In this document: positions 1-31,322 of the stretch, piece after piece
Position numbering within the stretch: the first letter of the stretch is position 1
Layout of the letters: each line of letters starts with the position of its first letter
Source of the DNA: a bacterium
GTDB lineage: Bacteria; UBP18; UBA7526
Direction of reading: 5' to 3'
Assembly (NCBI GenBank): GCA_030615855.1
Contig: JAUWYL010000015.1
Span: 1-31,322, forward strand
Length of the DNA stretch: 31,322 nucleotides
The notes under the pieces: model-generated
The model's input: only the letters and a program-made list of their open reading frames with translations
Told to the model about the DNA's origin: nothing
The model's database searches: none
Translations under genes and position numbers: made by a program

Positions 1-43
1 ACAATGAAATCATTCCCGCTGGCAGACATCTTAGTAAACCTAA

Positions 44-1519
44 TCATTCCAAGCCTTTCTCCGCCATCTCTACCGCTCTTACAAGCGCTCTTGCCTTATT
101 CACCGTCTCTTGATATTCTTGCTCTGGAATAGATTCAGCAATGATCCCTGCTCCTGCCTGGATATAGGCCTGGTTTCCTTTAATGACTATGGTTCTTATG
201 GTAATACCGGTATCGAGATTCCCGGAGAAAGAAAAGTAGCCTACTGTTCCGGCATAGGGGCCCCTTCTTACTGGTTCTAACTCATCAATAATCTCCAGGG
301 CCCTTTTTCTTGGAGCACCCACAACTGTCCCAGCAGGGAAGTTAGAGCGCAGGACATCGAAAGAGTCTTTATTTTTTCGTAGTCTTCCGGTAATATCACT
401 CACGATGTGCATCACATGGGAGTATTTTTCGATGACCATGAGTTCATTTACCCTCACGCTTCCCGGTCTTGACACTTTCCCTACATCATCCTTCCCCAGG
501 TCAACAAGCATCATATGTTCTGCCCTATCCTTAGGATGGGCAAGGAGTTCTTTTTCTAAGGCTTGGTCTTCCTTTAAAGTCTTCCCCCGATGCCTGGTCC
601 CGGCAATGGGTCTTACCTCTACTATCCCCCCTTCCAACCTCACTAAAATCTCTGGTGAGGAACCGATCAATCTCAAACCCTTGCACCTTAAATAATACAT
701 ATAGGGGGAGGGGTTGATGGTTCGTAGTGCGCGATAGATATCAAAGGGATCAACGGTAATTTTAGTCTCAAATCTCTGGGAAAGCACGACCTGAATGATA
801 TCCCCTGCTTTAATATATTCCTTCGCCTTCTTTACCTTTCTCTTAAATCCCTCTTTCGTAAAATTCGACTTTATGATAATCGGTGAACGGTGAACGGTGA
901 ACGGTGAACGGTAATGGGGAGTTGGTTTCTTAAGCTGATTTACCAGATTTTCAATCCTCTCGATCGCCTCCTGGTAGGCCTTCTTGGGATCCTTCTTGAC
1001 AGAGGCATTGGAAATCACCTTTATCTTATGCTCTAAATGATCGAAGATGAGAAGGGTATCGGCTAAGAGAAAGATGGCATCCGGAAGGTTCAGGTCATCC
1101 GGGTTCTCGTCCGGGATTTCTTCAAAGAAGCGCACCATATCATAAGCGAGATAGCCCACCATCCCTCCCACGAACCTGGGAAGCCCCTTAACCTTTACAA
1201 ACTTATAATCTGCCATTAACTTTTTCAAAGTAATGAGGGGATCGAATACCTCTTGGATTTTCTTTTTTCCCTCGCTAATGATCTCTACCCTTCTTCCCTT
1301 GCTCTTAAATATTAAAGAGGGATTACTTCCTAAGAAAGAATAGCGACCTAATTTTTCCCCTCTTTCTGCGCTCTCTAAGAGATAGGCATAGTCACCAGTA
1401 TCGATCTTGGTGAAGGCAGAGACCGGAGTTTCAAAGTCTGCTAAGATTTCTCTATAGACTGGGATGAGGTTCCCTTTTTTAGATTTCTGAATAAATTCTT
1501 TTAGACTTGGATAATACAT
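44..1519 (-). CDS. Chorismate-utilising enzyme, anthranilate synthase component I / aminodeoxychorismate synthase component I family (TrpE/PabB)
   Basis: 491 aa; N-terminal 'ETPVSAF' region and C-terminal chorismate-binding signatures (GAPRKRALEIIDELEP, GTVGYF, AGAGIIAES); ATG start at 1517-1519; contains an in-frame heptamer tandem repeat at ~882-916. Confidence 0.8.
   Translation of the reverse strand: MYYPSLKEFIQKSKKGNLIPVYREILADFETPVSAFTKIDTGDYAYLLESAERGEKLGRYSFLGSNPSLIFKSKGRRVEIISEGKKKIQEVFDPLITLKKLMADYKFVKVKGLPRFVGGMVGYLAYDMVRFFEEIPDENPDDLNLPDAIFLLADTLLIFDHLEHKIKVISNASVKKDPKKAYQEAIERIENLVNQLKKPTPHYRSPFTVHRSPIIIKSNFTKEGFKRKVKKAKEYIKAGDIIQVVLSQRFETKITVDPFDIYRALRTINPSPYMYYLRCKGLRLIGSSPEILVRLEGGIVEVRPIAGTRHRGKTLKEDQALEKELLAHPKDRAEHMMLVDLGKDDVGKVSRPGSVRVNELMVIEKYSHVMHIVSDITGRLRKNKDSFDVLRSNFPAGTVVGAPRKRALEIIDELEPVRRGPYAGTVGYFSFSGNLDTGITIRTIVIKGNQAYIQAGAGIIAESIPEQEYQETVNKARALVRAVEMAEKGLE
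882..916. repeat. In-CDS tandem heptamer (GGTGAAC)x4 + degenerate copy; minus-strand CGTTCAC family
   Basis: Read directly from the sequence; encodes 'SPFTVHRSP' in the TrpE-like protein, reading frame preserved. Confidence 0.8.
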
Positions 1520-1531
1520 AGATAAACCTTT

Positions 1532-2293
1532 TTATAAACGAACTGCCACTCCCTTTTTCTTTAAATACTCCTTGGCCTCTCTTATAGTATATTCTCTGAA
1601 GTGGAAGATAGAGGCGGCCAAGACAGCGTCTGCCTTTCCTTCTGTCAGGGCTTGATATAGGTGCTCCAAGTTCCCGGCGCCGCCAGAGGCGATCACCGGA
1701 AGACCAGTAGCCTCAGCAATCAAACAAATGGAATGGATGTCATATCCCTTCTTTGTTCCATCAGCATCAATACTGGTAGGTAAGATTTCTCCTGCTCCCA
1801 AATTCTTTACCTCTTTGGCCCACTCGATAGCATCCTTGCCAGTAGGGGTCTTTCCTCCCTCAACAATCACCTCATATCCTGAGGGCATACTGGGATTTTT
1901 TCTGGTATCGATGGCTACAATGATACGCTTTGAGCCAAACTTTTGAGAGGCCTCTTTCACTAAATCTGGATTTCTGACCGCTGCGGTATTGATGGCTATT
2001 TTACTTGCCCCCGCTTCGAGTATCTTTTCTATATCTTCCAGGTTACCGATCCCTCCTCCAACAGTGAGTGGGATACTTATCGCTTGCGCTACCTTCTCCA
2101 CCCAGGGAAGCATGGTCTTTCTCTTCTCCACAGTAGCACTAATGTCAAGGAAGGCTAATTCGTCTGCTCCTTCTTTCTCATAAAGAAAGGCAATCTCAGC
2201 AGGATTTCCTACATCCTTCAGATCAACGAACTTTACTCCCTTAACCACACGGCCATCCTTGATATCCAGACAGGGAATGATTCTCTTGGTCAC
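1532..2293 (-). CDS. hisF: Imidazole glycerol phosphate synthase cyclase subunit HisF
   Basis: 253 aa; N-terminus 'KRIIPCLDIKDGRVVKGVKF' is the HisF signature (not HisA); GTG start overlapping the stop of the upstream GDH gene (GTGA). Confidence 0.85.
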   Translation of the reverse strand: MTKRIIPCLDIKDGRVVKGVKFVDLKDVGNPAEIAFLYEKEGADELAFLDISATVEKRKTMLPWVEKVAQAISIPLTVGGGIGNLEDIEKILEAGASKIAINTAAVRNPDLVKEASQKFGSKRIIVAIDTRKNPSMPSGYEVIVEGGKTPTGKDAIEWAKEVKNLGAGEILPTSIDADGTKKGYDIHSICLIAEATGLPVIASGGAGNLEHLYQALTEGKADAVLAASIFHFREYTIREAKEYLKKKGVAVRL

Positions 2294-3573
2294 GGATAGA
2301 TTCCTCGTAGTCTTGTGGCGTCTGCTACCCGGAAAACAGCAAGCATATAAGCGGCCATTCTCATATCTACTCTGTGCTTCTTCGCAGCGCGCAGGACATC
2401 ATAGAAAGCCTCAGTCATGATCTCCTCTAACCTTCGATTGACCTCTTCCTCCTTCCAGAAGAGGGCCTGGGTATCCTGAACCCATTCGAAGTAACTGACC
2501 ACCACCCCAGCGGCATTGGCTAAGATATCGGGAATGATGAATATCTTCTTCTTAGCTAATATCTTATCCGCTCTGGGAGTGATAGGACCATTGGCCGCCT
2601 CAGTAATCATCTTGGCTTTTATGATGCCAGCATTCTCCTCTGTGATCTGATTTTCCAGGGCAGCAGGAATGAGGACATCGACCTTTAAGCCAAATAGTTT
2701 CTCATTCGCTCTTTTAAAATCACTGATGAACTGTGGACCCTTGAAGCCCTTAATAACTTTATATTTAGTTCTTTTTACATGTTTTATCAAAGAAGGGATG
2801 TCTATCCCTTTAGGATTGAACAGACCGCCACTGATATCGCTGACCGCTATAATCTTCGCCCCGGCCTCACTCAATAGTTTAGCAGAGGCGCTCCCCACAT
2901 TCCCAAATCCCTGGATGGCAATGGTCGTCCCCTTTAAGGAAAGGCTAATGTGTTTCAATCCTTCCCGGGTAACGAACATCACTCCTCTTCCCGTAGCATC
3001 GAGCCTTCCTTTAGAACCTCCCAGGTGGACCGGCTTTCCGGTAACCACCCCAGGAACAGAGAATCCCTGATGCATACTGTAGGTATCCATCATCCAGGAC
3101 ATAACCTGAGGATTAGTATAAACATCGGGAGCGGCGATGTCCTTCTCCGGACCGATCATCATCATGATCTCGTAAGTAAACCTTCTGGTCAATCCCTCCA
3201 GTTCCTTTAAAGACATCTCCCTGGGGTTACAGTATACCCCTCCCTTGGCCCCTCCAAAGGGAATATTCACTACAGCGCACTTCCAGGTCATGAGCATGGC
3301 TAAGGCAGTAACCTCCTCCAAGGTAACCTCGGGATGATATCTTATCCCTCCCTTCCCCGGACCCCGATCCAGGTTATGCTGTACCCGATAGCCAGTAAAT
3401 ACTCTTAAATGACCGTTATCCATCTTGACTGGTATGGAGACGATCAAAGCCCGTTTGGGAAACTTGAGTTTATCCACCAGTCCTGGATCCAGTTTCAACT
3501 TCTTGGCCACCATATCCAATCGCTCCCGGGCATCGGCTAAGAATTGCATTCCTTTCCGGTAATCTCTGGTCAT
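2290..3573 (-). CDS. gdhA: Glutamate dehydrogenase (Glu/Leu/Phe/Val dehydrogenase family)
   Basis: 427 aa; 'GPGKGGIRYHP' and catalytic-Lys box 'NIPFGGAKGG'; C-terminal Rossmann GFGNVG; SD GGGGGAG upstream of ATG at 3571-3573. Confidence 0.85.
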   Translation of the reverse strand: MTRDYRKGMQFLADARERLDMVAKKLKLDPGLVDKLKFPKRALIVSIPVKMDNGHLRVFTGYRVQHNLDRGPGKGGIRYHPEVTLEEVTALAMLMTWKCAVVNIPFGGAKGGVYCNPREMSLKELEGLTRRFTYEIMMMIGPEKDIAAPDVYTNPQVMSWMMDTYSMHQGFSVPGVVTGKPVHLGGSKGRLDATGRGVMFVTREGLKHISLSLKGTTIAIQGFGNVGSASAKLLSEAGAKIIAVSDISGGLFNPKGIDIPSLIKHVKRTKYKVIKGFKGPQFISDFKRANEKLFGLKVDVLIPAALENQITEENAGIIKAKMITEAANGPITPRADKILAKKKIFIIPDILANAAGVVVSYFEWVQDTQALFWKEEEVNRRLEEIMTEAFYDVLRAAKKHRVDMRMAAYMLAVFRVADATRLRGIYP

Positions 3574-3685
3574 CTTCTCTCCCCCCTTATACGCTGATTT
3601 CTTTGTATTATTTATCTATTAAACTTTTGATTAAAAGCTTTTCTTCAGTTTGCAAGATAGACCTCACTATGTTCGGCAAAACGCG

Positions 3686-4084
3686 TTAGGATTTCACAAA
3701 TTGAAGACCATAACAAACCTTGCCGTAAAATTCTTTAATTTTTCCCACCCTGACATTCAGTTTCATCCCTATCTTTGGTTTATCCACCAATAATCGTCCC
3801 GATGCTCTTATACCGTTCTCAAACTCAACCAGGCCAAAGTCCAGATAGCGCTGATCAAATCCTATTGGTAAGTTCCAGAGTCTGGTATAAGTTAGAAGTT
3901 TGCAAGAACCTTTTAAAGGGGTCTTTTCCCAAGGTTTATATCCTTCTCTCTGGAAATTCGGTTCAATTTCCTGCTCCGGATAGCGCCGATATCCACATTT
4001 TTTACACCGCATTGGGGCGGGATAATGGAGCTGTCCGCATTTAGGACATTTGTAAGCATAGACATTTTTATCTACTCTATACAT
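3686..4084 (-). CDS. DUF35 family protein (Zn-ribbon + OB-fold), partner of thiolase-like protein
   Basis: 132 aa; CPKCG..(x)..CKKCG zinc ribbon followed by OB-fold-like region; 3 nt downstream of thiolase-like gene (classic thiolase/DUF35 pairing); SD AAAGGAG. Confidence 0.7.
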   Translation of the reverse strand: MYRVDKNVYAYKCPKCGQLHYPAPMRCKKCGYRRYPEQEIEPNFQREGYKPWEKTPLKGSCKLLTYTRLWNLPIGFDQRYLDFGLVEFENGIRASGRLLVDKPKIGMKLNVRVGKIKEFYGKVCYGLQFVKS

Positions 4085-4087
4085 TTA

Positions 4088-5311
4088 CTACTCCTTTGCC
4101 AAAATGGTAGCTACAACATTGTTTCCAAATCCTCCAAAATTGATCGCCAGACCATATTTTGGATTCTTAACCTGGCGGCCTTTCTCAGCTTCACTTCGCA
4201 GTTGCTTTACCAGTTCATGTATTTGAGAAATACCGGTGGCCCCCACAGGATGACCTTTGGCCTTCAATCCTCCGGAAGGATTAATTGGTAATCTCCCGGA
4301 AACTTCAGTTTCACCTTTCTCAGCTGCTTCGATTGCCTTACCCTTTTCAAAGAAACCAACCTCTTCAGCAAGACAAAGTTCCAAAATTACAAAGGCATCG
4401 TGAAGTTCAGCAAAAGAAATATCTTGAGGTCCGATACCGGCCATTTTATAAGCCATCTCAGCAGCCAGGCGAACAGCTTTTAAATCCAAAGGATCTTTTC
4501 TATTGTGAACGCAATGGGTGTCGGTAGCGGAACCAATACCGGCAATTCGTACTGGTTTCTTTTTAAATCTCGCAGCCCCATCCATAGCACACATCACAAC
4601 AGAAGATGCTCCATCTGAAACAGGGCACATATGATATAACCGCAAAGGTTCTGAAACGTAAGAATTGACAACAGAAGCATGGCAACTATCTGCAATCCCT
4701 TCCATGGTCACTGGTAATTGGACATGAGCAAAAGGATTTTTTTCTGCATTTAGATGGTCTTTTACGGCAATTAAAGATAACTGTCTTTCTGTCAGACCAT
4801 ATTTAGCCATATAAGCTCTGGTAAACATGGCTGCAAAAGCCGGTAAAGTCAGGCCATAAGGATATTCAACTTCTGGATGAGATAACGTGGCTACAAAATC
4901 TGTTGCTTCCCACCCAGTAACTCTTCGCATCTGCTCTCCCGCAGTGACCAGCACAACATCAACCATTCCAGAGACGATAGCCATATAGCCCATCTTGAAT
5001 GCTGAGGAACCCGAGGCCGGGCCATTGCTGACTAATTCAGCCATTGCCGGTTCCAGATTAAGCGTAGAAACCAGTGCAGATTCAATTCCTGTCTGATGAT
5101 TCAACATACCTGCTCCCATGTTGCCCACGATAACCTGGTCGATCCCCCCATCAATACCAGCATCTTCCATGGCATTTAGCGAGGCATAGGCCATGATATC
5201 GACCAGTTCATAATCACTAAGATTGCCAAATTTGGTATGTCCAATTCCTACTACCCCTACTTTTCTCACCCCGTTAGAAGTTTTTTCTTTTAAAAGTTGT
5301 TTTTTCTTCAT
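4088..5311 (-). CDS. Thiolase-like protein (SCP-x / nonspecific lipid-transfer-type thiolase)
   Basis: 407 aa; C-terminal thiolase motifs 'NPSGGLKAKGHPVGATG'; SD GGAG upstream of ATG 5309-5311. Confidence 0.75.
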   Translation of the reverse strand: MKKKQLLKEKTSNGVRKVGVVGIGHTKFGNLSDYELVDIMAYASLNAMEDAGIDGGIDQVIVGNMGAGMLNHQTGIESALVSTLNLEPAMAELVSNGPASGSSAFKMGYMAIVSGMVDVVLVTAGEQMRRVTGWEATDFVATLSHPEVEYPYGLTLPAFAAMFTRAYMAKYGLTERQLSLIAVKDHLNAEKNPFAHVQLPVTMEGIADSCHASVVNSYVSEPLRLYHMCPVSDGASSVVMCAMDGAARFKKKPVRIAGIGSATDTHCVHNRKDPLDLKAVRLAAEMAYKMAGIGPQDISFAELHDAFVILELCLAEEVGFFEKGKAIEAAEKGETEVSGRLPINPSGGLKAKGHPVGATGISQIHELVKQLRSEAEKGRQVKNPKYGLAINFGGFGNNVVATILAKE

Positions 5312-5325
5312 AGTTTCTCCGGTGC

Positions 5326-5350
5326 CCCATTAGAACTTCTAACGGGGCTC
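5326..5350 (-). other. Intercistronic RNA hairpin (11-bp stem, 1 mismatch) overlapping the GNAT-like stop, immediately 5' of the thiolase SD
   Basis: GCCCCATTAGAA-ct-TCTAACGGGGC; no U-tract follows, so not an intrinsic terminator. Confidence 0.4.
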
Positions 5351-6083
5351 ATCTGTGCCACCCTGGTATTTGGGGATACTCTTCCGGGAGAATGAGAGTA
5401 TCCGATGTTTTCAAAAGTTCTTCTGGCACCGGACGGGTTCCAGTAACCAATCTCTCTTTTGCAGCGAAATAAAGATCCCTGGTCAGAACATAGGTAGGAA
5501 CTCCTCCTAATTCGTGTTGAACATGAAATCTGGGCTCGAGTTGATATTCAATCATCCATCTTCGAAAGCCGATAGGACTTTCAGCCACAATAAACACTTC
5601 TTTCTGATTCAGGATCTCTATGTGGTATTCCATCTTTGCAGCGAACATTTGTGCTCCACAACGAAGGCCTCTCTTTATAGTCATGGTGTGATAACTCATA
5701 CCTAAATCATCATTAACAAGCCGTCCATTACAGATACTTGTGACAACCCCATCTATCGTTCCTACAAGACAATACTCATCACGAACCCGGTAACGGAAGA
5801 ACCCCAACAGTTCGGCATAAAAGCGGGCCGCCACAATATCATAGAAGTCCTTCTCTACCTTTATCAAAGGTTCTATCACTTCAAGAAGCAAAGGAATTTC
5901 TTCTCTTTTTGCCTGCCGGATCACCATTTTTTCTCCAGAAGCCATGGTAATGAATTTGGCTGGATAAGGTAGCATTTCTTTTTGAGGTGGCCGGAGCTTC
6001 ATCTCCAATTCATAAGCGATGTTCATAAACGCCTCCTTTGGTTTCCAATCTCCTTCACGGTTAACTTCTTCTCCATCTTCCAC
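5349..6083 (-). CDS. Hypothetical protein, possible GNAT-like acyl-CoA N-acyltransferase fold
   Basis: 244 aa; weak GNAT motif-A-like segment 'IKRGLRCGAQMFAAKMEY'; GTG start (alternative internal starts possible). Confidence 0.35.
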   Translation of the reverse strand: MEDGEEVNREGDWKPKEAFMNIAYELEMKLRPPQKEMLPYPAKFITMASGEKMVIRQAKREEIPLLLEVIEPLIKVEKDFYDIVAARFYAELLGFFRYRVRDEYCLVGTIDGVVTSICNGRLVNDDLGMSYHTMTIKRGLRCGAQMFAAKMEYHIEILNQKEVFIVAESPIGFRRWMIEYQLEPRFHVQHELGGVPTYVLTRDLYFAAKERLVTGTRPVPEELLKTSDTLILPEEYPQIPGWHR

Positions 6084-6204
6084 CTCCTCATTTTACAATG
6101 AACATTGAACATTTCACACTGCTCACTTTCCCACTTTCACACCTGCTCTTCGGCAGTCATTGCTTAATATTTATGCTCTCTCGGATGCCAGCTAAGCGCA
6201 TCCG

Positions 6205-7596
6205 TCATCTACGTCTAAGGTATTTGTTTATTGCCTGGGCGGCCCTCTTTCCATGTCCCATGGCATCGATCACCGTGGGCTCGCCCGGTATTATGTCTCC
6301 CCCCGCGAAGACTCCCGGGATAGAGGTGGCCCCATCCTTATCCACCAAAATATGGCCCTTAGGAGTGGTCTTCAGACTTGGGGTATAAGAAGGTAACAGA
6401 GGATTGGGCCCCTGGCCTATGGCTACCACTACCGTATCTACTTCCATCATAAACTGAGAACCCTCAATGGGTAAAGGCCTTCTCCTCCCACTCTCATCGG
6501 GCTCCCCCAATCTCATTCGGGTACACTCCATCCCTCTGACCCATCCCCTTTCATCTCCCAAGAAACGTATGGGCAAGGTCAGGAGTTTTATTCCTACTCC
6601 CTCTTCCTTAGCATGCTCTATCTCCTCCTGGCGAGCAGGCATCTCTTGTTCACTCCTTCGATAAGTAATGGTTACTTCTTCTGCTTCCAGGCGCTGGGCA
6701 ACCCGGGCAGCATCAAAAGCCACGTTTCCTCCCCCGATCACCGCCATCCTCCTTCCCTTTCTAACTGGGGTGTCGTACTCTGGAAACCTGTGGGCCTTCA
6801 TCAAGTTGACACGGGTCAGGAATTCATTCGCCGAATAGATACCATTCAAATTCTCTCCCGGGATGTTTAGAAAGCGAGGGAGCCCAGCCCCAGTGCCGAT
6901 AAAGACGGCCTTATATCCTTGCTCGAATAAATCCTTAAGAGTAAATACCTTGCCTATGAGCATATTGGTCTGGATCTCTACCCCCAGCCTTTTTATTCCC
7001 TCGATTTCAAAGTCCAGAACTCCTTTGGGCAATCTAAAGCCCGGGATCCCATACCTCAAGACCCCTCCTGGAAAATGCAAAGATTCGAATATGGTTACTC
7101 TATACCCTGATTTGGCCAGGTCGGCTGCTGCGGTCAACCCTGCCGGACCAGAACCCACCACCGCCACTTTTACATTTTTGAGTTTTGAGTTTTGCCCGCC
7201 CCGCTTCGCGGGGCGAGGCCGGGGAGTTTTGAGTTTAATATTCTGTGACTTGCCCCAGTCGGCAACAAACCTCTCCAACTTCCCAATGGCTAAAGGTTCT
7301 CCTTTTTTACCCAGAATACATTGGACCTCGCACTGGGTCTCCTGGGGGCAGACCCGACCGCAGATGGCGGGCAGGTTATTCTTCTCCCACAGGAGATTGA
7401 GGGCAGAATCGAACCTTCCCTCCTTTATATGAAGAGTGAATCCCGGGATGTCTATCCCTACCGGACATCCCTCCTTACAGGGTGCCGGGGAACATATCAG
7501 ACATCTACTGGCCTCTTCCCTTGCCCCTTCTGCGCTATATCCCAGGGCTACCTCTGCGAAGTTCCTAATCCTCTCCTCTGGCCTCTGCCTGGGCAT
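6205..7596 (-). CDS. NADPH-dependent glutamate synthase beta-subunit-like oxidoreductase (NfnB/SudA/GltD family)
   Basis: N-terminal Fe-S Cys cluster (CLICSPAPCKEGCP...CGRVCPQETQCEVQC), FAD/NAD Rossmann 'VAVVGSGPAGL' and 'VIGGGNVAFD'; start taken at internal ATG (7594-7596) giving 'MPRQRPEERIRNFAEV', which matches the SudA/NfnB N-terminus; ORF-track start is 7620; contains in-frame palindromic mini-insertion at ~7177-7238. Confidence 0.8.
   Translation of the reverse strand: MPRQRPEERIRNFAEVALGYSAEGAREEASRCLICSPAPCKEGCPVGIDIPGFTLHIKEGRFDSALNLLWEKNNLPAICGRVCPQETQCEVQCILGKKGEPLAIGKLERFVADWGKSQNIKLKTPRPRPAKRGGQNSKLKNVKVAVVGSGPAGLTAAADLAKSGYRVTIFESLHFPGGVLRYGIPGFRLPKGVLDFEIEGIKRLGVEIQTNMLIGKVFTLKDLFEQGYKAVFIGTGAGLPRFLNIPGENLNGIYSANEFLTRVNLMKAHRFPEYDTPVRKGRRMAVIGGGNVAFDAARVAQRLEAEEVTITYRRSEQEMPARQEEIEHAKEEGVGIKLLTLPIRFLGDERGWVRGMECTRMRLGEPDESGRRRPLPIEGSQFMMEVDTVVVAIGQGPNPLLPSYTPSLKTTPKGHILVDKDGATSIPGVFAGGDIIPGEPTVIDAMGHGKRAAQAINKYLRRR
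7177..7238. repeat. In-CDS mini-insertion: GAGTTTT direct repeats flanking GC-rich hairpin GCCCCGC-TTC-GCGGGGC
   Basis: Read directly; encodes 'KLKTPRPRPAKRGGQNSKLKN' immediately before the 'VAVVGSGPAG' Rossmann motif of the NfnB-like protein. Confidence 0.8.
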
Positions 7597-8431
7597 TCTC
7601 ACCCTTAAGTTCTTCCTCATATCTCTCCAGGGCTATCCTCTCCTCTTTTGTGAACCTTTTCTCCCGGACCAAAAGCTCATCGAAATCCACCAGCTCTCCT
7701 GGAAATTCTGGACCGTGGACGCAGACGAACCTATTCTCTTCTCCTACTCGTACACGACAGCTTCCACACATCCCAGTGCCATCCACCATGATGGTATTGA
7801 GGCTTACCGTAGTGGGAATTTTCTCCTTTTTAGTGATCTCACAGACCTTCTTCATCATGATCAAAGGTCCTATAGCCAGGACCTGATCCATCCTTTTCTT
7901 CTGGGCGATCAATCTCTCCAGGATATCGGTTACCAGGCCCTTCTCTCCATAGGAACCATCGTCAGTAGTGATATAGATCTCCTGGCTTAGATCCTTCATC
8001 TCTTTCTCTAAGATAATGAGCTCCTTAGTCCTAGCTCCCAGGATGGTGGTAATCCTATTCCCGGCCTCTTTTAGCGCTCTTGCAATAGGAACTAAGGGAA
8101 TGATCCCGATGCCCCCTCCAATAGTAAGCACCTCCCCATACTTCTCTATAGAGGTAGGTTTCCCCAAAGGGCCCAAAAGATCCGGGAGGGAATCCCCCAC
8201 CTTCAGGGTAGAGAGCTTCTTGGTAGTCTTTCCCACCTCCTGGAAGATGATGGTTATCCTGTCTTGGGTCCCATCCGCCTCATAGATGGTCAAGGGGATC
8301 CGTTCTCCCTGCTCATCGATTCTCAGGATGACGAATTGACCGGGCAGGGCTTTCTTAGCGATGAGGGGGGCCTCTATTTGGAATAGAGTGATCTCTGGCG
8401 CCACTCTTTTCTTGGCTACTATTTTGTTCAT
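7565..8431 (-). CDS. Ferredoxin-NADP+ reductase subunit alpha-like (NfnA/SudB/PyrK family; FAD + 2Fe-2S)
   Basis: 288 aa; PyrK-like FAD/NAD domain and C-terminal 2Fe-2S Cys motif 'GMCGSCRV...CVHGPEF'; 3' end overlaps start of NfnB-like gene. Confidence 0.8.
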   Translation of the reverse strand: MNKIVAKKRVAPEITLFQIEAPLIAKKALPGQFVILRIDEQGERIPLTIYEADGTQDRITIIFQEVGKTTKKLSTLKVGDSLPDLLGPLGKPTSIEKYGEVLTIGGGIGIIPLVPIARALKEAGNRITTILGARTKELIILEKEMKDLSQEIYITTDDGSYGEKGLVTDILERLIAQKKRMDQVLAIGPLIMMKKVCEITKKEKIPTTVSLNTIMVDGTGMCGSCRVRVGEENRFVCVHGPEFPGELVDFDELLVREKRFTKEERIALERYEEELKGENAQAEARGED

Positions 8432-8477
8432 CTTATCTAATCTTCAAGGGTTAGGAGGGGATAGAGGAGGAATATTG

Positions 8478-8630
8478 ATGTATCGGAGTATGGGCGTATT
8501 GGGGTATCGGTGTATCGGAGTGTCGGTGTAATGGTGTAAGTGAATATTTTTCTTTTTTACTCCCACACTCCACTACTCCCCTACCCCGTTACTCCCTTAC
8601 CCATCCTCACCCGTCCTTACCCTTCTCCTC
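8478..8630. repeat. Strand-asymmetric intergenic repeat region: G/T-rich (TATCGGAGT/GGTGTAAGTG units), then A/T centre, then C/T-rich (ACTCC/TTACCC units)
   Basis: Between NfnA-like start and aminotransferase stop; the two halves are loosely reverse-complementary. Confidence 0.7.
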
Positions 8631-9803
8631 TTAAAGTTTAGAGAGGCCAGCCTCAATTTTTTCCAGGCCCTTCTTTATATTCTCAATGGAGGTAGCATAG
8701 GAGAGTCGGATATAGCCCTCTCCATATTCACCGAAAGAGGTCCCAGACAAAACAGCTACCCCTGCTTCATTCAAAAGATAATCCGCCAATTCCTGGGATT
8801 TCTTTCCCGTCTGAGTAATATTGGGGAAGACGTAGAAGGCGCCAAGGGGGTTACGACAGCTAATCCTGGGAATCTTATTCAAACCCTCAACAATGACATC
8901 TCTCCTTTTTTTGAACTCAGCCACCATTTTATTTACAGCATCCTGTGGCCCATTGATGGCCTCTATTCCGGCAATCTGAGTGAAGGTTGCCGTGCAGGAG
9001 TTGGAGTTGGTCATTAACTTAGTAACCTTCTCGGCGATCCCTTTATTCATCACCCCATATCCTAATCTCCAACCAGTCATGGCATAGGTCTTGGAGTGGC
9101 CCTCTAAGATAATGGTCCTCTCCTTCATCCCGGGAAAGGAGACAATGGAATGATGCTCCCCCCCATAGATGATGCGAGAATATATCTCGTCAGATAGAAC
9201 CAAGAGATCATTGGTCACAGCGACCTTGGCAATCTCCTCAAGATCTTCTTTGGGAATAACCCCTCCAGTGGGATTGGCTGGAGAGTTCAGAACGATCATC
9301 TTTGTCTTTTTGGTGATCCTCTCCTCCAGATCTTTGATATCGAAGACGAATCCCTTCTCCTCCTTTATGGGAATGGGAACTGCCTTGGCTCCCACGAAGT
9401 TGATCATCGATTCATAGATAGGATAAGCCGGATTGGGATATAGGACCTCATCCCCTTCATCGATACAAGCTAAGATAGAAAAGAATAGGATGGGCTTTCC
9501 CCCGGGAGTGACTACCACTTCCTCTGGATCAACGGAGATATTCCTGGTCTTTGAGATATATTTGGCAAAGCACTCCCTTGCCTCCCACAATCCAGCAGAG
9601 GGACCGTAGTGGGTCTTATTCTCTCTGATTGCTTTAATGCCTGCTTCCTTGATATTCTCTGGAGTATCGAAATCCGGCTCACCGATCTGTAGATGAACGA
9701 TCTCCTTCCCTTCTCTCTCCAAAGCCTTGGCCTTTGCTAAGACCTCGAAGGCGGTCTCTGTTCCAATCCTGGACATCCTCTTAGCGATCATCTCCTTCTT
9801 CAT
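8631..9803 (-). CDS. Class I/II pyridoxal-phosphate aminotransferase (aspartate aminotransferase-like)
   Basis: 390 aa; PLP-Lys box '[13 protein letters not shown]', 'NPANPTG'; strong SD GGAGGAG; ATG overlaps glyA stop (ATGA). Confidence 0.8.
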
Positions 9804-11044
9804 TCTCTCTCCTCCATGAGGGAAAATTTATTGCACAACTTCTTAACCTCCCCTTTTACCTGAGCAATTATCTTTTCATCCTTTATATTCTTCAATACTT
9901 CTCCTATCCATTTAGCGATTCTTTTCATCTCTTCTTCTTTCATTCCCCGGGTAGTTAGGGCTGGAGTCCCAATCCTCAAACCACTGGTAATGAAGGGGCT
10001 TCTCTTCTCAAAGGGAATGGTATTCTTATTGACCACGATCTCTGCCTTTTCTAAGGCTTCCTCGGCGTCCTTACCGGTAATATTCTTATCTGTGAGATCA
10101 ACGAGCATTAGGTGATTATCTGTTCCCCCAGAGACGAGTCTGAATCCTTCCTCTTTTAACCCTTCCGCTAAGGCTTGGGCATTCTTAATGATTCTCTTCT
10201 GATACCCTTTAAAATCTGGTTTCAGGGCTTGGGCAAAGCAGACCGCCTTGGCAGCGATGGTGTGCATGAAAGGGCCTCCCTGGATCCCGGGAAAGACCAT
10301 CTTATCTATCATCTTGGCATGCTTCTCCTTACACATAATTATCCCTGATCTCGGGCCCCTCAAGGTCTTATGGGTGGTAGTAGTAACGAAGTCGCAGTGA
10401 GGAATAGGATCGGGATGGAGCTTGGCCGCCACCAGTCCAGCGATATGGGCGATGTCAGCTAAAAGATAAGCGCCTACCTCATCCGCAATTTCCTTAAACC
10501 TCTTGAAGTCAATGATGCGGGGATAGGCGCTCGCTCCACAGATGATGAGTTTTGGCTTACACTCCTTGGCAGTCCTCAATACCTCATCATAATCTATTCT
10601 CTCTGTCTTTTTATCCACACCATAGAAGACAACATTAAAGTATTTTCCAGAGAAGCTGACTGGACTTCCGTGAGAGAGGTGGCCACCATGAGAAAGTTTC
10701 ATAGAGAGCATGGTATCCCCTATATCTAAAGAGGCGAAGTAGACTGCCATGTTGGCCTGGGTTCCAGAGTGGGGTTGGACATTGACATGCTCACAGCCAA
10801 ATAACTTCTTCGCCCTCTCGATGGCTAAACTTTCGGCCACATCAACGAATTGACAGCCTCCGTAGTACCTCTTCCCGGGATAGCCCTCAGCATACTTATT
10901 GGTCATCACTGATCTTTGGGCCTCCATAACCGCATCAGAAACAAAATTCTCAGAGGCAATGAGTTCCAGACACTCCCTCTCCCTTCGCTTCTCATCCTCT
11001 ATCGCTTTATAGATCTCAGGATCAATATCCTTCAAACTTCTCAT
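9800..11044 (-). CDS. glyA: Serine hydroxymethyltransferase
   Basis: 414 aa; '[14 protein letters not shown]' PLP-Lys motif and conserved SHMT N-terminus 'ELIASENF'. Confidence 0.9.
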
Positions 11045-11056
11045 CTAATCTCCCTA

Positions 11057-11122
11057 ACACGGATTAGCACAGATTAGAAAAAACAGATTAGCACAGATTT
11101 AATCCGTGCCTATCCGTGTCTA
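11057..11122. repeat. CACGGAT/ATCCGTG-family inverted tandem array (abuts the DERA stop codon)
   Basis: 'ACACGGATTAGCACAGATTAG...CAGATTAGCACAGATT' then 'AATCCGTGCCTATCCGTGTCTAAT'. Confidence 0.75.
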
Positions 11123-12007
11123 ATAGCCGGCTCCAGCTGGGGTTCCCTTTATGATAGCCACGCTCGCTGAGGCCCCGATCCTGGTGGCTCCGGCCTTGAG
11201 CAAGGCTTGGACATCCTCAAAGGTTCTGACTCCTCCCGAGGCCTTTACCCCCATAATAGGACCAACTATGCGACGCATGAGGGCAACATCGGCTACCGTT
11301 GCCCCCCCTCCACTGAAACCGGTGGATGTTTTAACAAAGTCTGCTCCAGCTTCCTTTGCTATCTGACAGGCCTTAATCTTTTCCTCTTGAGTTAGTAAAG
11401 CAGTCTCCAGAATCACCTTAACAATCCTTCCATTGGCCGCATTGACTACCGCCTGAATATCCTTTTTCACCAGATCGTAATTCTTTGCTTTCAGGGCTCC
11501 GATGTTCATCACCATATCGATCTCATCCGCTCCATTGGCGATGGCATCCCTGGTCTCCATGGCCTTGGCCGTGGAGGTCGTGGCTCCTAAGGGAAAACCG
11601 ATTACCGTAGTGATCTTGACTGGGGTCCCTTTTAGTACCTTTGCTGCTAAGGGGACATAACTGGGATTGATGCAGACAGAGGCAAAGTTATACTTCTTTG
11701 CCTCCTCACATAACTGGGTGATCTTCTCTGGAGAGGCATCGGGCTTTAAATAGGTATGATCAATGGTATGGGCAATCTCTTCTTTTGGCGGCCTTGCTCC
11801 AATGGTAGCCCCTATCCTCTCTGCTCCAGCAGCAACTACTTTCTCCACCTCACTGGGACACTTAACAACGCATAATCCACAGGCAGTACATTCGCTATCC
11901 GTTGCCGGACAGATGGTCACTCCAGGAATAACTCCTGTCTCCTCTTCAGCAAGGCGCCGCATAACATTCCTGGTTATTCTATCTATTAGCTCATCGAACT
12001 CAGCCAT
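11120..12007 (-). CDS. deoC: Deoxyribose-phosphate aldolase (DERA) with ~75 aa N-terminal extension (encapsulation-peptide-like helix + 4Fe-4S-type Cys motif)
   Basis: 295 aa; catalytic-Lys region '[16 protein letters not shown]', DERA core from ~aa 80 ('IDHTYLKP'); N-term '[19 protein letters not shown]' amphipathic helix; '[12 protein letters not shown]' = CxxCxxCxxxCP; SD GGAGGAAG. Confidence 0.85.
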
Positions 12008-12035
12008 TCTTCCTCCACGTGATTTCCAAGCATAT

Positions 12036-12096
12036 CGTTTACCGTTAACCCGCTTCGCTGTTTACCGTTTACCGTAAACCGTTAACCGTAAACCTG
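12036..12096. repeat. ACCGT-family tandem heptamers (TTTACCG/TAAACCG/TTAACCG)
   Basis: 'CGTTTACCGTTAACCCGCTTCGCTGTTTACCGTTTACCGTAAACCGTTAACCGTAAACC' between BMV1 stop and DERA start. Confidence 0.75.
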
Positions 12097-12099
12097 CTT

Positions 12100-12369
12100 T
12101 CATTCCATGTCGATGCGGTCTATTACTCCTGCGATAAAAGTCCTCACGGGAATATCTGGATTGCCGAATGCCTGACGGGCAGAGTTTCCCTCATCGATGA
12201 CCAGGACCGTCTCCCCAAAGCCGGCATAACCCTGATCCACGGCCATCAGGGAATTCCCCTCAGGCTTTAGTTTTTTATTCAGAGGTTGAACAATTAAGAG
12301 CCTATTCCCTTCCAGGTGCTTATTCTTCCTGGTAGCTACCACTACCCCGGTTACTTTAGCTATTAACAT
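12100..12369 (-). CDS. BMC vertex (pentamer) protein, EutN/CcmL/PduN family
   Basis: 89 aa; 'MLIAKVTGVVVATRK...LLIVQP' typical PF03319 N-terminus; SD AAGGGAG. Confidence 0.85.
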   Translation of the reverse strand: MLIAKVTGVVVATRKNKHLEGNRLLIVQPLNKKLKPEGNSLMAVDQGYAGFGETVLVIDEGNSARQAFGNPDIPVRTFIAGVIDRIDME

Positions 12370-12381
12370 TCTTCACTCCCT

Positions 12382-12669
12382 TCATTTAGATCGCGGTTTG
12401 GTTGGAGTAACCAAGGACTTGTGAATCCATCCCTCTCTCTTATCAGGTAGTCTAACCTTATACCAATTCCTGCTTTCCTCTAAGACCTTTAGGCGGTCAC
12501 CCTGTTTAAGAGTAATAACTATCTTACTCTCTATTGTAGCCGCACTTCTTATGTTGGCCTGCCCTACTTTGATCCAGACCTTGGCCGGGATTTTCTTAGT
12601 AGTTACCGCAGCACAGCCAGCCAATAGGATAACAACTACTAAGCCCAGTATTAAAAGTCTCCGTCCCAT
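12382..12669 (-). CDS. Bacterial SH3-domain lipoprotein
   Basis: Start taken at ATG (12667-12669) with SD GGGGGTG; signal peptide + lipobox 'LLAGC'; SH3b-like 'AKVWIKVGQANIRS...GDRLKVLEESRNWYKV'; ORF-track start 12687 is TTG. Confidence 0.55.
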   Translation of the reverse strand: MGRRLLILGLVVVILLAGCAAVTTKKIPAKVWIKVGQANIRSAATIESKIVITLKQGDRLKVLEESRNWYKVRLPDKREGWIHKSLVTPTKPRSK

Positions 12670-12701
12670 TCTATCACCCCCTTTCAATCATTCTTCTAGG
12701 C

Positions 12702-12830
12702 TGTCACGAAACTCGTTCCAGCCTATGATTACACAGATTCTAAAAAGATTACGCAGATTTTACCGACGAGTATTTGATCTGTGTAATCTAAATTTTAATG
12801 GGTGTAATAAAGGACGACACTTTTGTGACG
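12702..12830. repeat. Nested inverted repeats: 12-bp perfect IR GATTACACAGAT(12727-12738)/ATCTGTGTAATC(12777-12788) with third direct copy GATTACGCAGAT; outer imperfect IR TGTCACGAAA/TTTTGTGACG
   Basis: Read directly; lies upstream of the SH3-lipoprotein gene and downstream of BMV2. Confidence 0.75.
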
Positions 12831-12836
12831 CCCTAA

Positions 12837-13115
12837 TCATTCTTCCTCATGGATATCTATGGAGTCCACGATGCCCACGATACCTGCATCAACCGGAGCA
12901 ACCTCAGGTAATAGAGGTAAGGAAGCTTCCCGGGCCTCAACGTAGAAGACATAGTCCCCGATCCCCGCCTGAACAGTATCTACAGCCACCTGGGGCTTGT
13001 CTATGGGCTTTTTATCCTCCCAAGTTAAGGGCTGAATGATTAAAAGTTTTGCCCCTTCCAATGTCTCATACTTCTGAGAGGCAACTACTGTTCCAATGAC
13101 TTTAGCAAGCTTCAT
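12837..13115 (-). CDS. BMC vertex (pentamer) protein, EutN/CcmL family (paralog 2)
   Basis: Start taken at internal ATG (13113-13115) preceded by SD GGAAGGAG, giving 'MKLAKVIGTVVASQK...'; the ORF-track N-terminal extension begins on GTG. Confidence 0.8.
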   Translation of the reverse strand: MKLAKVIGTVVASQKYETLEGAKLLIIQPLTWEDKKPIDKPQVAVDTVQAGIGDYVFYVEAREASLPLLPEVAPVDAGIVGIVDSIDIHEEE

Positions 13116-13164
13116 AGGCTCCTTCCAGTCGCGCTTCAAGCCATACACTTAGGAAGCGGTGAAT

Positions 13165-13235
13165 CGGAGATCCTCTTTCTCCGCATCCTTATATCCCTCT
13201 ATTACCGTTTCTCCCTTTCTCCGTCTCTCCGTTTC
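13165..13235. repeat. Hairpin CGGAGA-tcctctt-TCTCCG plus tandem CCGT(T/C)TCTC units
   Basis: Read directly, between RpiB stop and BMV2 start. Confidence 0.6.
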
Positions 13236-13255
13236 AACATTCCTACAGCCTGTGG

Positions 13256-13789
13256 CTATTTCAAGTATTTTTTTTCTATTCCCATTATCTTATCTACTCT
13301 TCGGGCATGACGACCACCAGCGAACTTAGTCTCCAGCCATACCTTAACCATCTCCTTTGCTAAAGCAACTCCAATGGTCTGGCCCCCGAGACATAGAATA
13401 TTGGCATCATCATGCTCACTGGCCATCTTTGCAGTAAAGGTGTCATAGGCCAAAGCCGCCCTTATTCCGGGAACCTTATTACAGGCGATGCAGGAACCCA
13501 TTCCCGCACCATCGATCATTATTCCTTTAGAACATTCTCCCTTTACAACCTCTGAAGCAACGAGATGGGCATAGTCCGGATAGTCGCAGGACTCCGGGCT
13601 ATAGGGACCACAGTCCTTCACCTTATATCCCAATTCATTGAGATATTTTCTCAGTTCCTCCTTTAAGGGGAACCCTCCGTGATCGCTCCCCATGGCAATT
13701 TTCTTCTCATCCTTAGGAGGAGCTTCAGAGGATTTTAACTGAGCAGCAACTTCTTTTACGATCTTCTTTATGATATCCTCAGAAACCAT
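13256..13789 (-). CDS. rpiB: Ribose-5-phosphate isomerase B (RpiB/LacAB family) with N-terminal encapsulation-peptide-like extension
   Basis: 177 aa; 'IAMGSDHGGFPLKEEL', 'GMGSCIACNKVPGIRAA'; ~30 aa N-terminal extension 'MVSEDIIKKIVKEVAAQL' (amphipathic). Confidence 0.85.
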   Translation of the reverse strand: MVSEDIIKKIVKEVAAQLKSSEAPPKDEKKIAMGSDHGGFPLKEELRKYLNELGYKVKDCGPYSPESCDYPDYAHLVASEVVKGECSKGIMIDGAGMGSCIACNKVPGIRAALAYDTFTAKMASEHDDANILCLGGQTIGVALAKEMVKVWLETKFAGGRHARRVDKIMGIEKKYLK

Positions 13790-13794
13790 TCTTC

Positions 13795-14028
13795 TTACTC
13801 TTTTATAATTTTGATTCTGAATTCCAGGGCCCTATCCCGGGCAAAAGGGGTGATGATGGCATCCCTGGGAACCCTTAATTCCTTGCATCCCTGCTTTGCC
13901 GCCTTAAGCATCACCTCTTCATTAACGAGCATCCTCTTCGTCCCACGGGGAGAAGTTACCTTCCCCTTTCCAGCCAACTCCTTCTGGACCTCTTCAGTAA
14001 CGATTTGAATCAACTTCTCTTTATCCAT
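13795..14028 (-). CDS. Small hypothetical protein with N-terminal encapsulation-peptide-like helix (BMC-associated, no recognisable catalytic domain)
   Basis: ~77 aa from ATG 14026-14028 (SD GGAG 8 nt upstream; ORF-track GTG start at 14037); 'MDKEKLIQIVTEEVQKEL' amphipathic helix then Gly/Lys linker and ~45 aa C-terminal module '...KELRVPRDAIITPFARDRALEFRIKII'. Confidence 0.5.
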   Translation of the reverse strand: MDKEKLIQIVTEEVQKELAGKGKVTSPRGTKRMLVNEEVMLKAAKQGCKELRVPRDAIITPFARDRALEFRIKIIKE

Positions 14029-14050
14029 TTCGCTCACTCCGTTCGCTCAA

Positions 14051-14151
14051 TACGCTGATTACCGCTGATATACTGCACTGATTGCCGCTGATTATCTGCG
14101 GTCATCTGCGTCTTTTTTCCATATCTCTCCTCGCCATCTGCGTCTATCTGC
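14051..14151. repeat. Tandem GCTGAT(T/A) x4 followed by ATCTGCG x4 around a T-rich centre
   Basis: Read directly, between PduT stop and the small EP-protein start. Confidence 0.7.
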
Positions 14152-14153
14152 GT

Positions 14154-14705
14154 TTATAAGAGGGCTTTACGTAGTGCCTCATGGGGCTTGGGGATGACGG
14201 TTCGATTGACTAATAGTCCTTCCTCTTCTATCTCTCTGCAACCAGCATCTATGGCAGCCTTGACCGCATCTACTTCTCCTGTCAAGGTAACGAAGCCCTT
14301 TCCGGCCAATCCCTTTGCTAAACGAATTTCGATGAGTTCTATCTTGGCCGCCTTTACTGCGGCATCTGCAGCCAGGATAATGGCTGATACAGAGAAGGTC
14401 TCTATTACACCAATTGCTTTTAGCTCCTTAATAACGCTCGTTCCCATTATGGCCGGAAAGACATCGGAGTGGACATTGGGAATGACGAAGCTATCCATCA
14501 CTGTTTCTTTACCCACTTCCTTTCCTTTATCGATTGAGGACCGGACACTGGCCACATCTCCCATTACCAAGACGATATATTTACCGGGGCAGATGGAGAA
14601 GGATTCGATGAGGTCCACTGCCGCTACCTTCATCATGGCATCACAGACCTCAAACCCCCGGGCAACACTATTCAATTCCACCATACCGATGGCATTTTTA
14701 ACCAT
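14154..14705 (-). CDS. pduT: PduT-like tandem-domain BMC shell protein (BMC-T, putative Fe-S pore)
   Basis: 183 aa; two PF00936 domains; strong resemblance to PduT as I recall it ('AIGMVELNSVARG...DAMMK', 'SICPGKY', 'AIGVIETFSVSA...AADAAVKAA', 'GLLVNRTVIPKPHEAL'); conserved pore Cys in 'CPGK'. Confidence 0.85.
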   Translation of the reverse strand: MVKNAIGMVELNSVARGFEVCDAMMKVAAVDLIESFSICPGKYIVLVMGDVASVRSSIDKGKEVGKETVMDSFVIPNVHSDVFPAIMGTSVIKELKAIGVIETFSVSAIILAADAAVKAAKIELIEIRLAKGLAGKGFVTLTGEVDAVKAAIDAGCREIEEEGLLVNRTVIPKPHEALRKALL

Positions 14706-14728
14706 TTCATCCTCGTTTCACTCGGATA

Positions 14729-14816
14729 GTTTACAGTTTATCCGCTCGGCCTTTGGCCTCGCTGTTTACTGTTAACCGTCTTTTACCGTAAACCGTACAC
14801 CGTTAACCGTAAACCC
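14729..14816. repeat. ACCGT-family array containing dispersed block TTTACCGTAAACCGTACACCGTTAACCGTAAACC
   Basis: Upstream of PduT start; 23-27 nt identical to copies at ~25787-25815 and ~26901-26925. Confidence 0.8.
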
Positions 14817-14840
14817 TATCTTGCTGGTTACTGCTCACTG

Positions 14841-16163
14841 TTATGCTTCGATAGTAATAGAGTCTCCGATATCGGTTATCTTTCCCTCTATTGAGGCATG
14901 AATCCTTGCTCCTAAGGCTCCTCTGGGAATATCGGCAATCAAATCTCCCACTTTTACTTTCTCATTCAACTTTACGGTCGGGATCGATTTTGCTCCCACA
15001 TGCTGAGAGAGAGAAATCCTGACAAGGTTCGTCCGATATTCTCTCTTCTCCAGAGGAGCATCAAGATTATATTCCTCTATTCCGATCCTTGAGATGATCC
15101 TCTCTGTAGGAACTTTGCGATACTCTATCATGGAATGGGCTTCCTCCGGAGCCTCCTTATGGGGATTCTTAACCTTGGCCTCTGTCAGTTCCTTTTTAAT
15201 CTCCTGATTCACCCTGAGTGGTGATAGTCCAAAAGGACAAGCATATAGATTACATAAACCGCATTCTGAACAGAGGAAAGCAGCGGTGATGTCATTCAAT
15301 TCCTTTCTCATTTCATACCCCACATGCCTCATTATCTTATGGGGTTTTAAGGAATGGCCGATTAAGTACCGGGGACAGAGTTCAGTGCAGTCGGTGCACT
15401 GCATACAGAGCATGGTCTTCCTGAGGATTTTTCTCATCTCCAGGGTCTTGTTCATAATGACCTGATGGTCTTTGGGCAGGACAATCAATCCCGTGGTGGT
15501 CTTCATTACTGGGGAATCCAAATCTTCAATCAGTTTCCCCATCATAGGTCCGCCATCCAAGACAGAAAAATCATTTATCTTTGGTTCAGCTAATCTTATT
15601 ACCTCTCCCACACTCATCCCCACGGGAACCTTCACTGACTTCGGTCCCTTCACCGCCCCGGATATTGTGAGATAGCGATGGGTGACCGGCCTTCTTTCTA
15701 TAGTATCTGCAACATTGATGAGGGTTCCCACATTATCCACCACCACTCCCACTTGTAGGGGAATTCCTCCCTCAGGGACGATCCTCTTCAATACCTCATA
15801 GACCAGTATCTGCTCATCACCCGCAGGATAGAAGTCACCAAGGATAAATAGTTCGATGTGGGATGGAGGATGTGGGATGTGGGATGTTAAAGCAGCGATG
15901 GCCTCTTTATATTTTTCTTTTAAAGCAATAAATCCCTTCTTGGCTCCCGTGGCCTCCATTACTAGCTTTAAACCCTTGATCACTTTGTTCGCTTGGGTAG
16001 CCATTAATTGCTGATCGATGCGCAAGAGAGGCTCACACTCCGCACCATTGGCGATGACATACTCTACCTTGGTCTCTAACTTCACATGGGTGGGGAAGCC
16101 CGCTCCCCCTGCTCCCACCACCCCAGCATCCCTTACTTTCTCAATAATCTCTTTCTTATTCAT
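14841..16163 (-). CDS. pduS: PduS/RnfC-like Fe-S flavoprotein (BMC-associated oxidoreductase)
   Basis: 440 aa; N-terminus 'VRDAGVVGAGGAGFPTHVKLE' as in PduS/RnfC; two ferredoxin motifs 'CMQCTDCTELCP' and 'CSECGLCNLYACP'; in-frame heptamer repeat (~15855-15886) encoding 'HIPHPPSHI'; my manual base count and the ORF track disagree by 1 nt at this start codon. Confidence 0.8.
   Translation of the reverse strand: MNKKEIIEKVRDAGVVGAGGAGFPTHVKLETKVEYVIANGAECEPLLRIDQQLMATQANKVIKGLKLVMEATGAKKGFIALKEKYKEAIAALTSHIPHPPSHIELFILGDFYPAGDEQILVYEVLKRIVPEGGIPLQVGVVVDNVGTLINVADTIERRPVTHRYLTISGAVKGPKSVKVPVGMSVGEVIRLAEPKINDFSVLDGGPMMGKLIEDLDSPVMKTTTGLIVLPKDHQVIMNKTLEMRKILRKTMLCMQCTDCTELCPRYLIGHSLKPHKIMRHVGYEMRKELNDITAAFLCSECGLCNLYACPFGLSPLRVNQEIKKELTEAKVKNPHKEAPEEAHSMIEYRKVPTERIISRIGIEEYNLDAPLEKREYRTNLVRISLSQHVGAKSIPTVKLNEKVKVGDLIADIPRGALGARIHASIEGKITDIGDSITIEA
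15855..15886. repeat. In-CDS tandem heptamer (GATGTGG)x4.5
   Basis: Encodes 'HIPHPPSHI' inside the PduS-like protein, in frame. Confidence 0.8.
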
Positions 16164-16224
16164 TCCGTCATTCCGTCATTCCGTCATTCCGTCAGTAAGT
16201 TAGACGGATAGACGGATTAGACGT
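16162..16224. repeat. (CATTCCGT)x4 tandem octamer followed by (GACGGATA)x2.5 near-reverse-complement units; includes the PduS start codon
   Basis: Read directly; on the mRNA strand gives ACGGAATG x4 immediately 5' of and including the ATG. Confidence 0.8.
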
Positions 16225-16249
16225 TTCCTTCAAAACTTAAAGTTTTTTA

Positions 16250-17680
16250 TTAGGCAATTCTAAAGTAATCCACCAATACGCATCTTAAGGGTCTAGTGAA
16301 GGTGCTGGCTTTGGTCAATCCTTCTCCAGTGGGGGTGGCGATGCTCATGGTGGCATATCCCTCTCCCTCGTACCCCAACCCGGCATAGGAAGGGGCATTC
16401 TTAACGAAGATGGAAACTTGAGCGGTCTTGGCCATCTTGGTCAGATTGGCAACATTTAAGGAATGCATGATGGCGGTATGCTTATTGGCCTGTTCAACTT
16501 CTACAGCAAAATTAATTGCCTCATCAACATCTTTTACCCTGACAAAAGGGATGACCGGCATGAGCTGCTCTGTCCAGACGAAAGCGTGGTTTCGGTCCAC
16601 TTCACAGAATAAGAGTCTGGTACTCTCTGGTACTTTTACTCCAATCTTGGAAGCGATTAAAGTGGCATCCCTACCAATATACTCCCTACTCACTTTGGGC
16701 TCTTTCCCTGGACCACCTGGTTCCAGTATGGCGGCCTTGGTTAACTTTTCAAACTCATCCTTCTTTAACTCATAGGTCCGGGGATCCTTGCGCAATAGTT
16801 CCAATAATCTATCAGCAATAGCTTCCACGGCGATGATCTCCTTCTCTGCGGTACACAAGACGCCATTGTCAAAACTGGCTCCCTTTATGATGGAGTCAGA
16901 GGCATGCTCTAAGTCTAAAGTCTCATCTATTACTACTGGAGGATTCCCTGGACCAGCAGCAATCACCTTCTTTCCGCAGGCCATGGCGGCTCTCACCACC
17001 CCTGGCCCACCAGTGACTAGGATGAGCTTTATCTTGGGATGCTTGAATAGTGTCTGGGCCTCTTCAATGGAGGGCTTGGCAGCAGTGGTCATCAGATTTG
17101 CTGGCCCACCTGCTTTTATAATCGCTTCATTAAGAATCTGAATGGATTTCAGGGATACCTTCTTGGCTGCCGGATGGGGGGCGAAGACCACACTATTCCC
17201 GGCAGCGATGATGGAGATGGCATTATTTATTATGGTAGAGGAAGGATTGGTAGAGGGAGTCACAGCACCTATTACTCCAAAGGGAGCCATCTCCACTAAG
17301 GTTAAACCATGGTCCCCAGTATAGGCTATGGGGTGTAGATCCTCTACTCCAGGGGTCTTCTGGGCAGATAATAAGTTCTTCTGGACCTTATCCTCCCACC
17401 TTCCCATCTTGGTCTCTTCCCAGGCCAATTTTGCTAAACTCTCTGCCTCCCGGATTGAGGCCTCCCTCATAGCCTCGATATATTTGCTCCTCTTCTCCAG
17501 ACTCTCGCGAAAGAGCTCCCTTTGGGCAATCCGTGCCGCCTCAATGGCTTCCTCCACATTAGGAAAGACCCCCAGGTCCCCAGCACCTGCCTTTACTTCA
17601 GGAGGTCTGGCCTCTTCTTTGGTCATCCTCTCTACTATTTCCTTAACAACTTCTCTTATCTTCTCTGGACTGATCTCCAT
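16250..17680 (-). CDS. CoA-acylating aldehyde dehydrogenase (EutE/PduP family) with N-terminal encapsulation peptide
   Basis: Catalytic Cys box 'FDNGVLCTAEKEII'; start taken at ATG (17678-17680; SD GAGG 6 nt upstream) giving 'MEISPEKIREVVKEIVERM'; ORF-track start 17707 is GTG inside the upstream repeat array. Confidence 0.85.
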   Translation of the reverse strand: MEISPEKIREVVKEIVERMTKEEARPPEVKAGAGDLGVFPNVEEAIEAARIAQRELFRESLEKRSKYIEAMREASIREAESLAKLAWEETKMGRWEDKVQKNLLSAQKTPGVEDLHPIAYTGDHGLTLVEMAPFGVIGAVTPSTNPSSTIINNAISIIAAGNSVVFAPHPAAKKVSLKSIQILNEAIIKAGGPANLMTTAAKPSIEEAQTLFKHPKIKLILVTGGPGVVRAAMACGKKVIAAGPGNPPVVIDETLDLEHASDSIIKGASFDNGVLCTAEKEIIAVEAIADRLLELLRKDPRTYELKKDEFEKLTKAAILEPGGPGKEPKVSREYIGRDATLIASKIGVKVPESTRLLFCEVDRNHAFVWTEQLMPVIPFVRVKDVDEAINFAVEVEQANKHTAIMHSLNVANLTKMAKTAQVSIFVKNAPSYAGLGYEGEGYATMSIATPTGEGLTKASTFTRPLRCVLVDYFRIA

Positions 17681-17703
17681 CTTCATCCTCACTTCGCTCC
17701 GGT

Positions 17704-17789
17704 GCACGGATAATCACGGATTTCATACGGATGAGCACAGATTAAATCCGTGCTAATCTGTATTATTATCAGTGCTAATCCGTGTCTAA
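17704..17789. repeat. Phased CAC(G/A)GAT x4 then ATC(C/T)GTG x4 array (same family as 21443-21523)
   Basis: Unit starts approximately 17704/17714/17725/17735 and 17747/17757/17770/17780 (~10 bp phasing); spans BMV3 stop to AldDH start. Confidence 0.8.
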
Positions 17790-18076
17790 GACTTTCTGAA
17801 TAAAACCTTACCTTCTACCTCAATGGTATCCACAATGGCCATGATCACCGCATCTGTGGGGGTATCCTTAGTCCTTACTGTCTGACGGGCAGAGGAGCCC
17901 TTGGCGATCAGGACCACCTCTCCGATTCCAGCTCCCACAGCATCGATGGCTACCAGAGGAGATCCCTCCTCTTTTCCTTCCATGCTTATGGGCTGAATCG
18001 CCAATAACTTACAACCCTCTATCTTCTCATCCTTCCTGGTAGCCACAACGGTACCAATCACCTTGGCAAATATCAT
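17786..18076 (-). CDS. BMC vertex (pentamer) protein, EutN/CcmL family (paralog 3)
   Basis: 96 aa; 'MIFAKVIGTVVATRK...LLAIQP'; strong SD AAGGAGGAG. Confidence 0.85.
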   Translation of the reverse strand: MIFAKVIGTVVATRKDEKIEGCKLLAIQPISMEGKEEGSPLVAIDAVGAGIGEVVLIAKGSSARQTVRTKDTPTDAVIMAIVDTIEVEGKVLFRKS

Positions 18077-18100
18077 CTGTCTCCTCCTTATAGATTAGAA

Positions 18101-18166
18101 GTTTACAGTAGCCAGTTAACAGTAACCAGTCTTCTACTGTAAACTGTTCGCTGGTTACTGGTTACT
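18101..18166. repeat. GGTTACTG-family element: GTTTACAGT...CAGTAACCAG then ACTGTAAAC...CTGGTTACTG (unit / reverse-complement unit, order preserved)
   Basis: Exact 9- and 10-nt reverse-complement pairs at ~30 nt offset; between AckA stop and BMV3 start. Confidence 0.75.
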
Positions 18167-19370
18167 TCTTTGTTTTGCTGATGACATCGTAGGTATCTCG
18201 AGCAATGACCAGTTCCTCGTTGGTTGGTATGCAATAGACTTTGACCTTTGAATTGGGAGCGCTTATCTCCCCCTCCTTCTTTATTGTCTTCTCGTTCCTC
18301 TCCTTATCGATAACCACCCCTAAAAATTCCAACCCAGCACAACTCAAGGCTCTTATTCTGGGAGCATTTTCGCCAATCCCGGCAGTGAAGACGATAGCAT
18401 CCACTCCTCCCATGACTCCGGCATAGGAAGTGATATACTTCCTAATGTGATAGGTGAAGATCTCTATGGCTAATCTTGCCCGGTCATTCCCCTTCTTCTC
18501 CTCTTCCAGGATATCATACATATCACTGCTCACTCCTGATAATCCCTGAAGACCAGAGTGGAAGTTAAGCATGGTATTTACCTCATTTATGGATAATCCT
18601 TCATTAGTCATGATATATAGAACGATGGCGGGATCGATGTCCCCACATCTGGTCCCCATGACTAAACCCTCTAGGGGGGTGAAGCCCATTGAGGTATCGA
18701 TGGATACCCCTCCCTTAATGGCAGCAATACTGACTCCATTCCCCAAGTGGCAGGTGATGACCTTTAAATCTGTCAAGGGCCTATCCATGAGATGGGCCAC
18801 TCTCTGGGAGACATAGAGGTGAGAAGTTCCATGGAAGCCGTATCTCCTTATCCCATATTTACGATACTGAGTGTAAGGCAATCCATAGATATAGGCATGG
18901 CGAGGCATGGTCTGATGGAAGGCAGTATCGAAGACCGCTACCTGGGGGATCCCGGGAAGGAGTTCCTCACAGGCCATGATTCCCCTCAGGTTATGAGGGT
19001 TATGTAGAGGAGCAAGTTCTATGCAATCCGCTATACCTTCTTTTACCTCCTCAGTAACCAGGACTGAAGTAGCAAATTTCTCTCCCCCATGGACTACTCG
19101 GTGACCGACAGCAACAATCTCTTTCTTATCCTTAATGACTCCCGTTTTAGGATGGAGAAGAGCATCTAGGGCTAACTTTATCGCCTCTCTATGATCCAAG
19201 ATCTCTGCTGCCGTCTTTACCGGCTTCTTCTTCCCAACCTGATAGGTTGAGAGCGCTCCACTCATTCCGATTCTCTCCACAATCCCCTTGGCTAAAACAG
19301 ACTCCTTTTCAATCTCAATCAGTTCATACTTCACAGAAGAACTTCCACAATTTAGTACTAATATTTTCAC
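18162..19370 (-). CDS. ackA: Acetate kinase
   Basis: 402 aa; 'KILVLNCGSSSVKYEL' N-terminus and ASKHA-fold motifs; GTG start with SD GGGGGT. Confidence 0.9.
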   Translation of the reverse strand: MKILVLNCGSSSVKYELIEIEKESVLAKGIVERIGMSGALSTYQVGKKKPVKTAAEILDHREAIKLALDALLHPKTGVIKDKKEIVAVGHRVVHGGEKFATSVLVTEEVKEGIADCIELAPLHNPHNLRGIMACEELLPGIPQVAVFDTAFHQTMPRHAYIYGLPYTQYRKYGIRRYGFHGTSHLYVSQRVAHLMDRPLTDLKVITCHLGNGVSIAAIKGGVSIDTSMGFTPLEGLVMGTRCGDIDPAIVLYIMTNEGLSINEVNTMLNFHSGLQGLSGVSSDMYDILEEEKKGNDRARLAIEIFTYHIRKYITSYAGVMGGVDAIVFTAGIGENAPRIRALSCAGLEFLGVVIDKERNEKTIKKEGEISAPNSKVKVYCIPTNEELVIARDTYDVISKTKK

Positions 19371-19403
19371 TTTTACCCCCTTTAAGGTTGGTATTAGTTA
19401 GCA

Positions 19404-19465
19404 GTGTACAGTTTACAGCAAAAAACTGGTTACTGTTCGCTGGTTACTGATTACTCTTTATCTTA
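19404..19465. repeat. GGTTACTG-family element (shares CTGTTCGCTGGTTACTG(G/A)TTAC with 18136-18166)
   Basis: Between PduL stop and AckA start. Confidence 0.75.
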
Positions 19466-19470
19466 ACTTT

Positions 19471-20136
19471 TTATGATATTTCTACTAGGTCTCCTTGAGA
19501 TAGGCCAGCGGCATTGGCCTCATCAATATCTATATGGAAATCTAACCTATGGGTTGGTCCCGACCTTATCATGACGTTATCGAATATTAATGCTCTCTTT
19601 CCCGGTACCTTTACCTTTACTGTATCCCCGTCCTTCACCCCAAAGCCCCTTGCTTCATCTGGAGACAAGTGGATATGGCGCTGGGCAATAATCGCCCCCG
19701 CTCTTAAGTTAATCTCTCCCTTGGGGCCGATAATCTTTATCCCGCTCGAGCCCTTTATATCTCCCGAAATCCTCACTGGAGGTTTGATTCCCAAGATGTA
19801 GCTATCTGTTCTTGAGACCTCGACCTGGGTCTCTTTTCTTACTGGGGCCAGGATGCGCACCTTTTCCATCCTTCCCTTTGGTCCTACTAAGGCGACTACT
19901 TCATTTGCTGCAAACTGCCCTGGCTGAGAGAGGTCTCTCAGTTTTGTCAGTTTCGCTCCCTTTCCGAATAGGGTTTCTAAATCCTTTGTAGTAAGATGTA
20001 CATGTCTATTAGAGAGACCGACTGGGATCTTTCCAGGAGGTGCTTTGGGCGCGGCACTCAGCTTGCTTAAGACCTCCTCCACTATGGAACGAACTAACTT
20101 CTCATCGTACACTTTCTTGTCCTCGATAGATGTCAA
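19471..20136 (-). CDS. pduL: Phosphate acyltransferase PduL (PTAC) with N-terminal encapsulation-peptide-like helix
   Basis: Duplicated RHxH motifs ('SNRHVHLT', 'AQRHIHLS'), 'SQPGQFAA', 'HIDIDEANAAGL'; ORF-track start is TTG; a GTG at ~20109-20111 with SD GAGGA would give 'M-YDEKLVRSIVEEVLSKL' (EP helix), so the true start is uncertain. Confidence 0.8.
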   Translation of the reverse strand: MTSIEDKKVYDEKLVRSIVEEVLSKLSAAPKAPPGKIPVGLSNRHVHLTTKDLETLFGKGAKLTKLRDLSQPGQFAANEVVALVGPKGRMEKVRILAPVRKETQVEVSRTDSYILGIKPPVRISGDIKGSSGIKIIGPKGEINLRAGAIIAQRHIHLSPDEARGFGVKDGDTVKVKVPGKRALIFDNVMIRSGPTHRLDFHIDIDEANAAGLSQGDLVEIS

Positions 20137-20153
20137 TAAAATACAGTATAATA

Positions 20154-20213
20154 GGTGGATTGGTTGGATTAGTTGGATTTAAAATCCACCTAATTTCCTA
20201 ATCCAACTAATTT
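20154..20213. repeat. GGATTAGTTGG-family element: GGTGGAT...AGTTGGATT then ATCCACC...AATCCAACT (order-preserved reverse-complement pairs)
   Basis: Between TPI stop and PduL start; related copy at ~30706-30740. Confidence 0.75.
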
Positions 20214-20222
20214 ACTCGGCGG

Positions 20223-20978
20223 CTATTTTTTATACTTAATGATCTGGGCAAAGGATTTAGCATCGAGGCTCGCTCCCCCCACTAAGGCGCCATCGATGTC
20301 CTCCTCCCTCATTAAATCAGAGATATTCTCTGGCTTGACGCTTCCTCCATATTGGATTCTAACCTTAGCGGCAGTAACCTCATCATAGAGTTCGTTTAAA
20401 AGTCCTCTAATGAAGGAGTGAACCTCTTGTGCCTGATCTGGGGTGGCGGTCTTTCCGGTTCCAATGGCCCATACCGGCTCATAGGCAATGACTATCTTCA
20501 GTATCTCTTCCCGGGATAGGCCTTCCAGTCCCCGGGTGATATGTTCTCTCACCACCCCTTCGGTCACTCCCCTCTCCCTCTCCTCTAACCTTTCTCCCAC
20601 ACACATTATAGGTGTAAGGCTAAACTTTAGAGCCGTCTTTACCTTCCTATTCACTGATTGATTCGTTTCAGCGAAGAACTGCCTCCTCTCCGAGTGACCA
20701 ATGATGACGTATCTGCAGCCCACACCAGTGAGCATCCCTGGTGAAACCTCTCCCGTATAGGCCCCCTTCTCCTCCCAGTAGACATCCTGAGCACTGAGAA
20801 AAATGTTCGTCCCTCGAATGGCCTTGCCCACCGCAAAGAGAGAAGTAAAAGGAGGACAGACTACAATGTCAAGATCGTTGACCTTGGCGACCTCGGACTT
20901 TAATTTAGTCACTAAGTCCAGGGACTGGTCGATGGTCTTATTCATCTTCCAGTTCCCGGCAATTATCGGCCGGCGCAT
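20223..20978 (-). CDS. tpiA: Triosephosphate isomerase
   Basis: Start taken at ATG 20976-20978 (SD AGAGGAGGAG) giving 'MRRPIIAGNWKMNKT'; 'AYEPVWAIGTGKTAT', 'GGASL'; the ORF-track N-terminal extension runs into the repeat array. Confidence 0.9.
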   Translation of the reverse strand: MRRPIIAGNWKMNKTIDQSLDLVTKLKSEVAKVNDLDIVVCPPFTSLFAVGKAIRGTNIFLSAQDVYWEEKGAYTGEVSPGMLTGVGCRYVIIGHSERRQFFAETNQSVNRKVKTALKFSLTPIMCVGERLEERERGVTEGVVREHITRGLEGLSREEILKIVIAYEPVWAIGTGKTATPDQAQEVHSFIRGLLNELYDEVTAAKVRIQYGGSVKPENISDLMREEDIDGALVGGASLDAKSFAQIIKYKK

Positions 20979-20994
20979 AAACTCCTCCTCTAAA

Positions 20995-21131
20995 CACAGA
21001 TTCACACAGATAAGAGACAGATTCACACAGATCACAGATATTTAATAGCATCCGAATTCCAAAAAATTCTAATATCGAATTTTATAATCTGTGATCTGTG
21101 GCCATCTGTAAACAATCTGTGATGATCTGTG
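20995..21131. repeat. Large symmetric array: CACAGAT x5 (~10 bp phased), then 46-bp A/T-rich centre with GAATT repeats, then ATCTGTG x5
   Basis: rc(CACAGAT)=ATCTGTG exactly; spacer lengths are nearly mirrored (3,4,3,0 vs 0,3,4,2); between BMC-H stop and TPI start. Confidence 0.85.
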
Positions 21132-21422
21132 CTATTTACCAGGAGTGATGGGCATTACCCCTTCCAGATCCGGATGAGGTCGGGGAATGACGTGGACGCT
21201 TATCAGTTCTCCTACTTTCTGGGCAGCACTGGCTCCCGCATCGCAGGCTGCCTTGCAGGCGGCAACGTCACCCCTCACCAAGGTAGTGACATAGCCGGCT
21301 CCGATCTTCTCCCAGCCCACGAGATTCACCTTGGCGGCCTTGATCATGGCATCTGTAGCCTCGATAAGGGTTACCAGTCCCTTGGTCTCAATCATCCCCA
21401 GCGCTTCTCTTGCTTCTACCAT
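21132..21422 (-). CDS. BMC-H hexameric shell protein (PduA/EutM type, PF00936)
   Basis: Start taken at ATG 21420-21422 (SD AGAGGAGGTG) giving '[30 protein letters not shown]...'; the ORF-track extension to 21476 runs into the upstream repeat array. Confidence 0.85.
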
Positions 21423-21442
21423 TTTCTTCACCTCCTCTAATA

Positions 21443-21523
21443 CACGGATAATCACAGATTCTTTACGGATGGTCACGGATCAAATCCGTGCTAATCCGTG
21501 TTGTTATCCGTGCTAATCCGTGT
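21443..21523. repeat. Phased (C/T)AC(G/A)GAT x4 then ATCCGTG x4 array upstream of the BMC-H gene
   Basis: Unit starts approximately 21443/21453/21463/21473 and 21484/21494/21506/21516; between DGC stop and BMC-H start. Confidence 0.85.
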
Positions 21524-23317
21524 CTATTTACTTTTAAAGAGGCAGACCTTATTTCTTCCTTCTCTTTTAGCGCGATATAAAGATTGGTCTGCCTGGCCGA
21601 TTAGTACCTCCTTACGCATACCCTTCTTATAACCGGCCACCCCAATACTCATCGTAATCTTGACTCTCTTCTTCTTTCCTTTTAGAAAATCAAAGCCCTG
21701 GACCTTCTTCCGCAGGCGTTCTGCCAAGAGACAGGCTCCCTTAGCATCCGTCTCGGGTAGGATAAGGGCGAATTCCTCTCCTCCGTAGCGGGCAGCGATA
21801 TCCGCTCCCCTTATAGCTTGCTTTAAGAGACGGGCGATATTCACTAAAACCGTATCCCCCGCTGGATGGCCATAGGTATCGTTAAATCTTTTGAAGTGAT
21901 CAATATCTAACATAAGCAAGGATAATGGAGTCTCATAACGTTTGGCCTTCCCCATCTCCTGCTCCAGGTAATTCTGAAAGAAGGTATGGGCATAGAGACC
22001 GGTCAATCCATCGTGAATCGCCTGCTCATATAGCATAGCATTCTGGATGGCTATCGCAGCATGGCTTGCCAGGGTAGATAGGAGCTCCTCGTCCCGGCGA
22101 ATGAACGGCTGGCGGGAGACCTTATTGGAGAGGGTAATCACTCCCACCCCCTCTCCCTTAGCCACCAGGGGAAGAGCGAGTAAAGTCTCTGTCCTATGTA
22201 ATTTCTTCTCTGTCTTTAGAGTCTTATAGCGTCGATCCCTTAAGGTATCATTGATTACCATGAGTTTCTTCTTCTCAAAGACGCTACCGGCAATCCCTTC
22301 CCCTATCTTTAGCCTCAGGTGTTTCCTGGCCTCCTCACTTATCCCTGTACCATAAGCGATATAGAGCCTCTTTTTCTTCTCGTGCCAGAGCATGAGGGAT
22401 CCCTTCTCCACCTGAGCCACCTCCATGAATAATCCTACGATGAGCCTCAAAAGTTCTTCCCTCTCCAGGTTGGAACTTATCTTTGTCGAGAGTCTTTGAA
22501 GCATCTGAAGATCCAGGACCCTCTGGTCAAGCTCCTCCTTTGCTCTGGCTAAGAGAGTGCTCTTCTCCTCAAGCGATCTCCAGCTCTGAGAGAGCCTCTT
22601 CCCCATCTGGTTAAATACCTCTCCCAATTCCCCCACCTCATCTCGAGAGGTGATCCTCACCCTGGCTCCCAGATCTCCCTTACCAATTTTCTTGGCAGCT
22701 TGAACTAACCTCTTTATCGGTCGGGTAATGCTGGCTGCCAGGAATAAGGAGATGACGATCCCTAGGATGAGCAGGCCAATGGTCAGAAGAAAGATGCGAT
22801 CTCGAATCTCAGCGATCCTTGCTTTTAAGAGGAGAGAGGAGAATCCCACCCTTACCAGGCCGATCCTTCTTTTTCCAAGAAGAATAGGAACTGCGACATC
22901 GTATACTCCCTCTTCTGTAATCTGTGAGAGGGTGGTCCTTGCTCCCTGGGCCTTGAGGCTCAAGTCATCACTCAAGGTCTTGCCCACCAGGCTCTTATTC
23001 GTGTGGGCCATGACCTCTCCAATATCATTCAAAATGATGACATAATCGATATCCTCACCCTTCTTGCCTATTCCCTCCACTATCTGGGCCAAGGTGATGT
23101 AATCATTGGATAGGATGGCCGTGGTGGAGGTGGTGGCCAGAGCATTGGTAATGTCCTTGGCCCTCTTGATCATCTGGTCAGTGGCCGTTCCCTCCTCCCT
23201 TTTGAGAGTGATACCAGCCACTAAGGACATGATGATCACGATGATCATAATCACAAATCCAGCAATCTTTCCTGCTAAACTAACTTTCATCTGTTTAGAA
23301 GTATCCCGGGCTGACAA
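21524..23317 (-). CDS. Membrane sensor diguanylate cyclase (TM - extracytoplasmic sensor - TM - HAMP - GAF - GGDEF)
   Basis: 597 aa; two hydrophobic segments flanking a ~150 aa sensor region, HAMP-like region, GAF-like region, GGDEF with 'RYGGEEFALIL'; TTG start with SD GGGAGG (alternative ATG at 23288-23290). Confidence 0.8.
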   Translation of the reverse strand: MSARDTSKQMKVSLAGKIAGFVIMIIVIIMSLVAGITLKREEGTATDQMIKRAKDITNALATTSTTAILSNDYITLAQIVEGIGKKGEDIDYVIILNDIGEVMAHTNKSLVGKTLSDDLSLKAQGARTTLSQITEEGVYDVAVPILLGKRRIGLVRVGFSSLLLKARIAEIRDRIFLLTIGLLILGIVISLFLAASITRPIKRLVQAAKKIGKGDLGARVRITSRDEVGELGEVFNQMGKRLSQSWRSLEEKSTLLARAKEELDQRVLDLQMLQRLSTKISSNLEREELLRLIVGLFMEVAQVEKGSLMLWHEKKKRLYIAYGTGISEEARKHLRLKIGEGIAGSVFEKKKLMVINDTLRDRRYKTLKTEKKLHRTETLLALPLVAKGEGVGVITLSNKVSRQPFIRRDEELLSTLASHAAIAIQNAMLYEQAIHDGLTGLYAHTFFQNYLEQEMGKAKRYETPLSLLMLDIDHFKRFNDTYGHPAGDTVLVNIARLLKQAIRGADIAARYGGEEFALILPETDAKGACLLAERLRKKVQGFDFLKGKKKRVKITMSIGVAGYKKGMRKEVLIGQADQSLYRAKREGRNKVCLFKSK

Positions 23318-24536
23318 AGCCCGCCTCCCTTCCCTCTGGAGTAATTCTCAAAGAGCCAAACTGAATAATCCTTATTCTTCCTCCATCTTTAACTGGAGTG
23401 GATAAGAGGACTTCCTTCTTCCTGTAGTCGATCTCATCTATCCTTCCCATTCCTAAGGTATCGCCTTTTTCATCCAAGAGGCCCACCAGTATTCCCTTCT
23501 CGTCTCCAGCAACGATGCTTCTGATATTTCCCAATTCTTTACCCAGCTCATTCAATCTCTCTTGAGGAAGAGGCTTTTGGGTAACAACCAATGTTCCTTC
23601 AAAGCCAGATAGTCTCTCGGCATAAAGAGTCCCGGGAATTTTCATCTCTCTTCCTGTCCTGAAGTAACACCTATCAGTTGCTATTCTCTCCAGGGGAAGT
23701 CTAATCTTCCTGGCCCCTTTAAAATACCTTGTGCTGGGCAGTTCCCTCAACTTCTTCCTCTCCCCCTCACTAGTAAAAGAGGCCTTCTTCGAAACATGAA
23801 TCCGAACGATCTTTTTGGGAGCATAACCCTTAATCAGATGTTCCAACTCGTTCGTCCTCTGTAAAAGAACAATGATCTCTGGAGAGAGGATTTCGATTTT
23901 CGCCCTCTTGAGCGCCCGCCCTCCATCGCTCTGTACCCAGCCTGTGGTATTGATAATGACCGTATTCGCTTTTTTCAAACCAGCCTCTACCAATCGCTTG
24001 ATTCCCACAATAGTGGGTAAAAAGTGCAGGCCTGGGGAATGGGAGCCCACGAAGTAGATGGCAGAAATGCGGGCTTCTTTCAAAAAGACCACCTGTTTCT
24101 TTAAAACCGCCAACCCCAAAGTGCCTGGGATACCGATGTCGCTCTGGCCCGGATCACCATCCAGGACCGCCGGCCTCACTCCCTTCTCCAGGAGCTTATT
24201 CGCTAAATAGGTGGCGAAGAAGGTCTTTCCCGTATCCACCTCCCCCAGAACGAGAATTGTTCTGGCTTTTTCTTTTACAATGCGGGAGATAAGATCATCC
24301 CAGGAGGAAGGGATAGTTCTCTCTTTAATTTTCCTTATCTCGCCAGGCCTCTTTACTTCTATAGAAAGAGTGGATTTTTCTTCGGCCTCTAAAGGAATGG
24401 TCTTGCCCGGAGGAATAAAGACCTCTTCATTTTCTTCGACACTCTTTCCCACCGCCTCTATCTTTCCCCTCTTTACTCTTACCTTTCCCGGCCCTTTCAG
24501 GATATAGATATCACCTTTCTTTACCTTATATTCCAT
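23295..24536 (-). CDS. Clp1/Grc3-family polynucleotide 5'-hydroxyl kinase-like P-loop protein
   Basis: 413 aa; N-terminal beta-rich domain, Walker A 'GEVDTGKT', family-typical 'DGDPGQS' (DxDxGQ) motif, C-terminal domain; strong SD GGGAGG; 3' end overlaps DGC start. Confidence 0.65.
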   Translation of the reverse strand: MEYKVKKGDIYILKGPGKVRVKRGKIEAVGKSVEENEEVFIPPGKTIPLEAEEKSTLSIEVKRPGEIRKIKERTIPSSWDDLISRIVKEKARTILVLGEVDTGKTFFATYLANKLLEKGVRPAVLDGDPGQSDIGIPGTLGLAVLKKQVVFLKEARISAIYFVGSHSPGLHFLPTIVGIKRLVEAGLKKANTVIINTTGWVQSDGGRALKRAKIEILSPEIIVLLQRTNELEHLIKGYAPKKIVRIHVSKKASFTSEGERKKLRELPSTRYFKGARKIRLPLERIATDRCYFRTGREMKIPGTLYAERLSGFEGTLVVTQKPLPQERLNELGKELGNIRSIVAGDEKGILVGLLDEKGDTLGMGRIDEIDYRKKEVLLSTPVKDGGRIRIIQFGSLRITPEGREAGFVSPGYF

Positions 24537-24554
24537 CCTTTACCTCCCTTTCTT

Positions 24555-24620
24555 TATTCGTGTCAATTCGTGTTCTACTTCTTTCGTCTACCCTTTATAG
24601 TTCGCGTTGATTCGTGTTCT
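24555..24620. repeat. ATTCGTGT(TC) tandem/dispersed units spanning the 3' end of the small Lys-rich gene and the intergenic spacer
   Basis: Five units read directly; partly coding (encodes '...EHESTRT...'). Confidence 0.7.
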
Positions 24621-25021
24621 TTAAATACTAAGGTAGGCCAGATCTTTTCTAAGACACCCTTCTCCAGCACCAGAATCTTCTTTATGTCCTCTTTCTTTAT
24701 CTCCACGCTCTGGGGACGTCTCACTACCTCTGGCTTCTCCAAGACAATTCTCTTCCCTTTTTTAGACTTCACGGTTCCTACTACTTCACAGCCCGGGGTC
24801 CTAATGAGTACTTTCTCCCCCCTCTTTAGTTCCCCTATCTTTTTCTCTTTCACCATACTGGGCAGGCACATAGAGATTATTCCGGGATAGAGAGGGACCT
24901 GCTTATGGGTCTCCCAGATCTCTTTCAATACCTCAACCACCAGGGCTGGGTTCTTATACTTCTGGATGAGATTTATCATCTCTTTCTTTAGATTGGGATA
25001 ATCCGATTCCTGAAAGGTCAT
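24575..25021 (-). CDS. Hypothetical Lys-rich small protein (translationally coupled to upstream P-loop kinase)
   Basis: 148 aa; SD GAGGAGGGAG; ATG overlaps upstream stop (ATGA); C-terminal codons lie within an ATTCGTGT repeat array; no recognisable domain. Confidence 0.5.
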   Translation of the reverse strand: MTFQESDYPNLKKEMINLIQKYKNPALVVEVLKEIWETHKQVPLYPGIISMCLPSMVKEKKIGELKRGEKVLIRTPGCEVVGTVKSKKGKRIVLEKPEVVRRPQSVEIKKEDIKKILVLEKGVLEKIWPTLVFKEHESTRTIKGRRKK

Positions 25022-25677
25022 TTCTCCCTCCTCAACGCGGATTTCTTTTTGCTGCTTACTGCTTGGGTAATCTTTTCTACTATTCCCTTATAGTGGGCCA
25101 TCCCGTTATAATCGGTATTGACCACTACTATTGGTATCTTTGATTCTTTTCCAAATCTTAGCAGATCATCTCTATCATCGTGAAGATAGGTCTCTTCCAT
25201 CTCCTCACGTGGTACCAGATGGTTATCCACTCCCGCAGCTAAGGTCGCCTCATGCCTTCTCACATTCCTCCTCCAGCAGGTCTCAAAGGAACAATCAATA
25301 TAGACAATCAAGGATTTATCTATGATTCCCTTATCAAAGTTTTTCAGGGAATGGACATAGTTTGAACGGGAGAACTCAATGAAGATCATCCTTCCCTTCT
25401 TATCCAGTTTCTTCACATCCCTATTCACCTCTTTTAGGATGTCATCCCAGACCTTGGGATCGGTAACTTTATATCCCCCATCCTCTGTCGGTTTACATCT
25501 CTTAAAATTTTTGTCGTTTACGAAAATATTCCAGAGTTTTGGGAAGTCATCCACCCTGACAAATTCCTGGGCAAAGCCTTCCTTCTTTAATCTTGGGGTA
25601 AGCCTCCTATGTAACTCGCTCTTTCCACATCCCGGCCTGCCCAACATAAATATATTCCTGCATTCTTTCTTAGCCAT
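25018..25677 (-). CDS. P-loop kinase, polynucleotide-kinase (T4 Pnk kinase domain)/AAA_33-like
   Basis: Walker A 'MLGRPGCGKSE' 10 aa from N-terminus, downstream 'RVDD' and Arg-rich lid 'WRRNVRR'; start taken at ATG 25675-25677 (SD GAGGG); the ORF-track first codon is TTG. Confidence 0.6.
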   Translation of the reverse strand: MAKKECRNIFMLGRPGCGKSELHRRLTPRLKKEGFAQEFVRVDDFPKLWNIFVNDKNFKRCKPTEDGGYKVTDPKVWDDILKEVNRDVKKLDKKGRMIFIEFSRSNYVHSLKNFDKGIIDKSLIVYIDCSFETCWRRNVRRHEATLAAGVDNHLVPREEMEETYLHDDRDDLLRFGKESKIPIVVVNTDYNGMAHYKGIVEKITQAVSSKKKSALRREK

Positions 25678-25778
25678 CAACCCTCGCTTCGTTCGGGAGT
25701 TTATAGTTGAGCGGCGCGTTTTACTTGCCCCGCTGGTGAATAACTGTTATTCAATTTACCCGTTCCCCCGATTTATCG

Positions 25779-25815
25779 GGGTCGCTGTTTACCGTAAACC
25801 GTACACCGTTAACCT
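25779..25815. repeat. Dispersed ACCGT-family block GTTTACCGTAAACCGTACACCGTTAACC preceded by hairpin CCCCGA-ttta-TCGGGG
   Basis: 27-nt identity with ~14783-14809. Confidence 0.8.
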
Positions 25816-25821
25816 TGCCCT

Positions 25822-26799
25822 TCATTTAAAAATACTATTTAGATAATCTGTCTCATCCTGCAAAAGCTTTCTAGCATTAATGATTTCTTGCGGATCCCTC
25901 ACTGCAGTCTCAACGACGATCAGTTCCACCCCTTTTTCCTTTATAATTTCAGCAAACCTCTCTAAGTTCTTCTTCTTCAGGGGGCCCCTCTGGTAATGGA
26001 GGGGGGGATGGAACTTCTTGATCTTGGGGATATAGTCATTGAGATGGATCTCCTTCAAGAGTTCCGCTGGGATCTTTTCCAGGATGCTTTCTGGGGGGTC
26101 TGGTATCTCCTTGGGTGGTGTTCCATCCGCCCTAGTAAACCAGTGGCCGATGTCAAAGCAGTAATAAATCTCCAACCCCTTCTTCTTCACCTCCTCAATT
26201 ACCGGATAGATCTCTTCTGACTCCACGAAGACGATGTCAAATACGGTGTTATTCTCAATGTGAAAGGAGATCCCCATCTCCTTAGAAGCCTGGCTCAATT
26301 CTATAAGGCTCTTGATGAGGCTCTTCTTCAAATCCTCTTGATACTGGGGGCCGGCCTGATAGAAAGGAACAGTGCCTGGATGCATGATGGCATTGATCGC
26401 TCCCACTCCTTCAGCAAACTTCAAGTATCTCTTCTGCAGGGTAACCGCTAATTCCCGGTCCACCTCCTGGAAGGCACAGGTGCTCGTAGCAACATAGGTA
26501 TAGGGGAGATGTAAAGAAATGGTAATTCCCGATTCCTGGGCCGTTTGCCTTACTCTTTCGATCTCTTCCTCACTCATCTCCAAGAAGGGGTTGGGCACCC
26601 CGCCATCCAGTTCTATATGATCCAGGCCGATCTCCTTAGCTACCTCTATCTGTTTAGGGATATCTCTCTTGGACTTTATCTGGGTCAGGGCGTCCAAGTC
26701 CGGAACATCTATCTCACCCCTCTTAAATCTCTCTCTATCCTCTTGGCTTACATAATCTAACTCTAAGAGATTAGTAAAGTTCCTTCCGATTCTAATCAT
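25822..26799 (-). CDS. Xylose isomerase-like TIM-barrel protein (sugar-phosphate isomerase/epimerase or Endo IV-like family)
   Basis: Metal-ligand pattern 'SLHLP', 'MHPG', 'HIEN', 'FDIGHW', 'HLND'; start taken at ATG 26797-26799 (SD GGAG); the ORF-track start is GTG. Confidence 0.65.
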   Translation of the reverse strand: MIRIGRNFTNLLELDYVSQEDRERFKRGEIDVPDLDALTQIKSKRDIPKQIEVAKEIGLDHIELDGGVPNPFLEMSEEEIERVRQTAQESGITISLHLPYTYVATSTCAFQEVDRELAVTLQKRYLKFAEGVGAINAIMHPGTVPFYQAGPQYQEDLKKSLIKSLIELSQASKEMGISFHIENNTVFDIVFVESEEIYPVIEEVKKKGLEIYYCFDIGHWFTRADGTPPKEIPDPPESILEKIPAELLKEIHLNDYIPKIKKFHPPLHYQRGPLKKKNLERFAEIIKEKGVELIVVETAVRDPQEIINARKLLQDETDYLNSIFK

Positions 26800-26818
26800 T
26801 TTTCTCACTCCGTTCGAG

Positions 26819-26925
26819 GGTTTACTGTTGACCGTTTACGGTAAAAAAAACCGCCTCTCGTTTTCACTCGAGACTGGGCGATCCTGAATGAAATGAAGGA
26901 CCGTACACCGTTAACCGTAAACCTT
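26819..26925. repeat. ACCGT-family element: GTTTACTGTTGACCGTTTACGGT...(A)8...GACCGTACACCGTTAACCGTAAACC
   Basis: 23-nt identity with ~14794-14816; upstream of the TIM-barrel gene. Confidence 0.75.
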
Positions 26926-27788
26926 TATTTCTTCAAATATTTTCCAATAAGAAGTTCTAGTTCCTTCTTCCTCTTCTCTGGTATGGCCTCTTTCTGAGTA
27001 ATAACGGCAGTGGCTAAGGCAGTGGCACAGGAACATTCCCTCTTATCTGGTATCCTGGGAATGATCGCTCTAACAAGTTCCTTTGCTTTTAAGGCATTTG
27101 CCTCTAAGTTTTTTATCACGGTCGCAACGCTCACTTCTTCTGTCACATGCCACACATCATAATCCGTAACCAGAGCCACTGTGGCATAGCAGATCTCTGC
27201 CTCTCGGGCAAGCTTCACCTCCGGAAGGTTGGTCATCCCAATGACCTCCACCCCCCAACTGCGATATATTCTGGACTCTGCTCGGGTAGAGAAGGCTGGC
27301 CCTTCGATGCAGAGATAGGTTCCGCCCTTATGTATCCGGTATCCCAAATCCTTGCCCGTTTCATATAGTATCTTGCTCAAGATTGGGCAGTAGGGGTCAG
27401 CGAAGGAGATATGAGCCACTATCCCATCCCCAAAGAAGGTAGGGACCCTAATCTTCGTCCTATCGAATAACTGATCGGGGATGAAGAAGTCCTGGGGCCT
27501 GATCTCTTCCTTCATGCTTCCCACAGCAGAAAAGGCAATGATCCACTCCACCCCCAGAGATTTCAGGGCATAGATATTGGCCTTATTGGGGAGTTCTGTG
27601 GGCATAATCCTATGACCCCGGGCATGACGAGGTAGAAAGGCCACCCTCTTCCCTTCCAAAGTACCAGTGATTATGCTATCTGAGGGCTCCCCGAAGGGAG
27701 TAGAGGGCTTCACCTCCTTCATATCCTCTAAGCCCTTGATATCATATAATCCCGTTCCCCCAATCACCCCGATCTTAATCTTCTCCAT
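26925..27788 (-). CDS. mtnP: S-methyl-5'-thioadenosine phosphorylase (PNP/MTAP family)
   Basis: 287 aa; 'IGVIGGTGLYD', 'FGEPSD', 'GMTNLPEVKLAREAEICYATVALVTDYD'. Confidence 0.8.
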   Translation of the reverse strand: MEKIKIGVIGGTGLYDIKGLEDMKEVKPSTPFGEPSDSIITGTLEGKRVAFLPRHARGHRIMPTELPNKANIYALKSLGVEWIIAFSAVGSMKEEIRPQDFFIPDQLFDRTKIRVPTFFGDGIVAHISFADPYCPILSKILYETGKDLGYRIHKGGTYLCIEGPAFSTRAESRIYRSWGVEVIGMTNLPEVKLAREAEICYATVALVTDYDVWHVTEEVSVATVIKNLEANALKAKELVRAIIPRIPDKRECSCATALATAVITQKEAIPEKRKKELELLIGKYLKK

Positions 27789-27789
27789 A

Positions 27790-29259
27790 TCAGAAACTCC
27801 TCAAGTTTTCCGAGCGATCAGAATTGATCTTGTACTTCTTGAGAATCCTCTGGTTGGCTTCCTGGACCTTGTCTCTCTCCAAAACTATCTCATAACCCCG
27901 CTCATCTACTATGGTGTGATATCTTCCTTCATAATCCTCAAAGGCTCTTACCAGATCTTTCATAGTAGAAATCTTCTTGCCATTGACATAAGAGATTGCA
28001 TTATACTTCCAGTTGTGATAGCCCACATTGACTTCATCAGCCAGGACCTTCACCAATACAATCACCTCTCTCCGCTCCTCTGTTGGCTCCCCCTCATAGT
28101 AGTAATTGACCAGATTTCGCGGGGCCTCACCCCACCACTCTCTACCCCATTCCTTCAGAAAGTTTCGGGTAAGGGGCTCAAATACTAGACCACCTAAGAT
28201 GTAATATGTTGGGGCTACATCATACTGTGCATGGGGTACTAAGCGCCAGGTATCTAAAGGTAGGGAGAGTCTAATCTCAACGCTCCTAATCTCTTTTTCT
28301 CTCAGGATCTCAAATCCGACTGGGTCATTGATATACTTCTTCTGTACTAAGTAGCCAAAGGATGTCCGCTCATCCTTCCTGAATTCTATGGTTCCATCGT
28401 TTGCGATATTCTGGCTATCGATGGAGAGGATTATGTCTCCCGATTTCAATATCCCTCTGGCGGGAGAACCAGGATAGATTTTATTCACCAGTATCCCGGT
28501 CTGTTTCTCAGTCATGTTAAACTTAGTTCTCAGATCGGGATTCTCCATCTTCTGCCAGGAGATTCCCAGGCCCGGTATCCCATTATACTCACCATCCTCA
28601 ATATCCTTTAGGAAATGGTTAATGACCGGGACGGGAACCATATAGCCGATATTCTCACCAGATCCCGCCTGAAAGGCCACCCCCACTATCTTATCATCCT
28701 TAATCACCGGTCCCCCGCTACTTCCCGGATTGATGGCGGCATCGATCTGACAGGTGAGCAGGTAGGCCTGGCTGTGGGTATATCTCTGGTGTTCTACCCG
28801 GGAGACCACTCCCTCAGTGATGCATAATTCATCGCCGCCTCTTGGAAAGCCATAGACCGCCACCCTATCCCTGACTTCTGGCAGGCTCCCCATCTCCAGG
28901 GGTCTGATGCCCGAAAAGAACGAGTCATCACTAACCTTGAGAATAGCCAGTTCACATTCATGGGCCACTATCTCTACCTCTGCGGTATATCTCTTCGCCT
29001 CTCCAGCACGTCTGACCTGAATGAATGTCTGGTCACCTACCACATGGGCATTGGTCAGGATCCGGTTGCCACTAATGATACATCCCGAACCACTGCGCCT
29101 CCTCTGACCCGACATCTGCCAGGGATCATAGTAATCATGTTCATTATATACTGTGTAGATCTTTACCACAGCCTCCTTTACCTCTCTTTTGGCGAACGAT
29201 GATGAAGTGATAAGACAACCCAAAACCACTATCAAGATAATCTTTGAAAATGATCTCAT
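27790..29259 (-). CDS. Secreted trypsin-like serine protease with PDZ domain (HtrA/S1C-like)
   Basis: 489 aa; signal peptide (possible lipobox 'VLGC'), catalytic triad context 'TNAHVV', 'DLAILKV'-like, 'GSSGGPV'; PDZ-like region 'GILVNKIYPGSPARGILKSGDIILSID'. Confidence 0.7.
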   Translation of the reverse strand: MRSFSKIILIVVLGCLITSSSFAKREVKEAVVKIYTVYNEHDYYDPWQMSGQRRRSGSGCIISGNRILTNAHVVGDQTFIQVRRAGEAKRYTAEVEIVAHECELAILKVSDDSFFSGIRPLEMGSLPEVRDRVAVYGFPRGGDELCITEGVVSRVEHQRYTHSQAYLLTCQIDAAINPGSSGGPVIKDDKIVGVAFQAGSGENIGYMVPVPVINHFLKDIEDGEYNGIPGLGISWQKMENPDLRTKFNMTEKQTGILVNKIYPGSPARGILKSGDIILSIDSQNIANDGTIEFRKDERTSFGYLVQKKYINDPVGFEILREKEIRSVEIRLSLPLDTWRLVPHAQYDVAPTYYILGGLVFEPLTRNFLKEWGREWWGEAPRNLVNYYYEGEPTEERREVIVLVKVLADEVNVGYHNWKYNAISYVNGKKISTMKDLVRAFEDYEGRYHTIVDERGYEIVLERDKVQEANQRILKKYKINSDRSENLRSF

Positions 29260-29271
29260 CTCTTCCTCAGT

Positions 29272-30675
29272 TTAACTCTTGAGATAATCCAGGCCCAGGT
29301 CTATGGCGATCTCCCTCTCCCTCTTCTTAAGTCCATTCTTGTCTGCCCGCAAGGAGAGATCCTTTAACTGTTCATAGAATCTGAAGAAGGCCAGTATGGC
29401 AGTGGGGGTGGGAACGGGTGCCGTCCGGGTATTGCATTCTGCCGCCCGGCTATGGCCTCCTCCAGTAATCAAGTCTGGAAAGCCATACTTCCTCACCAGC
29501 CTACTGGCCAGAGTATGGCAGATTTTACCACAGTGTATCCTATCCGAGGTGGCACGAAGGGAGAAGTGGGTTCCTCCATCAGGCTCCTTATTGATCATGA
29601 CTAAAAGGACATGCTTCTCACTCGATTCCTTAGTGAGATCATGGAGCTTCACCGAGCCCACCATGGGCAGTAAGGGAACATTCTCTCCAATGAAGAGCTG
29701 GATGGCCACCCGACCCATCTTCCCTATGGAGATGGTGGAATCTAAGAGGTGGCTAGCGCTCTCCCAATCCCTTAAATAATATTTGTATAGTTGCTGGATG
29801 ACCCAGCGATAGGGAATTTCTCCTGAGAAGTGATCGAGCCTCTTTAGATTCGACATCTTAGGGTTTCTTCTTCCATACTTGGATAAAGAGGTAAAGACCA
29901 GATCTACCTGGTCCACCCCCTTTAAAGACTTCGCTCTATCGTTATAGAAGTACTGGAAGCCTCCACCGCATGTTCCATGGATGAGTTCTGTGATCCGGGA
30001 AAGAAGAGAGGTCTTCTCCCTCTGGGTAATATCGAACATGGTGGGTCTGGACTTCAGAGGGGTGAGCAGGTTCTTGAAGTTCTTCTCATATGTCTCATAG
30101 AAGGATTGGGCGAATTTACTCACCTCTCCTGTTGCCGGATCGATGGCAAAGTCTCCCTTCAGGCCGATGAAGCATAGAAAATCATCATAATCCTCTTTTA
30201 AACCCAAGGTAGTAGCGATCATGTGGGTGAGAAGTGAGGTGGAACACATGATATACTCTTCTGCTTGAGGATTGCTATTAGGGTTATAGAGGAGGCACTT
30301 CTTGGGAGGTCCTTCGGGGAGATCGGGGAAGTGATGATCGATGACTACGATATCCTTTATGATCATGGTGTGTTCGTCATAGTAGCTGGTAGTCCCCTTA
30401 TCCAGAATGAAGAGAAGCTCGTATTTCTTCTTTACTGTAGAGGCTAATTGTTCCTTAGTTAGTATATAAGAAGGGGGAAAGAAATAATCAACCTCTGCCC
30501 CCAATTTATCCAAGAGACGCTTTAAAATAAGGGCGGAAACGATCCCATCCGGATCGTCGTGGCTTACTATGAGACACCTCTGTTCCTTTGTGACCTTTAT
30601 ACGCTCGACAATTTTTTCTAATCCTTCAGAGGATTTAATCTCTTTCTCTATCCACTCGGTATAGTCCTGGGCCAT
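29272..30675 (-). CDS. DHH/DHHA1 family phosphoesterase (NrnA/RecJ-like)
   Basis: 467 aa; 'SHDDPDGIVSA', 'VVIDHHFP' (DHH), C-terminal DHHA1 'GGGHSRAA'. Confidence 0.7.
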   Translation of the reverse strand: MAQDYTEWIEKEIKSSEGLEKIVERIKVTKEQRCLIVSHDDPDGIVSALILKRLLDKLGAEVDYFFPPSYILTKEQLASTVKKKYELLFILDKGTTSYYDEHTMIIKDIVVIDHHFPDLPEGPPKKCLLYNPNSNPQAEEYIMCSTSLLTHMIATTLGLKEDYDDFLCFIGLKGDFAIDPATGEVSKFAQSFYETYEKNFKNLLTPLKSRPTMFDITQREKTSLLSRITELIHGTCGGGFQYFYNDRAKSLKGVDQVDLVFTSLSKYGRRNPKMSNLKRLDHFSGEIPYRWVIQQLYKYYLRDWESASHLLDSTISIGKMGRVAIQLFIGENVPLLPMVGSVKLHDLTKESSEKHVLLVMINKEPDGGTHFSLRATSDRIHCGKICHTLASRLVRKYGFPDLITGGGHSRAAECNTRTAPVPTPTAILAFFRFYEQLKDLSLRADKNGLKKREREIAIDLGLDYLKS

Positions 30676-30705
30676 TCTACACCTCGCTTACGCTTGGAAT
30701 AATTA

Positions 30706-30832
30706 AGGAAATTAGTTGGATTGGGTGGATTAGTTCAACCTTGCCCACCTACGAGGTGGGACAGGTTATACGTATTCTCATATTTTTTTGTCAACTTGTA
30801 TCCTTGTCAACTTCTGGTTACTGGTTACTGTT
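30706..30832. repeat. Intergenic region with GGATTAGTTGG-family copy (30706-30740), perfect hairpin CCCACCT-acg-AGGTGGG (30744-30760), TTGTCAAC direct repeat and a CTGGTTACTGGTTACTGTTC copy (30813-30832)
   Basis: Read directly; matches the families at 20154-20213 and 18136-18166. Confidence 0.7.
30765..30810 (-). promoter_or_regulatory. Candidate sigma70-like promoter for the DHH phosphoesterase gene (two TTGACA boxes on the minus strand, TATAAC -10)
   Basis: Minus strand reads AAGTTGACAAGGATACAAGTTGACA-(A)7TATGAGAATACG-TATAAC; spacer ~18-19 nt, so weak. Confidence 0.25.
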
Positions 30833-30863
30833 CAATTATAAAACTGTTGGACCATATATTGAT

Positions 30864-31124
30864 TCACTTCGACTTTTCTATTTTGTCTTTTAGTTCCTTT
30901 AGTTCTTTCTTATAAGCTAAAGCTAATGCAGCAACATAATAGCGTAGAATAGCGCCTATAAATAGTACGAAACCTAGAAACCACCATGGAAATGTATAAT
31001 CTATTACAAATGTACCCCATACGAGAACTAGGAAGCATAAAATTGCTAATATCAGATTCCACAATTTCTCTTTCTTTAGTTCTTCTACTATCCTTTTCTC
31101 TATTGGTTTCCACCCTAATTTCAT
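30864..31124 (-). CDS. Small membrane protein (two predicted TM helices)
   Basis: 86 aa; hydrophobic segments 'LWNLILAILCFLVLVWGTFVI' and 'WWFLGFVLFIGAIL'; strong SD GGGGGTG upstream of ATG 31122-31124. Confidence 0.5.
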   Translation of the reverse strand: MKLGWKPIEKRIVEELKKEKLWNLILAILCFLVLVWGTFVIDYTFPWWFLGFVLFIGAILRYYVAALALAYKKELKELKDKIEKSK

Positions 31125-31322
31125 TTATTTCACCCCCTGTCTTTTTTAATTTTTACTTATCTTATCATACTCTAAATCGGTATGTCAAATATTTTTTCAA
31201 TTTTGAGGCCAATTAGTCCTCAGAAGGCTCGTAAGGGATCCCATCTGCTGCTGGAGGAACCGCTCTTCCAATGGCACTTGCCAAAACAACCAAGGTTAAT
31301 AGGTAGGGAATCATCTGGACGA

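Follow-up and report, generated by a model that had tools for sequence, protein, structure and literature searches.

How can a repeat unit of seven nucleotides persist inside the genes of conserved enzymes, when non-triplet repeats in genes are usually regarded as either lethal or as phase-variation switches? The question is raised by a 31,322-nt stretch of DNA from an uncultured bacterium (contig JAUWYL010000015.1 of assembly GCA_030615855.1; the window), in which all genes lie on the minus strand. The nearest named relative of the host lineage is the candidate-phylum MAG UBP18_UBA7526. An earlier note on the window reported heptamer arrays within a TrpE-like gene, a PduS-like gene and a small Lys-rich ORF, and read them as either slipped-strand contingency loci or tolerated invasions by a repeat-generating process. 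The answer favoured here, at somewhat better than even odds, is that the genic arrays come from a population of slippage-generated short repeats found throughout the lineage, and are tolerated under a reading-frame constraint and carried as neutral passengers. The features concerned are collected in Table 1.

Table 1. Repeat arrays and inserts of the window, with the genes that carry them.
Feature	Position (nt)	Strand	Remarks
TrpE, anthranilate synthase component I, 491 aa	44..1519	-	Pfam Anth_synt_I_N aa 29-166, Chorismate_bind aa 222-475
TrpE heptamer array	873..914, perfect core 881-912	-	six in-register units
GltD-like Fe-S/FAD oxidoreductase	6205..7620	-	Fer4_20 aa 17-127, Pyr_redox_2 aa 151-457
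GltD heptamer array	7172..7236	-	in Fer4_20/Pyr_redox_2 linker
GC-rich 30-nt hairpin mini-insert CCGGCCTCGCCCCGCGAAGCGGGGCGGGCA	7193..7222	-	inside GltD array, read PRPRPAKRGG
PduS/RnfC-like flavoprotein, microcompartment locus	14841..16163	-	Complex1_51K, Fer4_17, RnfC_N
PduS-like heptamer array	15853..15887	-	five in-register units
10-nt-period element	24556..24617	-	sense AACACGAATC AACGCGAACT ... AACACGAATT GACACGAAT; spans stop of 24575..25021
Small ORF, no Pfam family	24575..25021	-	Lys-rich C-terminal tail HESTRTIKGRRKK

The first array lies in a gene whose full-length product matches solved TrpE structures with E = 1e-114, and is placed between the two Pfam domains of the protein. TRF reports (CGGTGAA)x4.6 at 881-912 with a period of 7 and 100% matches, which confirms the earlier claim of an in-frame heptamer repeat at this site. 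It is the only perfect heptamer array with at least three copies in the window, and 300 mononucleotide shuffles of the window gave none. On the sense strand the units over 873-914 are TTACCGT, TCACCGT three times, TCACCGA, and TTATCAT, which encode H-Y-R-S-P-F-T-V-H-R-S-P-I-I (..YRSPFTVHRSPI..; whole read HYRSPFTVHRSPII). A trp-specific regulatory element, for example a TRAP site, was considered and rejected because arrays of the same kind are present in unrelated genes.

At the second site, TRF gives (GATGTGG)x4.7 at 15855-15887 with a period of 7 and 84% matches. The sense units ACATCCC, ACATCCC, ACATCCT, CCATCCC, and ACATCGA read T-S-H-I-P-H-P-P-S-H-I-E (core SHIPHPPSHI; TSHIPHPPSHIE), in frame as had been described. 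The AlphaFold model places this segment in a short coil that joins a helix to a strand. The models of the array proteins, with mean pLDDT values of 57.7 and 69.3 (low to moderate confidence), weakly suggest that genic arrays encode coil or loop segments. A further array, absent from the earlier note, is found in the GltD-like gene, with sense units AAACTCA and AAACTCC, followed by the 30-nt insert and then AAACTCA, AAACTCA, and AAAATGT. The insert is a stable hairpin with the core GCCCCGCGAAGCGGGGC.

The third site of the earlier note is of a different kind. Repeats do run through the last codons of the Lys-rich ORF as reported, but they are not heptamers: the ATTCGTGT motif is spaced at 10 nt, not 7, and half of its copies lie in the spacer. 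Two copies (24601-24617) fall within the last 15 codons of the ORF and two (24556-24573) in the 38-nt spacer past the stop codon, and the element provides the final ~12 codons, the TAG stop, and the spacer that leads to the next gene. It belongs to a CACGGATTAG-like family of 10-mers. The orthologue in L169 ends in ..VFKEK* directly before the next gene and lacks the element, so the Lys-rich tail is attributed to read-through into an inserted intergenic element. The window and its relative L168 each carry a different 10-mer insert, replacing the stop and adding a 12-residue tail. Site 3 is thus an intergenic element overlapping a gene end and no heptamer array. The proposal that all three sites use the unit families of the intergenic elements held here and held loosely for TrpE, where ACCGTTC on the sense strand differs by a single mismatch from ACCGTTA, which is complementary to the intergenic GGTTAAC unit, and failed for the PduS unit ACATCCC.

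The genic arrays belong to a window that is rich in short repeats. According to TRF it contains 35 short tandem arrays, whose units measure 6-19 nt and in most cases 7-10 nt, and tandem copies of a 5-11-nt unit exceed chance at 881-912 and 15855-15887. The 28.1 kb of coding DNA holds 2-3 internal arrays, while the 3.3 kb of spacer holds 14 (12 intergenic and two overlapping a gene edge), a per-base density ~40-60x lower in coding DNA. Non-triplet units are thus depleted from the genes, as is characteristic of long simple-sequence repeats. The enrichment extends to the clade, in which 77 arrays in 95.8 kb (8.0 per 10 kb, from a lineage sample of only ~130 kb) compare with 1.1 per 10 kb in 157 other loci; heptamers predominate, making up 39 of the 77. 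The other array-rich loci in the sample come from cyanobacteria and one Omnitrophota single-cell genome. A search of the window against Rfam returned no known RNA family.

The intergenic arrays have an architecture of their own. In gene-sense orientation most of the longer spacers contain a direct-repeat array followed by an array of its reverse complements, and the two arms allow G:U-compatible pairing on the sense strand, for example CACGGATT with AATCTGTG. As RNA, each such pair folds into a long hairpin with bulges, and z lies between -3 and -5.3 for seven of ten. The genic arrays are single-armed and unstructured as RNA (z = +2.5 for TrpE and +0.7 for PduS). A ~66-nt element with inverted termini counts, like the 30-nt GC hairpin, among the tiny and apparently dispersed palindromic inserts.

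Comparison with the closest relative of the window, MAG CSMAG_2758 (L002/L168), indicates how variable this material is. The genes are 88-95% identical, and the low-identity segments of the alignment are mostly arrays or small inserts. Orthologous spacers hold unrelated arrays, some of which differ in period. Some genes that overlap in the window (ATGA) are held apart in L002 by whole array blocks, and the converse is also seen. The ordered array GGTTTACGGTTAACGGTGTACGGT recurs at at least four loci and across genomes.

Against this turnover, the position of the TrpE array is highly conserved. The best 20 TrpE orthologues (78-100% identity) all have a 7-residue-periodic peptide at the same linker, for example KSKVKSQ, GSRVKGQ, KSKIKNQ, HRSPITD, or RSKIQDP. 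The best heptamer accounts for 7-12 of 12 residues in these 20 sequences and for at least nine in 18 of them, while in 13 other sequences tested it accounts for only 4-7 of 12; the homologue P0024 has a heptamer-encoded peptide too. Where DNA could be read (the window, L002, L003, L004, L162, L163, and L165), position, register, and unit number are identical but the unit is not: TCACCGT in the window, T[TC]AAGGG in L002, TC[CA]AAAG in L003, T[CGT]AAAAA in L004, TCACCGA in L162, TCAAAAA in L163, and TCCAG[GC]A in L165. L165 keeps its array despite only one array being found in 21 kb of its genome. The earlier note had named non-repetitive DNA at the same segment of orthologues as part of the outcome that would count against it; instead, the orthologues are repetitive too, with a different unit. 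This evidence fits its reading of tolerated invasions by a repeat-generating process.

Protein length is equally constant. Among the 20 closest TrpE sequences 18 are of 490 aa, with 491 and 492 aa in the other two, and no variants differing by 7 residues in either direction occur among the orthologues. Length does not change among members of four 90%-identity clusters except where the difference traces to start-codon choice or contig-end artefacts, not to arrays. Relatives without TrpE arrays have ordinary linkers of the same length. No truncated or out-of-frame alleles occur among the TrpE and PduS homologues retrieved, a set in which fragments would rank too low to appear. In a scan of metagenome contigs with TrpE no relative exceeded 65% identity, and an exact-sequence look-up of the TrpE of the window gave no match. 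Arrays occupy the same linker in Omnitrophota MAGs whose TrpE is 62-65% identical, with a perfect AAAGTCA x4.6 in L012 and L087 and AAACCGC x5.4 in L085. The linkers of L016, L020, and L094 hold an apparent decayed 8-mer.

The other genes behave similarly, with more variation in length. Most close PduS orthologues have a heptamer array at the same site, for example SRIQDPGSRIQ or SPITGHRSPIT, and only hairpin inserts or small in-frame indels alter their length; one orthologue pair, P0136 and P0139, is 7 residues apart at this site. The GltD orthologue of L002/L168 has five CCGAACC-type units and lacks the 30-nt insert. The central part of the PduS array of L167 contains a one-mismatch copy of that hairpin, translated there in a different frame to PGLAPRSGAG, and the PduS array of L169 has a related 21-nt hairpin where L167 has its insert. 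The hairpin is present once in the window and absent from a set of 166 loci that did not include L167; peptide traces of it are found in P0130 and P0135. Among relatives, in-frame heptamer arrays also occur in DapF-like, HisH, HisF, GatA, and other genes. The HisH array is orthologous with a unit that differs between relatives. At one GatA site L163 has a heptamer array where L171 has an octamer array and 16 additional residues, which looks like replacement rather than drift.

How the arrays change can be followed unit by unit. Divergence at four-fold sites between the window and L002 is 0.17, and the units differ at 3/7 positions in TrpE, ~2-3/7 in GltD, and 0/7 in PduS, so that change at the array level proceeds at about the neutral rate. 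Hypermutation of the arrays was considered, and is not claimed because the excess over the four-fold rate (~5.5 changes in 21 unit positions versus 0.17) is not significant. Within an array, adjacent copies match at 69-100% of positions, and this also holds between lineages with saturated four-fold sites, which means that homogenisation must still be going on. The joint switch of all copies in one gene from one unit to another is concerted evolution. The exceptions are telling in that the consensus TTAAGGG of L002 would read TAA in copy 3, and that copy alone is TCAAGGG. Likewise, L004 has TGA-type units in just two copies, those in which TGA falls outside the reading frame. Departures from the consensus are thus found where the consensus unit would give an in-frame stop, and selection acts copy by copy.

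The same units also recur in different genes. ACCGATC, AGGATCC, and AGCATCC are each found in both TrpE and PduS, AAAAGTC in TrpE and GltD, and AAAACTC in PduS and GltD, and recurrent units extend to Omnitrophota TrpE at only 62% identity. This recurrence across unrelated genes exceeds what is expected of a free neutral walk. Of 2,344 heptamer necklaces, 1,612 are stop-free and 558 have at most one hydrophobic residue, and the shared repertoire may arise partly from three-frame stop avoidance together with A-rich composition and a preference for hydrophilic residues. Arrays of TrpE and PduS with the same unit trace to different MAGs or to bulk metagenome assembly.

The TrpE block invites a separate comment. 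Between the window and L002 the array-containing block is unusually divergent, including its non-repeat flanks, and a divergent non-repeat stretch just upstream of the array, at 983-1015, is the one clear exception among the low-identity segments of the L002/L168 alignment. As the flanks diverge together with the array, the pattern points to allelic exchange by homologous recombination.

Under the favoured reading, the genic arrays belong to the short tandem repeats, with 7-10-nt units and ~30-40 nt per array, that saturate the spacers of the lineage. Arrays would be born and continually homogenised via replication slippage or template switching in a 7-nt register, and selection would remove nearly all such events in coding DNA. 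Survivors would be those that lie in loops or in linkers between domains, have a single arm and no RNA structure, lack stop codons in every frame actually read, and are of a total length that preserves the frame. Such an array, translated through all three unit phases, yields a 7-residue-periodic low-complexity loop. Slippage would be the homogenising process and the arrays selectively neutral passengers, not functional elements.

Several observations sit uneasily with this account. The frame argument of the earlier note is correct: unless another change compensates, the frame is kept only when 7-nt units are gained or lost three at a time. As slippage by one unit causes a frameshift, length-constant homogenisation needs paired or three-unit events, yet TrpE intermediates of ±7 residues are missing. 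Unit types recur in unrelated genes, and within TrpE they do not track the similarity groups of either half of the gene. The heptamer and octamer arrays of GatA and the TrpE array of the array-poor L165 also count against it.

One alternative is that the repeat is itself selected, as RNA, DNA, or peptide, for example as a platform for a protein that recognises repeats, a translation pause at a domain junction, or a flexible linker of fixed length. Conservation of the site over deep divergence, as far as Omnitrophota TrpE at 62% identity and in L165, is in keeping with a function, as are the strict conservation of TrpE length, the limited unit repertoire common to several genes, the location of arrays at domain junctions, and a markedly unstructured sense strand. 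However, close relatives have entirely different units and with them entirely different peptides (HRSPFTV, KGQGLRV, KSKVQSQ), which leaves no conserved sequence-specific function. Relatives without arrays do with ordinary linkers, arrays tolerate hairpin inserts of 21-30 nt, and part of the repertoire may be explained by stop avoidance and A-rich composition. A selected role is considered unlikely.

Active insertion or rewriting, in which mobile elements or a dedicated enzyme home to arrays and overwrite them from a shared pool, is about as improbable. Unit recurrence and the length-constant homogenisation of TrpE in the absence of visible intermediates are what give it a hearing. In support, the same 30-nt hairpin is found in arrays of two genes, in two genomes, and in two frames, and the spacers offer array blocks gained or lost in both directions, orthologous positions with unrelated arrays of even different periods, and the repeated occurrence of the ordered array described above, alongside unit types common to different genes. 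On the other hand, no transposase, RAYT-like, or reverse-transcriptase gene is among the genes of the window, a search limited to the window. No two genic arrays of one genome are of the same type, which indicates no recent cross-locus copying, and the divergence of the TrpE block with its flanks is as found in ordinary homologous recombination of alleles. In its fullest form, for which the chances are likewise small, a lineage-specific process would rewrite ~35-nt tracts at fixed addresses from a limited 7-10-nt repertoire, keeping their length even in essential enzyme genes, and hairpin mini-elements would use the tracts as landing pads. If true, this would amount to a novel type of sequence turnover in bacteria, targeted and without change of length, and would explain why the same units are found in unrelated genes and distant lineages.

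It is very doubtful that the arrays are contingency loci, in which slipped-strand changes in copy number would reversibly switch TrpE, PduS, and other genes, as the earlier note had also suggested. A gain or loss of one or two 7-nt units would indeed cause a frameshift, the TrpE tract has a perfect core, homogenisation itself implies slippage, and the PduS segments of P0136 and P0139 are unequal in length by 7 residues. The hosts, though, are housekeeping and metabolic enzymes (TrpE, PduS-like, and GltD-like proteins, with HisH, HisF, GatA, and DapF-like proteins in relatives), not genes for surface, host-interaction, restriction-modification, or comparably dispensable functions. The tracts are short (4-6 units) and lie mid-gene in loops. 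Unit number is identical in all seven TrpE sequences read as DNA, the 90%-identity clusters contain no array length variants, and split genes were not seen among the homologues retrieved. The strong depletion of arrays from genes further indicates that selection removes them rather than exploits them.

An assembly or sequencing artefact can practically be discounted: repeats are prone to mis-assembly, but the independent Logan assembly L001 is identical to the window over 4,377 nt including the PduS array (an identity of 100%, which says nothing on copy-number variation), reading frames are intact, homologous arrays occur in >20 independent assemblies, and the arrays span only 32-35 nt, assumed to be shorter than typical sequencing reads.

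Cyanobacteria have repeats of a comparable kind. Their STRR heptamers, reported by Mazel in 1990, share with the window arrays a preference for ~four units, a place between co-directional genes, and scarcity in coding DNA, and the window units AACCAGT and GAACAGT resemble STRR units. Cyanobacterial small dispersed repeats (SDRs), attributed to Elhai in 2008, are reportedly found also inside tandem heptamers.

In the wider literature, the best-supported correspondence is with the heptanucleotide class of long simple-sequence repeats, the TAACTGA repeats, and the GGGNATC repeats. Of the first, the account in PMC4679880 relates that heptanucleotides are the commonest in repeat-rich bacteria, with polymerase slippage proposed as the cause (Mrazek 2007). 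As outlined in PMC4679880 and PMC4692102, the long simple-sequence repeats of 5-11 nt share with the window head-to-tail 7-nt units that are abundant in the lineage and mostly intergenic, a proposed slippage origin, and the depletion of non-triplet units from genes. Compared with the repeats in these outlines, the window arrays differ in lying in frame in conserved enzymes, at the same site across species and with concerted units, in forming inverted hairpin pairs between genes, and in having an uncultured candidate-phylum lineage as host.

TAACTGA direct repeats occur in marine Beggiatoaceae, cyanobacteria, and Bacteroidetes (MacGregor 2015, PMC4679880). They too are heptamer direct repeats, in 2-6 copies, mostly between genes near start codons, with a minority in ORFs in the stop-free orientation, at the protein periphery and encoding the 7-residue repeat LSVISYQ. 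That system has one dominant unit, no hairpin pairing, and ORF cases that are mostly hypothetical proteins, whereas the lineage studied here has many units that change between relatives, and orthologous arrays in internal loops of conserved enzymes. None of the genic units ACCGTTC, ACATCCC, and AAACTCA is TAACTGA or its complement TCAGTTA; some intergenic arms (ACTGTTA or ACTGGTT) show no more than a resemblance to this pair. The GGGNATC repeats of Xanthomonas and Nostoc (Rehm 2015, PMC4692102) are likewise heptamers with a preference for ~four units, located between co-directional genes and under-represented in coding DNA. The window units differ in not being G-quadruplex forming, with a genic sense strand that is C/A-rich and G-poor, and the host is no cyanobacterium.

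More distant systems share single traits. Contingency loci, such as the phase-variable heptanucleotide repeats at hmw1A of Haemophilus influenzae (PMC8262952), are likewise built from tandem units that are not triplets, and a change in their copy number could alter frame or expression. They differ from the arrays described here in gene class, tract length, position in the gene, and the constancy of copy number across relatives. The repeats of Borgs are also pervasive and fast-evolving in spacers and ORFs, giving low-complexity or disordered segments, but in Borg ORFs every repeat has a unit length divisible by three, and conservation between relatives is rare (Schoelmerich 2023, PMC9879509), unlike a 7-nt unit read in three phases at a conserved site. 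The 30-nt GC hairpin and the ~66-nt element may resemble REP/REPIN sequences as tiny dispersed palindromes (Bertels and Rainey 2011, PMC3116915). In contrast to both REP/REPIN and SDRs, hairpins are here inserted in frame in coding arrays, with no associated transposase seen in the window and few copies sampled.

Between lethality and phase variation, these genes point to a third state in which 7-base arrays are carried stably in frame in the loops of core enzymes, with the site conserved across species. They offer a natural system in which slippage-driven homogenisation could be measured under the constraint of a reading frame, and could show how low-complexity protein loops are born from DNA-level processes. 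For annotation they carry the warning that a tract of this kind in a metagenome-assembled genome is genuine and should not be taken for a frameshift error. The uncultured lineage and some Omnitrophota are as rich in short repeats as the cyanobacterial loci sampled, and genomes of the lineage carry hairpin-forming array pairs in most spacers and tiny hairpin inserts in frame.

Among close relatives, array blocks are gained or lost as whole units. At two sites where genes overlap by ATGA in the window, an array block lies between them in L002, the locus of the closest relative. The block that follows TrpE in L002 is 122 nt of arrays, while the block at the second site is a 27-nt x2 element resembling the 10-nt-period element at 24556..24617 (-). 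The ordered array GGTTTAC GGTTAAC GGTGTAC GGT.. occurs in at least four window spacers, and other genomes keep it downstream of PduS. Its behaviour is that of a dispersed element, unlike the products of independent slippage.

A further element of ~66 nt with inverted termini (CCCCGTTRGAAGT ... ACTTCYAACGGGG) parts two genes in the window which overlap in L002, and from it the thiolase gains an N-terminal extension (..KTSNGV..). The same family lies in frame within genes of other relatives, in both HisH and GatA of L163 and in HisH of L171, where it encodes the peptide ..TSNGVKG.

Heptamer arrays also occupy this linker in the TrpE genes of Omnitrophota MAGs, at 62-65% identity. One of their units, AAAGTCA, is identical to that of the close relative L003. 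In the TrpE alignment (A1), orthologues group differently across residues 1-195 of the N-terminal half than across residues 220-490 of the C-terminal half. On this alignment the gene is a mosaic, which suggests that homologous recombination is frequent among these populations. In one TrpE homologue, P0003, an N-terminal segment is duplicated and the C-terminus is aberrant, probably due to mis-assembly. The JGI PduS homologues P0251 and P0253 have VSYTHLTLPTSDLV appended beyond the normal C-terminus, presumably a contig-end artefact.

Coordinates of repeat elements and associated loci
Feature	Genome or locus	Positions
ATGA overlap after TrpE	Window	44-47
Array block after TrpE	L002	7474-7590
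Second ATGA site	Window	2290-2293
27-nt x2 block	L002	5173-5224
~66-nt element (sense strand)	Window	5249-5335
Ordered GGTTTAC array	Window	12060-12094, 14785-14815, 25791-25814, 26900-26927
Ordered GGTTTAC array	L167	4088-4118
Ordered GGTTTAC array	L168	11997-12027
Ordered GGTTTAC array	L172	613-643, 7819-7849
TrpE heptamer array	L012 (Omnitrophota)	5727-5758
TrpE heptamer array	L087 (Omnitrophota)	2248-2279
TrpE heptamer array	L085 (Omnitrophota)	1213-1250
Spacers with direct and reverse-complement runs	Window	8432-8630, 11045-11119, 16164-16249, 17708-17785, 18077-18161, 20137-20222, 26809-26924
10-mer arrays	Window	21477-21523, 17708-17785, 11045-11119, 24537-24574
(TGACGGAA)x4.4 array (sense strand)	Window	16160-16194
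Microcompartment locus	Window	11120-21476
BMC-H gene	Window	21132..21476

In the majority of the longer window spacers, a series of direct 7-10-nt repeats precedes a run of the reverse complements of these repeats. Sense-strand RNA of the seven tabulated spacers is predicted to form long, periodically bulged hairpins (z -2.5 to -5.3), and their G:U wobble pairing is compatible with the sense strand only. Immediately 5' of the 10-mer arrays (ACACGGATTAG CACGGAT..) stands a TAG stop codon in the same phase as the repeats. As the unit itself (ATTAGCACGG) includes TAG, the 10-mer element appears to provide the stop codon of the upstream gene.

The window also holds a bacterial microcompartment locus encoding shell proteins (BMC-H/T and three EutN-like), DeoC aldolase, RpiB, PTAC, acetate kinase, aldehyde dehydrogenase and TIM, together with a PduS-like protein and an SH3 protein. 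Its BMC-H gene has 10-mer arrays on both sides in opposite orientations. Adjoining the ATG of the PduS-like gene is a perfect (TGACGGAA)x4.4 array, which supplies a hairpin with its 3' arm and has ACGGA in every unit. This array could be a Shine-Dalgarno-like or CsrA-type site, in which case it would be a translational control point.

Follow-up and report, generated by a model that had tools for sequence, protein, structure and literature searches.

The locus and its hairpin

The window, by which we mean the whole 31,322-nucleotide stretch of DNA that was analysed, carries an operon with BMC, DeoC, PduS-like, aldehyde dehydrogenase, SHMT, aminotransferase and NfnAB genes, and its BMC-DeoC-PduS-PduP context appears to resemble loci described for Atribacteria, a likeness that implies no classification. 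The gene of interest (Table 1) is related to the large subunit of NADH-dependent ferredoxin:NADP oxidoreductase and to GltD. Among solved structures, its product is closest to T. maritima NfnB (4ylf_B, E 2e-174) and P. furiosus NfnI (5jca_L, E 3e-164), matching each over the full length, and the pairing of an NfnA-like with an NfnB-like gene is found in every related locus. Full-length similarity to solved NfnB, together with the adjoining NfnA-like partner, identifies the host gene as an NfnB at the level of sequence.

On the + strand, a 13-nt direct repeat, GAGTTTTGAGTTT, is present in two exact copies at 7180-7192 and 7224-7236, with a start-to-start spacing of 44. Each copy consists of two tandem GAGTTTT units, one copy lies on each side of a hairpin, and the 13-mer has no further occurrence in the window. 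The hairpin is built on a perfect 8-bp stem in which CGCCCCGC at 7197-7204 pairs with GCGGGGCG at 7208-7215. Its 3-nt loop reads TTC on the + strand and GAA on the sense strand, where the GCGAAGC context forms what we take to be a notably stable mini-hairpin motif. Predicted folding energies are -23.7 kcal/mol as RNA (z -3.7) and -14.6 kcal/mol as DNA (z -4.5); no fold as good was obtained from any of 200 shuffles, and 100 shuffles of the window yielded no instance of the 19-nt hairpin core. A scan of both strands called no intrinsic terminator at the hairpin. The + strand has 6 nt between the end of the extended stem (7219) and the first TTTT, and an A-run comes after the stem on the - strand. 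Searches with Rfam covariance models, including those for CRISPR repeats, gave nothing better than E = 1.9 in 7000-7400 and no match at gathering score in the whole window.

Read codon by codon in the sense of the gene, the stretch across the feature is CAG AAT ATT AAA CTC AAA ACT CCC CGG CCT CGC CCC GCG AAG CGG GGC GGG CAA AAC TCA AAA CTC AAA AAT GTA AAA GTG GCG, which translates as SQNIKLKTPRPRPAKRGGQNSKLKNVKVAVVG. The feature is in frame within the NfnB-like ORF, and its peptide, SQNIKLKTPRPRPAKRGGQNSKLKNVKVAVVGSGPAG, directly precedes the Rossmann motif. Two elements of the original prediction are borne out by these data: a GC hairpin does lie between GAGTTTT direct repeats in coding sequence, now with exact coordinates and folding, and the ORF peptide confirms that the added residues adjoin the FAD/NAD Rossmann motif VAVVGSGPAG.

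Table 1. Features of the NfnAB locus, further coding arrays of the window, and NfnB linker arrays of homologous loci (positions refer to the window)
Feature	Coordinates	Strand	Description
NfnB-like gene	6205..7620	-	471 aa; large subunit NADH-dependent ferredoxin:NADP oxidoreductase / GltD-like; carries the feature
NfnA-like partner gene	7565..8431	-	288 aa; overlaps the NfnB start; Pfam DHODB_Fe-S_bind and NAD_binding_1
Microsatellite half, downstream in gene sense	7173..7193	-	AAAACTC AAAACTC and degenerate AAAAATG, encoding (Q)NSKLKN
30-nt insertion	7194..7223	-	sense CCCGGCCTCGCCCCGCGAAGCGGGGCGGGC, encoding PRPRPAKRGG; 90% G+C
Stem-loop inside the insert	7194..7219	.	11 bp with one bulged base; perfect 8-bp core at 7197-7215
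Microsatellite half, upstream in gene sense	7224..7236	-	AAACTCA AAACTC, encoding KLKT; collinear with (AAACTCA)x3 of L002
Further coding array	881-912		in TrpE-like gene
Further coding array	15855-15887		in PduS/RnfC-like gene; orthologous site of L004 has a different unit and the same protein length
L002 linker array			(AAACTCA)x3 (AAATGCA)x4; uninterrupted, unit as in the window, same 5' flank ATT
L007 linker array			(GAACTCC)x3 GAACCCC
L001 linker array			CGAACCC-type units
L005 linker array			(TCGCAGG)x4.7, then (CGATnnn)x4
L008 linker array			(TCACATC)x4
L009 linker array			(CAAAAGT)x3
L003 linker array			CAAAAAT-type units
L010 linker array			GCTGCAA-type and CGATAAG-type units
L135 linker array			(ATAGACC)x7
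L136 linker array			TTCAAAG/TCGAAAG units

Variation of the linker among homologues

Protein searches recovered eleven close homologues at 80-86% identity and many more at 61-66%. The feature falls in the linker that connects the helix ...ERFVADWG of the Fe-S domain with the strand KVAVVGSGPAG of the FAD Rossmann fold. This linker is the sole hypervariable segment in the homologue alignment, several homologues carry 7-residue repeats of their own there, and the sole sizeable gap in the alignments to 4ylf_B and 5jca_L, of 7-8 residues, lies in the same place. In an AlphaFold model of moderate confidence (mean pLDDT 66), which we used solely to show the linker as low-confidence coil, residues 126-143 are coil and residues 133-145 have pLDDT < 50. 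Across 107 homologues the median linker is 21 aa long and the shortest 20 aa, compared with 31 (21 + 10) in the window; four short-linker close relatives (P0002, P0006, P0011 and P0012) have 21 aa each, and lengths of 21, 22, 28, 29 and 31 aa are found between species.

At the DNA level we compared the linkers of 11 NfnB genes spanning 62-100% protein identity, namely that of the window, eight close relatives and two distant ones (62-64%). All 11 have a linker of 7-nt periodicity when read codon by codon, although the unit differs between lineages (Table 1). The ten homologue linkers have a lag-7 self-identity of 0.54-0.74, compared with 0.27 for the window gene outside its linker; for the window linker the value rises from 0.49 to 0.70 when the insert is left out. 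The window has 2 + 2 units of AAACTCA and the orthologues have 4-7 units, and three 7-nt units amount to 21 nt, or 7 residues. The linker array is, by these measures, a coding heptanucleotide simple-sequence repeat of the LSSR/VNTR kind. The repeat is older than the insertion, since L002 has the same unit at this position, uninterrupted and next to an identical 5' flank, and we read the GAGTTTT repeats as a heptanucleotide microsatellite (sense AAACTCA / AAAACTC), ancestral to the clade, that has been split in two.

Short tandem arrays are a general feature of this DNA. The window contains 31 of them, as opposed to 6.2 in dinucleotide shuffles, and 12 arrays with periods of 7, 14 or 21, as opposed to 0.7. 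Nearly all intergenic spacers of the operon that runs from BMC to NfnAB are built from such arrays, and those of relatives are alike. Several of the intergenic arrays make up dispersed families, which fold into long hairpins and show conservation between genomes; none of the intergenic repeat families of the window is in Rfam. Coding sequence is also affected, and the array in the PduS/RnfC-like gene behaves as that of NfnB does, with the site kept and the unit swapped between relatives.

Boundaries and extent of the insertion

Codon-level comparison with eight close orthologues set the boundaries of the 30-nt insertion. L002 reads ATT AAACTCA AAACTCA AAACTCA AAATGCA, and the window reads ATT AAACTCA AAACTC(CCCGGCCTCGCCCCGCGAAGCGGGGCGGGC)A AAACTCA AAACTCA AAAATG. 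With the insert cut out, (AAACTCA)x4 is left and the linker is 21 residues long, equal to the family median. Tandem Repeats Finder (TRF) likewise reports a period-7 repeat of 2.7 copies with 100% match at 7176-7194. The base composition of the insert (Table 1) stands apart from the 42-51% G+C of the window.

Neither the 11 close homologues (80-86% identity) nor any other homologue examined has the GC palindrome. We also looked among unrelated orthologues for linkers of similar sequence, which would speak against an insertion, and found none; the insertion can therefore be placed on the terminal branch that leads to this lineage. We conclude from these alignments that the 30-nt palindrome is to be regarded as a lineage-specific, in-frame insertion. 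In this respect the original prediction of a lineage-specific insertion tolerated in frame holds up, since 30 nt keep the frame and add 10 residues to a length-tolerant linker. Its estimate of about 20 added residues is too high: relative to orthologues the net addition is 10, because the KLK...KLK residues come from the pre-existing repeat.

A different conclusion is reached for the flanks, which had been interpreted as a target-site duplication. Orthologue linkers are all 7-nt arrays, and the unit of L002 is uninterrupted; therefore the GAGTTTT flanks, which correspond to a 7-nt array in all homologues examined at the DNA level, are not a duplication of the target. The arithmetic of the reading frame leads to the same result. 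Deletion of the 30 nt keeps the frame, whereas deletion of the hairpin with one 7-nt unit (37 nt), or with the 13/14-nt repeat (43-44 nt), breaks it, so that a 7-nt or 13-14-nt duplication is excluded. Deletion of 30 + 21 nt (51 nt) would leave a linker of 14 aa, under the family minimum of 20. We rejected a target-site duplication on both grounds, the uninterrupted array of L002 and the frame arithmetic.

The proposed likeness to MITE or REP elements fares no better, given flanks that are not a duplication, the failure to find a multi-copy family in the sequence searched, and a length of 30 nt that is far below MITE size. A MITE is a terminal-inverted-repeat element of ~50-800 bp, and here the whole insert is a single 30-nt hairpin. 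REPs are extragenic, highly repeated imperfect palindromes with a conserved 5' GTAG head. As a RAYT-associated REP the insert was likewise rejected, being intragenic, single-copy in the sequence searched, and with no GTAG/CTAC beside the stem.

Origin of the insertion

We think it probable that the feature arose as a one-off, lineage-specific insertion of 30 nt that was tolerated in frame at a slippage-prone coding microsatellite. The linker array would evolve by slippage and unit turnover, with in-frame length changes alone surviving, and a single GC palindrome of 30 nt would have split an (AAACTCA)x4 array after its second unit, adding PRPRPAKRGG to a disordered, length-tolerant surface linker. 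Such an event could reflect filler DNA capture or template switching at a repeat that is prone to replication or repair, and the 30 nt themselves may have come from captured filler DNA, from template switching, or from a repeat family that we have not seen. A perfect GC-rich palindrome is unlike the usual random filler, a point against this reading. The insert is presumably near-neutral to selection and would have been retained because it is in frame and within a disordered linker that tolerates changes in length. By splitting a 4-unit array into 2 + 2 it may also reduce slippage as a side effect. Sequence support for the insert comes from one assembly. The closest relatives, L001 and L007, have CGAACCC-type units, which we considered as a source but which resemble the insert too weakly to support the claim.

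Several observations invite a different view of the 30 nt, as one copy of a tiny palindrome, repetitive or mobile (REP-like, MITE-like, or resembling the GC clusters of yeast mitochondria), with other copies beyond the window. On this account the element landed in the microsatellite and, within a gene, an in-frame copy alone could persist. The insert is a near-perfect GC-rich palindrome with sharp boundaries in an AT-rich repeat, and the dispersed palindromic intergenic repeat families carried by the lineage indicate that mechanisms for spreading repeats exist. A search of the 31-kb window for a second hairpin copy with <=3 mismatches returned only the hairpin itself, and a hairpin scan of the window and loci L001-L010 (~72 kb) found no other strong GC hairpin. 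When the insert was used as a blastn-short query against the window and L001-L010, chance 7-10-mers only were recovered and no donor was seen. The exact 44-mer had 0 matches in a genome collection with one genome per GTDB species, and the exact 26-nt hairpin had 0 matches in a metagenome collection. In-frame insertions like PRPRPAKRGG were found in no other ORF of the window or of its relatives. The 19-nt core does recur, in 5 viral contigs and at least 119 genome contigs, but as single copies scattered over mostly high-GC taxa, and none of the core matches listed shares the flanks of the insert (best 7 of 11 flank bases); we take the core to be a generic stable GC hairpin and not a family.

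These searches covered the 31-kb contig, the loci of relatives and public collections, leaving the source genome beyond the contig as a place where copies might lie. Against a mobile palindrome, the insert is also unlike the intergenic repeat families that this genome carries, the flanking repeat is no target-site duplication, no GTAG/CTAC head of the RAYT-type REPs is visible, and at 30 nt it is smaller than known MITEs and RPEs (PMC10969869). Taken together, we consider such an origin unlikely. A stronger form of the proposal, that the insert is the first sighted member of a class of ultra-small palindromic mobile elements, a bacterial counterpart of GC clusters that would prefer heptanucleotide microsatellites and survive in genes in frame only, seems to us improbable.

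It is about equally improbable that the hairpin has been kept for a function, whether by slowing ribosomes between domains, by blocking antisense transcription, or by curbing the slippage that causes frameshifts in an essential redox enzyme. Its high stability (-23.7 kcal/mol as RNA) and its position exactly at a domain boundary would suit such roles, and interruptions are known to stabilise tandem repeats, which is what cutting a 4-unit array into 2 + 2 would be expected to do. Nevertheless, an array of 4 units is already short for frequent slippage, the hairpin is not terminator-like on either strand and matches no Rfam family, and all relatives function without it. It occurs once, in one lineage, which leaves nothing to compare for conservation or covariation.

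An artefact, in which 30 nt were introduced during metagenome assembly of a low-complexity repeat, is in our judgement very unlikely. Repeats are trouble spots for assembly, the sequence comes from a single contig, and the protein forms a singleton cluster from one contig and has no record elsewhere. A degenerate flank pattern designed to match a same-species allele, with or without the insert, gave 0 matches in the metagenome collection. On the other hand, the insert's length of exactly 30 nt keeps the frame, no stop codon occurs in it, and both flanks are collinear with orthologues. Mis-joins at repeats normally join or duplicate existing sequence, for which a novel palindrome of 90% GC with no source in the contig would be atypical.

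Ribosome bypassing is known from phage T4 gene 60 and the mitochondrial 'byp' elements, and the stable GC hairpin between identical codon strings (KLK...KLK, 17 codons apart) might suggest that ribosomes hop in frame from CUC AAA ACU to matching codons 51 nt downstream and so skip the hairpin; we regard this as scarcely credible, since ordinary translation suffices for an in-frame insert that lacks stop codons, no stop codon follows the take-off codon, there is a single instance, and the microsatellite fully explains the matching flanks.

Significance and comparison with known systems

The insertion in NfnB is itself small and probably neutral. As a cautionary case it is instructive, for a hairpin flanked by direct repeats mimics the footprint of a transposon, yet the "footprint" is an older microsatellite. 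Of wider interest is that the linker of an electron-bifurcating core enzyme is written in a 7-nt repeat whose site is kept down to 62% identity while the unit is wholly replaced. If it is true that such coding arrays slip, central redox enzymes could be switched or tuned in an uncultivated lineage, and the repeat-rich context of this genome is a more intriguing by-product of the analysis than the insertion.

A parallel for the array is provided by the poly-psi domain of NeuO from the E. coli K1 prophage CUS-3, in which a coding (AAGACTC)n repeat specifies RLKTQDS and is in frame if n is a multiple of 3 (PMC3046976). Both systems have a coding 7-nt tandem unit of which three copies make one heptad, AAAACTC encoding KLKTQNS in the present case. 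In neither system does the fold depend on the encoded segment, which is disordered and of variable length, and a slip of one unit would put the gene out of frame. In contrast to the NfnB array, that of NeuO is N-terminal, comprises 2-93 units and is a demonstrated phase-variation switch; the NfnB array is short (4-7 units), lies inside a core redox enzyme as the linker between two domains, and keeps its position from lineage to lineage although the unit changes. That the two units differ by one base is probably a coincidence.

Heptanucleotides are the commonest class among prokaryotic LSSRs of 5-11 nt (reviewed in PMC4679880). The window resembles prokaryotic genomes with LSSRs, and those of Beggiatoaceae and Cyanobacteria with their intergenic TAACTGA heptamer repeats, in being rich in heptanucleotide arrays. 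It differs from them in its units (AAACTCA, TAACCAG, TTACGGT, CACGGAT and others), in coming from a different, uncultivated taxon, and in that several of its intergenic arrays are followed by an inverse copy and fold into long hairpins.

For the insert, the Rickettsia palindromic elements (RPEs) offer a precedent, as they are inserted in frame in metabolic genes and tolerated as extra peptide; they are ~150 bp long, form multi-copy families and encode a conserved peptide, and prokaryotic MITEs measure ~100-250 bp or more (PMC10969869). The NfnB insert shares with RPEs a palindrome in frame in a metabolic gene, here a single gene, and differs in its length of 30 nt, with no second copy detected and no target-site duplication. 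The GC clusters and 'byp' elements of yeast mitochondria are GC-rich palindromic inserts of ~30-50 nt in AT-rich DNA, sometimes in coding sequence. They are organellar and multi-copy and have characteristic flanking motifs, and byps are skipped by ribosomes. The NfnB insert is also a short GC-rich palindrome in an AT-rich coding repeat. Rather than being filed as a MITE, an RPE or a REP, the NfnB feature is a coding heptanucleotide repeat with an interrupting indel, which is a known kind.

Heptanucleotide arrays within coding sequences

Heptanucleotide arrays lie within two coding sequences of the window besides that of the NfnB-like protein, both on the minus strand. The first, in the PduS/RnfC-like gene, consists of (CCACATC)x4.7 and is translated as SHIPHPPSHI, while the orthologous site in two related genomes (L003 and L004) carries (CCAGGAT)x4.6, translated as ARIQDPGSRIQ. 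Because the unit differs but the length of the protein is equal in both versions, the comparison of sequences points to turnover of the repeat unit at a fixed site. The second lies in the gene for an anthranilate synthase component I-like (TrpE-like) protein, where (CGGTGAA)x4.6 on the plus strand, with a 100% match, is translated as ...YRSPFTVHRSP....

An NfnB linker encoded by heptanucleotides also occurs outside the close clade: L135 and L136, whose NfnB is 62-64% identical and which come from uncultivated bacteria with different labels, have 7-nt arrays at this site too. With the first ATG taken as its start, the window's NfnB shares 56 nt (7565-7620) with the end of the NfnA-like gene. 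In the annotation of several NfnB orthologues the protein begins instead with an internal methionine, residue 9 (MPRQRPEE), so the true start may lie 24 nt downstream.

Positions of coding arrays, dispersed families and example intergenic arrays
Feature	Locus	Positions	Units or gene
Second coding array	Window	15855-15887	PduS/RnfC-like, 14841-16163 (-)
Orthologous site	L004	2415-2446	PduS/RnfC-like
Third coding array	Window	881-912	TrpE-like, 44-1519 (-)
NfnB linker array	L135	8377-8426	(ATAGACC)x7.1
NfnB linker array	L136	linker of gene 2327-3730	TTCAAAG/TCGAAAG
CACGGATNA family, 84-nt copies	Window	17705-17788, 21443-21526	
CACGGATNA family, partial copies	Window	11056-11123, 20993-21037	
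CACGGATNA family	L005	1310-1420, 2655-2812, 7845-8005	
GGTTTACGGT/TAACGGT family	Window	14700-14845, 12047-12094, 25781-25814, 26814-26847, 26890-26937	
GGTTTACGGT/TAACGGT family	L005	6410-6590	
(AGTAACC)n family	Window	18113-18166, 19402-19455, 30814-30830	
Example intergenic arrays	Window	6112-6142, 8480-8622, 11058-11122, 12064-12094, 13205-13235, 14053-14157, 14785-14815, 16160-16223, 18100-18166, 19425-19455, 20152-20179, 20994-21036, 21483-21522, 25791-25814, 26900-26927, 30788-30830	

Intergenic arrays and dispersed families

Over the whole length of the window, the spacers between the operon's genes are nearly all built of short tandem arrays whose period is 7, 8 or 10 nt. We counted 31 arrays in the window, against 6.2 in dinucleotide shuffles (shuffle maximum 12), and 12 with periods of 7, 14 or 21 nt, against 0.7. 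The same pattern is present in L004, in a further relative, L005, and in the distant L135.

Dispersed repeat families also occur between genes. In one, the sense strand runs from (CACGGATNA)n into its inverse, (TAATCYGTG)n; its two 84-nt copies are 86% identical to each other, its fold is a long hairpin (-34.1 kcal/mol, z -5.6), and it is conserved in a relative, at positions upstream of genes. No Rfam family matched it. Another is built, on the sense strand, of GGTTTACGGT/TAACGGT units, to which the (AGTAACC)n family is related. An element of ~110 nt from this second family is nearly identical in the window and in L005, yet it is flanked by the BMC shell and PduS-like genes in the former and by those for NfnB and glutamate dehydrogenase in the latter, and so lies at loci that differ between the genomes.

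Relation to known systems

The segment at 11120-17707 is a bacterial microcompartment locus, encoding BMC shell, a DeoC-type aldolase, the PduS/RnfC-like protein and aldehyde dehydrogenase, and adjoins genes for SHMT, an aminotransferase and NfnAB. It resembles loci of Atribacteria (PMC6776118), a likeness of gene context and not a taxonomic classification. Intergenic heptamer repeats are on record for Beggiatoaceae and Cyanobacteria, and the window's intergenic arrays are similar to these (PMC4679880).

What the first reader, a model, noticed from the sequence alone, without database searches (positions are those of the whole stretch)
11120..21523. Sugar-phosphate/aldehyde-type bacterial microcompartment locus with an atypical enzyme set
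A contiguous ~10.4 kb co-directional block encodes the following. (1) One BMC-H protein, one PduT-like BMC-T protein and three BMC-P vertex paralogs. (2) An aldehyde-processing core: CoA-acylating AldDH, PduL phosphotransacylase, acetate kinase and a PduS-like Fe-S flavoprotein. (3) Sugar-phosphate enzymes not found in the classic Pdu/Eut loci: deoxyribose-phosphate aldolase, RpiB and triosephosphate isomerase. Five proteins (DERA, RpiB, AldDH, PduL and a ~77 aa ORF) carry N-terminal amphipathic helices of the encapsulation-peptide type. This suggests an organelle that cleaves or condenses deoxyribose-5-P (acetaldehyde + glyceraldehyde-3-P) and converts the acetaldehyde to acetyl-CoA, acetyl-phosphate, acetate and ATP. 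From memory, this composition resembles the 'SPU'/Atribacterota-type BMC loci. Having tpiA and ackA inside the operon, three vertex paralogs and a PduT-like Fe-S shell protein gives an unusually complete self-contained module.
Basis: partly seen in the sequence, partly recalled or inferred. Interest (0 to 1): 0.8.

Follow-up and report, generated by a model that had tools for sequence, protein, structure and literature searches.

The report
Sugar-phosphate (SPU) bacterial microcompartment operon
This is a real gene cluster for a protein-shelled bacterial organelle that most likely breaks down deoxyribose-5-phosphate, but it belongs to the already catalogued and partly characterised SPU family, so it is a new member and not a new kind of system.

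Summary
Window 11120-21476 (minus strand) encodes one BMC-H, one PduT-type BMC-T, three BMC-P, DERA, RpiB, CoA-acylating AldDH, PduL, PduS-like flavoprotein, TIM, AckA and a 77-80 aa ORF. The locus is a sugar-phosphate-utilising (SPU) microcompartment, named in 2014, catalogued in 2021 (>280 loci, seven subtypes) and studied biochemically in 2024. The closest genomes are unclassified MAGs including UBP18_UBA7526 (91-95% AldDH identity), not Atribacterota. The next relatives are SPU1-type loci of Elusimicrobiota with nearly the same gene order. The BMC-P triplet, TIM, PduL, the PduS/PduT pair (now MNdh/BMC-T^SE, for NAD+ recycling), the encapsulation peptides and the Cys66-to-Asp RpiB are all standard SPU traits. 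Specific to this clade are ackA inside the locus, a single BMC-H gene, an encapsulation peptide on RpiB and the SH3 insertion. Two features I found no description of in the papers read: a four-cysteine motif in the DERA N-terminal extension (here a canonical CxxCxxCxxxCP), and the small C-terminal domain of the 80-aa ORF, which recurs fused to other BMC cargo. The spacers carry hypervariable palindromes built of periodic short words. Verdict: new member of a known kind, modest interest.

The parts
21132..21422 (-). BMC-H shell hexamer protein (96 aa from ATG 21422; the mechanical ORF extends to GTG 21476). It is the only BMC-H gene in the window.
   Evidence: PF00936 at 97 bits. Standard interface motifs KAAK (28) and PRPH (80), pore GAG. 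70-78% identical to the first BMC-H of SPU1-type loci.
20223..20978 (-). Triosephosphate isomerase with no N-terminal extension; probably acts outside the shell.
   Evidence: PF00121 at 331 bits, matching from residue 23 of the 270-aa ORF. The ORF's extra 19 residues are translated spacer repeat. No encapsulation peptide here or in most orthologues.
19471..20136 (-). PduL-type phosphotransacylase with an N-terminal encapsulation peptide (probable start GTG 20112).
   Evidence: PF06130 at 260 bits. Two RHxH motifs. Amphipathic helix KLVRSIVEEVLSKL is conserved in all orthologues. Start codon and Shine-Dalgarno site.
18162..19370 (-). Acetate kinase with no extension; the cytosolic ATP-yielding step. 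Found inside the locus only in this clade.
   Evidence: PF00871 at 533 bits. AckA lies inside the BMC locus only in L003-L005 among the 58 related loci.
17786..18076 (-). BMC-P vertex pentamer paralogue 1, next to AldDH as in SPU1 loci.
   Evidence: PF03319 at 112 bits. 45% identical to P2 and to P3. Synteny.
16250..17686 (-). CoA-acylating aldehyde dehydrogenase (PduP/EutE class) with an N-terminal encapsulation peptide.
   Evidence: NF011927 at 661 bits. Catalytic-Cys motif NGVLCTAE. Encapsulation peptide IREVVKEIVERMTK is conserved in all orthologues.
14841..16163 (-). PduS-like flavoprotein (MNdh, metabolosome NADH dehydrogenase).
   Evidence: Complex1_51K + SLBB + Fer4_17 + RnfC_N. GAGGAGFP motif and two CxxCxxCxxx(x)CP motifs. 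Function taken from PMC11275729.
14154..14705 (-). PduT-type BMC-T (BMC-T^SE) with the pore cysteine, adjacent to PduS.
   Evidence: Two PF00936 domains. TIGR02526. CPGK at residue 39, aligned to PduT Cys38.
13795..14037 (-). orf80 (77 aa from the ATG): encapsulation-peptide helix, disordered linker, then a small conserved alpha/beta domain equivalent to the C-terminal third of TIGR02536 (eut_hyp).
   Evidence: TIGR02536 positions 133-206, E 3.9e-8. Homologues in SPU1 loci. AlphaFold2 gives helix 3-19 and a domain at 33-76 with pLDDT about 85. Profile search found 67 hits, including fusions to PduL, flavoprotein-like proteins and TIM.
13256..13789 (-). RpiB/LacAB-family protein of the SPU Asp type with an N-terminal encapsulation peptide; probably a DERA partner or scaffold, not an R5P isomerase.
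   Evidence: PF02502 at 196 bits. Cys66 replaced by Asp, His99 kept. The encapsulation peptide is present only in the window's clade. DERA-RPI complex and negligible activity reported in PMC11585597.
12837..13115 (-). BMC-P vertex paralogue 2 (probable start ATG 13115).
   Evidence: PF03319 at 90 bits, matching from residue 12 of the ORF.
12382..12669 (-). SH3_3-domain lipoprotein inserted between the two normally adjacent BMC-P genes; predicted to be exported, so probably not an organelle component.
   Evidence: PF08239 at 61 bits. Signal peptide with lipobox LAGC. Conserved at this position in L002, L004 and L005 and absent from other SPU loci.
12100..12369 (-). BMC-P vertex paralogue 3.
   Evidence: PF03319 at 88 bits.
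11120..12007 (-). Deoxyribose-5-phosphate aldolase, the signature enzyme. It has an 80-residue N-terminal extension: encapsulation-peptide helix (2-21), a Cys motif C33-x7-C41-x2-C44-x2-C47-x3-C51-P (DNA 11852-11911), then a helix packing onto the barrel.
   Evidence: TIGR00126 at 313 bits. D102/K167/K201 equivalents conserved. Extension conserved in orthologues. AlphaFold2 model. Sub-threshold Fer4 hits, E about 0.004.
11090..11110 (-). Hairpin followed by a T-run directly after the DERA stop codon; the likely 3' end of the transcription unit.
   Evidence: It is the only terminator-like site on the minus strand between 10900 and 23500. It is itself part of a CACGGAT-type spacer palindrome.

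Best explanation
The block is one operon for a catabolic SPU-type metabolosome. Deoxyribose-5-phosphate enters a shell built from one BMC-H, a PduT-type BMC-T and three BMC-P paralogues. Encapsulated DERA splits it into glyceraldehyde-3-P and acetaldehyde. Encapsulated AldDH oxidises the acetaldehyde to acetyl-CoA, reducing NAD+. Encapsulated PduL converts acetyl-CoA to acetyl-phosphate and recycles CoA inside. No alcohol dehydrogenase is encoded, so NAD+ is regenerated by the PduS-like flavoprotein (MNdh), which passes electrons through its two 4Fe-4S clusters to the 4Fe-4S cluster at the BMC-T pore and out to an unidentified cytosolic acceptor. Acetyl-P and glyceraldehyde-3-P leave the shell. 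AckA makes ATP plus acetate, and TIM equilibrates the triose phosphate; neither has a targeting peptide, so both probably act in the cytosol. The Asp-type RpiB and orf80 carry targeting helices and most likely serve as packing or adaptor proteins. What is shown here: gene content, motifs, catalytic residues, extensions and synteny. What is shown elsewhere for relatives: DERA activity and the DERA-RPI complex (SPU6), and MNdh/BMC-T^SE electron transfer. What is inferred: the substrate, the direction of flux, the location of each protein, and the roles of RpiB and orf80.
For: Domain content and scores. Catalytic and cofactor motifs are intact: DERA D/K/K, AldDH Cys, PduL 2x RHxH, PduS FMN/NADH motif plus two Fe-S motifs, BMC-T CPGK. 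N-terminal amphipathic extensions occur on DERA, AldDH, PduL, RpiB and orf80 but not on TIM, AckA or PduS. The gene order matches dozens of SPU1-type loci. No alcohol dehydrogenase is present in the 31-kb window. There is one terminator-like site after DERA, and each gene has a strong Shine-Dalgarno site. Published support comes from the SPU definition and pathway (PMC4207490; PMC8217296), DERA activity, the DERA-RPI complex and encapsulation-peptide mapping (PMC11585597), and MNdh/BMC-T^SE NAD+ recycling in loci lacking an alcohol dehydrogenase (PMC11275729). PduL plus AckA, both in the ATP-yielding direction, together with an NADH-oxidising module fit catabolism.
Against: No experiment exists for this lineage or for any SPU1-type locus. 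The window encodes no route to deoxyribose-5-P: there is no phosphopentomutase or thymidine phosphorylase, and the nearby phosphorylase (26925-27788) is MTAP-like. All the reactions are reversible in principle. SPU1 loci have two BMC-H paralogues, whereas only one BMC-H gene is present here, and the rest of the genome could not be searched. The electron acceptor outside the shell is unknown. The role of RpiB is unresolved even in the published system.
Confidence: 0.75

Rival explanations
1. The same organelle runs in the reductive, condensing direction, as proposed for Atribacteria. AldDH reduces acetyl-CoA to acetaldehyde as an NADH sink, and DERA condenses acetaldehyde with glyceraldehyde-3-P into deoxyribose-5-P as a non-toxic carbon store.
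For: The model of Nobu et al. 2016 is summarised in PMC6281690. DERA, AldDH, PduL and AckA are all reversible enzymes, and TIM could supply glyceraldehyde-3-P. No deoxyribose-5-P-supplying genes lie in the window.
Against: The locus encodes MNdh/BMC-T^SE, which oxidises NADH inside the shell; that works against a lumen meant to consume NADH. PduL and AckA in the operon fit ATP harvest from acetyl-CoA. The measured SPU6 DERA activity was cleavage (PMC11585597). This lineage is not Atribacterota.
Confidence: 0.12
2. The organelle processes another sugar phosphate or aldehyde, for example a rare pentose or deoxy-sugar phosphate isomerised by the RpiB-family protein and then cleaved by a promiscuous DERA. 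Deoxyribose-5-P would then not be the native substrate.
For: Every SPU locus keeps an RpiB-family protein that has no place in a plain DERA pathway (PMC11585597). Five related loci carry an Asp-type plus Cys-type RpiB pair resembling the LacA/LacB heterodimeric isomerase. RpiB enzymes are often promiscuous (PMC4207490).
Against: The window's clade has only the Asp-type copy. DERA scores as an equivalog of deoC with all catalytic residues. The SPU6 DERA has a Km of about 0.1 for deoxyribose-5-P (units not given in the passage).
Confidence: 0.1
3. The locus is a decaying or incomplete remnant that no longer builds a closed shell. It has a single BMC-H gene, a foreign SH3 lipoprotein gene inserted in it, and a truncated eut_hyp gene.
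For: It lacks the second BMC-H and the second BMC-T of SPU1 loci. The SH3 gene splits the BMC-P pair. orf80 matches only the last third of TIGR02536.
Against: Every gene is intact with its functional motifs. The whole arrangement, orf80 and SH3 included, is conserved at 75-98% protein identity in four independent MAGs. orf80-like small ORFs are regular members of SPU1 loci, not fragments. The catalogue describes other BMC types whose loci have a single BMC-H.
Confidence: 0.03

Closest known systems
SPU1 subtype of sugar-phosphate-utilising BMC loci (Sutter et al. 2021, 62 loci, Elusimicrobia; Dwyer et al. 2024)
   Same: The enzyme set is DERA + RpiB + AldDH + PduL + TIM, with a BMC-P triplet (one next to AldDH, two next to RpiB/DERA), a PduT-type BMC-T with pore Cys paired with PduS, and no BMC-T^dp. 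The gene order TIM-PduL-(H)-P-AldDH-PduS-T-RpiB-P-P-DERA is nearly identical. AldDH is 53-64% identical.
   Different: The source is a UBP18-like lineage, not Elusimicrobia. There is one BMC-H (KAAK/PRPH) at the 5' end instead of two charge-complementary paralogues. No second, Cys-less BMC-T is present. ackA is inserted between PduL and BMC-P1. RpiB carries an encapsulation peptide. The orf80-type gene has moved from the 3' end to between BMC-T and RpiB. An SH3 lipoprotein gene lies between the paired BMC-P genes.
SPU4 subtype (Firmicutes)
   Same: DERA, AldDH, PduL, TIM, a BMC-P triplet, PduS-associated BMC-T in some loci, and a BMC-specific eut_hyp (TIGR02536) protein with a targeting helix.
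   Different: SPU4 has the full-length flavoprotein-like eut_hyp, whereas here only its C-terminal module exists as a stand-alone 77-aa protein. SPU4 often lacks RpiB and has two BMC-H.
Atribacteria SPU loci (Axen 2014; SPU2 in the 2021 catalogue)
   Same: DERA, RpiB and AldDH with shell genes. The 2014 Atribacteria examples also had PduL, PduS and, in one case, TIM.
   Different: The catalogue's SPU2 has a reduced enzyme set and a CcmP-like BMC-T^dp. The window has none, and its nearest relatives outside its own clade are mostly Elusimicrobiota SPU1-type loci, plus one Caldiserica MAG, not Atribacteria.
MNdh / BMC-T^SE cofactor-recycling module (PduS/PduT homologues; Sutter et al. 2024)
   Same: An adjacent PduS-like gene and a PduT-like gene with the CPGK pore motif, AldDH present and no alcohol dehydrogenase in the locus.
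   Different: Nothing tested here differs. The external electron acceptor is unknown here, as it is in the published work.
Pdu metabolosome of Salmonella (PduP, PduL, PduW, PduS, PduT)
   Same: The downstream logic is the same: aldehyde to acyl-CoA to acyl-phosphate, then a kinase outside the shell. AckA here plays the part of PduW.
   Different: The signature enzyme is DERA, not a B12-dependent diol dehydratase. There are no B12-related genes and no alcohol dehydrogenase.

Membership tests
Bacterial microcompartment locus | Genes for both shell domains, PF00936 (BMC-H/T) and PF03319 (BMC-P), clustered with enzymes | tested here: met
   PF00936 in two genes (one single-domain, one tandem) and PF03319 in three genes, all above the gathering scores.
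SPU BMC | DeoC-type aldolase (pfam01791) as signature enzyme, with catalytic residues and a BMC-specific N-terminal extension | tested here: met
   TIGR00126 at 313 bits. An 80-aa extension of helix plus beta-hairpin, as described in PMC11585597.
SPU BMC | CoA-acylating aldehyde dehydrogenase carrying an encapsulation peptide | tested here: met
   NF011927 at 661 bits. N-terminal amphipathic helix conserved in all orthologues.
SPU BMC | RpiB-family protein (pfam02502) with Asp in place of catalytic Cys66 | tested here: met
   PF02502 at 196 bits. Alignment gives Asp at Cys66 and His at His99. 40 of 50 related RpiB ORFs also have Asp.
SPU BMC | [quoted passage not shown] | tested here: met
   Three PF03319 genes that are 41-45% identical to one another. 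P2 and P3 are neighbours apart from the inserted SH3 gene. Assignment to the catalogue's colour clades was not possible without its HMMs.
SPU1 subtype | PTAC (pfam06130) and TIM (pfam00121) in the locus, and no BMC-T^dp | tested here: met
   The only tandem-BMC protein is 183 aa and aligns end to end with PduT.
SPU1 subtype | Two BMC-H paralogues with complementary interface motifs (KAAK/PRPH and KAA[ND]/PQPH), plus a second BMC-T^s lacking the pore Cys | tested here: not met
   There is one BMC-H gene, with KAAK/PRPH, and one BMC-T, with CPGK, in the 31-kb window. Satellite copies elsewhere in the genome could not be searched.
SPU1 subtype | Found exclusively in Elusimicrobia | tested here: not met
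   The closest genomes are unclassified MAGs including bacterium UBP18_UBA7526. The catalogue's own trees already label one unclassified bacterium (BM706) as SPU1.
SPU2 (Atribacteria-containing subtype) | Reduced enzyme set (AldDH, DERA, RpiB) with a CcmP-like BMC-T^dp | tested here: not met
   The locus has PduL, TIM, PduS and AckA, and no BMC-T^dp.
MNdh / BMC-T^SE module | PduS homologue (pfam01512, 10531, 13534, 13375) adjacent to a PduT homologue with the CPGK pore motif, in a locus that has AldDH | tested here: met
   Definition in PMC11275729. Fe-S cluster binding and electron transfer cannot be tested with these tools.
PDU / EUT metabolosomes | B12-dependent diol dehydratase or ethanolamine ammonia-lyase as signature enzyme | tested here: not met
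   No such Pfam family appears in any ORF of the window.

The most novel reading that the evidence does not exclude
The SPU signature enzyme is a metalloprotein in a way I found described in none of the papers read. Between the targeting helix and the aldolase barrel, nearly all BMC-type DERAs carry four conserved cysteines, and here they form a canonical ferredoxin motif (C-x7-CxxCxxCxxxCP). If this binds an Fe-S cluster, DERA would be redox-sensing or wired into the organelle's electron-export path. In parallel, the small C-terminal domain of orf80 would be a second, previously unrecognised cargo-recruitment module of microcompartments. It is found alone with a targeting helix, in tandem, and fused to TIM, PduL and flavoprotein-like BMC proteins.
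Probability: 0.25. Interest if true: 0.55.

Novelty: new member of a known kind. Interest (0 to 1): 0.3.

Why it matters
As a locus it adds a UBP18-like candidate lineage to the 26 phyla already known to carry SPU microcompartments. It also shows a compact version with one BMC-H gene and ackA in the locus, which could suit heterologous reconstruction because the whole path from deoxyribose-5-P to ATP, plus NAD+ recycling, sits in 10 kb. It does not change the picture of what SPU organelles are. The two residue-level observations are cheap to test and would refine the published SPU model: the Cys4 motif in the DERA extension, and the recurrent orf80-type domain. The published model currently treats the DERA extension only as a long encapsulation peptide and leaves RpiB and the accessory proteins unexplained.

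Tried and rejected
- **Rfam:** searching the whole window gave no hit, so no riboswitch or known RNA explains the spacers.
- **orf80:**
  - It has no Pfam family and no sequence match to a solved structure (best E 0.89).
  - It has no significant fold match (best Foldseek E 0.13).
  - The resemblance to the E3-binding motif is sub-threshold (E 0.003-0.008) and I do not rely on it.
- **orf80 as a decayed eut_hyp fragment:** rejected, because intact homologues of the same size are regular members of SPU1 loci.
- **DERA CxxCxxC motif tied to PduS/MNdh:**
  - Among loci fetched through the AldDH, the motif occurs in 7 of 9 PduS-containing loci and in 0 of about 21 without PduS.
  - That set is phylogenetically confounded.
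  - Independent lineages break the link: L180 and L182 have the motif and no PduS within 10 kb.
  - I therefore rejected it as a rule.
- **Spacer hairpins as a conserved expression-tuning part of the operon:** rejected, because sister genomes carry different element families, inverted copies, nested insertions or nothing at the same junctions.
- **Sense versus antisense folding energies of the spacers:** these show no consistent strand bias.
- **Metagenome scan with a 17-mer:** 120 or more contigs matched, but single hits are near the number I estimate by chance for a collection of that size. Only the clustered arrays are informative.
- **Provenance:** looking up the exact 77-aa protein failed. 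The DERA look-up found only a 3-kb Logan contig.
- **Structure models:** the tools give no coordinates, so the geometry of the four cysteines could not be measured.
- **Hydrophobic moment:** on its own it discriminates poorly, because an internal TIM helix scores 0.57. The encapsulation-peptide call therefore rests on the extension, the linker and conservation in orthologues.

Full report
**Observation**

All 33 long ORFs of the window lie on the minus strand, so co-directionality by itself says nothing. Between 11120 and 21476, Pfam and NCBIfam identify the following genes in transcription order:
- BMC-H (PF00936)
- triosephosphate isomerase
- PduL phosphotransacylase (PF06130)
- acetate kinase
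- BMC-P
- a PduP/EutE-class aldehyde dehydrogenase (NF011927, 661 bits)
- a PduS-like flavoprotein (Complex1_51K, SLBB, Fer4_17, RnfC_N)
- a tandem-domain BMC-T (TIGR02526 eut_PduT)
- an 80-aa ORF with no Pfam family
- RpiB (PF02502)
- BMC-P
- an SH3_3 lipoprotein
- BMC-P
- deoxyribose-phosphate aldolase (TIGR00126, 313 bits against a cut-off of 117)

The mechanical ORFs of TIM and BMC-H are too long because they read into repeat-rich spacers. The likely starts are the ATGs at 20978 and 21422, and PduL probably starts at GTG 20112 behind a GAGGA site.

**Functional residues**

They aligned cleanly and at the expected residue numbers.
- DERA keeps the equivalents of D102, K167 and K201.
- BMC-T keeps the PduT pore cysteine within a CPGK motif.
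- RpiB has Asp instead of the catalytic Cys66 but keeps His99.
- PduS has the GAGGAGFP nucleotide/FMN motif and two CxxCxxCxxx(x)CP motifs.
- PduL has both RHxH motifs, and AldDH has the catalytic-Cys motif.
- BMC-H has the standard KAAK and PRPH interface motifs.
- The three BMC-P proteins are 41-45% identical to each other, so they are real paralogues.

**Encapsulation peptides**

DERA, RpiB, orf80, AldDH and PduL each begin with a stretch that precedes the Pfam domain. The stretches share the pattern [DE]-x-[LI]-[IV]-x-x-[IV]-[VT]-x-x-V-x-x-x-[LM], read directly.
- Their maximum helical hydrophobic moments are 0.89, 0.61, 0.52, 0.65 and 0.55, against a window-wide 95th percentile of 0.53.
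- AlphaFold2 predicts helix 3-19 in orf80 and helix 2-21 in DERA, each followed by a low-confidence linker.
- The AldDH and PduL helices are conserved in every orthologue examined, across several phylum-level groups.
- The RpiB helix exists only in the window's own clade.
- TIM, AckA and PduS have no extension.

**Origin and relatives**

A scan of one genome per species with the AldDH returned 58 loci.
- Four unclassified MAGs are 91-95% identical: bacterium UBP18_UBA7526, CSMAG_2758, CSMAG_2684 and KR13_S3.mb.88. Where their contigs extend, they share the whole arrangement, including orf80, the SH3 gene and both flanks (GGDEF protein upstream, SHMT and aminotransferase downstream).
- NCBI taxonomy lists UBP18_UBA7526 only under unclassified candidate phyla.
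- The next relatives (53-64% AldDH identity) are dozens of Elusimicrobiota MAGs and one Caldiserica MAG. Their order is TIM-PduL-BMC-H-BMC-P-AldDH-(PduS)-BMC-T-RpiB-BMC-P-BMC-P-DERA-BMC-H.

**What is known**

This is the SPU (sugar-phosphate-utilising) BMC.
- Axen et al. 2014 named it from eight loci. The Atribacteria examples already contained DeoC, RpiB, AldDH, PduL, PduS and, in one case, TIM (PMC4207490).
- Sutter et al. 2021 found more than 280 loci in 26 phyla and defined seven subtypes. All have a BMC-P triplet with two adjacent members. SPU1 (62 loci, Elusimicrobia) has AldDH, PTAC and TIM, two BMC-H paralogues and a PduS-associated PduT-type BMC-T. SPU4 adds a eut_hyp (TIGR02536) protein with a targeting helix (PMC8217296 supplement).
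- Dwyer et al. 2024 showed that an SPU6 DERA is active on deoxyribose-5-P and forms a 1:1 complex with the RPI. They also showed that all SPU RPIs carry Asp for Cys66 with negligible R5P isomerase activity. All SPU DERAs have an N-terminal extension of a helix plus two strands, and RPI, AldDH and PTAC carry encapsulation peptides (PMC11585597).
- Sutter et al. 2024 re-assigned PduS/PduT homologues as MNdh/BMC-T^SE. This NADH dehydrogenase exports electrons through the CPGK-bound 4Fe-4S cluster of the shell trimer, and it is found in 361 loci that lack an alcohol dehydrogenase (PMC11275729).

**What is particular to this clade**

1. ackA lies inside the locus. Among the 58 loci it does so only in the window's clade. 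The catalogue lists pfam00871 for MIC4 and MUF3, and Axen listed it for the 'SPU-like' Latescibacteria loci, not for SPU. Functionally it parallels PduW of the Pdu system.
2. There is a single BMC-H gene, placed first. No second BMC-H follows DERA and there is no second BMC-T.
3. RpiB carries an encapsulation peptide.
4. The orf80-type gene sits between BMC-T and RpiB rather than at the 3' end.
5. A predicted exported SH3 lipoprotein (lipobox LAGC) is inserted between the paired BMC-P genes. It probably is not part of the organelle.

**Mechanism**

The best-supported reading is the published catabolic SPU scheme plus MNdh recycling.
1. DERA cleaves deoxyribose-5-P inside the shell.
2. AldDH makes acetyl-CoA and NADH.
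3. PduL makes acetyl-P and recycles CoA.
4. MNdh and BMC-T^SE re-oxidise NADH and export the electrons.
5. AckA and TIM, which lack targeting peptides, finish the pathway in the cytosol.

A hairpin with a T-run directly after DERA is the only terminator-like site on the coding strand between 10900 and 23500, which fits one transcription unit. The main rival is the reductive or condensing direction proposed for Atribacteria. An NADH-oxidising module and the PduL/AckA pair argue against it, but nothing here proves the direction. The window encodes no enzyme that would supply deoxyribose-5-P.

**DERA extension**

Residues 33-52 read C-P-x6-C-x2-C-x2-C-x3-C-P, a canonical ferredoxin 4Fe-4S motif. 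It gives only sub-threshold Fer4 hits because it is a single half-site.
- Among the 120 best DERA homologues in the large protein collection, 66 have CxxCxxC in the extension, in most cases listed with an upstream Cys 7-9 residues before it (C-x7-9-C-x2-C-x2-C).
- The Anaerolineae SPU6 type has C-x3-C-x4-C-x3-C.
- Many 460-490 aa proteins have an extra N-terminal region ahead of the Cys motif and DERA. One of them (P0047) carries a PF02441 flavoprotein annotation.
- Elusimicrobiota SPU1 DERAs have other Cys/His patterns (H-x-H...CPHC).
- Two sister MAGs have deleted the segment, so it is dispensable in at least one lineage.
- The motif is not tied to PduS.
- The main text of Dwyer et al. mentions cysteine only for RPI and for the mass-spectrometry methods.

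I regard a metal site, either Fe-S or Zn, as likely. Its nature and role remain open.

**orf80**

It matches positions 133-206 of TIGR02536 (E 3.9e-8).
- Small homologues follow the trailing BMC-H in SPU1 loci.
- A profile search of 1.84 billion representatives found 67 proteins. They include stand-alone proteins of 77-125 aa and tandem ~160-aa forms. In others the domain sits at the C-terminus: PF02441 flavoprotein-like proteins, one PduL-type PTAC and one citrate synthase.
- In L009 and L052 the same domain is fused in frame to the N-terminus of TIM.
- The AlphaFold2 model shows a targeting helix, a disordered linker and a small alpha/beta domain with pLDDT about 85. It has no significant structural neighbour.

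I infer a protein-protein adaptor role. This has not been shown.

**Spacers**

Almost every gene junction in the operon carries a 40-150 nt imperfect palindrome built from a short word repeated with a period of about 7-11 nt and then its reverse complement. So do several junctions elsewhere in the window (8432-8630, 25681-25821, 26809-26924, 30676-30863).
- The words include CACGGAT, CACAGAT, CAGTAACCAG, ACGGTTT/ACGGTAA, GACGGAAT and GGATTAG.
- These words are 8- to 130-fold enriched in intergenic DNA.
- The pattern CACGGATNNNCACRGAT occurs 11 times against 0 expected.
- Fold z-scores reach -4 to -7, and Rfam has no match.
- In the sister MAGs the same junctions carry other families, inverted copies, nested insertions or nothing.

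The elements behave like small mobile palindromic elements and are not a conserved part of the BMC system. Clustered CACGGAT palindromes also occur in many environmental contigs.

**Verdict**

This is a genuine, intact SPU microcompartment operon of SPU1-like architecture in a UBP18-like lineage: a new member of a known kind.

Noticed in passing
window spacers 11045-11119, 12008-12099, 12670-12836, 14038-14153, 14706-14840, 16164-16249, 17687-17785, 18077-18161, 19371-19470, 20137-20222, 20979-21131, 21423-21523; also 5312-5348, 8432-8630, 25681-25821, 26809-26924, 30676-30863: Intergenic palindromes of 40-200 nt, each built from a short word repeated with a period of about 7-11 nt followed by its reverse complement (CACGGAT, CACAGAT, CAGTAACCAG, ACGGTTT/ACGGTAA, GACGGAAT, GGATTAG, GGGTAAGG). 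The words are 8-130x enriched in intergenic DNA, fold z-scores reach -7, and Rfam has no hit. Between MAGs with about 90% identical proteins the same junction holds different families, inverted copies, nested insertions or nothing, so they look like mobile MITE/REP-like elements. Similar CACGGAT arrays occur in many environmental contigs.
   Followed up: partly
window 11852-11911 (DERA residues 33-52); P0001-P0120; L005, L008, L009, L044, L052: There is a four-cysteine motif in the N-terminal extension of BMC-type DERA; here it is C-x7-CxxCxxCxxxCP, a canonical ferredoxin motif. Of the 120 closest homologues, 66 have CxxCxxC, the SPU6 type has C-x3-C-x4-C-x3-C, and two sister MAGs have lost it. 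The main text of the 2024 SPU paper does not mention it. It is not strictly linked to PduS.
   Followed up: partly
window 13795-14037; L009 and L052 upstream of TIM; P0145-P0210: The roughly 45-aa C-terminal domain of orf80 (consensus L.VP..AI[IV][ST]P[LF]A.D.L...GI.I) recurs as stand-alone small proteins, as tandem copies, at the C-terminus of flavoprotein-like eut_hyp proteins, a PduL PTAC and a citrate synthase, and fused in frame to the N-terminus of TIM in two SPU loci. It has no Pfam family and no structural neighbour.
   Followed up: partly
L006 20561-21620, L007 14758-15780, L008 13426-14350, L044 13270-14200, L052 7513-8460: Five related SPU loci that also have PduS carry two adjacent RpiB-family genes, one with Asp and one with Cys at the catalytic Cys66 position. 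This resembles the LacA/LacB heterodimeric isomerase. L009 and L010 have an Asp/Gly pair. The window's clade and most Elusimicrobiota loci keep only the Asp type.
   Followed up: partly
window 12382-12669: An SH3_3-domain lipoprotein gene (signal peptide, lipobox LAGC) is inserted between the two BMC-P genes that are otherwise always adjacent in SPU loci. It is conserved at this place in L002, L004 and L005.
   Followed up: partly
P0012-P0111 (460-490 aa proteins); L008 and L044 DERA ORFs: Many DERA homologues are 460-490 aa, with an extra N-terminal region of about 200-280 residues ahead of the Cys motif and the aldolase. One (P0047) carries a PF02441 flavoprotein annotation. In L008 and L044 the stop-to-stop reading frame extends about 280 residues upstream of the aldolase domain; the true start was not established.
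   Followed up: no
L014-L058 and L052 DERA extensions: Elusimicrobiota and Caldiserica DERA extensions contain a conserved T-x-G-[ST]-A-G-K-[VT]-F motif (three copies in L052) that is absent from the window's DERA. Its meaning is unknown.
   Followed up: no
window 21524-23317; L012 ~6369, L044 ~6649: A sCache-HAMP-GAF-GGDEF diguanylate cyclase gene lies directly upstream of the operon, co-directional and conserved in the sister MAGs. GGDEF-domain genes also sit just upstream of two Elusimicrobiota/Endomicrobia SPU loci. This could be a regulatory link or a coincidence.
   Followed up: no
window 20979-21035 and 21423-21476: Mechanical ORF calling extends TIM (to 270 aa) and BMC-H (to 114 aa) into translated spacer repeats, for example VICVNLSLICVNLCL, which comes from CACAGAT repeats. 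Gene callers may report false N-terminal extensions here.
   Followed up: yes
window 6205-8431: An NfnAB/GltD-like pair lies 3 kb downstream of the operon: a Fer4_20 + Pyr_redox_2 protein and a DHODB-type Fe-S/NAD-binding protein. I have no evidence that it is linked to the electron output of the BMC.
   Followed up: no

Follow-up and report, generated by a model that had tools for sequence, protein, structure and literature searches.

Palindromic arrays of short tandem units at the gene junctions of a BMC operon, probably belonging to dispersed repeat families

Repeat elements at the operon junctions

The window analysed here comprises 31,322 nt of a contig from an uncultured bacterium (JAUWYL010000015.1, assembly GCA_030615855.1; GTDB lineage Bacteria; UBP18; UBA7526) and contains a long sugar-phosphate BMC operon, the gene names of which are backed by Pfam. 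From the BMC-H gene through glyA, 13 of 15 junctions were occupied by elements of 60–150 nt, composed of tandem 7–10 nt units that are usually followed by reverse-complement units (Table 1). An earlier note had described such mosaics at nearly every junction of the operon, and all 11 elements that it listed were found where it placed them, on the coding (-) strand, with a stop codon on one side and the next Shine-Dalgarno (SD) sequence or start codon on the other. Its list was real but incomplete, as two junction elements, upstream of BMC-H (21441-21523) and between BMV2 and SH3 (12688-12836), had been overlooked. The former begins 0–1 nt past the TAG of a GGDEF gene and stops 19 nt short of the ATG at 21421.

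Arrays of period 7, 8 or 10 were recognised at the junctions by TRF, and 24 of 33 non-redundant TRF arrays were intergenic, compared with an intergenic share of 7.6% for the window (~10-fold enrichment, binomial p = 2.9e-20). At least seven unit families were counted, rather than the 'about four' proposed previously, with periods of 7, 8 and 10–11 nt across families. Terminal inverted repeats took the form AGTTTACAG...CTGTAAACT in family F1 and ACACGGAT...ATCCGTGT in the CACRGAT family. No curated RNA family, terminator or promoter identity was found for the elements.

An independent Logan assembly (L107) was 100% identical to window positions 14787-20179, and the elements are therefore not assembly artefacts. 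This assembly ended within two elements, one of them TPI/PduL, as is expected of multi-copy or palindromic repeats.

Table 1 Repeat elements and arrays in the window; z, composition-controlled folding score (sense strand for the operon elements); shuffles, number out of 500 reaching the observed unit/reverse-complement value
Feature	Position	Strand	Composition	z	Shuffles
Upstream of BMC-H	21441..21523	-	CACRGAT family; 4 x CACGGAT at 10-12 nt spacing, then 4 x ATCYGTR; MFE -38.4	-8.35	0/500
BMC-H/TPI	20990..21131	-	5 x CACAGAT, ~40-nt AT-rich centre, 5 x ATCTGTG; 'A-type' units only in both arms (5 direct + 5 reverse-complement copies)	-6.97	0/500
TPI/PduL	20137..20222	-	TTAGTTGGATT + TTAGGTGGATT, then AATCCAACTAA, AATCCAACC, AATCCACCTA; nested hairpin	-3.6	0/500
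PduL/AckA	19371..19470	-	Family F1, fitting the family consensus: CAGTAACCAG-CGAA-CAGTAACCAG ... CTGTAAACTGTACACTG	-0.6	
AckA/BMV3	18077..18161	-	Family F1; first unit GTAACCAG contains AckA stop codon TAA; nested segmented hairpin	-3.5	
BMV3/AldDH	17703..17785	-	CACRGAT family, 4 + 4 units	-5.6	
AldDH/PduS	16164..16249	-	ATCCGTCT x2-3, then TGACGGAA x4 (period 8), last unit holding PduS ATG; TRF TCATTCCG x4.4, 100% matches	-4.3	0/500
PduS/PduT composite	14706..14840	-	F1 arms around F2 (TTTACGG/TTAACGG heptamer) element with GGCC hairpin	-2.8	
PduT/EP	14038..14153	-	CGCAGAT x4, then ATCAGCG x4; near-complement, each unit pair having a systematic A.A mismatch at its centre	-1.9	
RpiB/BMV2	13149..13255	-	Mostly direct ACGGAGA-type array (period 8), small hairpin downstream; single reverse-complement copy	-0.8	0/500
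BMV2/SH3	12688..12836	-	Three hairpins, the central one of GATTACACAGAT / AATCTGYGTAATC units	-7.1	
BMV1/DERA	12008..12099	-	Family F2: TTTACGG/TTAACGG/TAAACGG heptamers; self-complementary via GTTTAC/GTAAAC	-2.2	0/500
DERA/glyA	11045..11119	-	CACRGAT family; begins 0-1 nt past TAG	-5.3	9/500
G-rich palindrome, outside operon set	8432..8630	-	199 nt; ~8-nt units (GGGTAAGG-like) + complements	-4.3	
F2 heptamers joined to multi-hairpin module, outside operon	25681..25821	-			
F2 arms around inserted ~50-nt hairpin module	26809..26924	-			
Intergenic region	30676..30863	-	CAGTAACCAG x2, AAGTTGACAA x2, AATCCAMC units		
Coding heptamer array	15855..15887	-	CATCCCA x4 within PduS coding sequence		

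Unit symmetry and folding

The presence of units together with their reverse complements was assessed using exact 6-mers and 500 shuffles per element. The view that each element combines the two held for most of the 11: no shuffle matched seven of them, and 6–9 of 500 matched DERA/glyA and AckA/BMV3. It failed for PduT/EP, which has no exact reverse complement, and for PduL/AckA, where the arms are not exact complements (CAGTAAC units vs CTGTAAA units). For RpiB/BMV2, three direct copies and a single reverse-complement copy account for the score.

Sense-strand folding z scores ranged from -8.4 to -0.6, with seven elements at or below -4; the PduL/AckA element, weak on the sense strand, reached -2.9 on the antisense strand. 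Neither strand was consistently favoured in folding energy and position 4 of the unit varies without compensation between arms, which argues for DNA-level palindromes rather than strand-specific RNA. No compensatory covariation was found. Two elements with units in crossed order (18101-18166 and 20154-20213) had been thought unable to form a simple hairpin, implying interleaved stems or pseudoknots. Plain nested hairpins fit both: the former folds at -23.7 kcal/mol (z -3.9), the latter at -16.3 kcal/mol (z -3.1), and the more elaborate structures were discarded as unneeded.

Turnover and dispersal of the element families

Comparisons were made with four syntenic relatives (L001-L004), in which orthologous genes share 81–87% nucleotide identity. 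Gene order is kept in all four while the palindromes change: at one junction the relatives may show a different family, an inverted copy, another number of units, a nested insert or nothing, and a single junction can have spacers of anything from 2 to 259 nt. What persists is the layout of tandem and inverted units, while the unit sequence changes. The PduL/AckA element is full in the window and in L003, with one unit per arm left in L004. AckA/BMV3 carries an element in the window, L001 and L004; in L003 there is no spacer and the genes overlap at ATGA. The TPI/PduL junction is occupied by other families in the relatives, AldDH/PduS by unrelated families or a 55-nt spacer in all of them, and BMV1/DERA by F1 in L003, being empty in L002 and L004. 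Spacers are absent at RpiB/BMV2 in L002-L004, and measure 6 nt (L002) and 37 nt (L003) at BMV2/SH3, 28 nt at PduS/PduT in L004, and 57 nt (L003) and 32 nt (L004) at the position orthologous to the G-rich palindrome. The arms of BMC-H/TPI are 94–96% identical in L003, where a ~160-nt insert lengthens the centre. The BMV3/AldDH junction holds F2 in L003 and F1 in L004; in L001 it holds an inverted copy that is 100% identical over 80 nt (L001:10003-9924) between flanks of 85.8% identity. At flank identity, the chance of such a match would be 0.858^80 ~ 5e-6.

Inside the PduS coding sequence, the heptamer array of the window is replaced in the orthologs of L004 and L001 by (CCAGGAT) x4 of equal place and length, the unit being swapped in all four copies between species. 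A perfect heptamer array was also seen in ORF 44-1519.

Copies at non-orthologous junctions were closer to one another than orthologous genes are. The PduS/PduT composite matched L003:13525-13633 (PduT/EP; 95% over 109 nt) and L003:9930-10017 (BMV3/AldDH; 94% over 88 nt), as well as L076; 26809..26924 matched L001:2373-2434 (98% over 62 nt) and 30676..30863 matched L002:3636-3692 (91% over 57 nt). Copies of BMV1/DERA were present in L076, L066, L003 and at window 14782-14815, non-orthologous relatives of PduT/EP at L002:35-93 and L003:17816-17875, and the element upstream of BMC-H resembled L070 (90% over 83 nt) and window 17705-17785 (85%). Nesting was also seen, with F2 within F1 (window 14706-14840 and L076), other families in F1 centres, and, at window 26809-26924 and TPI/PduL of L001, which are unrelated junctions, the ~50-nt module inserted in F2 arms. 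Five elements (8432-8630, 12688-12836, 13149-13255, 16164-16249 and 20137-20222) lacked dispersed copies in the sample, apart from a short relative of the last at 30676-30863. The 25681..25821 module has a homologue at the TPI/PduL junction of L001 and L003, and its small hairpins, judged by eye, appear to carry compensatory changes.

Searching metagenome contigs with an F1 18-mer returned ~30 true copies, adjoining housekeeping genes (IF3, L20, L11, NusG, FtsZ, GroES and ATP synthase subunits). These wider copies likewise lie between a stop codon and the SD of the next gene, so that placement is not random with respect to junctions; some copies lie between divergent genes. Relative to co-directional flanking genes, F1 orientation was biased 20:3. 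The families are thus dispersed and turn over. The earlier proposal of a genome-specific control layer tied to this operon and its junctions is not supported by these data, as the unit families recur outside the operon in the window and beside housekeeping genes, and neither occupancy nor family is conserved in the four relatives. Two findings speak against a genome-specific feature. In Ignavibacteria and Elusimicrobia MAGs, BMC junctions hold comparable unit/reverse-complement-unit hairpins. Arrays of CACGGATT were also observed in unrelated Mu-like/phage contigs of 58–59% GC, in direct orientation only, at ~10-nt period and at gene junctions.

Origin of the elements

We consider it probable that the mosaics belong to a number of families of small palindromic repeats, non-coding and dispersed genome-wide, of a REP/BIME/REPIN- and MITE-like kind, generated by copying together with slippage and gene conversion, and tolerated only in stop-to-SD gaps. 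The families are probably mobile. One arm is a short tandem array (period 7, 8 or 10–11) and the opposite arm a reverse-complement array, giving a 'segmented' hairpin of 5–10 bp stems with small symmetric internal loops between them. Elements would be copied into new intergenic sites, perhaps by a Y1/RAYT-like enzyme acting in trans, another transposase, or recombination between similar spacers, while local slippage and gene conversion would alter unit number and homogenise units within an arm; the same non-complementary base in all four right-arm units of PduT/EP is a sign of such homogenisation. If only stop-to-SD gaps are tolerated in a gene-dense genome, an element is to be expected at almost every junction of a long operon. 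No transposase (RAYT/IS200-like or other) was found among the 25 commonest Pfam families listed for the ~150 kb sampled, which is a small sample, and no target-site duplication or clean empty-filled site pair among the compared relatives.

In the polycistronic mRNA, elements would fold into hairpins beginning 0–1 nt past the stop codon. If REP elements are taken as a model, the probable consequences are shielding of upstream segments against 3' exonucleases and an uncoupling of translation between adjacent cistrons, an effect that would be incidental or weakly selected rather than that of a conserved junction-specific regulator. The orientation bias of F1 hints at transcript-level selection or strand-specific insertion, against pure neutrality, and simple decay of selfish inserts does not explain the inverted identity at BMV3/AldDH between ~86% identical flanks.

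Recognition of the arrays by a trans-acting DNA- or RNA-binding protein, with the unit (e.g. CAC-N-GAT) as a motif present in direct and inverted copies and hairpin potential as by-product, would account for the nearly invariant positions 1–3 and 5–7 of the CACRGAT family around a free, uncompensated position 4, and for units being complementary when inter-unit spacers are not. The inverted yet fully conserved copy suits a duplex-DNA site, the CACRGAT-family unit CACGGATT in unrelated phage contigs suggests a recognised motif, and TAACTGA repeats have prompted a comparable proposal (PMC4679880). However, at least seven unrelated units of differing period would require several factors, no candidate protein was found, and presence or absence varies freely among close relatives, making this reading unlikely.

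Quite unlikely is an origin as purely local simple-sequence repeats (5–11 nt, heptamers favoured), expanding by in-place slippage and acquiring the inverted arm by template switching, with no transposition. Such a process cannot yield stretches of 60–110 nt, non-repetitive centres and flanks included, that are 91–98% identical at non-orthologous junctions and recur at ~30 loci, and it leaves the nested composites unexplained. Differing unit numbers between orthologs, homogenised arms, the exchanged units of the PduS coding array and the perfect array in ORF 44-1519 speak for it, as does the heptamer SSR excess documented for many bacteria (Mrazek 2007, cited in PMC4679880), and the five elements with no dispersed copy could be purely local products.

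The exact stop-to-SD placement at 13 of 15 junctions, the good folding of many elements and the F1 orientation bias relative to transcription would suit dedicated processing, stability or pseudoknot signals setting shell versus enzyme expression. We regard such operon-specific post-transcriptional control as very unlikely, given the recurrence of the families in other parts of the window and at housekeeping operons, the differing occupancy and family among relatives sharing the operon, an element inverted in one relative, and the absence of compensatory covariation or any need for a pseudoknot. Integron-like attC sites, which would make the operon genes a cassette array, recall the imperfect 60–140 nt palindrome after each co-oriented ORF and were rejected as scarcely conceivable on synteny, the four relatives keeping gene order while palindromes change, with no integrase or R''/R' GTTRRRY core sites found, arms made of tandem unit arrays, and elements also between divergent genes.

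Viewed as dispersed palindromic repeats, the elements resemble several known systems. MITEs and modular repeats such as pneumococcal BOX and Neisseria Correia elements are intergenic sequences of 60–200 nt with terminal inverted repeats and variable internal modules, co-transcribed with their neighbours. The elements described here share the terminal inverted repeats, size, intergenic site and variable module number, but no target-site duplication or parent IS was seen and the internal modules are just 7–10 nt. REP/REPIN sequences are extragenic hairpin-forming repeats, found also within polycistronic operons, that affect mRNA stability and ribosomes near stop codons (PMC3116915; PMC12306157). 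With the RAYT-mobilised REP/BIME/REPIN of E. coli and Pseudomonas our elements share a short length, an extragenic position, multiple copies, hairpin formation and frequent placement between the cistrons of an operon (PMC3116915; PMC12306157), as well as several families per genome, clustering and nesting, no target-site duplication and polymorphism among close relatives; like BIMEs, they are mosaics of units in alternating orientation. REP units, by contrast, are palindromes of 20–40 nt that bear a GTAG or CGTC tag; the arms here are tagless arrays of non-palindromic 7–10 nt units, and the sampled DNA showed no RAYT.

Long simple-sequence repeats (LSSRs) of 5–11 nt share the heptamer excess, copy-number change by slippage and occasional in-frame genic arrays (Mrazek 2007, via PMC4679880), although neither paired inverted arrays nor dispersed composites form part of their description in that summary. 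Cyanobacterial STRR/heptamer arrays and Beggiatoaceae TAACTGA repeats likewise consist of tandem 7-nt units in 2–6 copies, overwhelmingly intergenic, just 5' of start codons and patchy across phyla (PMC4679880; bioRxiv 10.1101/2022.06.06.494920). In Beggiatoa, however, direct repeats of one unit prevail (169 direct sets, 1 inverted), whereas the present elements fall into many unit families, as a rule possess an inverted arm and are dispersed whole, as units of 60–140 nt. The F1 right arm (TTAACTG/TAAACTG) is identical to TAACTGA at 6 of 7 positions.

Repeat elements at the junctions of the microcompartment operon

All genes of the window lie on the minus strand, and Pfam assignments agreed with the gene names of the earlier note: downstream from the GGDEF sensor gene the order is BMC-H, TPI, PduL (PTAC), AckA, EutN, aldehyde dehydrogenase (AldDH), a PduS-like Nuo51/RnfC protein, tandem-BMC PduT, a small ORF (EP), RpiB, EutN, an SH3 protein, EutN, DeoC (DERA) and SHMT (glyA). 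GGAGG or GGAGTGA sites precede the real starts, several starts from the ORF caller being over-extended into spacers. When the coding strand was read, elements proved near-universal at the junctions, as the earlier note had claimed: along the stretch that runs from the BMC-H gene to glyA, 13 of 15 gaps were occupied by an intergenic repeat of tandem units, usually followed by reverse-complement units, and the two element-free gaps measured 5 and 12 nt. The 11 coordinate pairs catalogued in that note were all correct; two elements, upstream of BMC-H and between the EutN-type gene BMV2 and the SH3 gene, had been overlooked.

The junction arrays have periods of 7, 8 or 10 (TRF). Intergenic sequence makes up 7.6% of the window, yet holds 24 of the 33 non-redundant arrays (p = 2.9e-20). 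The pairing of each unit with its reverse complement, tested with exact 6-mers against 500 shuffles, was borne out in part: seven of the 11 listed elements exceeded every shuffle, two were borderline and two failed. The failures were PduT-EP, where CGCAGAT (×4) faces ATCAGCG (×4) and all unit pairs share a central A.A mismatch, and PduL-AckA, where CAGTAAC is paired with CTGTAAA. The RpiB-BMV2 element is mainly a direct array. Instead of the proposed four or so unit families, at least seven unit types were found (CACRGAT, CAGTAAC(CAG), TTWACGG, TTAGKTGGATT, GACGGAAT, CGCAGAT/ATCAGCG and ACGGAGA). An independent 5.4-kb Logan contig was 100% identical to window positions 14787-20179, with both of its ends inside elements; the elements are therefore reproducible, and repeat-like in assembly. 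The junction elements are a real and statistically solid observation.

Coordinates of repeat elements, arrays and neighbouring features in the window and in other loci (L001-L004, syntenic relatives; other L numbers, metagenome or viral loci and MAGs of other phyla)
Feature	Location	Observation
Element upstream of BMC-H	21441-21523	Missing from the earlier catalogue
BMV2-SH3 element	12688-12836	Missing from the earlier catalogue
Element with unit order A, B, rcA, rcB	18101-18166	Nested hairpin, -23.7 kcal/mol (z -3.9)
Element with unit order A, B, rcA, rcB	20154-20213	Nested hairpin, -16.3 kcal/mol (z -3.1)
BMV3-AldDH element	17705-17784; L001:9924-10003	100% identical over 80 nt, opposite orientation
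F1 element with F2 in its arms	14706-14840	95% over 109 nt to L003 PduT-EP spacer; 94% over 88 nt to L003 BMV3-AldDH spacer
Operon family elsewhere in window	26809-26924	98% over 62 nt to L001 TPI-PduL spacer
Operon family elsewhere in window	30676-30863	91% over 57 nt to L002 PduT-EP spacer
Operon family elsewhere in window	24537-24574	
Operon family with ~100-nt multi-hairpin module on F2 heptamers	25681-25821; module also L001:2346-2539, L003:7479-7622	
Further array outside operon	6084-6204	
Further array outside operon	8432-8630	G-rich 8-mer unit, additional to the seven types
YCC-GA-N7-9-GRGG sequence	14706-14735; 25681-25700; L059, L065, L067, L072	Many junctions
Array within PduS ORF	15855-15887; L003:11538-12857; L004:11616-12935; L001:11663-12868 (PduS array loci in relatives)	(CATCCCA)×4 in window, L003, L002; (CCAGGAT)×4 in L004, L001
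Array within ORF 44-1519	881-912	Perfect (CCGTTCA)×4.6
Clp1-type gene and two ORFs	23295-24536 with 24575-25680	Just upstream of GGDEF sensor
Scaffold gap (run of N), UBA7526 MAG	L004:11435-11615	Exactly at AldDH-PduS junction
Insert between PduL and AckA	L001:3203-8347	Five TCA-cycle genes
CAGTGAA/CAGTAAC arrays, then reverse-complement arrays	L062:270-420; L075:1540-1680	Long; contigs of otherwise unrelated appearance, one with GC-rich flanks
BMC-junction heptamer arrays, other phyla	L005:9917-10000; L005:3524-3791; L006:9911-10000; L051:1343-1392, 2692-2743	Ignavibacteria, Elusimicrobia, Caldiserica MAGs

Dispersal and turnover of the element families

The families of the operon recur elsewhere in the window. 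A search with the 18-mer CAGTAACCAGCGAACAGT returned 41 metagenome loci, of which ~30 were true copies of F1 (the family of CAGTAAC-type units), with 30 nt in common at the left end and CTGTAAACTGGTTACTG at the right. The ORFs adjoining them are housekeeping genes (IF3, L20, L11, NusG, FtsZ, GroES, ATP synthase subunits and others); F1 copies also lie between divergent gene pairs, and of those between co-directional genes 20 follow the direction of transcription and 3 oppose it. Dispersed copies are known for six families or modules, and stretches of the window match spacers at non-orthologous junctions of the relatives (Table). Elements are also nested: F2 (TTTACGG/TTAACGG heptamers) lies within F1 arms in the window and at one metagenome locus (L076), unrelated arrays occupy the centres of F1 copies, and a ~50-nt hairpin module splits F2 arms at two different junctions.

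Scanning genomes for the aldehyde dehydrogenase recovered four syntenic relatives (L001-L004), labelled 'bacterium' or UBP18 MAGs, with 91-94% protein and 81-87% overall nucleotide identity to the window. At orthologous junctions, the occupant differed. BMV3-AldDH carries CACRGAT units in the window, their exact reverse complement in L001, F2 in L003 and F1 in L004; BMV1-DERA carries F2 in the window and F1 in L003, with 18-32 nt and no element in L002 and L004. The PduS-PduT spacer is 141 nt in the window vs 28 nt in L004. At PduL-AckA, F1 is complete in two genomes and has a single unit per arm in L004; AckA-BMV3 has F1 in three genomes and genes overlapping via ATGA in L003. EP-RpiB, 11 nt in the window, holds elements in L003 and L004.

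In their nesting, dispersal and turnover the elements behave as dispersed, mobile or recombining repeat families do, and unlike conserved cis-regulators. The earlier proposal of a regulatory layer specific to the operon is accordingly unsupported, the families being genome-wide and their turnover rapid: the elements are genome-wide, fast-turnover, REP/MITE-like modular palindromes, and in annotation they should not be taken as BMC-specific regulators. Operon junctions in this uncultured UBP18-like lineage are saturated with several modular palindrome families whose turnover can be measured between species, a system usable for studying the spread of REP-like elements, the homogenisation of unit arrays and the question of whether their hairpins modulate expression in long operons.

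Turnover extends to the units themselves. Unit number differs between orthologous elements, and units are homogenised within an arm even where pairing suffers (PduT-EP). Within the PduS ORF, a fourfold array keeps its position and length with one of two different units, giving the peptide SHIPHPPSHIE with CATCCCA and ARIQDPGSRIQ with CCAGGAT; the heptamer unit is replaced in concert within a conserved gene. These dynamics, in elements and PduS alike, fit slippage-prone 5-11-nt repeats, which have been reported in many bacteria (Mrazek 2007, cited in PMC4679880). The CCGTTCA unit of ORF 44-1519 resembles the reverse complement of intergenic F2 units.

The scaffold gap at the AldDH-PduS junction of L004 is consistent with a repeat breaking assembly, and the elements account for the places where contigs break and scaffolds have gaps in this lineage's MAGs. 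The 5-kb PduL-AckA insert of L001, inside the BMC operon, was rejected as a transposon by its contents (fumarase alpha and beta, malate dehydrogenase, citrate synthase and isocitrate dehydrogenase).

Folding and affinities of the elements

Folding z-scores against dinucleotide shuffles ranged from -8.4 to -0.6, being strong (down to -8.4) on both strands and weak in 3-4 elements; absolute MFE compared with coding windows was uninformative because of composition. Two elements had been said to carry units in an order that no simple hairpin could accommodate. The order A, B, rcA, rcB is indeed present, but ordinary nested hairpins form, since the units resemble each other and the right arm has a third one; nested folds being sufficient, a pseudoknot is unnecessary. 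Each of 17 compact F1 copies from other loci folds as a single segmented hairpin, with a 10-bp CAGTAACCAG/CTGGTTACTG stem, a 3-nt internal loop and a 5-bp ACAGT/ACTGT stem.

We saw no evidence of a sequence-specific structured RNA, because sense and antisense folding energies gave no consistent preference, inter-unit spacers are not complementary, and compensation, Rfam and transcription signals were all absent. In CACRGAT units, positions 1-3 and 5-7 are almost invariant and position 4 is G (55%), A (39%) or T (4%), with no compensation in the partner arm of mixed elements; RNAalifold covariation gave no compensatory pairs among CACRGAT copies. Rfam returned no match at gathering score and one chance match (E = 0.47) at E<=1. 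A promoter scan gave no enrichment, intrinsic terminators (GC-rich hairpin plus U-tract) numbered 9 against 10.6 expected, only one of them in an element, and no tRNA or tmRNA was found. Units as complements of the 16S rRNA 3' end were rejected, the excess over coding sequence being only ~2-fold and repeat-inflated, with an E. coli-type sequence as the query. The palindromes look like DNA-level entities, yet they will form hairpins in the transcript.

In seven of the 13, the element starts 0-1 nt past a stop codon; the AckA stop lies inside the first unit of its element and the PduS start codon inside the last unit of its own. REP elements are intercistronic, stabilise upstream mRNA and stall ribosomes near stop codons (PMC12306157), and by analogy it is plausible that the elements affect segmental mRNA stability and translational coupling. 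Beyond the right end of F1 and F2, immediately ahead of the start codon, there is regularly a YCC-GA-N7-9-GRGG sequence (e.g. ATCCGAGTGAAACGAGGAT, CTCCCGAACGAAGTGAGGG), which replaces the native SD region of empty sites where an element is present; its small YCC...GRGG hairpin would pair part of the SD.

An integron attC origin, which calls for variable gene cassettes, an integrase and R''/R' core sites, was rejected because gene order is conserved in the four relatives; no integrase occurs among the Pfam matches. The nearest known kinds are REP/BIME/REPIN (PMC3116915) and MITEs. In common with MITEs, the elements have terminal inverted repeats (AGTTTACAG...CTGTAAACT in F1, ACACGGAT...ATCCGTGT in the CACRGAT family); membership was rejected as no consistent target-site duplication borders them. 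Empty and filled junctions are not collinear. In common with REP/REPIN, they are extragenic (stop-to-SD gaps), multi-copy, as in F1, and imperfect palindromes or inverted doublets with predicted hairpins. REP units are described as ending, on one side, in a conserved tag, GTAG or CGTC (PMC3733652). REP membership is not established: the tag is absent from the element ends, which read TAG then ACACGGAT, AGTTTACAG or AGTAACCAG, and no RAYT (Y1 transposase) occurs among Pfam matches of genes in the window, in the L001 insert and in 44 ORFs adjoining F1 copies, which together cover little of the genome.

As a phenomenon, the closest known parallel is the intergenic heptamer repeat of cyanobacteria and Beggiatoaceae (PMC4679880). 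As in STRR repeats, the units are tandem and non-coding with a TRF period of 7 in F1 and F2, and of 8 or 10 in the others; F1 has, immediately before the SD, a right arm (TTAACTG/TAAACTG) that matches the Beggiatoa TAACTGA unit in 6 of 7 positions. The heptamer repeats of cyanobacteria and Beggiatoaceae are direct copies of a single unit and hardly ever have inverted partners (PMC4679880). We place the elements with the REP/MITE-like kind as a new form of it: modular palindromes with arms built from short arrays of units.

The multi-hairpin module attached to F2 heptamers occupies different junctions in different genomes, has no Rfam match and differs from copy to copy by changes that appear compensatory (GAATAACAGTTATTC vs GAATAATAATTATTC; CCCCGA..TCGGGG vs TCCCGAC..GTCGGGA). 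Near the sensor gene, a Clp1-type P-loop protein (PF16575, polynucleotide-kinase-like) lies beside two ORFs without Pfam matches; these may form an RNA-end-processing module.

Units as possible recognised motifs

The units may be motifs that are recognised, as sites of binding or recombination, and that spread horizontally; an inverted identical copy, arrays in phage contigs and hairpins in other phyla leave room for this reading. The identical BMV3-AldDH copies of the window and L001 lie between genes ~86% identical, with flanks differing by ~10-14% up to the borders, and the neutral chance of such identity is ~5e-6; it may have arisen by an in-situ flip, conservation then being extreme, or by recent replacement. 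In unrelated IMG/VR contigs (58-59% GC, Mu-like genes), CACGGATT forms mostly direct arrays, 2-4 units long with a period of ~10 nt, that are 10-20-fold over-represented at gene junctions (L102, L103 and L106; 20-29 copies per 11-14 kb vs ~1.5 expected); L106 encodes MuB-like AAA_22 and GemA, and L103 a terminase. BLAST of an 83-nt element against plasmid and phage collections gave no match. Two unrelated contigs contain CAGTRAM heptamer palindromes, and the BMV-AldDH junctions of Ignavibacteria and Elusimicrobia MAGs carry similar unit/reverse-complement-unit hairpins (z -7.2 and -2.9). TRF-density and 6-mer 'mosaic' metrics over all 58 loci were too noisy in high-GC genomes for lineage ranking. 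The recurrence of the units in other phyla and in phage contigs provides a link to the question of how the intergenic repeats of cyanobacteria and Beggiatoaceae, heptamers or decamers, are generated and read.

It seems to us unlikely that unit arrays constitute a widespread, unrecognised 'junction punctuation', shared horizontally across distant bacterial phyla and Mu-like phages and read by conserved nucleic-acid-binding or recombination factors, the inverted arrays being invertible, strictly conserved DNA sites. Its short recognition units would include, for example, CAC-N-GAT at a 10-nt period, or CAGT-NNN/NNN-ACTG heptamers related to TAACTGA and STRR repeats, and the 100%-identical inverted copy between 86%-identical genomes would be one such invertible site. 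Of the heptamer arrays at BMC junctions of Ignavibacteria, Elusimicrobia and Caldiserica MAGs, those of the first two have inverted arms (GCAAATA/GCTATTT; AAAGGT/AACCTT).

Follow-up and report, generated by a model that had tools for sequence, protein, structure and literature searches.

Why does a non-redox aldolase of a bacterial microcompartment carry cysteines that are spaced as in a ferredoxin? The question is raised by a DERA gene in a 31,322-nucleotide stretch of DNA (contig JAUWYL010000015.1, positions 1 to 31,322), which is referred to here, at its full length, as the window. An initial annotation had read the N-terminal extension of this enzyme as an amphipathic targeting helix followed by a canonical single [4Fe-4S] ferredoxin motif, and had proposed that the motif might serve as a redox sensor, as a docking element or as an electron relay partner of two other iron-sulfur proteins encoded nearby. 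We combined the analysis of the locus with conservation, profile and structure-model analyses of the extension in order to see which parts of this reading hold.

The DERA gene and its microcompartment locus

Pfam scans of the neighbouring genes showed that DERA is the last gene of a minus-strand SPU-type microcompartment operon. The preceding genes encode, in this order, BMC-H, TIM, PduL, acetate kinase, BMC-P, aldehyde dehydrogenase, a PduS-like (MNdh) flavoprotein, a tandem-BMC shell protein, an 80-aa ORF (orf80), RpiB, BMC-P, an SH3 lipoprotein and a further BMC-P. The locus therefore has BMC-H, BMC-T, three BMC-P, AldDH and RPI according to these scans, and the JGI contig L081 is syntenic with the operon. 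The PduS-like protein contains two complete ferredoxin motifs, CMQCTDCTELCP and CSECGLCNLYACP, and the tandem-BMC protein carries the pore cysteine in the sequence CPGK, which has been named as the Fe-S motif of BMC-T (PMC12747264). Based on the Pfam scans, these motifs and the syntenic contig, the neighbourhood with a PduS-like flavoprotein and a PduT-like Fe-S shell pore had thus been described correctly. A search for partner cysteines elsewhere in the window locus found no cysteine motif in the other cargo extensions or in orf80, and the hypothetical proteins of SPU6 contain no cysteine whatsoever.

A GGAGG sequence located four nucleotides from the ATG supports the annotated start of DERA and, therefore, the extension as part of the protein (Table 1). 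The segment 11855-12007 of the minus strand, in which the helix and the ferredoxin motif had been noted, corresponds exactly to codons 1-51. Upstream of the gene lies an intergenic repeat, which was considered as an RNA element and dropped, as 11 of 200 shuffles fold at least as well (z = -1.76).

The aldolase part of the protein begins at about residues 78-82. The match to TIGR00126 deoC covers residues 78-286 (313.5 bits, cut-off 117.3), the match to Pfam DeoC (PF01791) covers residues 81-279 (71.1 bits, cut-off 23.8), and the first barrel strand in our AF2 model, which was built with an alignment of 80 sequences and has a mean pLDDT of 87, comprises residues 82-86. Foldseek aligned the model to solved DERAs over about 210 columns with 65% identity, E values of about 1e-30 and rmsd values of 0.7-0.8 Å (best matches 5dbu/6d33 with E 8.9e-31, TM (target) 0.96, rmsd 0.7 Å and 65% identity), and none of these matched structures spans the first ~80 residues of the window protein. 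All 80 homologues share D164, K197 and K226, which, from the motif context and a published alignment (PMC11585597), presumably correspond to D102, K167 and K201 of the E. coli enzyme. By HMM matches, catalytic residues and fold the window protein is a class I DERA, for which aldolase activity can be predicted.

Table 1. Features of the DERA gene and of two neighbouring genes in the window.
Feature	Position	Strand	Basis or remark
DERA gene, complete, 295 aa, with ~80-aa N-terminal extension	11120..12007	(-)	ORF list, ATG start
Ribosome-binding site GGAGG, 4 nt 5' of the DERA ATG	12012..12016	(-)	Direct sequence reading
Predicted encapsulation-peptide helix, aa 2-23	11939..12004	(-)	AF2 helix, pLDDT ~80
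Flexible hinge, aa 24-29	11921..11938	(-)	pLDDT <50 at aa 24-28; poorly conserved
Ferredoxin-like Cys loop and helix, aa 30-60	11828..11920	(-)	Conservation, AF2, profile matches
Codons of C33, C40 and C43	11909-11911, 11888-11890, 11879-11881	(-)	
Codons of C46, C50 and P51	11870-11872, 11858-11860, 11855-11857	(-)	
Segment V..VV.AGA.RIGA..G, aa 53-72	11792..11851	(-)	Overlaps the helix of the Cys module
Class I aldolase TIM barrel, aa 78-286	11150..11776	(-)	TIGR00126 match; pLDDT >90
PduS-like/MNdh flavoprotein with two complete ferredoxin motifs	14841..16163	(-)	Pfam Complex1_51K, Fer4_17, RnfC_N
Tandem-BMC shell protein with PduT-type CPGK pore cysteine	14154..14705	(-)	Pfam BMC x2; SICPGK in translation

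A conserved cysteine loop in the extension

The extension is composed of several distinct elements. Its first helix has a hydrophobic moment of 0.69, a value reached by 1.3% of shuffled sequences, and shows the family consensus LVExITREV. Similar helices are found at the start of RpiB, AldDH, PduL and orf80 of the same locus, and the extension of SPU DERAs has previously been assigned as an encapsulation peptide (PMC11585597). The helix fits such a peptide and a predicted role as cargo, in agreement with the targeting helix that had been proposed for residues 1-19. It is followed by the hinge, the position at which long homologues carry an inserted Flav-like domain of about 180 aa; a second weak spot of the modelled extension is located at residues 69-72. 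Towards the barrel, residues 53-72 form a segment in which G61, A62 and R64 are invariant among the 80 sequences. When a 20-position HMM of this segment was run against 17 housekeeping DERAs, which lack the extension, 16 of them matched with 13-20 bits at their C-terminal AGATRIGAS, compared to a maximum of 5.4 bits in 500 shuffles. The segment thus resembles the alpha7/beta8 element from the C-terminus of the enzyme itself, as if it had been copied from there.

Between hinge and barrel, C33 is followed by C40-x2-C43-x2-C46-x3-C50-P51, exactly as the cysteines had been read initially. The pattern CxxCxxCxxxCP is expected only ~1e-6 times per protein of this composition, and the six-frame translation of the whole window contains two occurrences, one in the PduS-like protein and one in DERA. 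In our alignment of 80 homologues with 58-93% identity, C40 and C46 are each retained in 78 sequences, C33 in 76 and G44 in 74, including those in which C43 is deleted, compared to 57 for C43 and 28 for C50; proline is the commonest residue at position 51 (31/80). Three cysteine patterns account for almost all of these sequences. The pattern CCCC- is found in 49 homologues, 42 of which are long forms of 400-511 aa, and CC-CC in 20 enzymes of ~300 aa from Anaerolineae/SPU6, where a one-residue deletion removes C43. All five cysteines (CCCCC) are present in seven sequences, which represent the clade of the window, while the remaining homologues either lack any cysteine (two sequences) or show odd patterns (two sequences). 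Within the clade of the window (80-93% identical) the five cysteines are invariant, whereas 16 of the 32 positions of residues 29-60 vary.

A wider set of 203 module-bearing DERAs showed the same trend. Nearly all of them have exactly four cysteines within at most 20 residues at varied spacings, either C-x(2-11)-C-x2-C-x2-C (class A) or C-x(1-3)-C-x4-C-x3-C (class B), and only eight have all five. Since the four-cysteine pattern persists at shifting spacings, the selected feature is four thiolates in a short loop. The loop is not a chance occurrence and is spread over a large clade of microcompartment DERAs from many phyla. Its conserved unit consists of C33, C40 and C46 together with either C43, as in most lineages, or C50, as in the SPU6 enzymes of Anaerolineae. 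The predicted fourth ligand thus appears to have moved between positions 43 and 50, and the textbook ferredoxin signature of the window protein can be read as the union of both solutions. As the family uses either C43 or C50, Cys50-Pro51 probably serves as a reserve or alternative ligand. The equivalent CP cysteine of a true ferredoxin is a ligand of the other cluster. According to a rough tree of the barrel, CCCC- would be the ancestral pattern, with more than one change to C50. The designation of the motif as canonical is therefore justified for the window DERA itself, but CxxCxxCxxxCP is confined to one small clade (7/80).

The similarity of the loop to ferredoxins extends beyond the spacing of the cysteines. 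Pfam Fer4 (PF00037; gathering score 21.1) matched the full-length protein with 17.4 bits and the 46-aa module, when scanned alone, with 21.4 bits. Among 56 modules of the family, 15 match Fer4 at E <= 0.1, and the Pfam matches of the individual members are almost all to Fer4_* families, with Zn-finger families represented by two singletons. Run against all sequences of the PDB, a 46-position profile of the module retrieved [4Fe-4S] ferredoxin-type chains for all of its best 60 matches, led by a polyferredoxin (E 1.7e-6) and a 57-aa ferredoxin (E 1.8e-4), and no zinc protein was among these 60. A profile search that covered 1.84 billion representatives exhaustively gave 189 matches at E <= 0.001, among which the full module, consisting of cysteines and AGAxRIG, was found only on DERAs or DERA fragments; the remaining matches were polyferredoxins that align to the CxxCxxC core only. 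The idea of a portable BMC module was rejected because the full module is confined to DERAs.

In the AF2 model, residues 30-60 (pLDDT ~75) comprise a beta bridge between 32-33 and 38-39, a helical turn at 46-49 and a helix at 51-59, so that bridge, cysteine loop, turn and helix are modelled in the layout of a ferredoxin half-domain. A glycine after the second cysteine of the motif and a proline after the last one are hallmarks of ferredoxins. The extension has a single motif within a loop of ~30 aa and a helix; a second ferredoxin motif or a distal Cys-Pro is absent from it, and the only other cysteine near the C40-C50 motif is the upstream C33. A search for a fold match of the mini-domain found none. 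Overall, the cysteine motif is real, is under selection and resembles ferredoxins at the profile level, and the loop probably holds an iron-sulfur cluster.

Natural loss of the loop and its possible role

A natural deletion shows that the module can be lost. In a locus from a MAG (L002), all parts apart from the DERA module are 86-97% identical to those of the window (PduS 92%, BMC-T 95%, AldDH 92%, EutN 97% and AckA 96%), and the DERA of this locus retains the encapsulation peptide (91%) and the barrel (89%). Residues 24-60, however, are replaced by a sequence with 11% identity, a 19-aa deletion and no cysteine. The same Cys-less allele is carried by two independent database clusters (P0008 and P0009), and the loss nests within the five-Cys clade in the barrel tree. 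Since this sister lineage deleted the module and kept the locus, the module is accessory and not essential. With regard to orthologues, conservation thus holds for 78 of 80 homologues, which keep the cysteines, but not for the closest sister lineage.

The distribution of the module also differs from that of PduS and PduT. PduS has been reported from every SPU subtype except SPU6 (PMC11585597), a subtype that lacks both AlcDH and MNdh (PMC11275729). L082, a locus of SPU6, encodes a four-Cys module and neither PduS nor a PduT-type protein, and L084 likewise carries the module without them. Many SPU DERAs lack the cysteines; those of spirochaetes have the encapsulation peptide followed by a low-complexity linker, and one of these loci (L058) does have PduS. 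Among 24 BMC-associated loci, three have both the module and PduS, six only the module, two only PduS and 13 neither, where absence of PduS refers to the available DNA (10-kb flanks and short contigs). The DERA module is therefore independent of PduS and PduT, and no functional tie between them is supported. The link to the PduS-like flavoprotein and the PduT-like pore that had been drawn from their shared locus was thus not confirmed: the module occurs in SPU6 without either protein, and L002 shows the reverse with a PduS and a BMC-T that are 92-95% identical to those of the window. Because of this decoupling, not every Fe-S motif in a BMC locus can be assumed to be part of an electron conduit.

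Published data on the SPU6 homologue limit the possible functions. Without its N-terminal part, SPU6 DERA retained its activity, its dimeric state and its binding to RPI, while the complete enzyme was insoluble after aerobic production in E. coli (PMC11585597). The extension is therefore dispensable for catalysis and RPI binding in the SPU6 homologue, and docking to RPI was rejected for SPU6, since the truncated enzyme still forms the complex. In 42 of 49 class-A homologues, the cysteine loop directly follows a domain of ~180 aa with weak but significant similarity to PF02441 (flavoprotein), which the window DERA lacks. A flavin beside an Fe-S centre is a common redox pairing, and the archaeoflavoprotein AfpA, a PF02441 protein, is a ferredoxin partner. 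Because of this preceding domain, a redox function is still possible in those class-A lineages. For the window DERA, which lacks the domain and whose extension should not be needed for catalysis or RPI binding, we therefore favour an accessory adaptor.

According to this explanation, the extension would consist of the encapsulation helix, the flexible hinge and a mini-domain of ~30 residues descended from half of a bacterial ferredoxin, which a copy of the alpha7/beta8 segment of the barrel would join to the aldolase. The mini-domain would most likely wrap one iron-sulfur cluster, probably [4Fe-4S], with the remote Cys33 and the triad Cys40-x2-Cys43-x2-Cys46 as ligands and Cys50 as a clade-specific spare or alternative. 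It would take no part in aldol catalysis. Instead, it could act as a cluster-stabilised adaptor between packaging helix and enzyme, which would be folded and compact with its cluster but floppy and aggregation-prone when the cluster is absent or oxidised, so that packing of the signature enzyme into the lumen would depend on Fe-S supply and anoxia. Metal binding, cluster type, ligands and the role as adaptor or sensor are what we infer from sequence patterns and profiles, and an adaptor of this kind, possibly sensitive to oxygen or iron supply, is put forward tentatively, with slightly less than even confidence.

Alternatively, the cluster on DERA could be a relay for electrons between the enzyme and the PduS-like NADH dehydrogenase of the lumen and the PduT-like pore, or the fused flavoprotein domain of long homologues, and help to export reducing equivalents from the compartment. 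The window locus does encode both the PduS-like protein, with its two ferredoxin motifs, and a BMC-T that has the CPGK cluster site, and such a pair has been put forward as the route by which electrons leave the lumen (PMC11275729). Moreover, most class-A homologues place the loop right behind a PF02441-like domain, Flav+DERA fusions have been reported in Asgard compartments (PMC12747264), and NAD+ recycling is an open question in SPU6, which lacks AlcDH and MNdh (PMC11275729). However, L082, an SPU6 locus (PMC11585597), and L084 carry the module without PduS and PduT, L002 has both proteins but no module, the PduS-bearing L058 lacks it as well, and the 24 loci split in the same sense. In addition, no donor is evident in SPU6 for a single cluster on a non-redox aldolase, and the three clusters of MNdh and BMC-T already make up a complete chain. 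We therefore consider electron exchange, including the export of reducing equivalents, to be unlikely.

The four cysteines might also bind a single Zn2+ ion and stiffen a small linker domain without redox chemistry. Structural zinc sites with CxxCxxC and a remote cysteine exist, for example C-x2-C-x2-C-x7-C in horse-liver ADH. Four cysteines within at most 20 residues at many spacings, such as C-x3-C-x4-C-x3-C or C-x2-C-x2-C-x2-C, would suit such a site, which tolerates a shift of the fourth ligand, and the role of the module appears structural and dispensable. However, the profile searches returned ferredoxins and not zinc proteins, with two singleton matches to Zn families in 56 modules; the glycine after Cys II, the frequent proline after position 50 and the following helix are features of ferredoxins, and the module is often fused beside a flavoprotein-like domain. 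A zinc site thus appears unlikely, to about the same degree as the electron relay. That the cysteines hold no cofactor at all, and either form disulfides or are the functionless, decaying remains of what was once a ferredoxin domain, would explain why the module was cleanly lost at least once while the locus was kept, why many SPU DERAs lack it and why the AF2 confidence in it is moderate. In anaerobes, however, stable disulfides are not to be expected in the cytoplasm, and drift is hard to reconcile with five cysteines that are invariant in the window clade while half of the neighbouring positions vary, with at least 95% conservation of C33, C40 and C46 across phyla and with the compensatory alternation of C43 and C50. 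Therefore, we regard the absence of a cofactor as very unlikely. For the window clade, we also considered that each subunit of the DERA dimer might contribute a half-ferredoxin, with Cys40/43/46 of one chain and Cys50 of the other forming a pseudo-symmetric ferredoxin with two clusters across the dimer or between dimers. If true, the ancestral half-ferredoxin would live on here as a homodimer, and the signature enzyme would be cross-linked within the core of the compartment depending on iron-sulfur supply and redox state, but we consider this highly improbable.

Few bacterial organelles are as widespread as SPU compartments, which are known from more than 280 loci of 26 phyla (PMC8217296), and their characterisation has barely begun. 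If the extension holds a metal cluster, the "encapsulation peptide" of SPU DERA would be made up of more than one part, and cargo targeting in this family would be incompletely described by the current model. Furthermore, full-length SPU DERA, which was reported to be insoluble in aerobic E. coli, might become soluble when expressed anaerobically or with the help of isc/suf, and a natural cluster-binding tag of ~30 residues beside a targeting helix would be useful for the engineering of redox-active compartments. The alternation of the fourth ligand and the clean natural deletion provide ready-made controls for such experiments. Although the module is clearly optional, it should be of interest to specialists in microcompartments and Fe-S proteins.

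Comparison with known systems

The closest described system is the extension of SPU DERA studied by Dwyer, Sutter and Kerfeld (2024, PMC11585597). It belongs to the protein family of the window DERA and corresponds to its ~70-80-aa extension, which housekeeping DERAs lack and in which an amphipathic helix precedes an element that is poorly modelled. In that study the extension as a whole is taken as an encapsulation peptide, with no mention of cysteines, metals or similarity to ferredoxins, whereas we distinguish an encapsulation peptide, a hinge, a loop with four or five cysteines and a beta8-like copy, together with three cysteine classes and natural losses. Searches of the literature for Fe-S or zinc in DERA returned nothing relevant. 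The cysteine loop is thus undescribed in the literature searched, and the statement that no DERA with such a module had been described holds for the cysteines and a metal centre, which the BMC literature searched does not mention, but not for the ~70-aa extension, which has been published (PMC11585597).

Among microcompartment systems, the MNdh-BMC-T(SE)/PduT electron conduit of metabolosomes has Fe-S centres that belong to the same organelle and the same locus as the predicted cluster of DERA. MNdh (PduS) and BMC-T strictly co-occur (PMC11275729 / PMC11626177), whereas the DERA module does not co-occur with either of them. The Flav+DERA fusions of Hodarchaeales (PMC12747264) and bacterial DERAs of 430-510 aa share an order of encapsulation peptide, PF02441-like domain, four-Cys loop, AGAxRIG and barrel. 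The window DERA differs from them by the lack of the flavoprotein-like domain, and the preprint on the Hodarchaeales fusions is silent on the Cys loop (PMC12747264).

With bacterial ferredoxins (Fer4, PF00037), the only proteins with profile-level similarity, the DERA loop shares the CxxCGxCxxxCP core, the helical turn and the helix. It differs in having one motif rather than two, ~30 residues rather than ~55 and a remote ligand upstream; moreover, the CP cysteine is present in only 28 of 80 family members, one large clade lacks the middle cysteine, and the loop sits in the linker of an aldolase, which is not a redox protein. Short "ferredoxin maquette" peptides bind [4Fe-4S] via C-x3-C-x2-C-x2-C, and the family pattern of a CxxCxxC triad with one remote cysteine nearby resembles them. 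Compact structural or regulatory [4Fe-4S] clusters are also known from non-redox enzymes such as endonuclease III/MutY (C-x6-C-x2-C-x5-C) and B. subtilis PurF. These enzymes share with DERA four cysteines in a short loop and a chemistry that does not need electrons, the first spacings x6 and x2 are as in the DERA loop, and the role suggested by the comparison would be structural or oxygen-sensing. Their sites lie inside the catalytic fold, whereas the DERA loop is part of a terminal extension beside a targeting helix.

Features of the DERA extension and its operon (coordinates in the window unless a locus is named)
Feature	Position	Strand	Description
AGAxRIG segment, DERA aa 53-72	11792-11851	-	invariant stretch; resembles the barrel's C-terminal alpha7/beta8 element
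BMC-P stop to DERA start spacer, 92 nt	12008-12099	-	self-complementary heptad-like repeats GTTTACC/GGTAAAC
SH3-domain protein	12382-12687	-	lipoprotein-type signal (…LLAGC…); flanked within the operon by a BMC-P gene on either side
RpiB	13256-13789	-	
80-aa ORF	13795-14037	-	EP-like helix and conserved C-terminal 'ITPxARD...' motif
TIM ORF	20223-21035	-	listed start GTG, beginning 'MICVNLSLICVNLCLEEEF'
Long EP-Flav-Cys4-DERA gene (P0022)	L083 10001-11416		

The AGAxRIG segment and DERAs outside BMC loci

The invariant AGAxRIG stretch of the aldolase (DERA) extension looks like a copy of the phosphate-binding alpha7/beta8 element located C-terminally in the barrel itself. Profiled as an HMM, the aa 53-72 segment matched this C-terminal element in 16 of the 17 extension-less DERAs at 13-20 bits, with shuffled-sequence controls reaching at most 5.4 bits. 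The apparent copy may have originated by partial tandem duplication.

Upstream of the DERA match, the Ignavibacteria/Bacteroidota loci L010, L013, L016, L018, L019, L021 and L024-L027 encode an N-terminal helix, just two Cys (C-x4-C, then GW) and a GAERI segment, and no BMC genes lie within 10 kb of these DERAs. Such proteins may represent satellite cargo, or their two-Cys site may be completed across a dimer. Likewise, no recognisable BMC gene was found within 10 kb of the P0022 gene, which encodes a long DERA with a Flav-like domain. The arrangement fits the description of 'satellite' DERAs bearing EP-like extensions in HO-type genomes (PMC8217296).

The module profile search also returned P0122, P0189, P0198, P0199 and P0242, proteins of 980-1,780 aa with 16-26 CxxCxxC repeats each, in which CxxCxxCxxxC is absent; they look like giant polyferredoxins without the usual fourth Cys spacing.

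The DERA spacer and a possible conserved SPU cargo family

Short-period repeats or hairpins occupy the equivalent spacer position in the syntenic locus L081, the sister locus L002 and L001, and their sequence is unrelated to that of the window spacer, whose predicted RNA fold was not significantly better than that of shuffled sequences (z = -1.76).

The 80-aa ORF has no Pfam match. Its C-terminal motif is present again in hypothetical proteins encoded by other SPU loci (L081 8133-8372, L082 13775-14197 and L086 5565-6104) and follows a Rossmann/Flav-like domain in L084 5944-6681 and L085 2639-3403; this domain shows weak homology (E 5e-5) to its Flav-like counterpart in the long DERAs. The motif-bearing proteins may constitute an uncharacterised conserved SPU cargo family.

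Other operon genes

The SH3-domain lipoprotein-type gene is kept in L081 and L002 (94% identical in the latter); a putative exported lipoprotein encoded within a microcompartment operon is an oddity. Translation of TIM probably begins at an ATG further downstream (MRRPIIAGNWK; the TIM of L081 has 252 aa), and the window protein therefore seems to be without an encapsulation peptide. RpiB carries 'MIDGAG' at the catalytic-base position, with Asp in place of the Cys66 of the E. coli enzyme, in agreement with the published SPU RPIs, which lack the catalytic Cys and have negligible R5P isomerase activity (PMC11585597).

Follow-up and report, generated by a model that had tools for sequence, protein, structure and literature searches.

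We have identified a short sequence block that recurs at gene junctions of an uncultured bacterial lineage as the 5' arm of a longer intergenic element, which we call family A. Family A is an imperfect palindrome of ~88 nt that is composed of degenerate GTWWAC+N heptamers and contains an internal GC mini-hairpin. The DNA studied here, referred to as the window, is a whole metagenome-type contig of 31,322 bp. Exact-protein searches with the gene at either end of it gave no hit that would extend it. We think it rather probable that the block belongs to lineage-specific heptamer arrays between genes that take the form of miniature palindromic repeats. In our best reading, family A resembles MITE, REPIN and BOX elements: it is copy-pasted and is built on heptamer simple-sequence arrays. 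These elements are dispersed, conserved and quickly turned over, they are capable of forming hairpins and have a preferred orientation, and a nested insertion is found among them. Hairpin-forming heptamer repeats are a described class of bacterial non-coding repeat, and not a new mechanism.

Repeated block and gene context

The credible genes of the window all lie on the - strand. They form a gene cluster of the microcompartment type, with BMC and EutN shell proteins, an aldehyde dehydrogenase, PTAC and acetate kinase, together with a DeoC aldolase, RpiB, TIM and an RnfC/Nuo51-like protein, and amino-acid metabolism genes flank the cluster. The RnfC-like protein falls in a tight clade of homologues (81-93% identity), and the nearest named homologues of SHMT are ~70% identical and are drawn from several phyla. 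Pfam domains of the genes next to the block identified a tandem-BMC-domain shell protein (14154-14705), an AAA_18 kinase-like protein (25018-25680), an AP_endonuc_2 TIM barrel (25822-26808) and a PNP_UDP_1 phosphorylase (26925-27788), all on the - strand and all consistent with the labels given to these genes in the first-pass annotation of the contig. The reading of the microcompartment locus is unchanged by the repeats.

The first-pass annotation had reported a recurring block of 23-27 nt. At two of its sites, ~14783-14816 and ~26901-26925, the recurrence was confirmed: the 23-mer CCGTACACCGTTAACCGTAAACC has exact matches on the + strand, at 14793-14815 and 26901-26923, and 100 dinucleotide shuffles gave 0.00 chance matches to it. 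A degenerate copy placed at ~12070-12096 also proved to be real, being the 23-mer with one mismatch (12072-12094). The copy at ~25787-25815 holds in part: on the one hand, 25788-25814 shares 27 identical bases (TTTACCGTAAACCGTACACCGTTAACC) with 14782-14808; on the other hand, the full 23-mer is not contained in this site. The degenerate pattern ACCGTNNACCGTNNACCGTNNACC matches in all four spacers, where the number expected by chance is 0. All four copies are intergenic and are located 2-25 nt 3' of the stop codon of the preceding gene. Since they are 1-11 kb apart with genes in between, we rejected a CRISPR array. On the coding (-) strand, the block has the sequence GGTTTAC GGTTAAC GGTGTAC GG, and TRF found a period of 7 at 12060-12094 (5.0 copies), 14785-14815 (4.4 copies) and 25791-25814 (3.4 copies), and also at 19425-19455 and 30814-30830.

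The further recurring blocks listed in the same annotation are likewise real, subject to minor adjustments. CTGGTTACTG occurs at eight places altogether, six on the + strand (14824, 18151, 19426, 19440, 30814 and 30821) and two on the - strand (18120 and 19052), and TTCGCTGGTTACTG recurs at 18147 and 19436. However, GGATTAGTTGG has one exact site (20166), and it is only the 19-nt degenerate pattern TGGATTNGNTGGATTAGTT that occurs twice, at 20156 and 30717.

Architecture of family A

In an alignment of 10 copies, the similarity begins at GGTTTACGG and stops at …CTGTAAAC(T), so that the element extends from GGTTTACGG… via GGTAAACAGCGAGGCCAAAGGCCGAGCGGG to …TAAACTGTAAAC(T); past these ends, the sequences diverge by gene context. 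An outer stem of 11 bp, in which GGTTTACGGTT pairs with AAACTGTAAAC(T/C) and which includes two G·U/G·T positions, is present in 10/10 copies. Family A thus has terminal inverted repeats, as MITEs do, and is an extragenic palindromic doublet forming a predicted hairpin, as REPIN/REP sequences are. Its heptamer is a quasi-palindromic hexamer, GTWWAC, plus one base. Because tandem units of this type make up direct and inverted repeats at the same time, family A folds into a hairpin, which is predicted to consist of 6-bp helices with single mismatches between them.

The full element of ~88 nt is located at 14728..14815 on the - strand, and the block reported earlier is its 5' end. Its 5' arm reads GGTTTAC GGTTAAC GGTGTAC GGTTTAC, its middle consists of GGTAAAAGAC GGTTAAC AGTAAAC followed by the mini-hairpin AGCGAGGCCAAAGGCCGAGCGG, and its 3' arm is ATAAACTGTAAACT. 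Two further modules of the same strand share the spacer. A conserved leader with a Shine-Dalgarno sequence, ATCCGAGTGAAACGAGGATGAA (14706..14727), adjoins the BMC-T start codon and also occurs before other genes and in other genomes. A 17-nt CAGTNNN mini-array, CAGTGAGCAGTAACCAG (14824..14840), lies directly 3' of the stop codon of the RnfC-like gene. We left the stretch proximal to the ribosome-binding site out of family A, since the copies located in different gene contexts (L121, L125, L126 and L128, see below) diverge right after …GTAAAC(T)A.

The other three copies, also on the - strand, are variants of this plan. The copy with the one-mismatch block is short (12037..12094) and comprises five GGTNNAC units, AGCGAAGC, and GGGTTAAC GGTAAAC. 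A composite copy at 25706..25814 starts with the heptamer array of 25788-25814 and continues with a CCCCGA/UCGGGG hairpin and then an 'A2 tail' (…AAATTGAATAACAGTTATTCACCAGCGGGGCAAGTAAAACGCGCCGCTCAAC). At the fourth site, the 5' arm of the hairpin with the exact 23-mer (26900..26923) begins 2 nt past the phosphorylase stop codon. Next come a nested 46-nt module with CGGT…CGGT bounds (26851..26899) and then an inverted 3' arm, ACCGTAAACGGTCAACAGTAAACC (26819..26846), which pairs with 26900-26923.

Repeat families in the spacers

Family A is one of many families that fill the spacers, and the 23-27-nt block does not stand as a unit in its own right: it is one arm of one such element. Nearly all spacers longer than 45 nt contain an array whose 7-10-nt units have a conserved core of 4-6 nt, a short loop and an array with the complementary core. 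The spacers account for 8% of the window, yet they contain 23/33 of the TRF tandem arrays, and tandem arrays cover 27% of the bases in spacers vs 0.9% in coding DNA.

The window contains at least six to eight families, each with its own core. The ACGGT core is found in the four spacers with block copies (12008-12099, 14706-14840, 25681-25821 and 26809-26924). The CAGT/ACTG core group comprises CAGTNNN/ACTGNNN hairpin arrays at 18092..18161 (in 18077-18161), which includes the block GGTTACTG, and at 19396..19463 (in 19371-19470), as well as a CTGGTTA mini-array of two units at 30814..30832, all on the - strand. The same strand carries a TTGGATTAG/CTAATCCAA hairpin (20140..20222 in 20137-20222, with a half copy at 30701-30735) and a CACGGAT/ATCCGTG hairpin (17708..17785), which has related copies at 11045-11119, 21036-21131 and 21443-21526 (the core at 21477-21523). 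Two further - strand families have a period of 8, namely a hairpin with a GACGGA/TCCGTC core in which (TCCGTCAT)x4 faces (GACGGA)x3 (16164..16249), and a G-rich array facing a C-rich array (8473..8622). Convergent array pairs are formed by 26900-26923 with 26819-26846 and within the spacers 16164-16249, 8473-8622 and 20140-20222.

Dispersal and turnover in related genomes

We compared the window with seven syntenic loci (L129-L135) and with eight metagenome contigs (L121-L128) that were obtained from a scan for the exact 23-mer, which all eight contain. Two of these eight, L124 and L127, have a G+C content of 55% and 58% vs 47%. The SHMT of L124 is only 54-60% identical, and this contig clearly represents a different organism; L127, whose G+C is likewise much higher, probably represents a second one. 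Because contigs of higher G+C, including the different organism L124, carry the 23-mer, an exact 23-mer can arise by chance convergence among heptamer arrays. Exact identity, from which active copying or strong selection on a recognition site had been deduced in the first-pass annotation, accordingly counts for little.

The dispersal of the whole element is more informative. When orthologues were collapsed, family A was found in 14 distinct gene contexts in the window, L121-L123, L125, L126, L128-L130 and L135. Its copies are therefore not confined to the window, and other gene contexts occur in the metagenome contigs L121, L123, L125, L126 and L128. It lies beside unrelated genes in L121, L123, L126 and L128, and between GltD and GDH in L125, which tblastx places in the same lineage. 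Among the syntenic loci, it occupies the TIM to PTAC, EutN to Aldedh and BMC-T to 76-aa gene junctions in L129, the DeoC to SHMT junction in L130 and the AckA to EutN junction in L135.

At a single junction, the occupant changes from genome to genome. Between the RnfC-like and BMC-T genes, family A is found in the window, L130 and L122; its place is taken by a CAGTTAA family in L129, by a CAGATNN/ATCTGNN hairpin of 174 nt in L134 and by a CAGGC family in L135, and the junction is without an element in L132 (22 nt) and L133 (3 nt). Over the same gene string, the mean spacer length ranges from 33 nt (L133) to 98 nt (L129). Filled and empty orthologous sites together with multi-copy dispersal are features by which MITEs are defined. 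A single recognition site for a protein or an RNA, which had been put forward as the alternative to copying, is disfavoured because one gene junction carries different cores in different genomes.

Conservation, orientation and RNA folding

Across 8 copies, which come from at least five assemblies and need not be orthologous, the cores of family A share 92-98% identity, compared with 56-74% in most pairs for the four-fold sites of the flanking genes. In 30-nt windows, family A is more conserved than the coding DNA on both of its sides. Its loops and mismatches are almost completely conserved, which exceeds what a simple hairpin needs and points to homogenisation, recent spread or a sequence-specific partner.

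The sense RNA of 14706-14840 has a predicted folding energy of -36.2 kcal/mol (z = -3.5), and the spacer 26809-26924 reaches -35.9 kcal/mol (z = -2.5), with the arms pairing around the inserted module. On the sense strand, the MFE of the whole spacer 8432-8630 was -73 kcal/mol (z = -5.4). In comparison with dinucleotide shuffles, z was below -2 in 8/18 long spacers of the window, and the median spacer z of the relatives L129, L130 and L135 was -2.5 to -3.7. We rejected the idea that the hairpins serve as intrinsic terminators, considering that terminator-like sites are not enriched in the window (17 found vs 20.5 expected). The exception is 26873-26856, the only terminator-like site among the family A spacers, which lies in the nested module, is followed by a T-run and is outside the block. 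A second repeat spacer with a terminator-like site, 11110-11090, belongs to the CACGGAT family, and the remaining T-runs are located in hairpin loops. The repeats are probably co-transcribed with the neighbouring genes, since these run in one direction and no terminators separate them.

With these properties, family A and possibly further families could also be a functional, structured intercistronic RNA that is kept by purifying selection and has spread by recruitment rather than by selfish copying. In this case, RNase processing and stability, or translational coupling and uncoupling, could set the stoichiometry of shell and enzyme genes. The orthologous family A copy of the window, L130 and L122 is 93-98% identical, compared with 61-72% at the four-fold sites of the flanking genes, and it adjoins the highly conserved Shine-Dalgarno leader. 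Over the 14 gene contexts, family A is in sense orientation in 13 and antisense in one, that of L126 (two-sided binomial p ~0.002, hand computed). Because of conserved G·U pairs, its sense RNA is more stable than the antisense RNA in 7/7 listed copies, by 4-14 kcal/mol in five and ~3 kcal/mol in two.

However, several results speak against such an RNA. Over all families, sense and antisense folding energies do not differ in favour of either strand (37 v 30 of 67 spacers, Wilcoxon p = 0.73). In the stems of family A itself, no pair has changed on both sides, and the five such pairs lie in the columns of the downstream leader; the covariation term of +0.87 comes from copies that are highly similar and have few variable stem positions. 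Rfam at the gathering threshold gave 0 matches over the whole window. The orientation bias may equally follow the replication strand, and it is not assignable to transcription over replication because the genes are co-oriented and the GC skew is uniform along the window. Moreover, the RnfC-like to BMC-T junction has other families in L129, L134 and L135 and no element in L132 and L133; the junction varies among close relatives, and therefore the operon needs no specific sequence there. We consider a selected, recruited RNA unlikely.

Copying and slippage

If the arrays had merely grown in place, by slippage and hairpin-templated strand switching, nothing would have moved and the identity between copies would be convergence. 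Slippage does operate in these spacers. In the PTAC-to-AckA spacer, each arm consists of 1 unit in L132, compared with 3-4 in the window and L129, family A copies differ by indels of 3-17 nt (17 nt are missing from L130_12010 and 3 nt from L125), and the 17-nt CAGT mini-array is private to the window, the orthologous sites in L130 and L122 being without it. The exact 23-mer in the higher-G+C contigs L124 and L127 fits convergence, and heptamers are an over-represented class of simple-sequence repeats in bacteria, for which slippage has been proposed (Mrazek 2007, as cited in PMC4679880 and PMC4692102).

Independent slippage is nevertheless not the sole source, because the order of the variant units is fixed and non-repetitive modules are shared. 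The order TT, TA, GT, TT is constant across gene junctions and genomes. The GAGGCCAAAGGCCGAG mini-hairpin, the 46-nt insert and the 55-nt 'A2 tail', which is common to 25706-25757 of the window, L129 and two spacers of L135, are beyond what independent slippage would produce. The nested module is an insertion with an identifiable empty site. The stretch 26851-26899 is identical at 49/49 positions to 644-692 of L135, which belongs to the TIM-to-PTAC spacer, and the orthologous TIM-to-PTAC spacer of L129 has the uninterrupted site …ACGGTAAAAGACGG… without the 46-nt module. The two genomes that share this 100% identical module differ at roughly 30-40% of four-fold sites. In-place expansion as the only process is thus already largely refuted, and we hold it to be a quite improbable account of the whole.

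For the copying that the first-pass annotation had proposed, the outcome is mixed. It is supported by composites, including their non-repetitive parts, at non-orthologous spacers of several relatives, by conservation far above that of neutral sites and by a nested insertion with an identifiable empty site. On the other hand, we did not find classical hallmarks of a mobile element: the flanks of 10 family A copies share no direct repeat that would represent a target-site duplication of the whole element, the CGGT…CGGT duplication being found only at the nested 46-nt module, and the Pfam lists of the window and of ~150 kb of related loci contain no transposase or RAYT-like gene. Plasmid and phage collections gave no match.

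Breadth of the heptamer theme

A scan of genome collections with a degenerate pattern found ACCGTNN arrays at at least 120 loci in at least 15 phyla. Among the matches listed, the hosts include Saprospiraceae and other Bacteroidota, Gemmatimonadota, Acidobacteriota, Chloroflexota, Nostocales, Desulfobacterota, Planctomycetota, Omnitrophota, Actinomycetota, Proteobacteria and one archaeon. For 38/139 of the arrays listed, an inverted array lies no more than 200 nt away, vs 0 in control windows. Among the matches listed at these at least 120 loci, the exact 23-mer is absent, and HMM and BLAST searches for family A modules gave only weak, array-level matches.

Strict phasing also raises the question of whether GGTNNAC heptamers 7 bp apart are sites for a lineage-specific DNA-binding protein, as iterons or operators are, which would co-regulate the genes they flank. 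The conserved pentamer core, the strict 7-bp phasing and the presence of 3-6 units per site at several junctions would agree with this, and heptameric direct repeats are described as bona fide sites for some SARP-type regulators. In the other phyla, there is also a preference in arm polarity, with the ACGGT arm 5' in 33/38 inverted pairs and thus 33 to 5 among the matches listed. Yet at least six to eight cores occur in one gene string, one junction has different cores in relatives, and L133 has the same operon without arrays. The sites are located just past stop codons between co-directional genes and not at evident promoters, and promoter-like sites are not enriched in the window (30 found vs 25 expected). 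We regard protein-binding arrays as highly improbable. Chimeric joins from assembly or binning, which might be suspected in a metagenome-type contig considering that short repeats may mislead assemblers, have a negligible probability, since this architecture, and the presence of the element at a given junction, are reproduced in independent NCBI, JGI and ENA assemblies, with intact reading frames on both sides.

Proposed mechanism and implications

We propose that miniature palindromic repeats built on heptamer arrays arise and change by two processes. In the first, local slippage would change the number of units. In the second, copy-paste between spacers, by transposition or gene conversion, would move whole composites and nest small modules in them. 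The families with the ACGGT, CAGT, CACGGAT, GACGGA, TTGGATTAG, G-rich period-8 and other cores jointly take up almost every spacer of the operon-like gene string. If the intercistronic hairpins act as RNA, they could buffer mRNA decay or processing and uncouple the translation of adjacent cistrons. The elements would be largely selfish or structural passengers, and no dedicated regulator of the gene cluster.

Two readings would be new if true, and we regard them as unlikely. First, family A together with the Shine-Dalgarno leader may be a portable structured RNA module, which moves between junctions under purifying selection and tunes operon expression. Second, the 46-nt module may be an ultra-small mobile element that targets arrays, inserting into heptamer repeats with a CGGT duplication in an SDR-like manner outside cyanobacteria.

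The spacers show an uncultured lineage filling and refilling its intercistronic DNA with hairpin repeats. Heptamer arrays of this type disrupt metagenome assemblies, bias the calling of gene starts and can be taken for regulatory motifs. Very high conservation, rapid positional turnover, orientation bias and a nested micro-insertion would together make a tractable case for distinguishing passengers from operon-tuning RNA, and family A bears on how elements of <100 nt move without a recognisable transposase.

Comparison with known systems

Among the known systems closest to family A are the intergenic heptameric simple-sequence repeats, which include LSSR (Mrazek 2007), the STRR of the cyanobacteria Calothrix and Nostoc and the arrays of Xanthomonas and Beggiatoaceae. 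Like these, our repeats are composed of 7-nt tandem units, at least three in number, that are almost only intergenic; they vary in length, unit number and sequence at the same junction among relatives, form convergent arrays and have a patchy phylogenetic spread. In Xanthomonas, intergenic GGGAATC arrays are often convergent inverted pairs capable of forming stem-loops (Rehm 2015, PMC4692102), and they vary at one junction between close relatives (PMC4692102); inverted heptamer-array pairs of this type are present in the window. Unlike simple-sequence repeats, family A has degenerate units in a fixed order, non-repetitive modules and a length of ~88-110 nt, it has been copied to non-orthologous sites with 92-98% identity across genomes, and many different cores occur together in one operon. 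TAACTGA arrays precede start codons in Beggiatoaceae, cyanobacteria and Bacteroidetes (MacGregor 2015, PMC4679880). They lie a few nt from the start codon, whereas family A begins 2-25 nt past the upstream stop codon.

REPINs are hairpin-forming miniature mobile DNA (Bertels & Rainey 2011, PMC3116915), namely inverted doublets of extragenic palindromes in hundreds of copies, which are non-autonomous, linked to RAYT and transcribed together with the genes of operons (PMC3116915). In common with family A, REPIN and REP-BIME sequences are short extragenic palindromes that form hairpins; they differ in being defined by their link to a RAYT transposase and in having no tandem heptamers. REP sequences have a role in mRNA stabilisation.

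The Correia/NEMIS elements of Neisseria, BOX and RUP of Streptococcus pneumoniae, and ERIC are intergenic sequences of 50-150 nt with terminal inverted repeats, which are transcribed with neighbouring genes, fold into hairpins and vary in presence between strains. Family A shares with them the intergenic location, the palindromic and modular structure and the variable presence. Correia elements have IHF or promoter features and duplicate a TA target, whereas family A copies are without a duplication. BOX is modular with a variable number of boxB and has modules of 45-59 nt, whereas family A is built from heptamers.

The 46-nt module has its nearest counterpart in the Nostoc SDRs, which are reportedly near-identical sequences of 21-27 nt, inserted in tandem heptamer or hairpin contexts, and are said to have filled and empty sites between relatives. 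Both are small elements nested within heptamer repeats, with filled and empty sites. The SDRs are cyanobacterial and 21-27 nt long, whereas the 46-nt module, seen in two copies, has a 4-nt CGGT duplication.

Discussion

Across phyla, inverted pairs of ACGGT and ACCGT heptamer arrays are common among the matches listed from the genome-collection scan (L001-L120), in which 38 of 139 arrays are paired in this way. The ACGGT arm is preferred 5' of the loop (33:5 among the pairs in the matches listed), and this polarity is identical on either strand. Heptamer arrays are also present inside genes of the window. At 881-912, a perfect CGGTGAA array (4.6 units, 100% matches) lies within the TrpE-like gene (44-1519, - strand), where it falls in the linker (aa 203-213) that joins the Anth_synt_I_N domain to Chorismate_bind without interrupting the reading frame. 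At 15855-15887, a GATGTGG array of 4.7 units in the RnfC-like gene (14841-16163, - strand) translates to TSHIPHPPSHI. Because this loop carries indels in the homologues P0006 and P0025, array-type sequence enters tolerant coding loops as well.

In the syntenic locus L134, near-identical hairpins of 125-175 nt, belonging to a CAGATNN/ATCTGNN family different from family A (the imperfectly palindromic intergenic repeat), occupy four consecutive spacers (8417-8571, 11324-11497, 12050-12175 and one at the 3' end of L134), which indicates local spread to adjacent junctions.

Between the window (18162-19370) and the related locus L129 (6865-8085), the four-fold sites of the acetate kinase genes are 87% identical. 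Considering that this identity falls to 61% between the window and L130, and that the adjoining genes reach 66-74% between the window and L129, recent recombination inside the gene cluster among these lineages is suggested.

Immediately 5' of several start codons we found a leader, CTGTAAACTATCCGAGTGAAACGAGGATGA(N)-ATG, in the window (14706-14736) and in the related loci L133 (7108-7137), L129 (12076-12105), L130 (11432-11460) and L132 (12257-12285). Its identity is 30/30 even in L133, despite the SHMT of that locus being only 80% identical. A search of the window against Rfam gave no match for the leader. Its variants preserve YCC-GARYGAARYGA-GGR while exchanging UCC/GGA for CCC/GGG, pointing to a small hairpin that overlaps the Shine-Dalgarno sequence.

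Family A contains a 46-nt module, marked by a CGGT duplication, in the window (26851-26899, - strand) and in L135 (644-692). The two copies of the module, the only ones seen, are identical at 49/49 positions between two diverged genomes, and L129 (5954-6115) holds the empty site. In the window, where a T8 tract comes after it, the module scores as the sole terminator-like hairpin among the family A spacers. At the central point, longer family A copies carry GCGA-GGCCAAAGGCC-GAGC or other GC hairpins, which look as if they were nested there. The short copy (12037-12094, - strand) has GCGAAGC at its centre (+ strand GCTTCGC, 12049-12055, within AGCGAAGCGGG, 12045-12055), the same heptamer as in the d(GCGAAGC) mini-hairpin, a very stable structure.

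Follow-up and report, generated by a model that had tools for sequence, protein, structure and literature searches.

REP, BIME and REPIN elements are dispersed intergenic imperfect palindromes of proteobacteria that lie inside operons, often just past stop codons, and are polymorphic in presence or absence between strains; a REP follows a single conserved consensus, 20-40 nt long, and has an associated RAYT transposase. At the level of translation, the ATGA stop-start overlap is the commonest termination-reinitiation coupling overlap in bacterial operons. Other intergenic repeats consist of shorter units. STRR hairpins are found between co-transcribed genes of filamentous cyanobacteria, such as hupS-hupL, and have been proposed to act in transcript stability or translational coupling (PMC2670836). 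TAACTGA direct repeats have been documented in intergenic regions of marine Beggiatoaceae, cyanobacteria and Bacteroidetes (MacGregor 2015, PMC4679880), and in Xanthomonas and Nostoc, GGGNATC heptamers are situated between ORFs of the same orientation (PMC4692102). In the 5'-UTR of hmw1A of H. influenzae, a heptamer SSR array forms one arm of a hairpin that is processed by RNase III (PMC12721329).

We analysed a repeat-bearing leader in a stretch of 31,322 nucleotides (hereafter the window; contig JAUWYL010000015.1, assembly GCA_030615855.1), which is most closely related to MAGs labelled 'bacterium', including UBP18_UBA7526. All genes of the window are on the minus strand, and the genes flanking the leader, encoding an acylating aldehyde dehydrogenase (AldDh) and a PduS-like protein, are co-oriented (Table 1). 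Both belong to a microcompartment locus at ~11.1-21.5 kb, which encodes BMC-H, TIM, PTAC, acetate kinase (AckA), EutN, AldDh, the PduS-like protein, BMC-T, RpiB, two further EutN proteins, an SH3 protein and a DeoC aldolase. This gene set is of the sugar-phosphate type. The ORF tool placed the AldDh start at a GTG at 17707, a probably spurious site within a repeat unit. Pfam searches of the PduS-like protein revealed Complex1_51K (FMN), SLBB and Fer4 (2x[4Fe-4S]) domains and a C-terminal RnfC_N barrel, and the protein passed the NCBIfam rnfC subfamily cut-off (268 vs 246 bits). Its domain architecture and BMC locus identify it as a PduS-type BMC flavin Fe-S protein, an assignment that does not extend to cobalamin reductase activity. 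The fourth ATG of the leader (ATG4) is the first in-frame start of the ORF. Since 26 relatives (81-93% identity) begin at the same M(N/D/S)(K/R)(K/E)EI(I/V) position, ATG4 is the orthologous start, as the first-pass annotation of this DNA had proposed.

The same annotation described four tandem octamers that create three overlapping mini-uORFs, and our reading of the minus strand agreed. Four ACGGAATG units run from 16192 to 16161 without a mismatch, and TRF reported them as one row (16160-16194, period 8, 4.4 copies, 100% matches). The 16-mer composed of two octamers occurs three times, against 0.00 expected from 100 shuffles. The four ATGs lie at 16187-16185 (ATG1), 16179-16177 (ATG2), 16171-16169 (ATG3) and 16163-16161 (ATG4). 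Each of ATG1-3 opens the frame ATG ACG GAA TGA, and every TGA overlaps the following ATG as ATGA, giving three chained MTE-stop mini-uORFs. We considered whether the array could be an assembly artefact of a repetitive region, as clade contigs often break in spacers, UBA7526 has N runs at spacers, and a Logan contig carrying this locus (L001) ends 54 nt past the PduS gene. However, this contig comes from an independent assembly and has an identical four-copy leader, and homologous arrays are present in two other samples; an artefact is therefore extremely improbable. Exact-protein look-ups for PduS and EutN returned this one Logan contig only and no second contig of the window allele.

Table 1. 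Positions of the leader features and repeat-unit families in the window, and states of the AldDh-PduS-like junction in the window and its relatives
Feature	Position or genome	Strand	Source
PduS/RnfC-like flavin Fe-S protein gene, 440 aa	14841..16163	minus	Pfam, NCBIfam
Acylating aldehyde dehydrogenase gene (AldDh), 476 aa, PRK15398-like, upstream of the PduS-like gene	16250..17680	minus	
Left flank of the element (TAAAAAACTTTAAGTTTTGAAGGAAA); also conserved in L036 and L037	16224..16249	minus	
Core hairpin, 50 nt: helices of 6+6+4 bp, small 2x2 and 3x2 internal loops; -23.3 kcal/mol, z -6.5	16174..16223	minus	
5' arm: CGTCTAAT CCGTCTAT CCGTC; three (C/A)CGTC cores, the complement of the octamers' GACGG cores	16203..16223	minus	
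Apical loop UAACUUACU	16194..16202	minus	
3' arm: four exact ACGGAATG octamers, the last three bases being the PduS-like start codon	16161..16192	minus	sequence, TRF
Mini-uORF 1 (ATG ACG GAA TGA); no SD-like sequence, +0.7 kcal/mol; ATG inside a hairpin internal loop	16176..16187	minus	
Mini-uORF 2 (MTE-stop); weak GGA SD supplied by the preceding unit, -3.5 kcal/mol	16168..16179	minus	
Mini-uORF 3 (MTE-stop); TGA overlaps the true start as ATGA	16160..16171	minus	
TAGCACGGAT/AATCTGTGCT unit family	11045, 17708, 21477; relatives at 12688, 21036		
GGTTTACGGTTAACGG unit family	12008, 14706, 25681, 26809		
CAGTAACCAG/CTGGTTACTG unit family	14706, 18077, 19371, 30676		
TTAGTTGGAT/AATCCAAC unit family	20137, 30676		
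Junction TAA-A-ATG, 1-nt spacer	L021/L031, L022, L038 (three distinct relatives)		
Junction TAAAAAGTAAGCATG, 9-nt spacer	L034		
Junction with GGGTGA.../...CCCTTAC hairpin family	L003, L029, L030, L005/L032/L033 (last with nested GGTTACTAA arrays)		
Junction with AGTTGACA family	L002		
Junction with GGGANNAG family	L039		
Junction with CCGTCT/GACGGA family	window, L036, L037		

The octamer array is non-random yet locally unexceptional, because TRF returned 35 rows in the 31-kb window, which merge into 28 arrays of period 6-12; such arrays are the rule there. Among the spacers above 40 nt, a single one lacks a tandem array of 7-, 8- or 10-nt units; in the others a near-inverted array usually comes next, and unit families are shared between different spacers (Table 1). 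We assessed the folding of these spacers and found z<=-3.0 in 9 of 19, with a mean z of -2.75 vs -0.42 in 32 coding controls (MWU p = 5e-6). Paired arrays were also present outside the microcompartment locus. Because arrays recur in this way, the PduS leader is one ordinary example of a genome-wide habit, the genome-wide abundance being extrapolated from 31 kb and about 15 related loci. The idea that this architecture is specific to the Fe-S flavoprotein gene had to be abandoned, since the same design precedes many unrelated genes. Nor is the paired-array habit confined to one phylum, because a Synergistia MAG with a 48%-identical PduS carries (GTGAAAA)4 and then (CTATTCA)4 at the same junction (-31.1 kcal/mol, z -4.9). 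The density of TRF arrays at score 30 failed to distinguish the clade from AT-rich Clostridia; it was this comparison that brought the Synergistia MAG to light.

TRF also detected the upstream array (16200-16223, period 8, 2.8 copies, 87% matches). In the predicted fold, the core helices pair its three cores with octamers 1-3 and place AUG1 and AUG2 within 2x2 internal loops; octamer 4 and the true AUG are positioned 3' of the core stem, outside the hairpin. The 113-nt leader RNA as a whole has a predicted fold of -28.2 kcal/mol (z -4.8), in which GUUUUG of the left flank could form weak pairs with the CGGAAU across unit 4 and the start. When longer stretches were folded, P(unpaired) was ~0.72 for the true AUG and ~0.57 for the initiation region (-15..+13), and neither value was lower than in relatives without any hairpin. 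The upstream array had been suggested to pair with the octamers and thereby occlude the start region. The pairing is borne out for octamers 1-3 by the z-score of the core hairpin, whereas the position and the predicted accessibility of the AUG do not support the occlusion.

The SD of the PduS-like start consists of GGA at -11..-9 only (-3.5 kcal/mol against the anti-SD), which is among the weakest in the window, where most genes reach ~-6 to -13 kcal/mol. AUG2 and AUG3 have an SD context identical to that of AUG4 (-3.5 kcal/mol each), and AUG1 has none. Initiation at AUG2 and AUG3 is conceivable because they share this weak context with ATG4. When 15900-16500 was scanned for promoters and terminators, no site resembling either turned up in the spacer, and Rfam at gathering thresholds gave no match in the window. 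A dedicated translational throttle on PduS, in which ribosomes would load at AUG1-3, make MTE and reinitiate step by step, with the start occluded by the upstream array, could draw on several of these results, namely the uORFs with their ATGA overlaps, the SD context common to AUG2, AUG3 and AUG4, the significant hairpin and the weak SD of the PduS start. However, the true AUG lies outside the hairpin and is as accessible as in hairpin-less relatives, and many unrelated genes are preceded by the same architecture; moreover, two homologous leaders have no uORFs and at least four relatives lack the whole leader, as described below. Such a throttle is thus very unlikely.

We compared the AldDh-PduS junction across relatives drawn from GTDB genomes, JGI metagenomes and exact-protein look-ups; the nearest relatives among 5.8 billion proteins were at most 93% identical. 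The operon is syntenic among the relatives, and the spacers are hypervariable. With proteins 81-93% identical, the junction either carries hairpins, which are built from four unrelated unit families, or, in at least four relatives, has no leader at all (Table 1). Because three distinct relatives have TAA-A-ATG and one has a 9-nt spacer, the leader is dispensable.

The leaders of the window, L036 and L037 are homologous over the flanks, the arms and the GACGGA-ATG foot (87% identity pairwise, 80% over three-way columns), and their core counts (5'+3') are 3+4, 4+5 and 2+3, respectively. The units of L036 and L037 are GACGGACA, GACGGACT-like (GACGGAC(A/T)) or GACGGATA and contain no periodic ATGs, and the uORF cascade is seen only in the window among these three leaders. 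The proposal that the uORFs serve as a control device therefore finds no backing in conservation. In addition, ATG is not depleted in the clade spacers (97 ATG vs 42 CAT). Because the uORFs are absent from the homologous leaders and ATG is not avoided, we regard them as incidental, and the mini-uORFs appear to be a strain-specific by-product rather than a conserved control device. In all three leaders, the last 3' unit (GACGGA before ATG) and the AUG lie outside the core hairpin, and the spacing between that unit and the AUG is constant; a weak outer helix extends to both in the window and L036 MFE folds.

L036 carries a second copy of the element at the junction between a 90-aa gene and RpiB, which measures 5 nt in the window. 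This copy has a near-identical apex and an internal GACGGAAT unit. The element family is dispersed, its two arms vary in length jointly, and orthologous junctions may have it or lack it. Two candidate origins were considered. The first, an insertion flanked by a target-site duplication (ATGA or AATAAAAAA), was rejected because AATGACAxGGGT belongs to the element at another junction too. Capture and amplification of the native start codon was weakened as an origin of the array, as the internal GACGGAAT unit of the second L036 copy is away from any start; homogenisation to an existing unit variant and start-codon capture are equally possible.

The copy numbers of the three homologous leaders bear on a further explanation, in which the leader is a contingency (phase-variable) SSR: slippage would alter the octamer copy number, and PduS expression would be set via hairpin length and RNase III-type processing. 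The difference in copy number itself, the 100% identity of the window units, which suggests recent slippage, and the SSR arm within a long hairpin, which is the hmw design (PMC12721329), are consistent with this. However, copy number changes in both arms jointly and not in one SSR, and locus-specific contingency is argued against because the gene concerned is internal to a metabolic operon and a similar array is found in nearly every spacer. We therefore give this explanation little chance.

We also investigated whether the arrays act at the RNA level. Among 78 distinct clade spacers, the mean z was -3.2 on either strand, and 56% had z<-3. With composition controlled, no sense/antisense fold asymmetry (including G-U) was detected in the window or clade spacers (Wilcoxon p = 0.26 and p = 0.49). 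An RNA-level role is not demonstrated, because this asymmetry is absent, and a purely DNA-level or selfish origin of the arrays fits equally well. The palindromic arrays could then be selfish or neutral DNA, tolerated insertions or expansions without RNA-level effect that leave PduS translation unaffected; the strand-symmetric folds, the extreme turnover with presence or absence at orthologous junctions and the lack of ATG avoidance agree with this. However, the elements keep to gene boundaries, often beginning at the stop codon, and in many clade spacers they terminate with an SD-bearing module, CCGAGYGRRRCGAGGATGAR-ATG, which recurs ahead of different genes in different genomes. Furthermore, the G-rich arm is consistently 5' and the C-rich arm 3' in the spacers read. 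An expression constraint is suggested because boundaries are respected, arm orientation is consistent and the distance from the last unit to the AUG is constant in the three homologous leaders, so that selfish or neutral DNA without any effect on expression is unlikely. A search for a mobilising enzyme, including a Y1/HUH transposase domain or RAYT, found none among the window proteins.

Taken together, the octamer array is probably the downstream arm of a dispersed, fast-evolving palindromic tandem-repeat element, of which the uORFs are a by-product. The element in the AldDh-PduS-like spacer would have CCGTCTNN units arrayed on its 5' side and GACGGANN units on its 3' side, with a loop between the two arrays. 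Several unit families with periods of 7, 8 and 10 nt would fill most intercistronic spacers of this uncultured lineage, to which the UBP18 MAGs are nearest, and the elements may turn over rapidly by insertion or copying into new junctions. Both arms would change copy number jointly, plausibly by slippage, hairpin-bypass deletion or template switching. Such joint change fits the known mutational routes of palindromes, which include hairpin-bypass deletion and template switching. In the window, the 3' arm may have been homogenised to the ATG-bearing variant ACGGAATG. The perfect identity of the four units could alternatively reflect recent selection for exactly that state. An ATG-bearing unit that repeats every 8 nt, with A coming next, automatically yields the three 3-codon uORFs with their ATGA overlaps.

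On the operon mRNA, the hairpin may act like other intercistronic repeat hairpins by separating two cistrons, and perhaps protects or marks the transcript; the cistrons so separated appear to be directly coupled in relatives with the 1-nt spacer. As the PduS-like start lies directly 3' of the stem with a weak GGA SD, PduS output is probably low, a translation rate that may be tolerable for a minor microcompartment component. The decoy AUGs would cost little because ribosomes from AUG2 and AUG3 terminate on the next AUG and can reinitiate. In a more far-reaching version, the paired inverted arrays would be lineage-wide, expression-coupled portable cassettes (stop-proximal array, inverted array, and SD module or start-proximal unit). 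Arm length would then be a dial by which evolution quickly adjusts mRNA processing or stability as well as translational coupling or decoupling, setting the protein stoichiometry of long operons such as the microcompartment locus, and the homogenised, ATG-bearing arm of the window would be one selected setting that lowers or buffers PduS synthesis. We consider this version rather doubtful.

The uORF cascade is thus an arithmetic result of an 8-nt ATG-containing unit followed by A, and it cautions against inferring regulation from motifs that repeats generate. Of greater interest are the modular, rapidly turning-over spacer elements across the lineage. Its operon spacers are near-saturated with palindromic tandem arrays, which appear, vanish, move and change length between genomes with ~90% identical proteins, and many of which end in a ribosome-binding module. 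If the hairpins influence mRNA fate or coupling, they would offer a rapid route for retuning the stoichiometry of enzymes and shell proteins in microcompartment operons. The spacer arrays also explain the fragmentation of assemblies at spacers in the clade.

Among the known systems, the feature is best described as an STRR-like intercistronic repeat hairpin. Like STRRs, it consists of short tandem units in an intercistronic spacer between co-oriented genes and forms a hairpin. STRRs are found between many genes of a genome; here, 28 merged arrays were counted in 31 kb and 78 structured spacers in clade loci. It differs from them in its unit of 8 nt (7, 8 and 10 nt elsewhere in the window) vs about 7 nt, and in its host, an uncultured, non-cyanobacterial lineage with UBP18 MAGs nearest. 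It also differs in that its array extends into the start codon, giving rise to uORFs, and many clade spacers carry an SD-bearing 3' module.

The TAACTGA arrays (2-6 short units) resemble the leader in pointing to the start codon and stopping only a few nt from it, in many cases with no RBS that can be recognised; in the window, the last bases of the array are the start codon. Indels that are strain-specific and comprise whole units are a further shared trait, and TAACTGG and TAACTGT heptamers occur in other spacers of the window. The unit here is ACGGAATG, however, and the TAACTGA arrays are reported as direct repeats without predicted structure and with essentially no inverted partner, in contrast to the array and inverted array found here. 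In the transcribed hmw leader, too, a tandem short-unit array is one arm of a long hairpin, and copy number varies, as it does here between lineages, but that leader belongs to a single phase-variable adhesin locus, with >=10 repeats in the left arm and a non-repeat G-rich right arm, whereas here both arms are arrays and the feature is probably genome-wide.

With REP elements, the leader shares dispersed palindromes in operons, often at stop codons and variable in presence; in place of a single palindromic consensus with a RAYT, the arms here are tandem arrays of several unrelated unit families, and no RAYT was seen in the window. As in ATGA coupling, the stop of each mini-uORF overlaps the next AUG, but here the 3-codon ORFs stem from repeat periodicity, are not conserved genes and are missing in homologous leaders. 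The resemblance to a regulatory uORF leader likewise extends to initiation signals and stop position (weak SD at AUG2 and AUG3, ATGA overlaps) but not to conservation. These comparisons indicate that the element differs from known repeat-hairpin systems in unit length and sequence, host lineage, regular array/inverted-array pairing and its accidental uORF chain.

Many spacer elements in this lineage, usually a short tandem-repeat array with its inverted array, terminate in a module that is conserved and carries an SD, namely CCGAGYGRRRCGAGGATGAR and then ATG; this module stands before different genes in different genomes (Table). The genes preceded by this module are BMC-T, a 76-aa gene, RpiB, and AldDh. 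Judged from these sequences, it is as if the ribosome-binding site travels together with the repeat element.

In the mechanical ORF list, the GTG starts of the BMC-H, TIM, and AldDh genes fall within repeat units (ATCCGTG, ATCTGTG). Because the Pfam domains of these three genes begin 20-25 residues past the listed GTGs, and strong SDs (-8 to -13 kcal/mol) are located at downstream ATGs, the true starts probably lie further downstream, which would make the spacers longer than the list gives them.

Table. Positions of the CCGAGYGRRRCGAGGATGAR modules and of listed GTG starts inside repeat units
Feature	Locus	Position	Strand	Gene
CCGAGYGRRRCGAGGATGAR module	window	14708-14725		
CCGAGYGRRRCGAGGATGAR module	window	17684-17701		
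CCGAGYGRRRCGAGGATGAR module	L002	5414-5431		
CCGAGYGRRRCGAGGATGAR module	L002	6078-6095		
CCGAGYGRRRCGAGGATGAR module	L003	3731-3748		
CCGAGYGRRRCGAGGATGAR module	L004	6267-6284		
CCGAGYGRRRCGAGGATGAR module	L021	6478-6495		
CCGAGYGRRRCGAGGATGAR module	L022	4178-4195		
Listed GTG start	window	21476	minus	BMC-H
Listed GTG start	window	21035	minus	TIM
Listed GTG start	window	17707	minus	AldDh

In the relative L003 (1566-1613), the left end of the spacer element carries an ATG that is in frame with PduS with no stop between, and a 16-residue N-terminal extension (MTRVAPVPPVTPEKVS) from this ATG is possible. Several relatives carry an in-frame MVEM/MVKM pre-start (N-termini of P0003, P0010, P0015, P0017, and P0022). 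Full-length PduS members of the clade measure 438-457 aa by gene callers, with much of this spread outside the N-terminus.

On contig L036, the CCGTCT/GACGGA hairpin family occurs as a second copy at the junction of the 90-aa gene and RpiB (3381-3474), and the apex of this copy is a near match to the PduS leader's apex on the same contig; this junction in the window is 5 nt only. L034 and L035 (the UBA7526 scaffold, equal to L004) encode an identical PduS protein and share 4818 of 4819 upstream positions, whereas their AldDh-PduS spacers differ, being 9 nt in L034 (4992-5000) and 181 N in L035 (4820-5000). A second N run in L035 (7812-8027) likewise covers a spacer. The L034/L035 difference could stem from repeat elements that the assembly did not resolve, from masking, or from heterogeneity in presence and absence within one population.

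Repeats of this kind were also observed inside a gene. A perfect heptamer array (TTCACCG x4.6, 100% identity; window 881-912) lies between the N-terminal and chorismate-binding domains of the minus-strand anthranilate synthase component I ORF (44..1519). Its translation, ...PHYRSPFTVHRSP..., keeps the frame intact, so here the same kind of repeat has made its way into a linker that is translated.

Elsewhere in the window, the stretch 23295-25680 encodes a homologue of Clp1-type P-loop polynucleotide kinases (PF16575) and, after it, two small proteins that fall into no clear family; these genes adjoin a GGDEF sensor. In the spacer at 26809-26924, outer inverted heptamer arrays (GGTTTACGGTTAACGGTGTACGGT ... 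ACCGTAAACGGTCAACAGTAAACC) surround a GC-rich inner stem with T8 after it; the stem and T8 resemble an intrinsic terminator nested within the repeat hairpin.

In an uncultured Synergistia MAG (L012, 100-5473), perfect or near-perfect heptamer arrays of 4-5.6 copies (CGCGTCA, CGTTACG, CGTGACG, AGCTGAT, GTGAAAA, CTATTCA, CACGCGT) occupy almost every spacer of a homologous BMC locus, with a (GTGAAAA)4/(CTATTCA)4 hairpin immediately 5' of its PduS gene.
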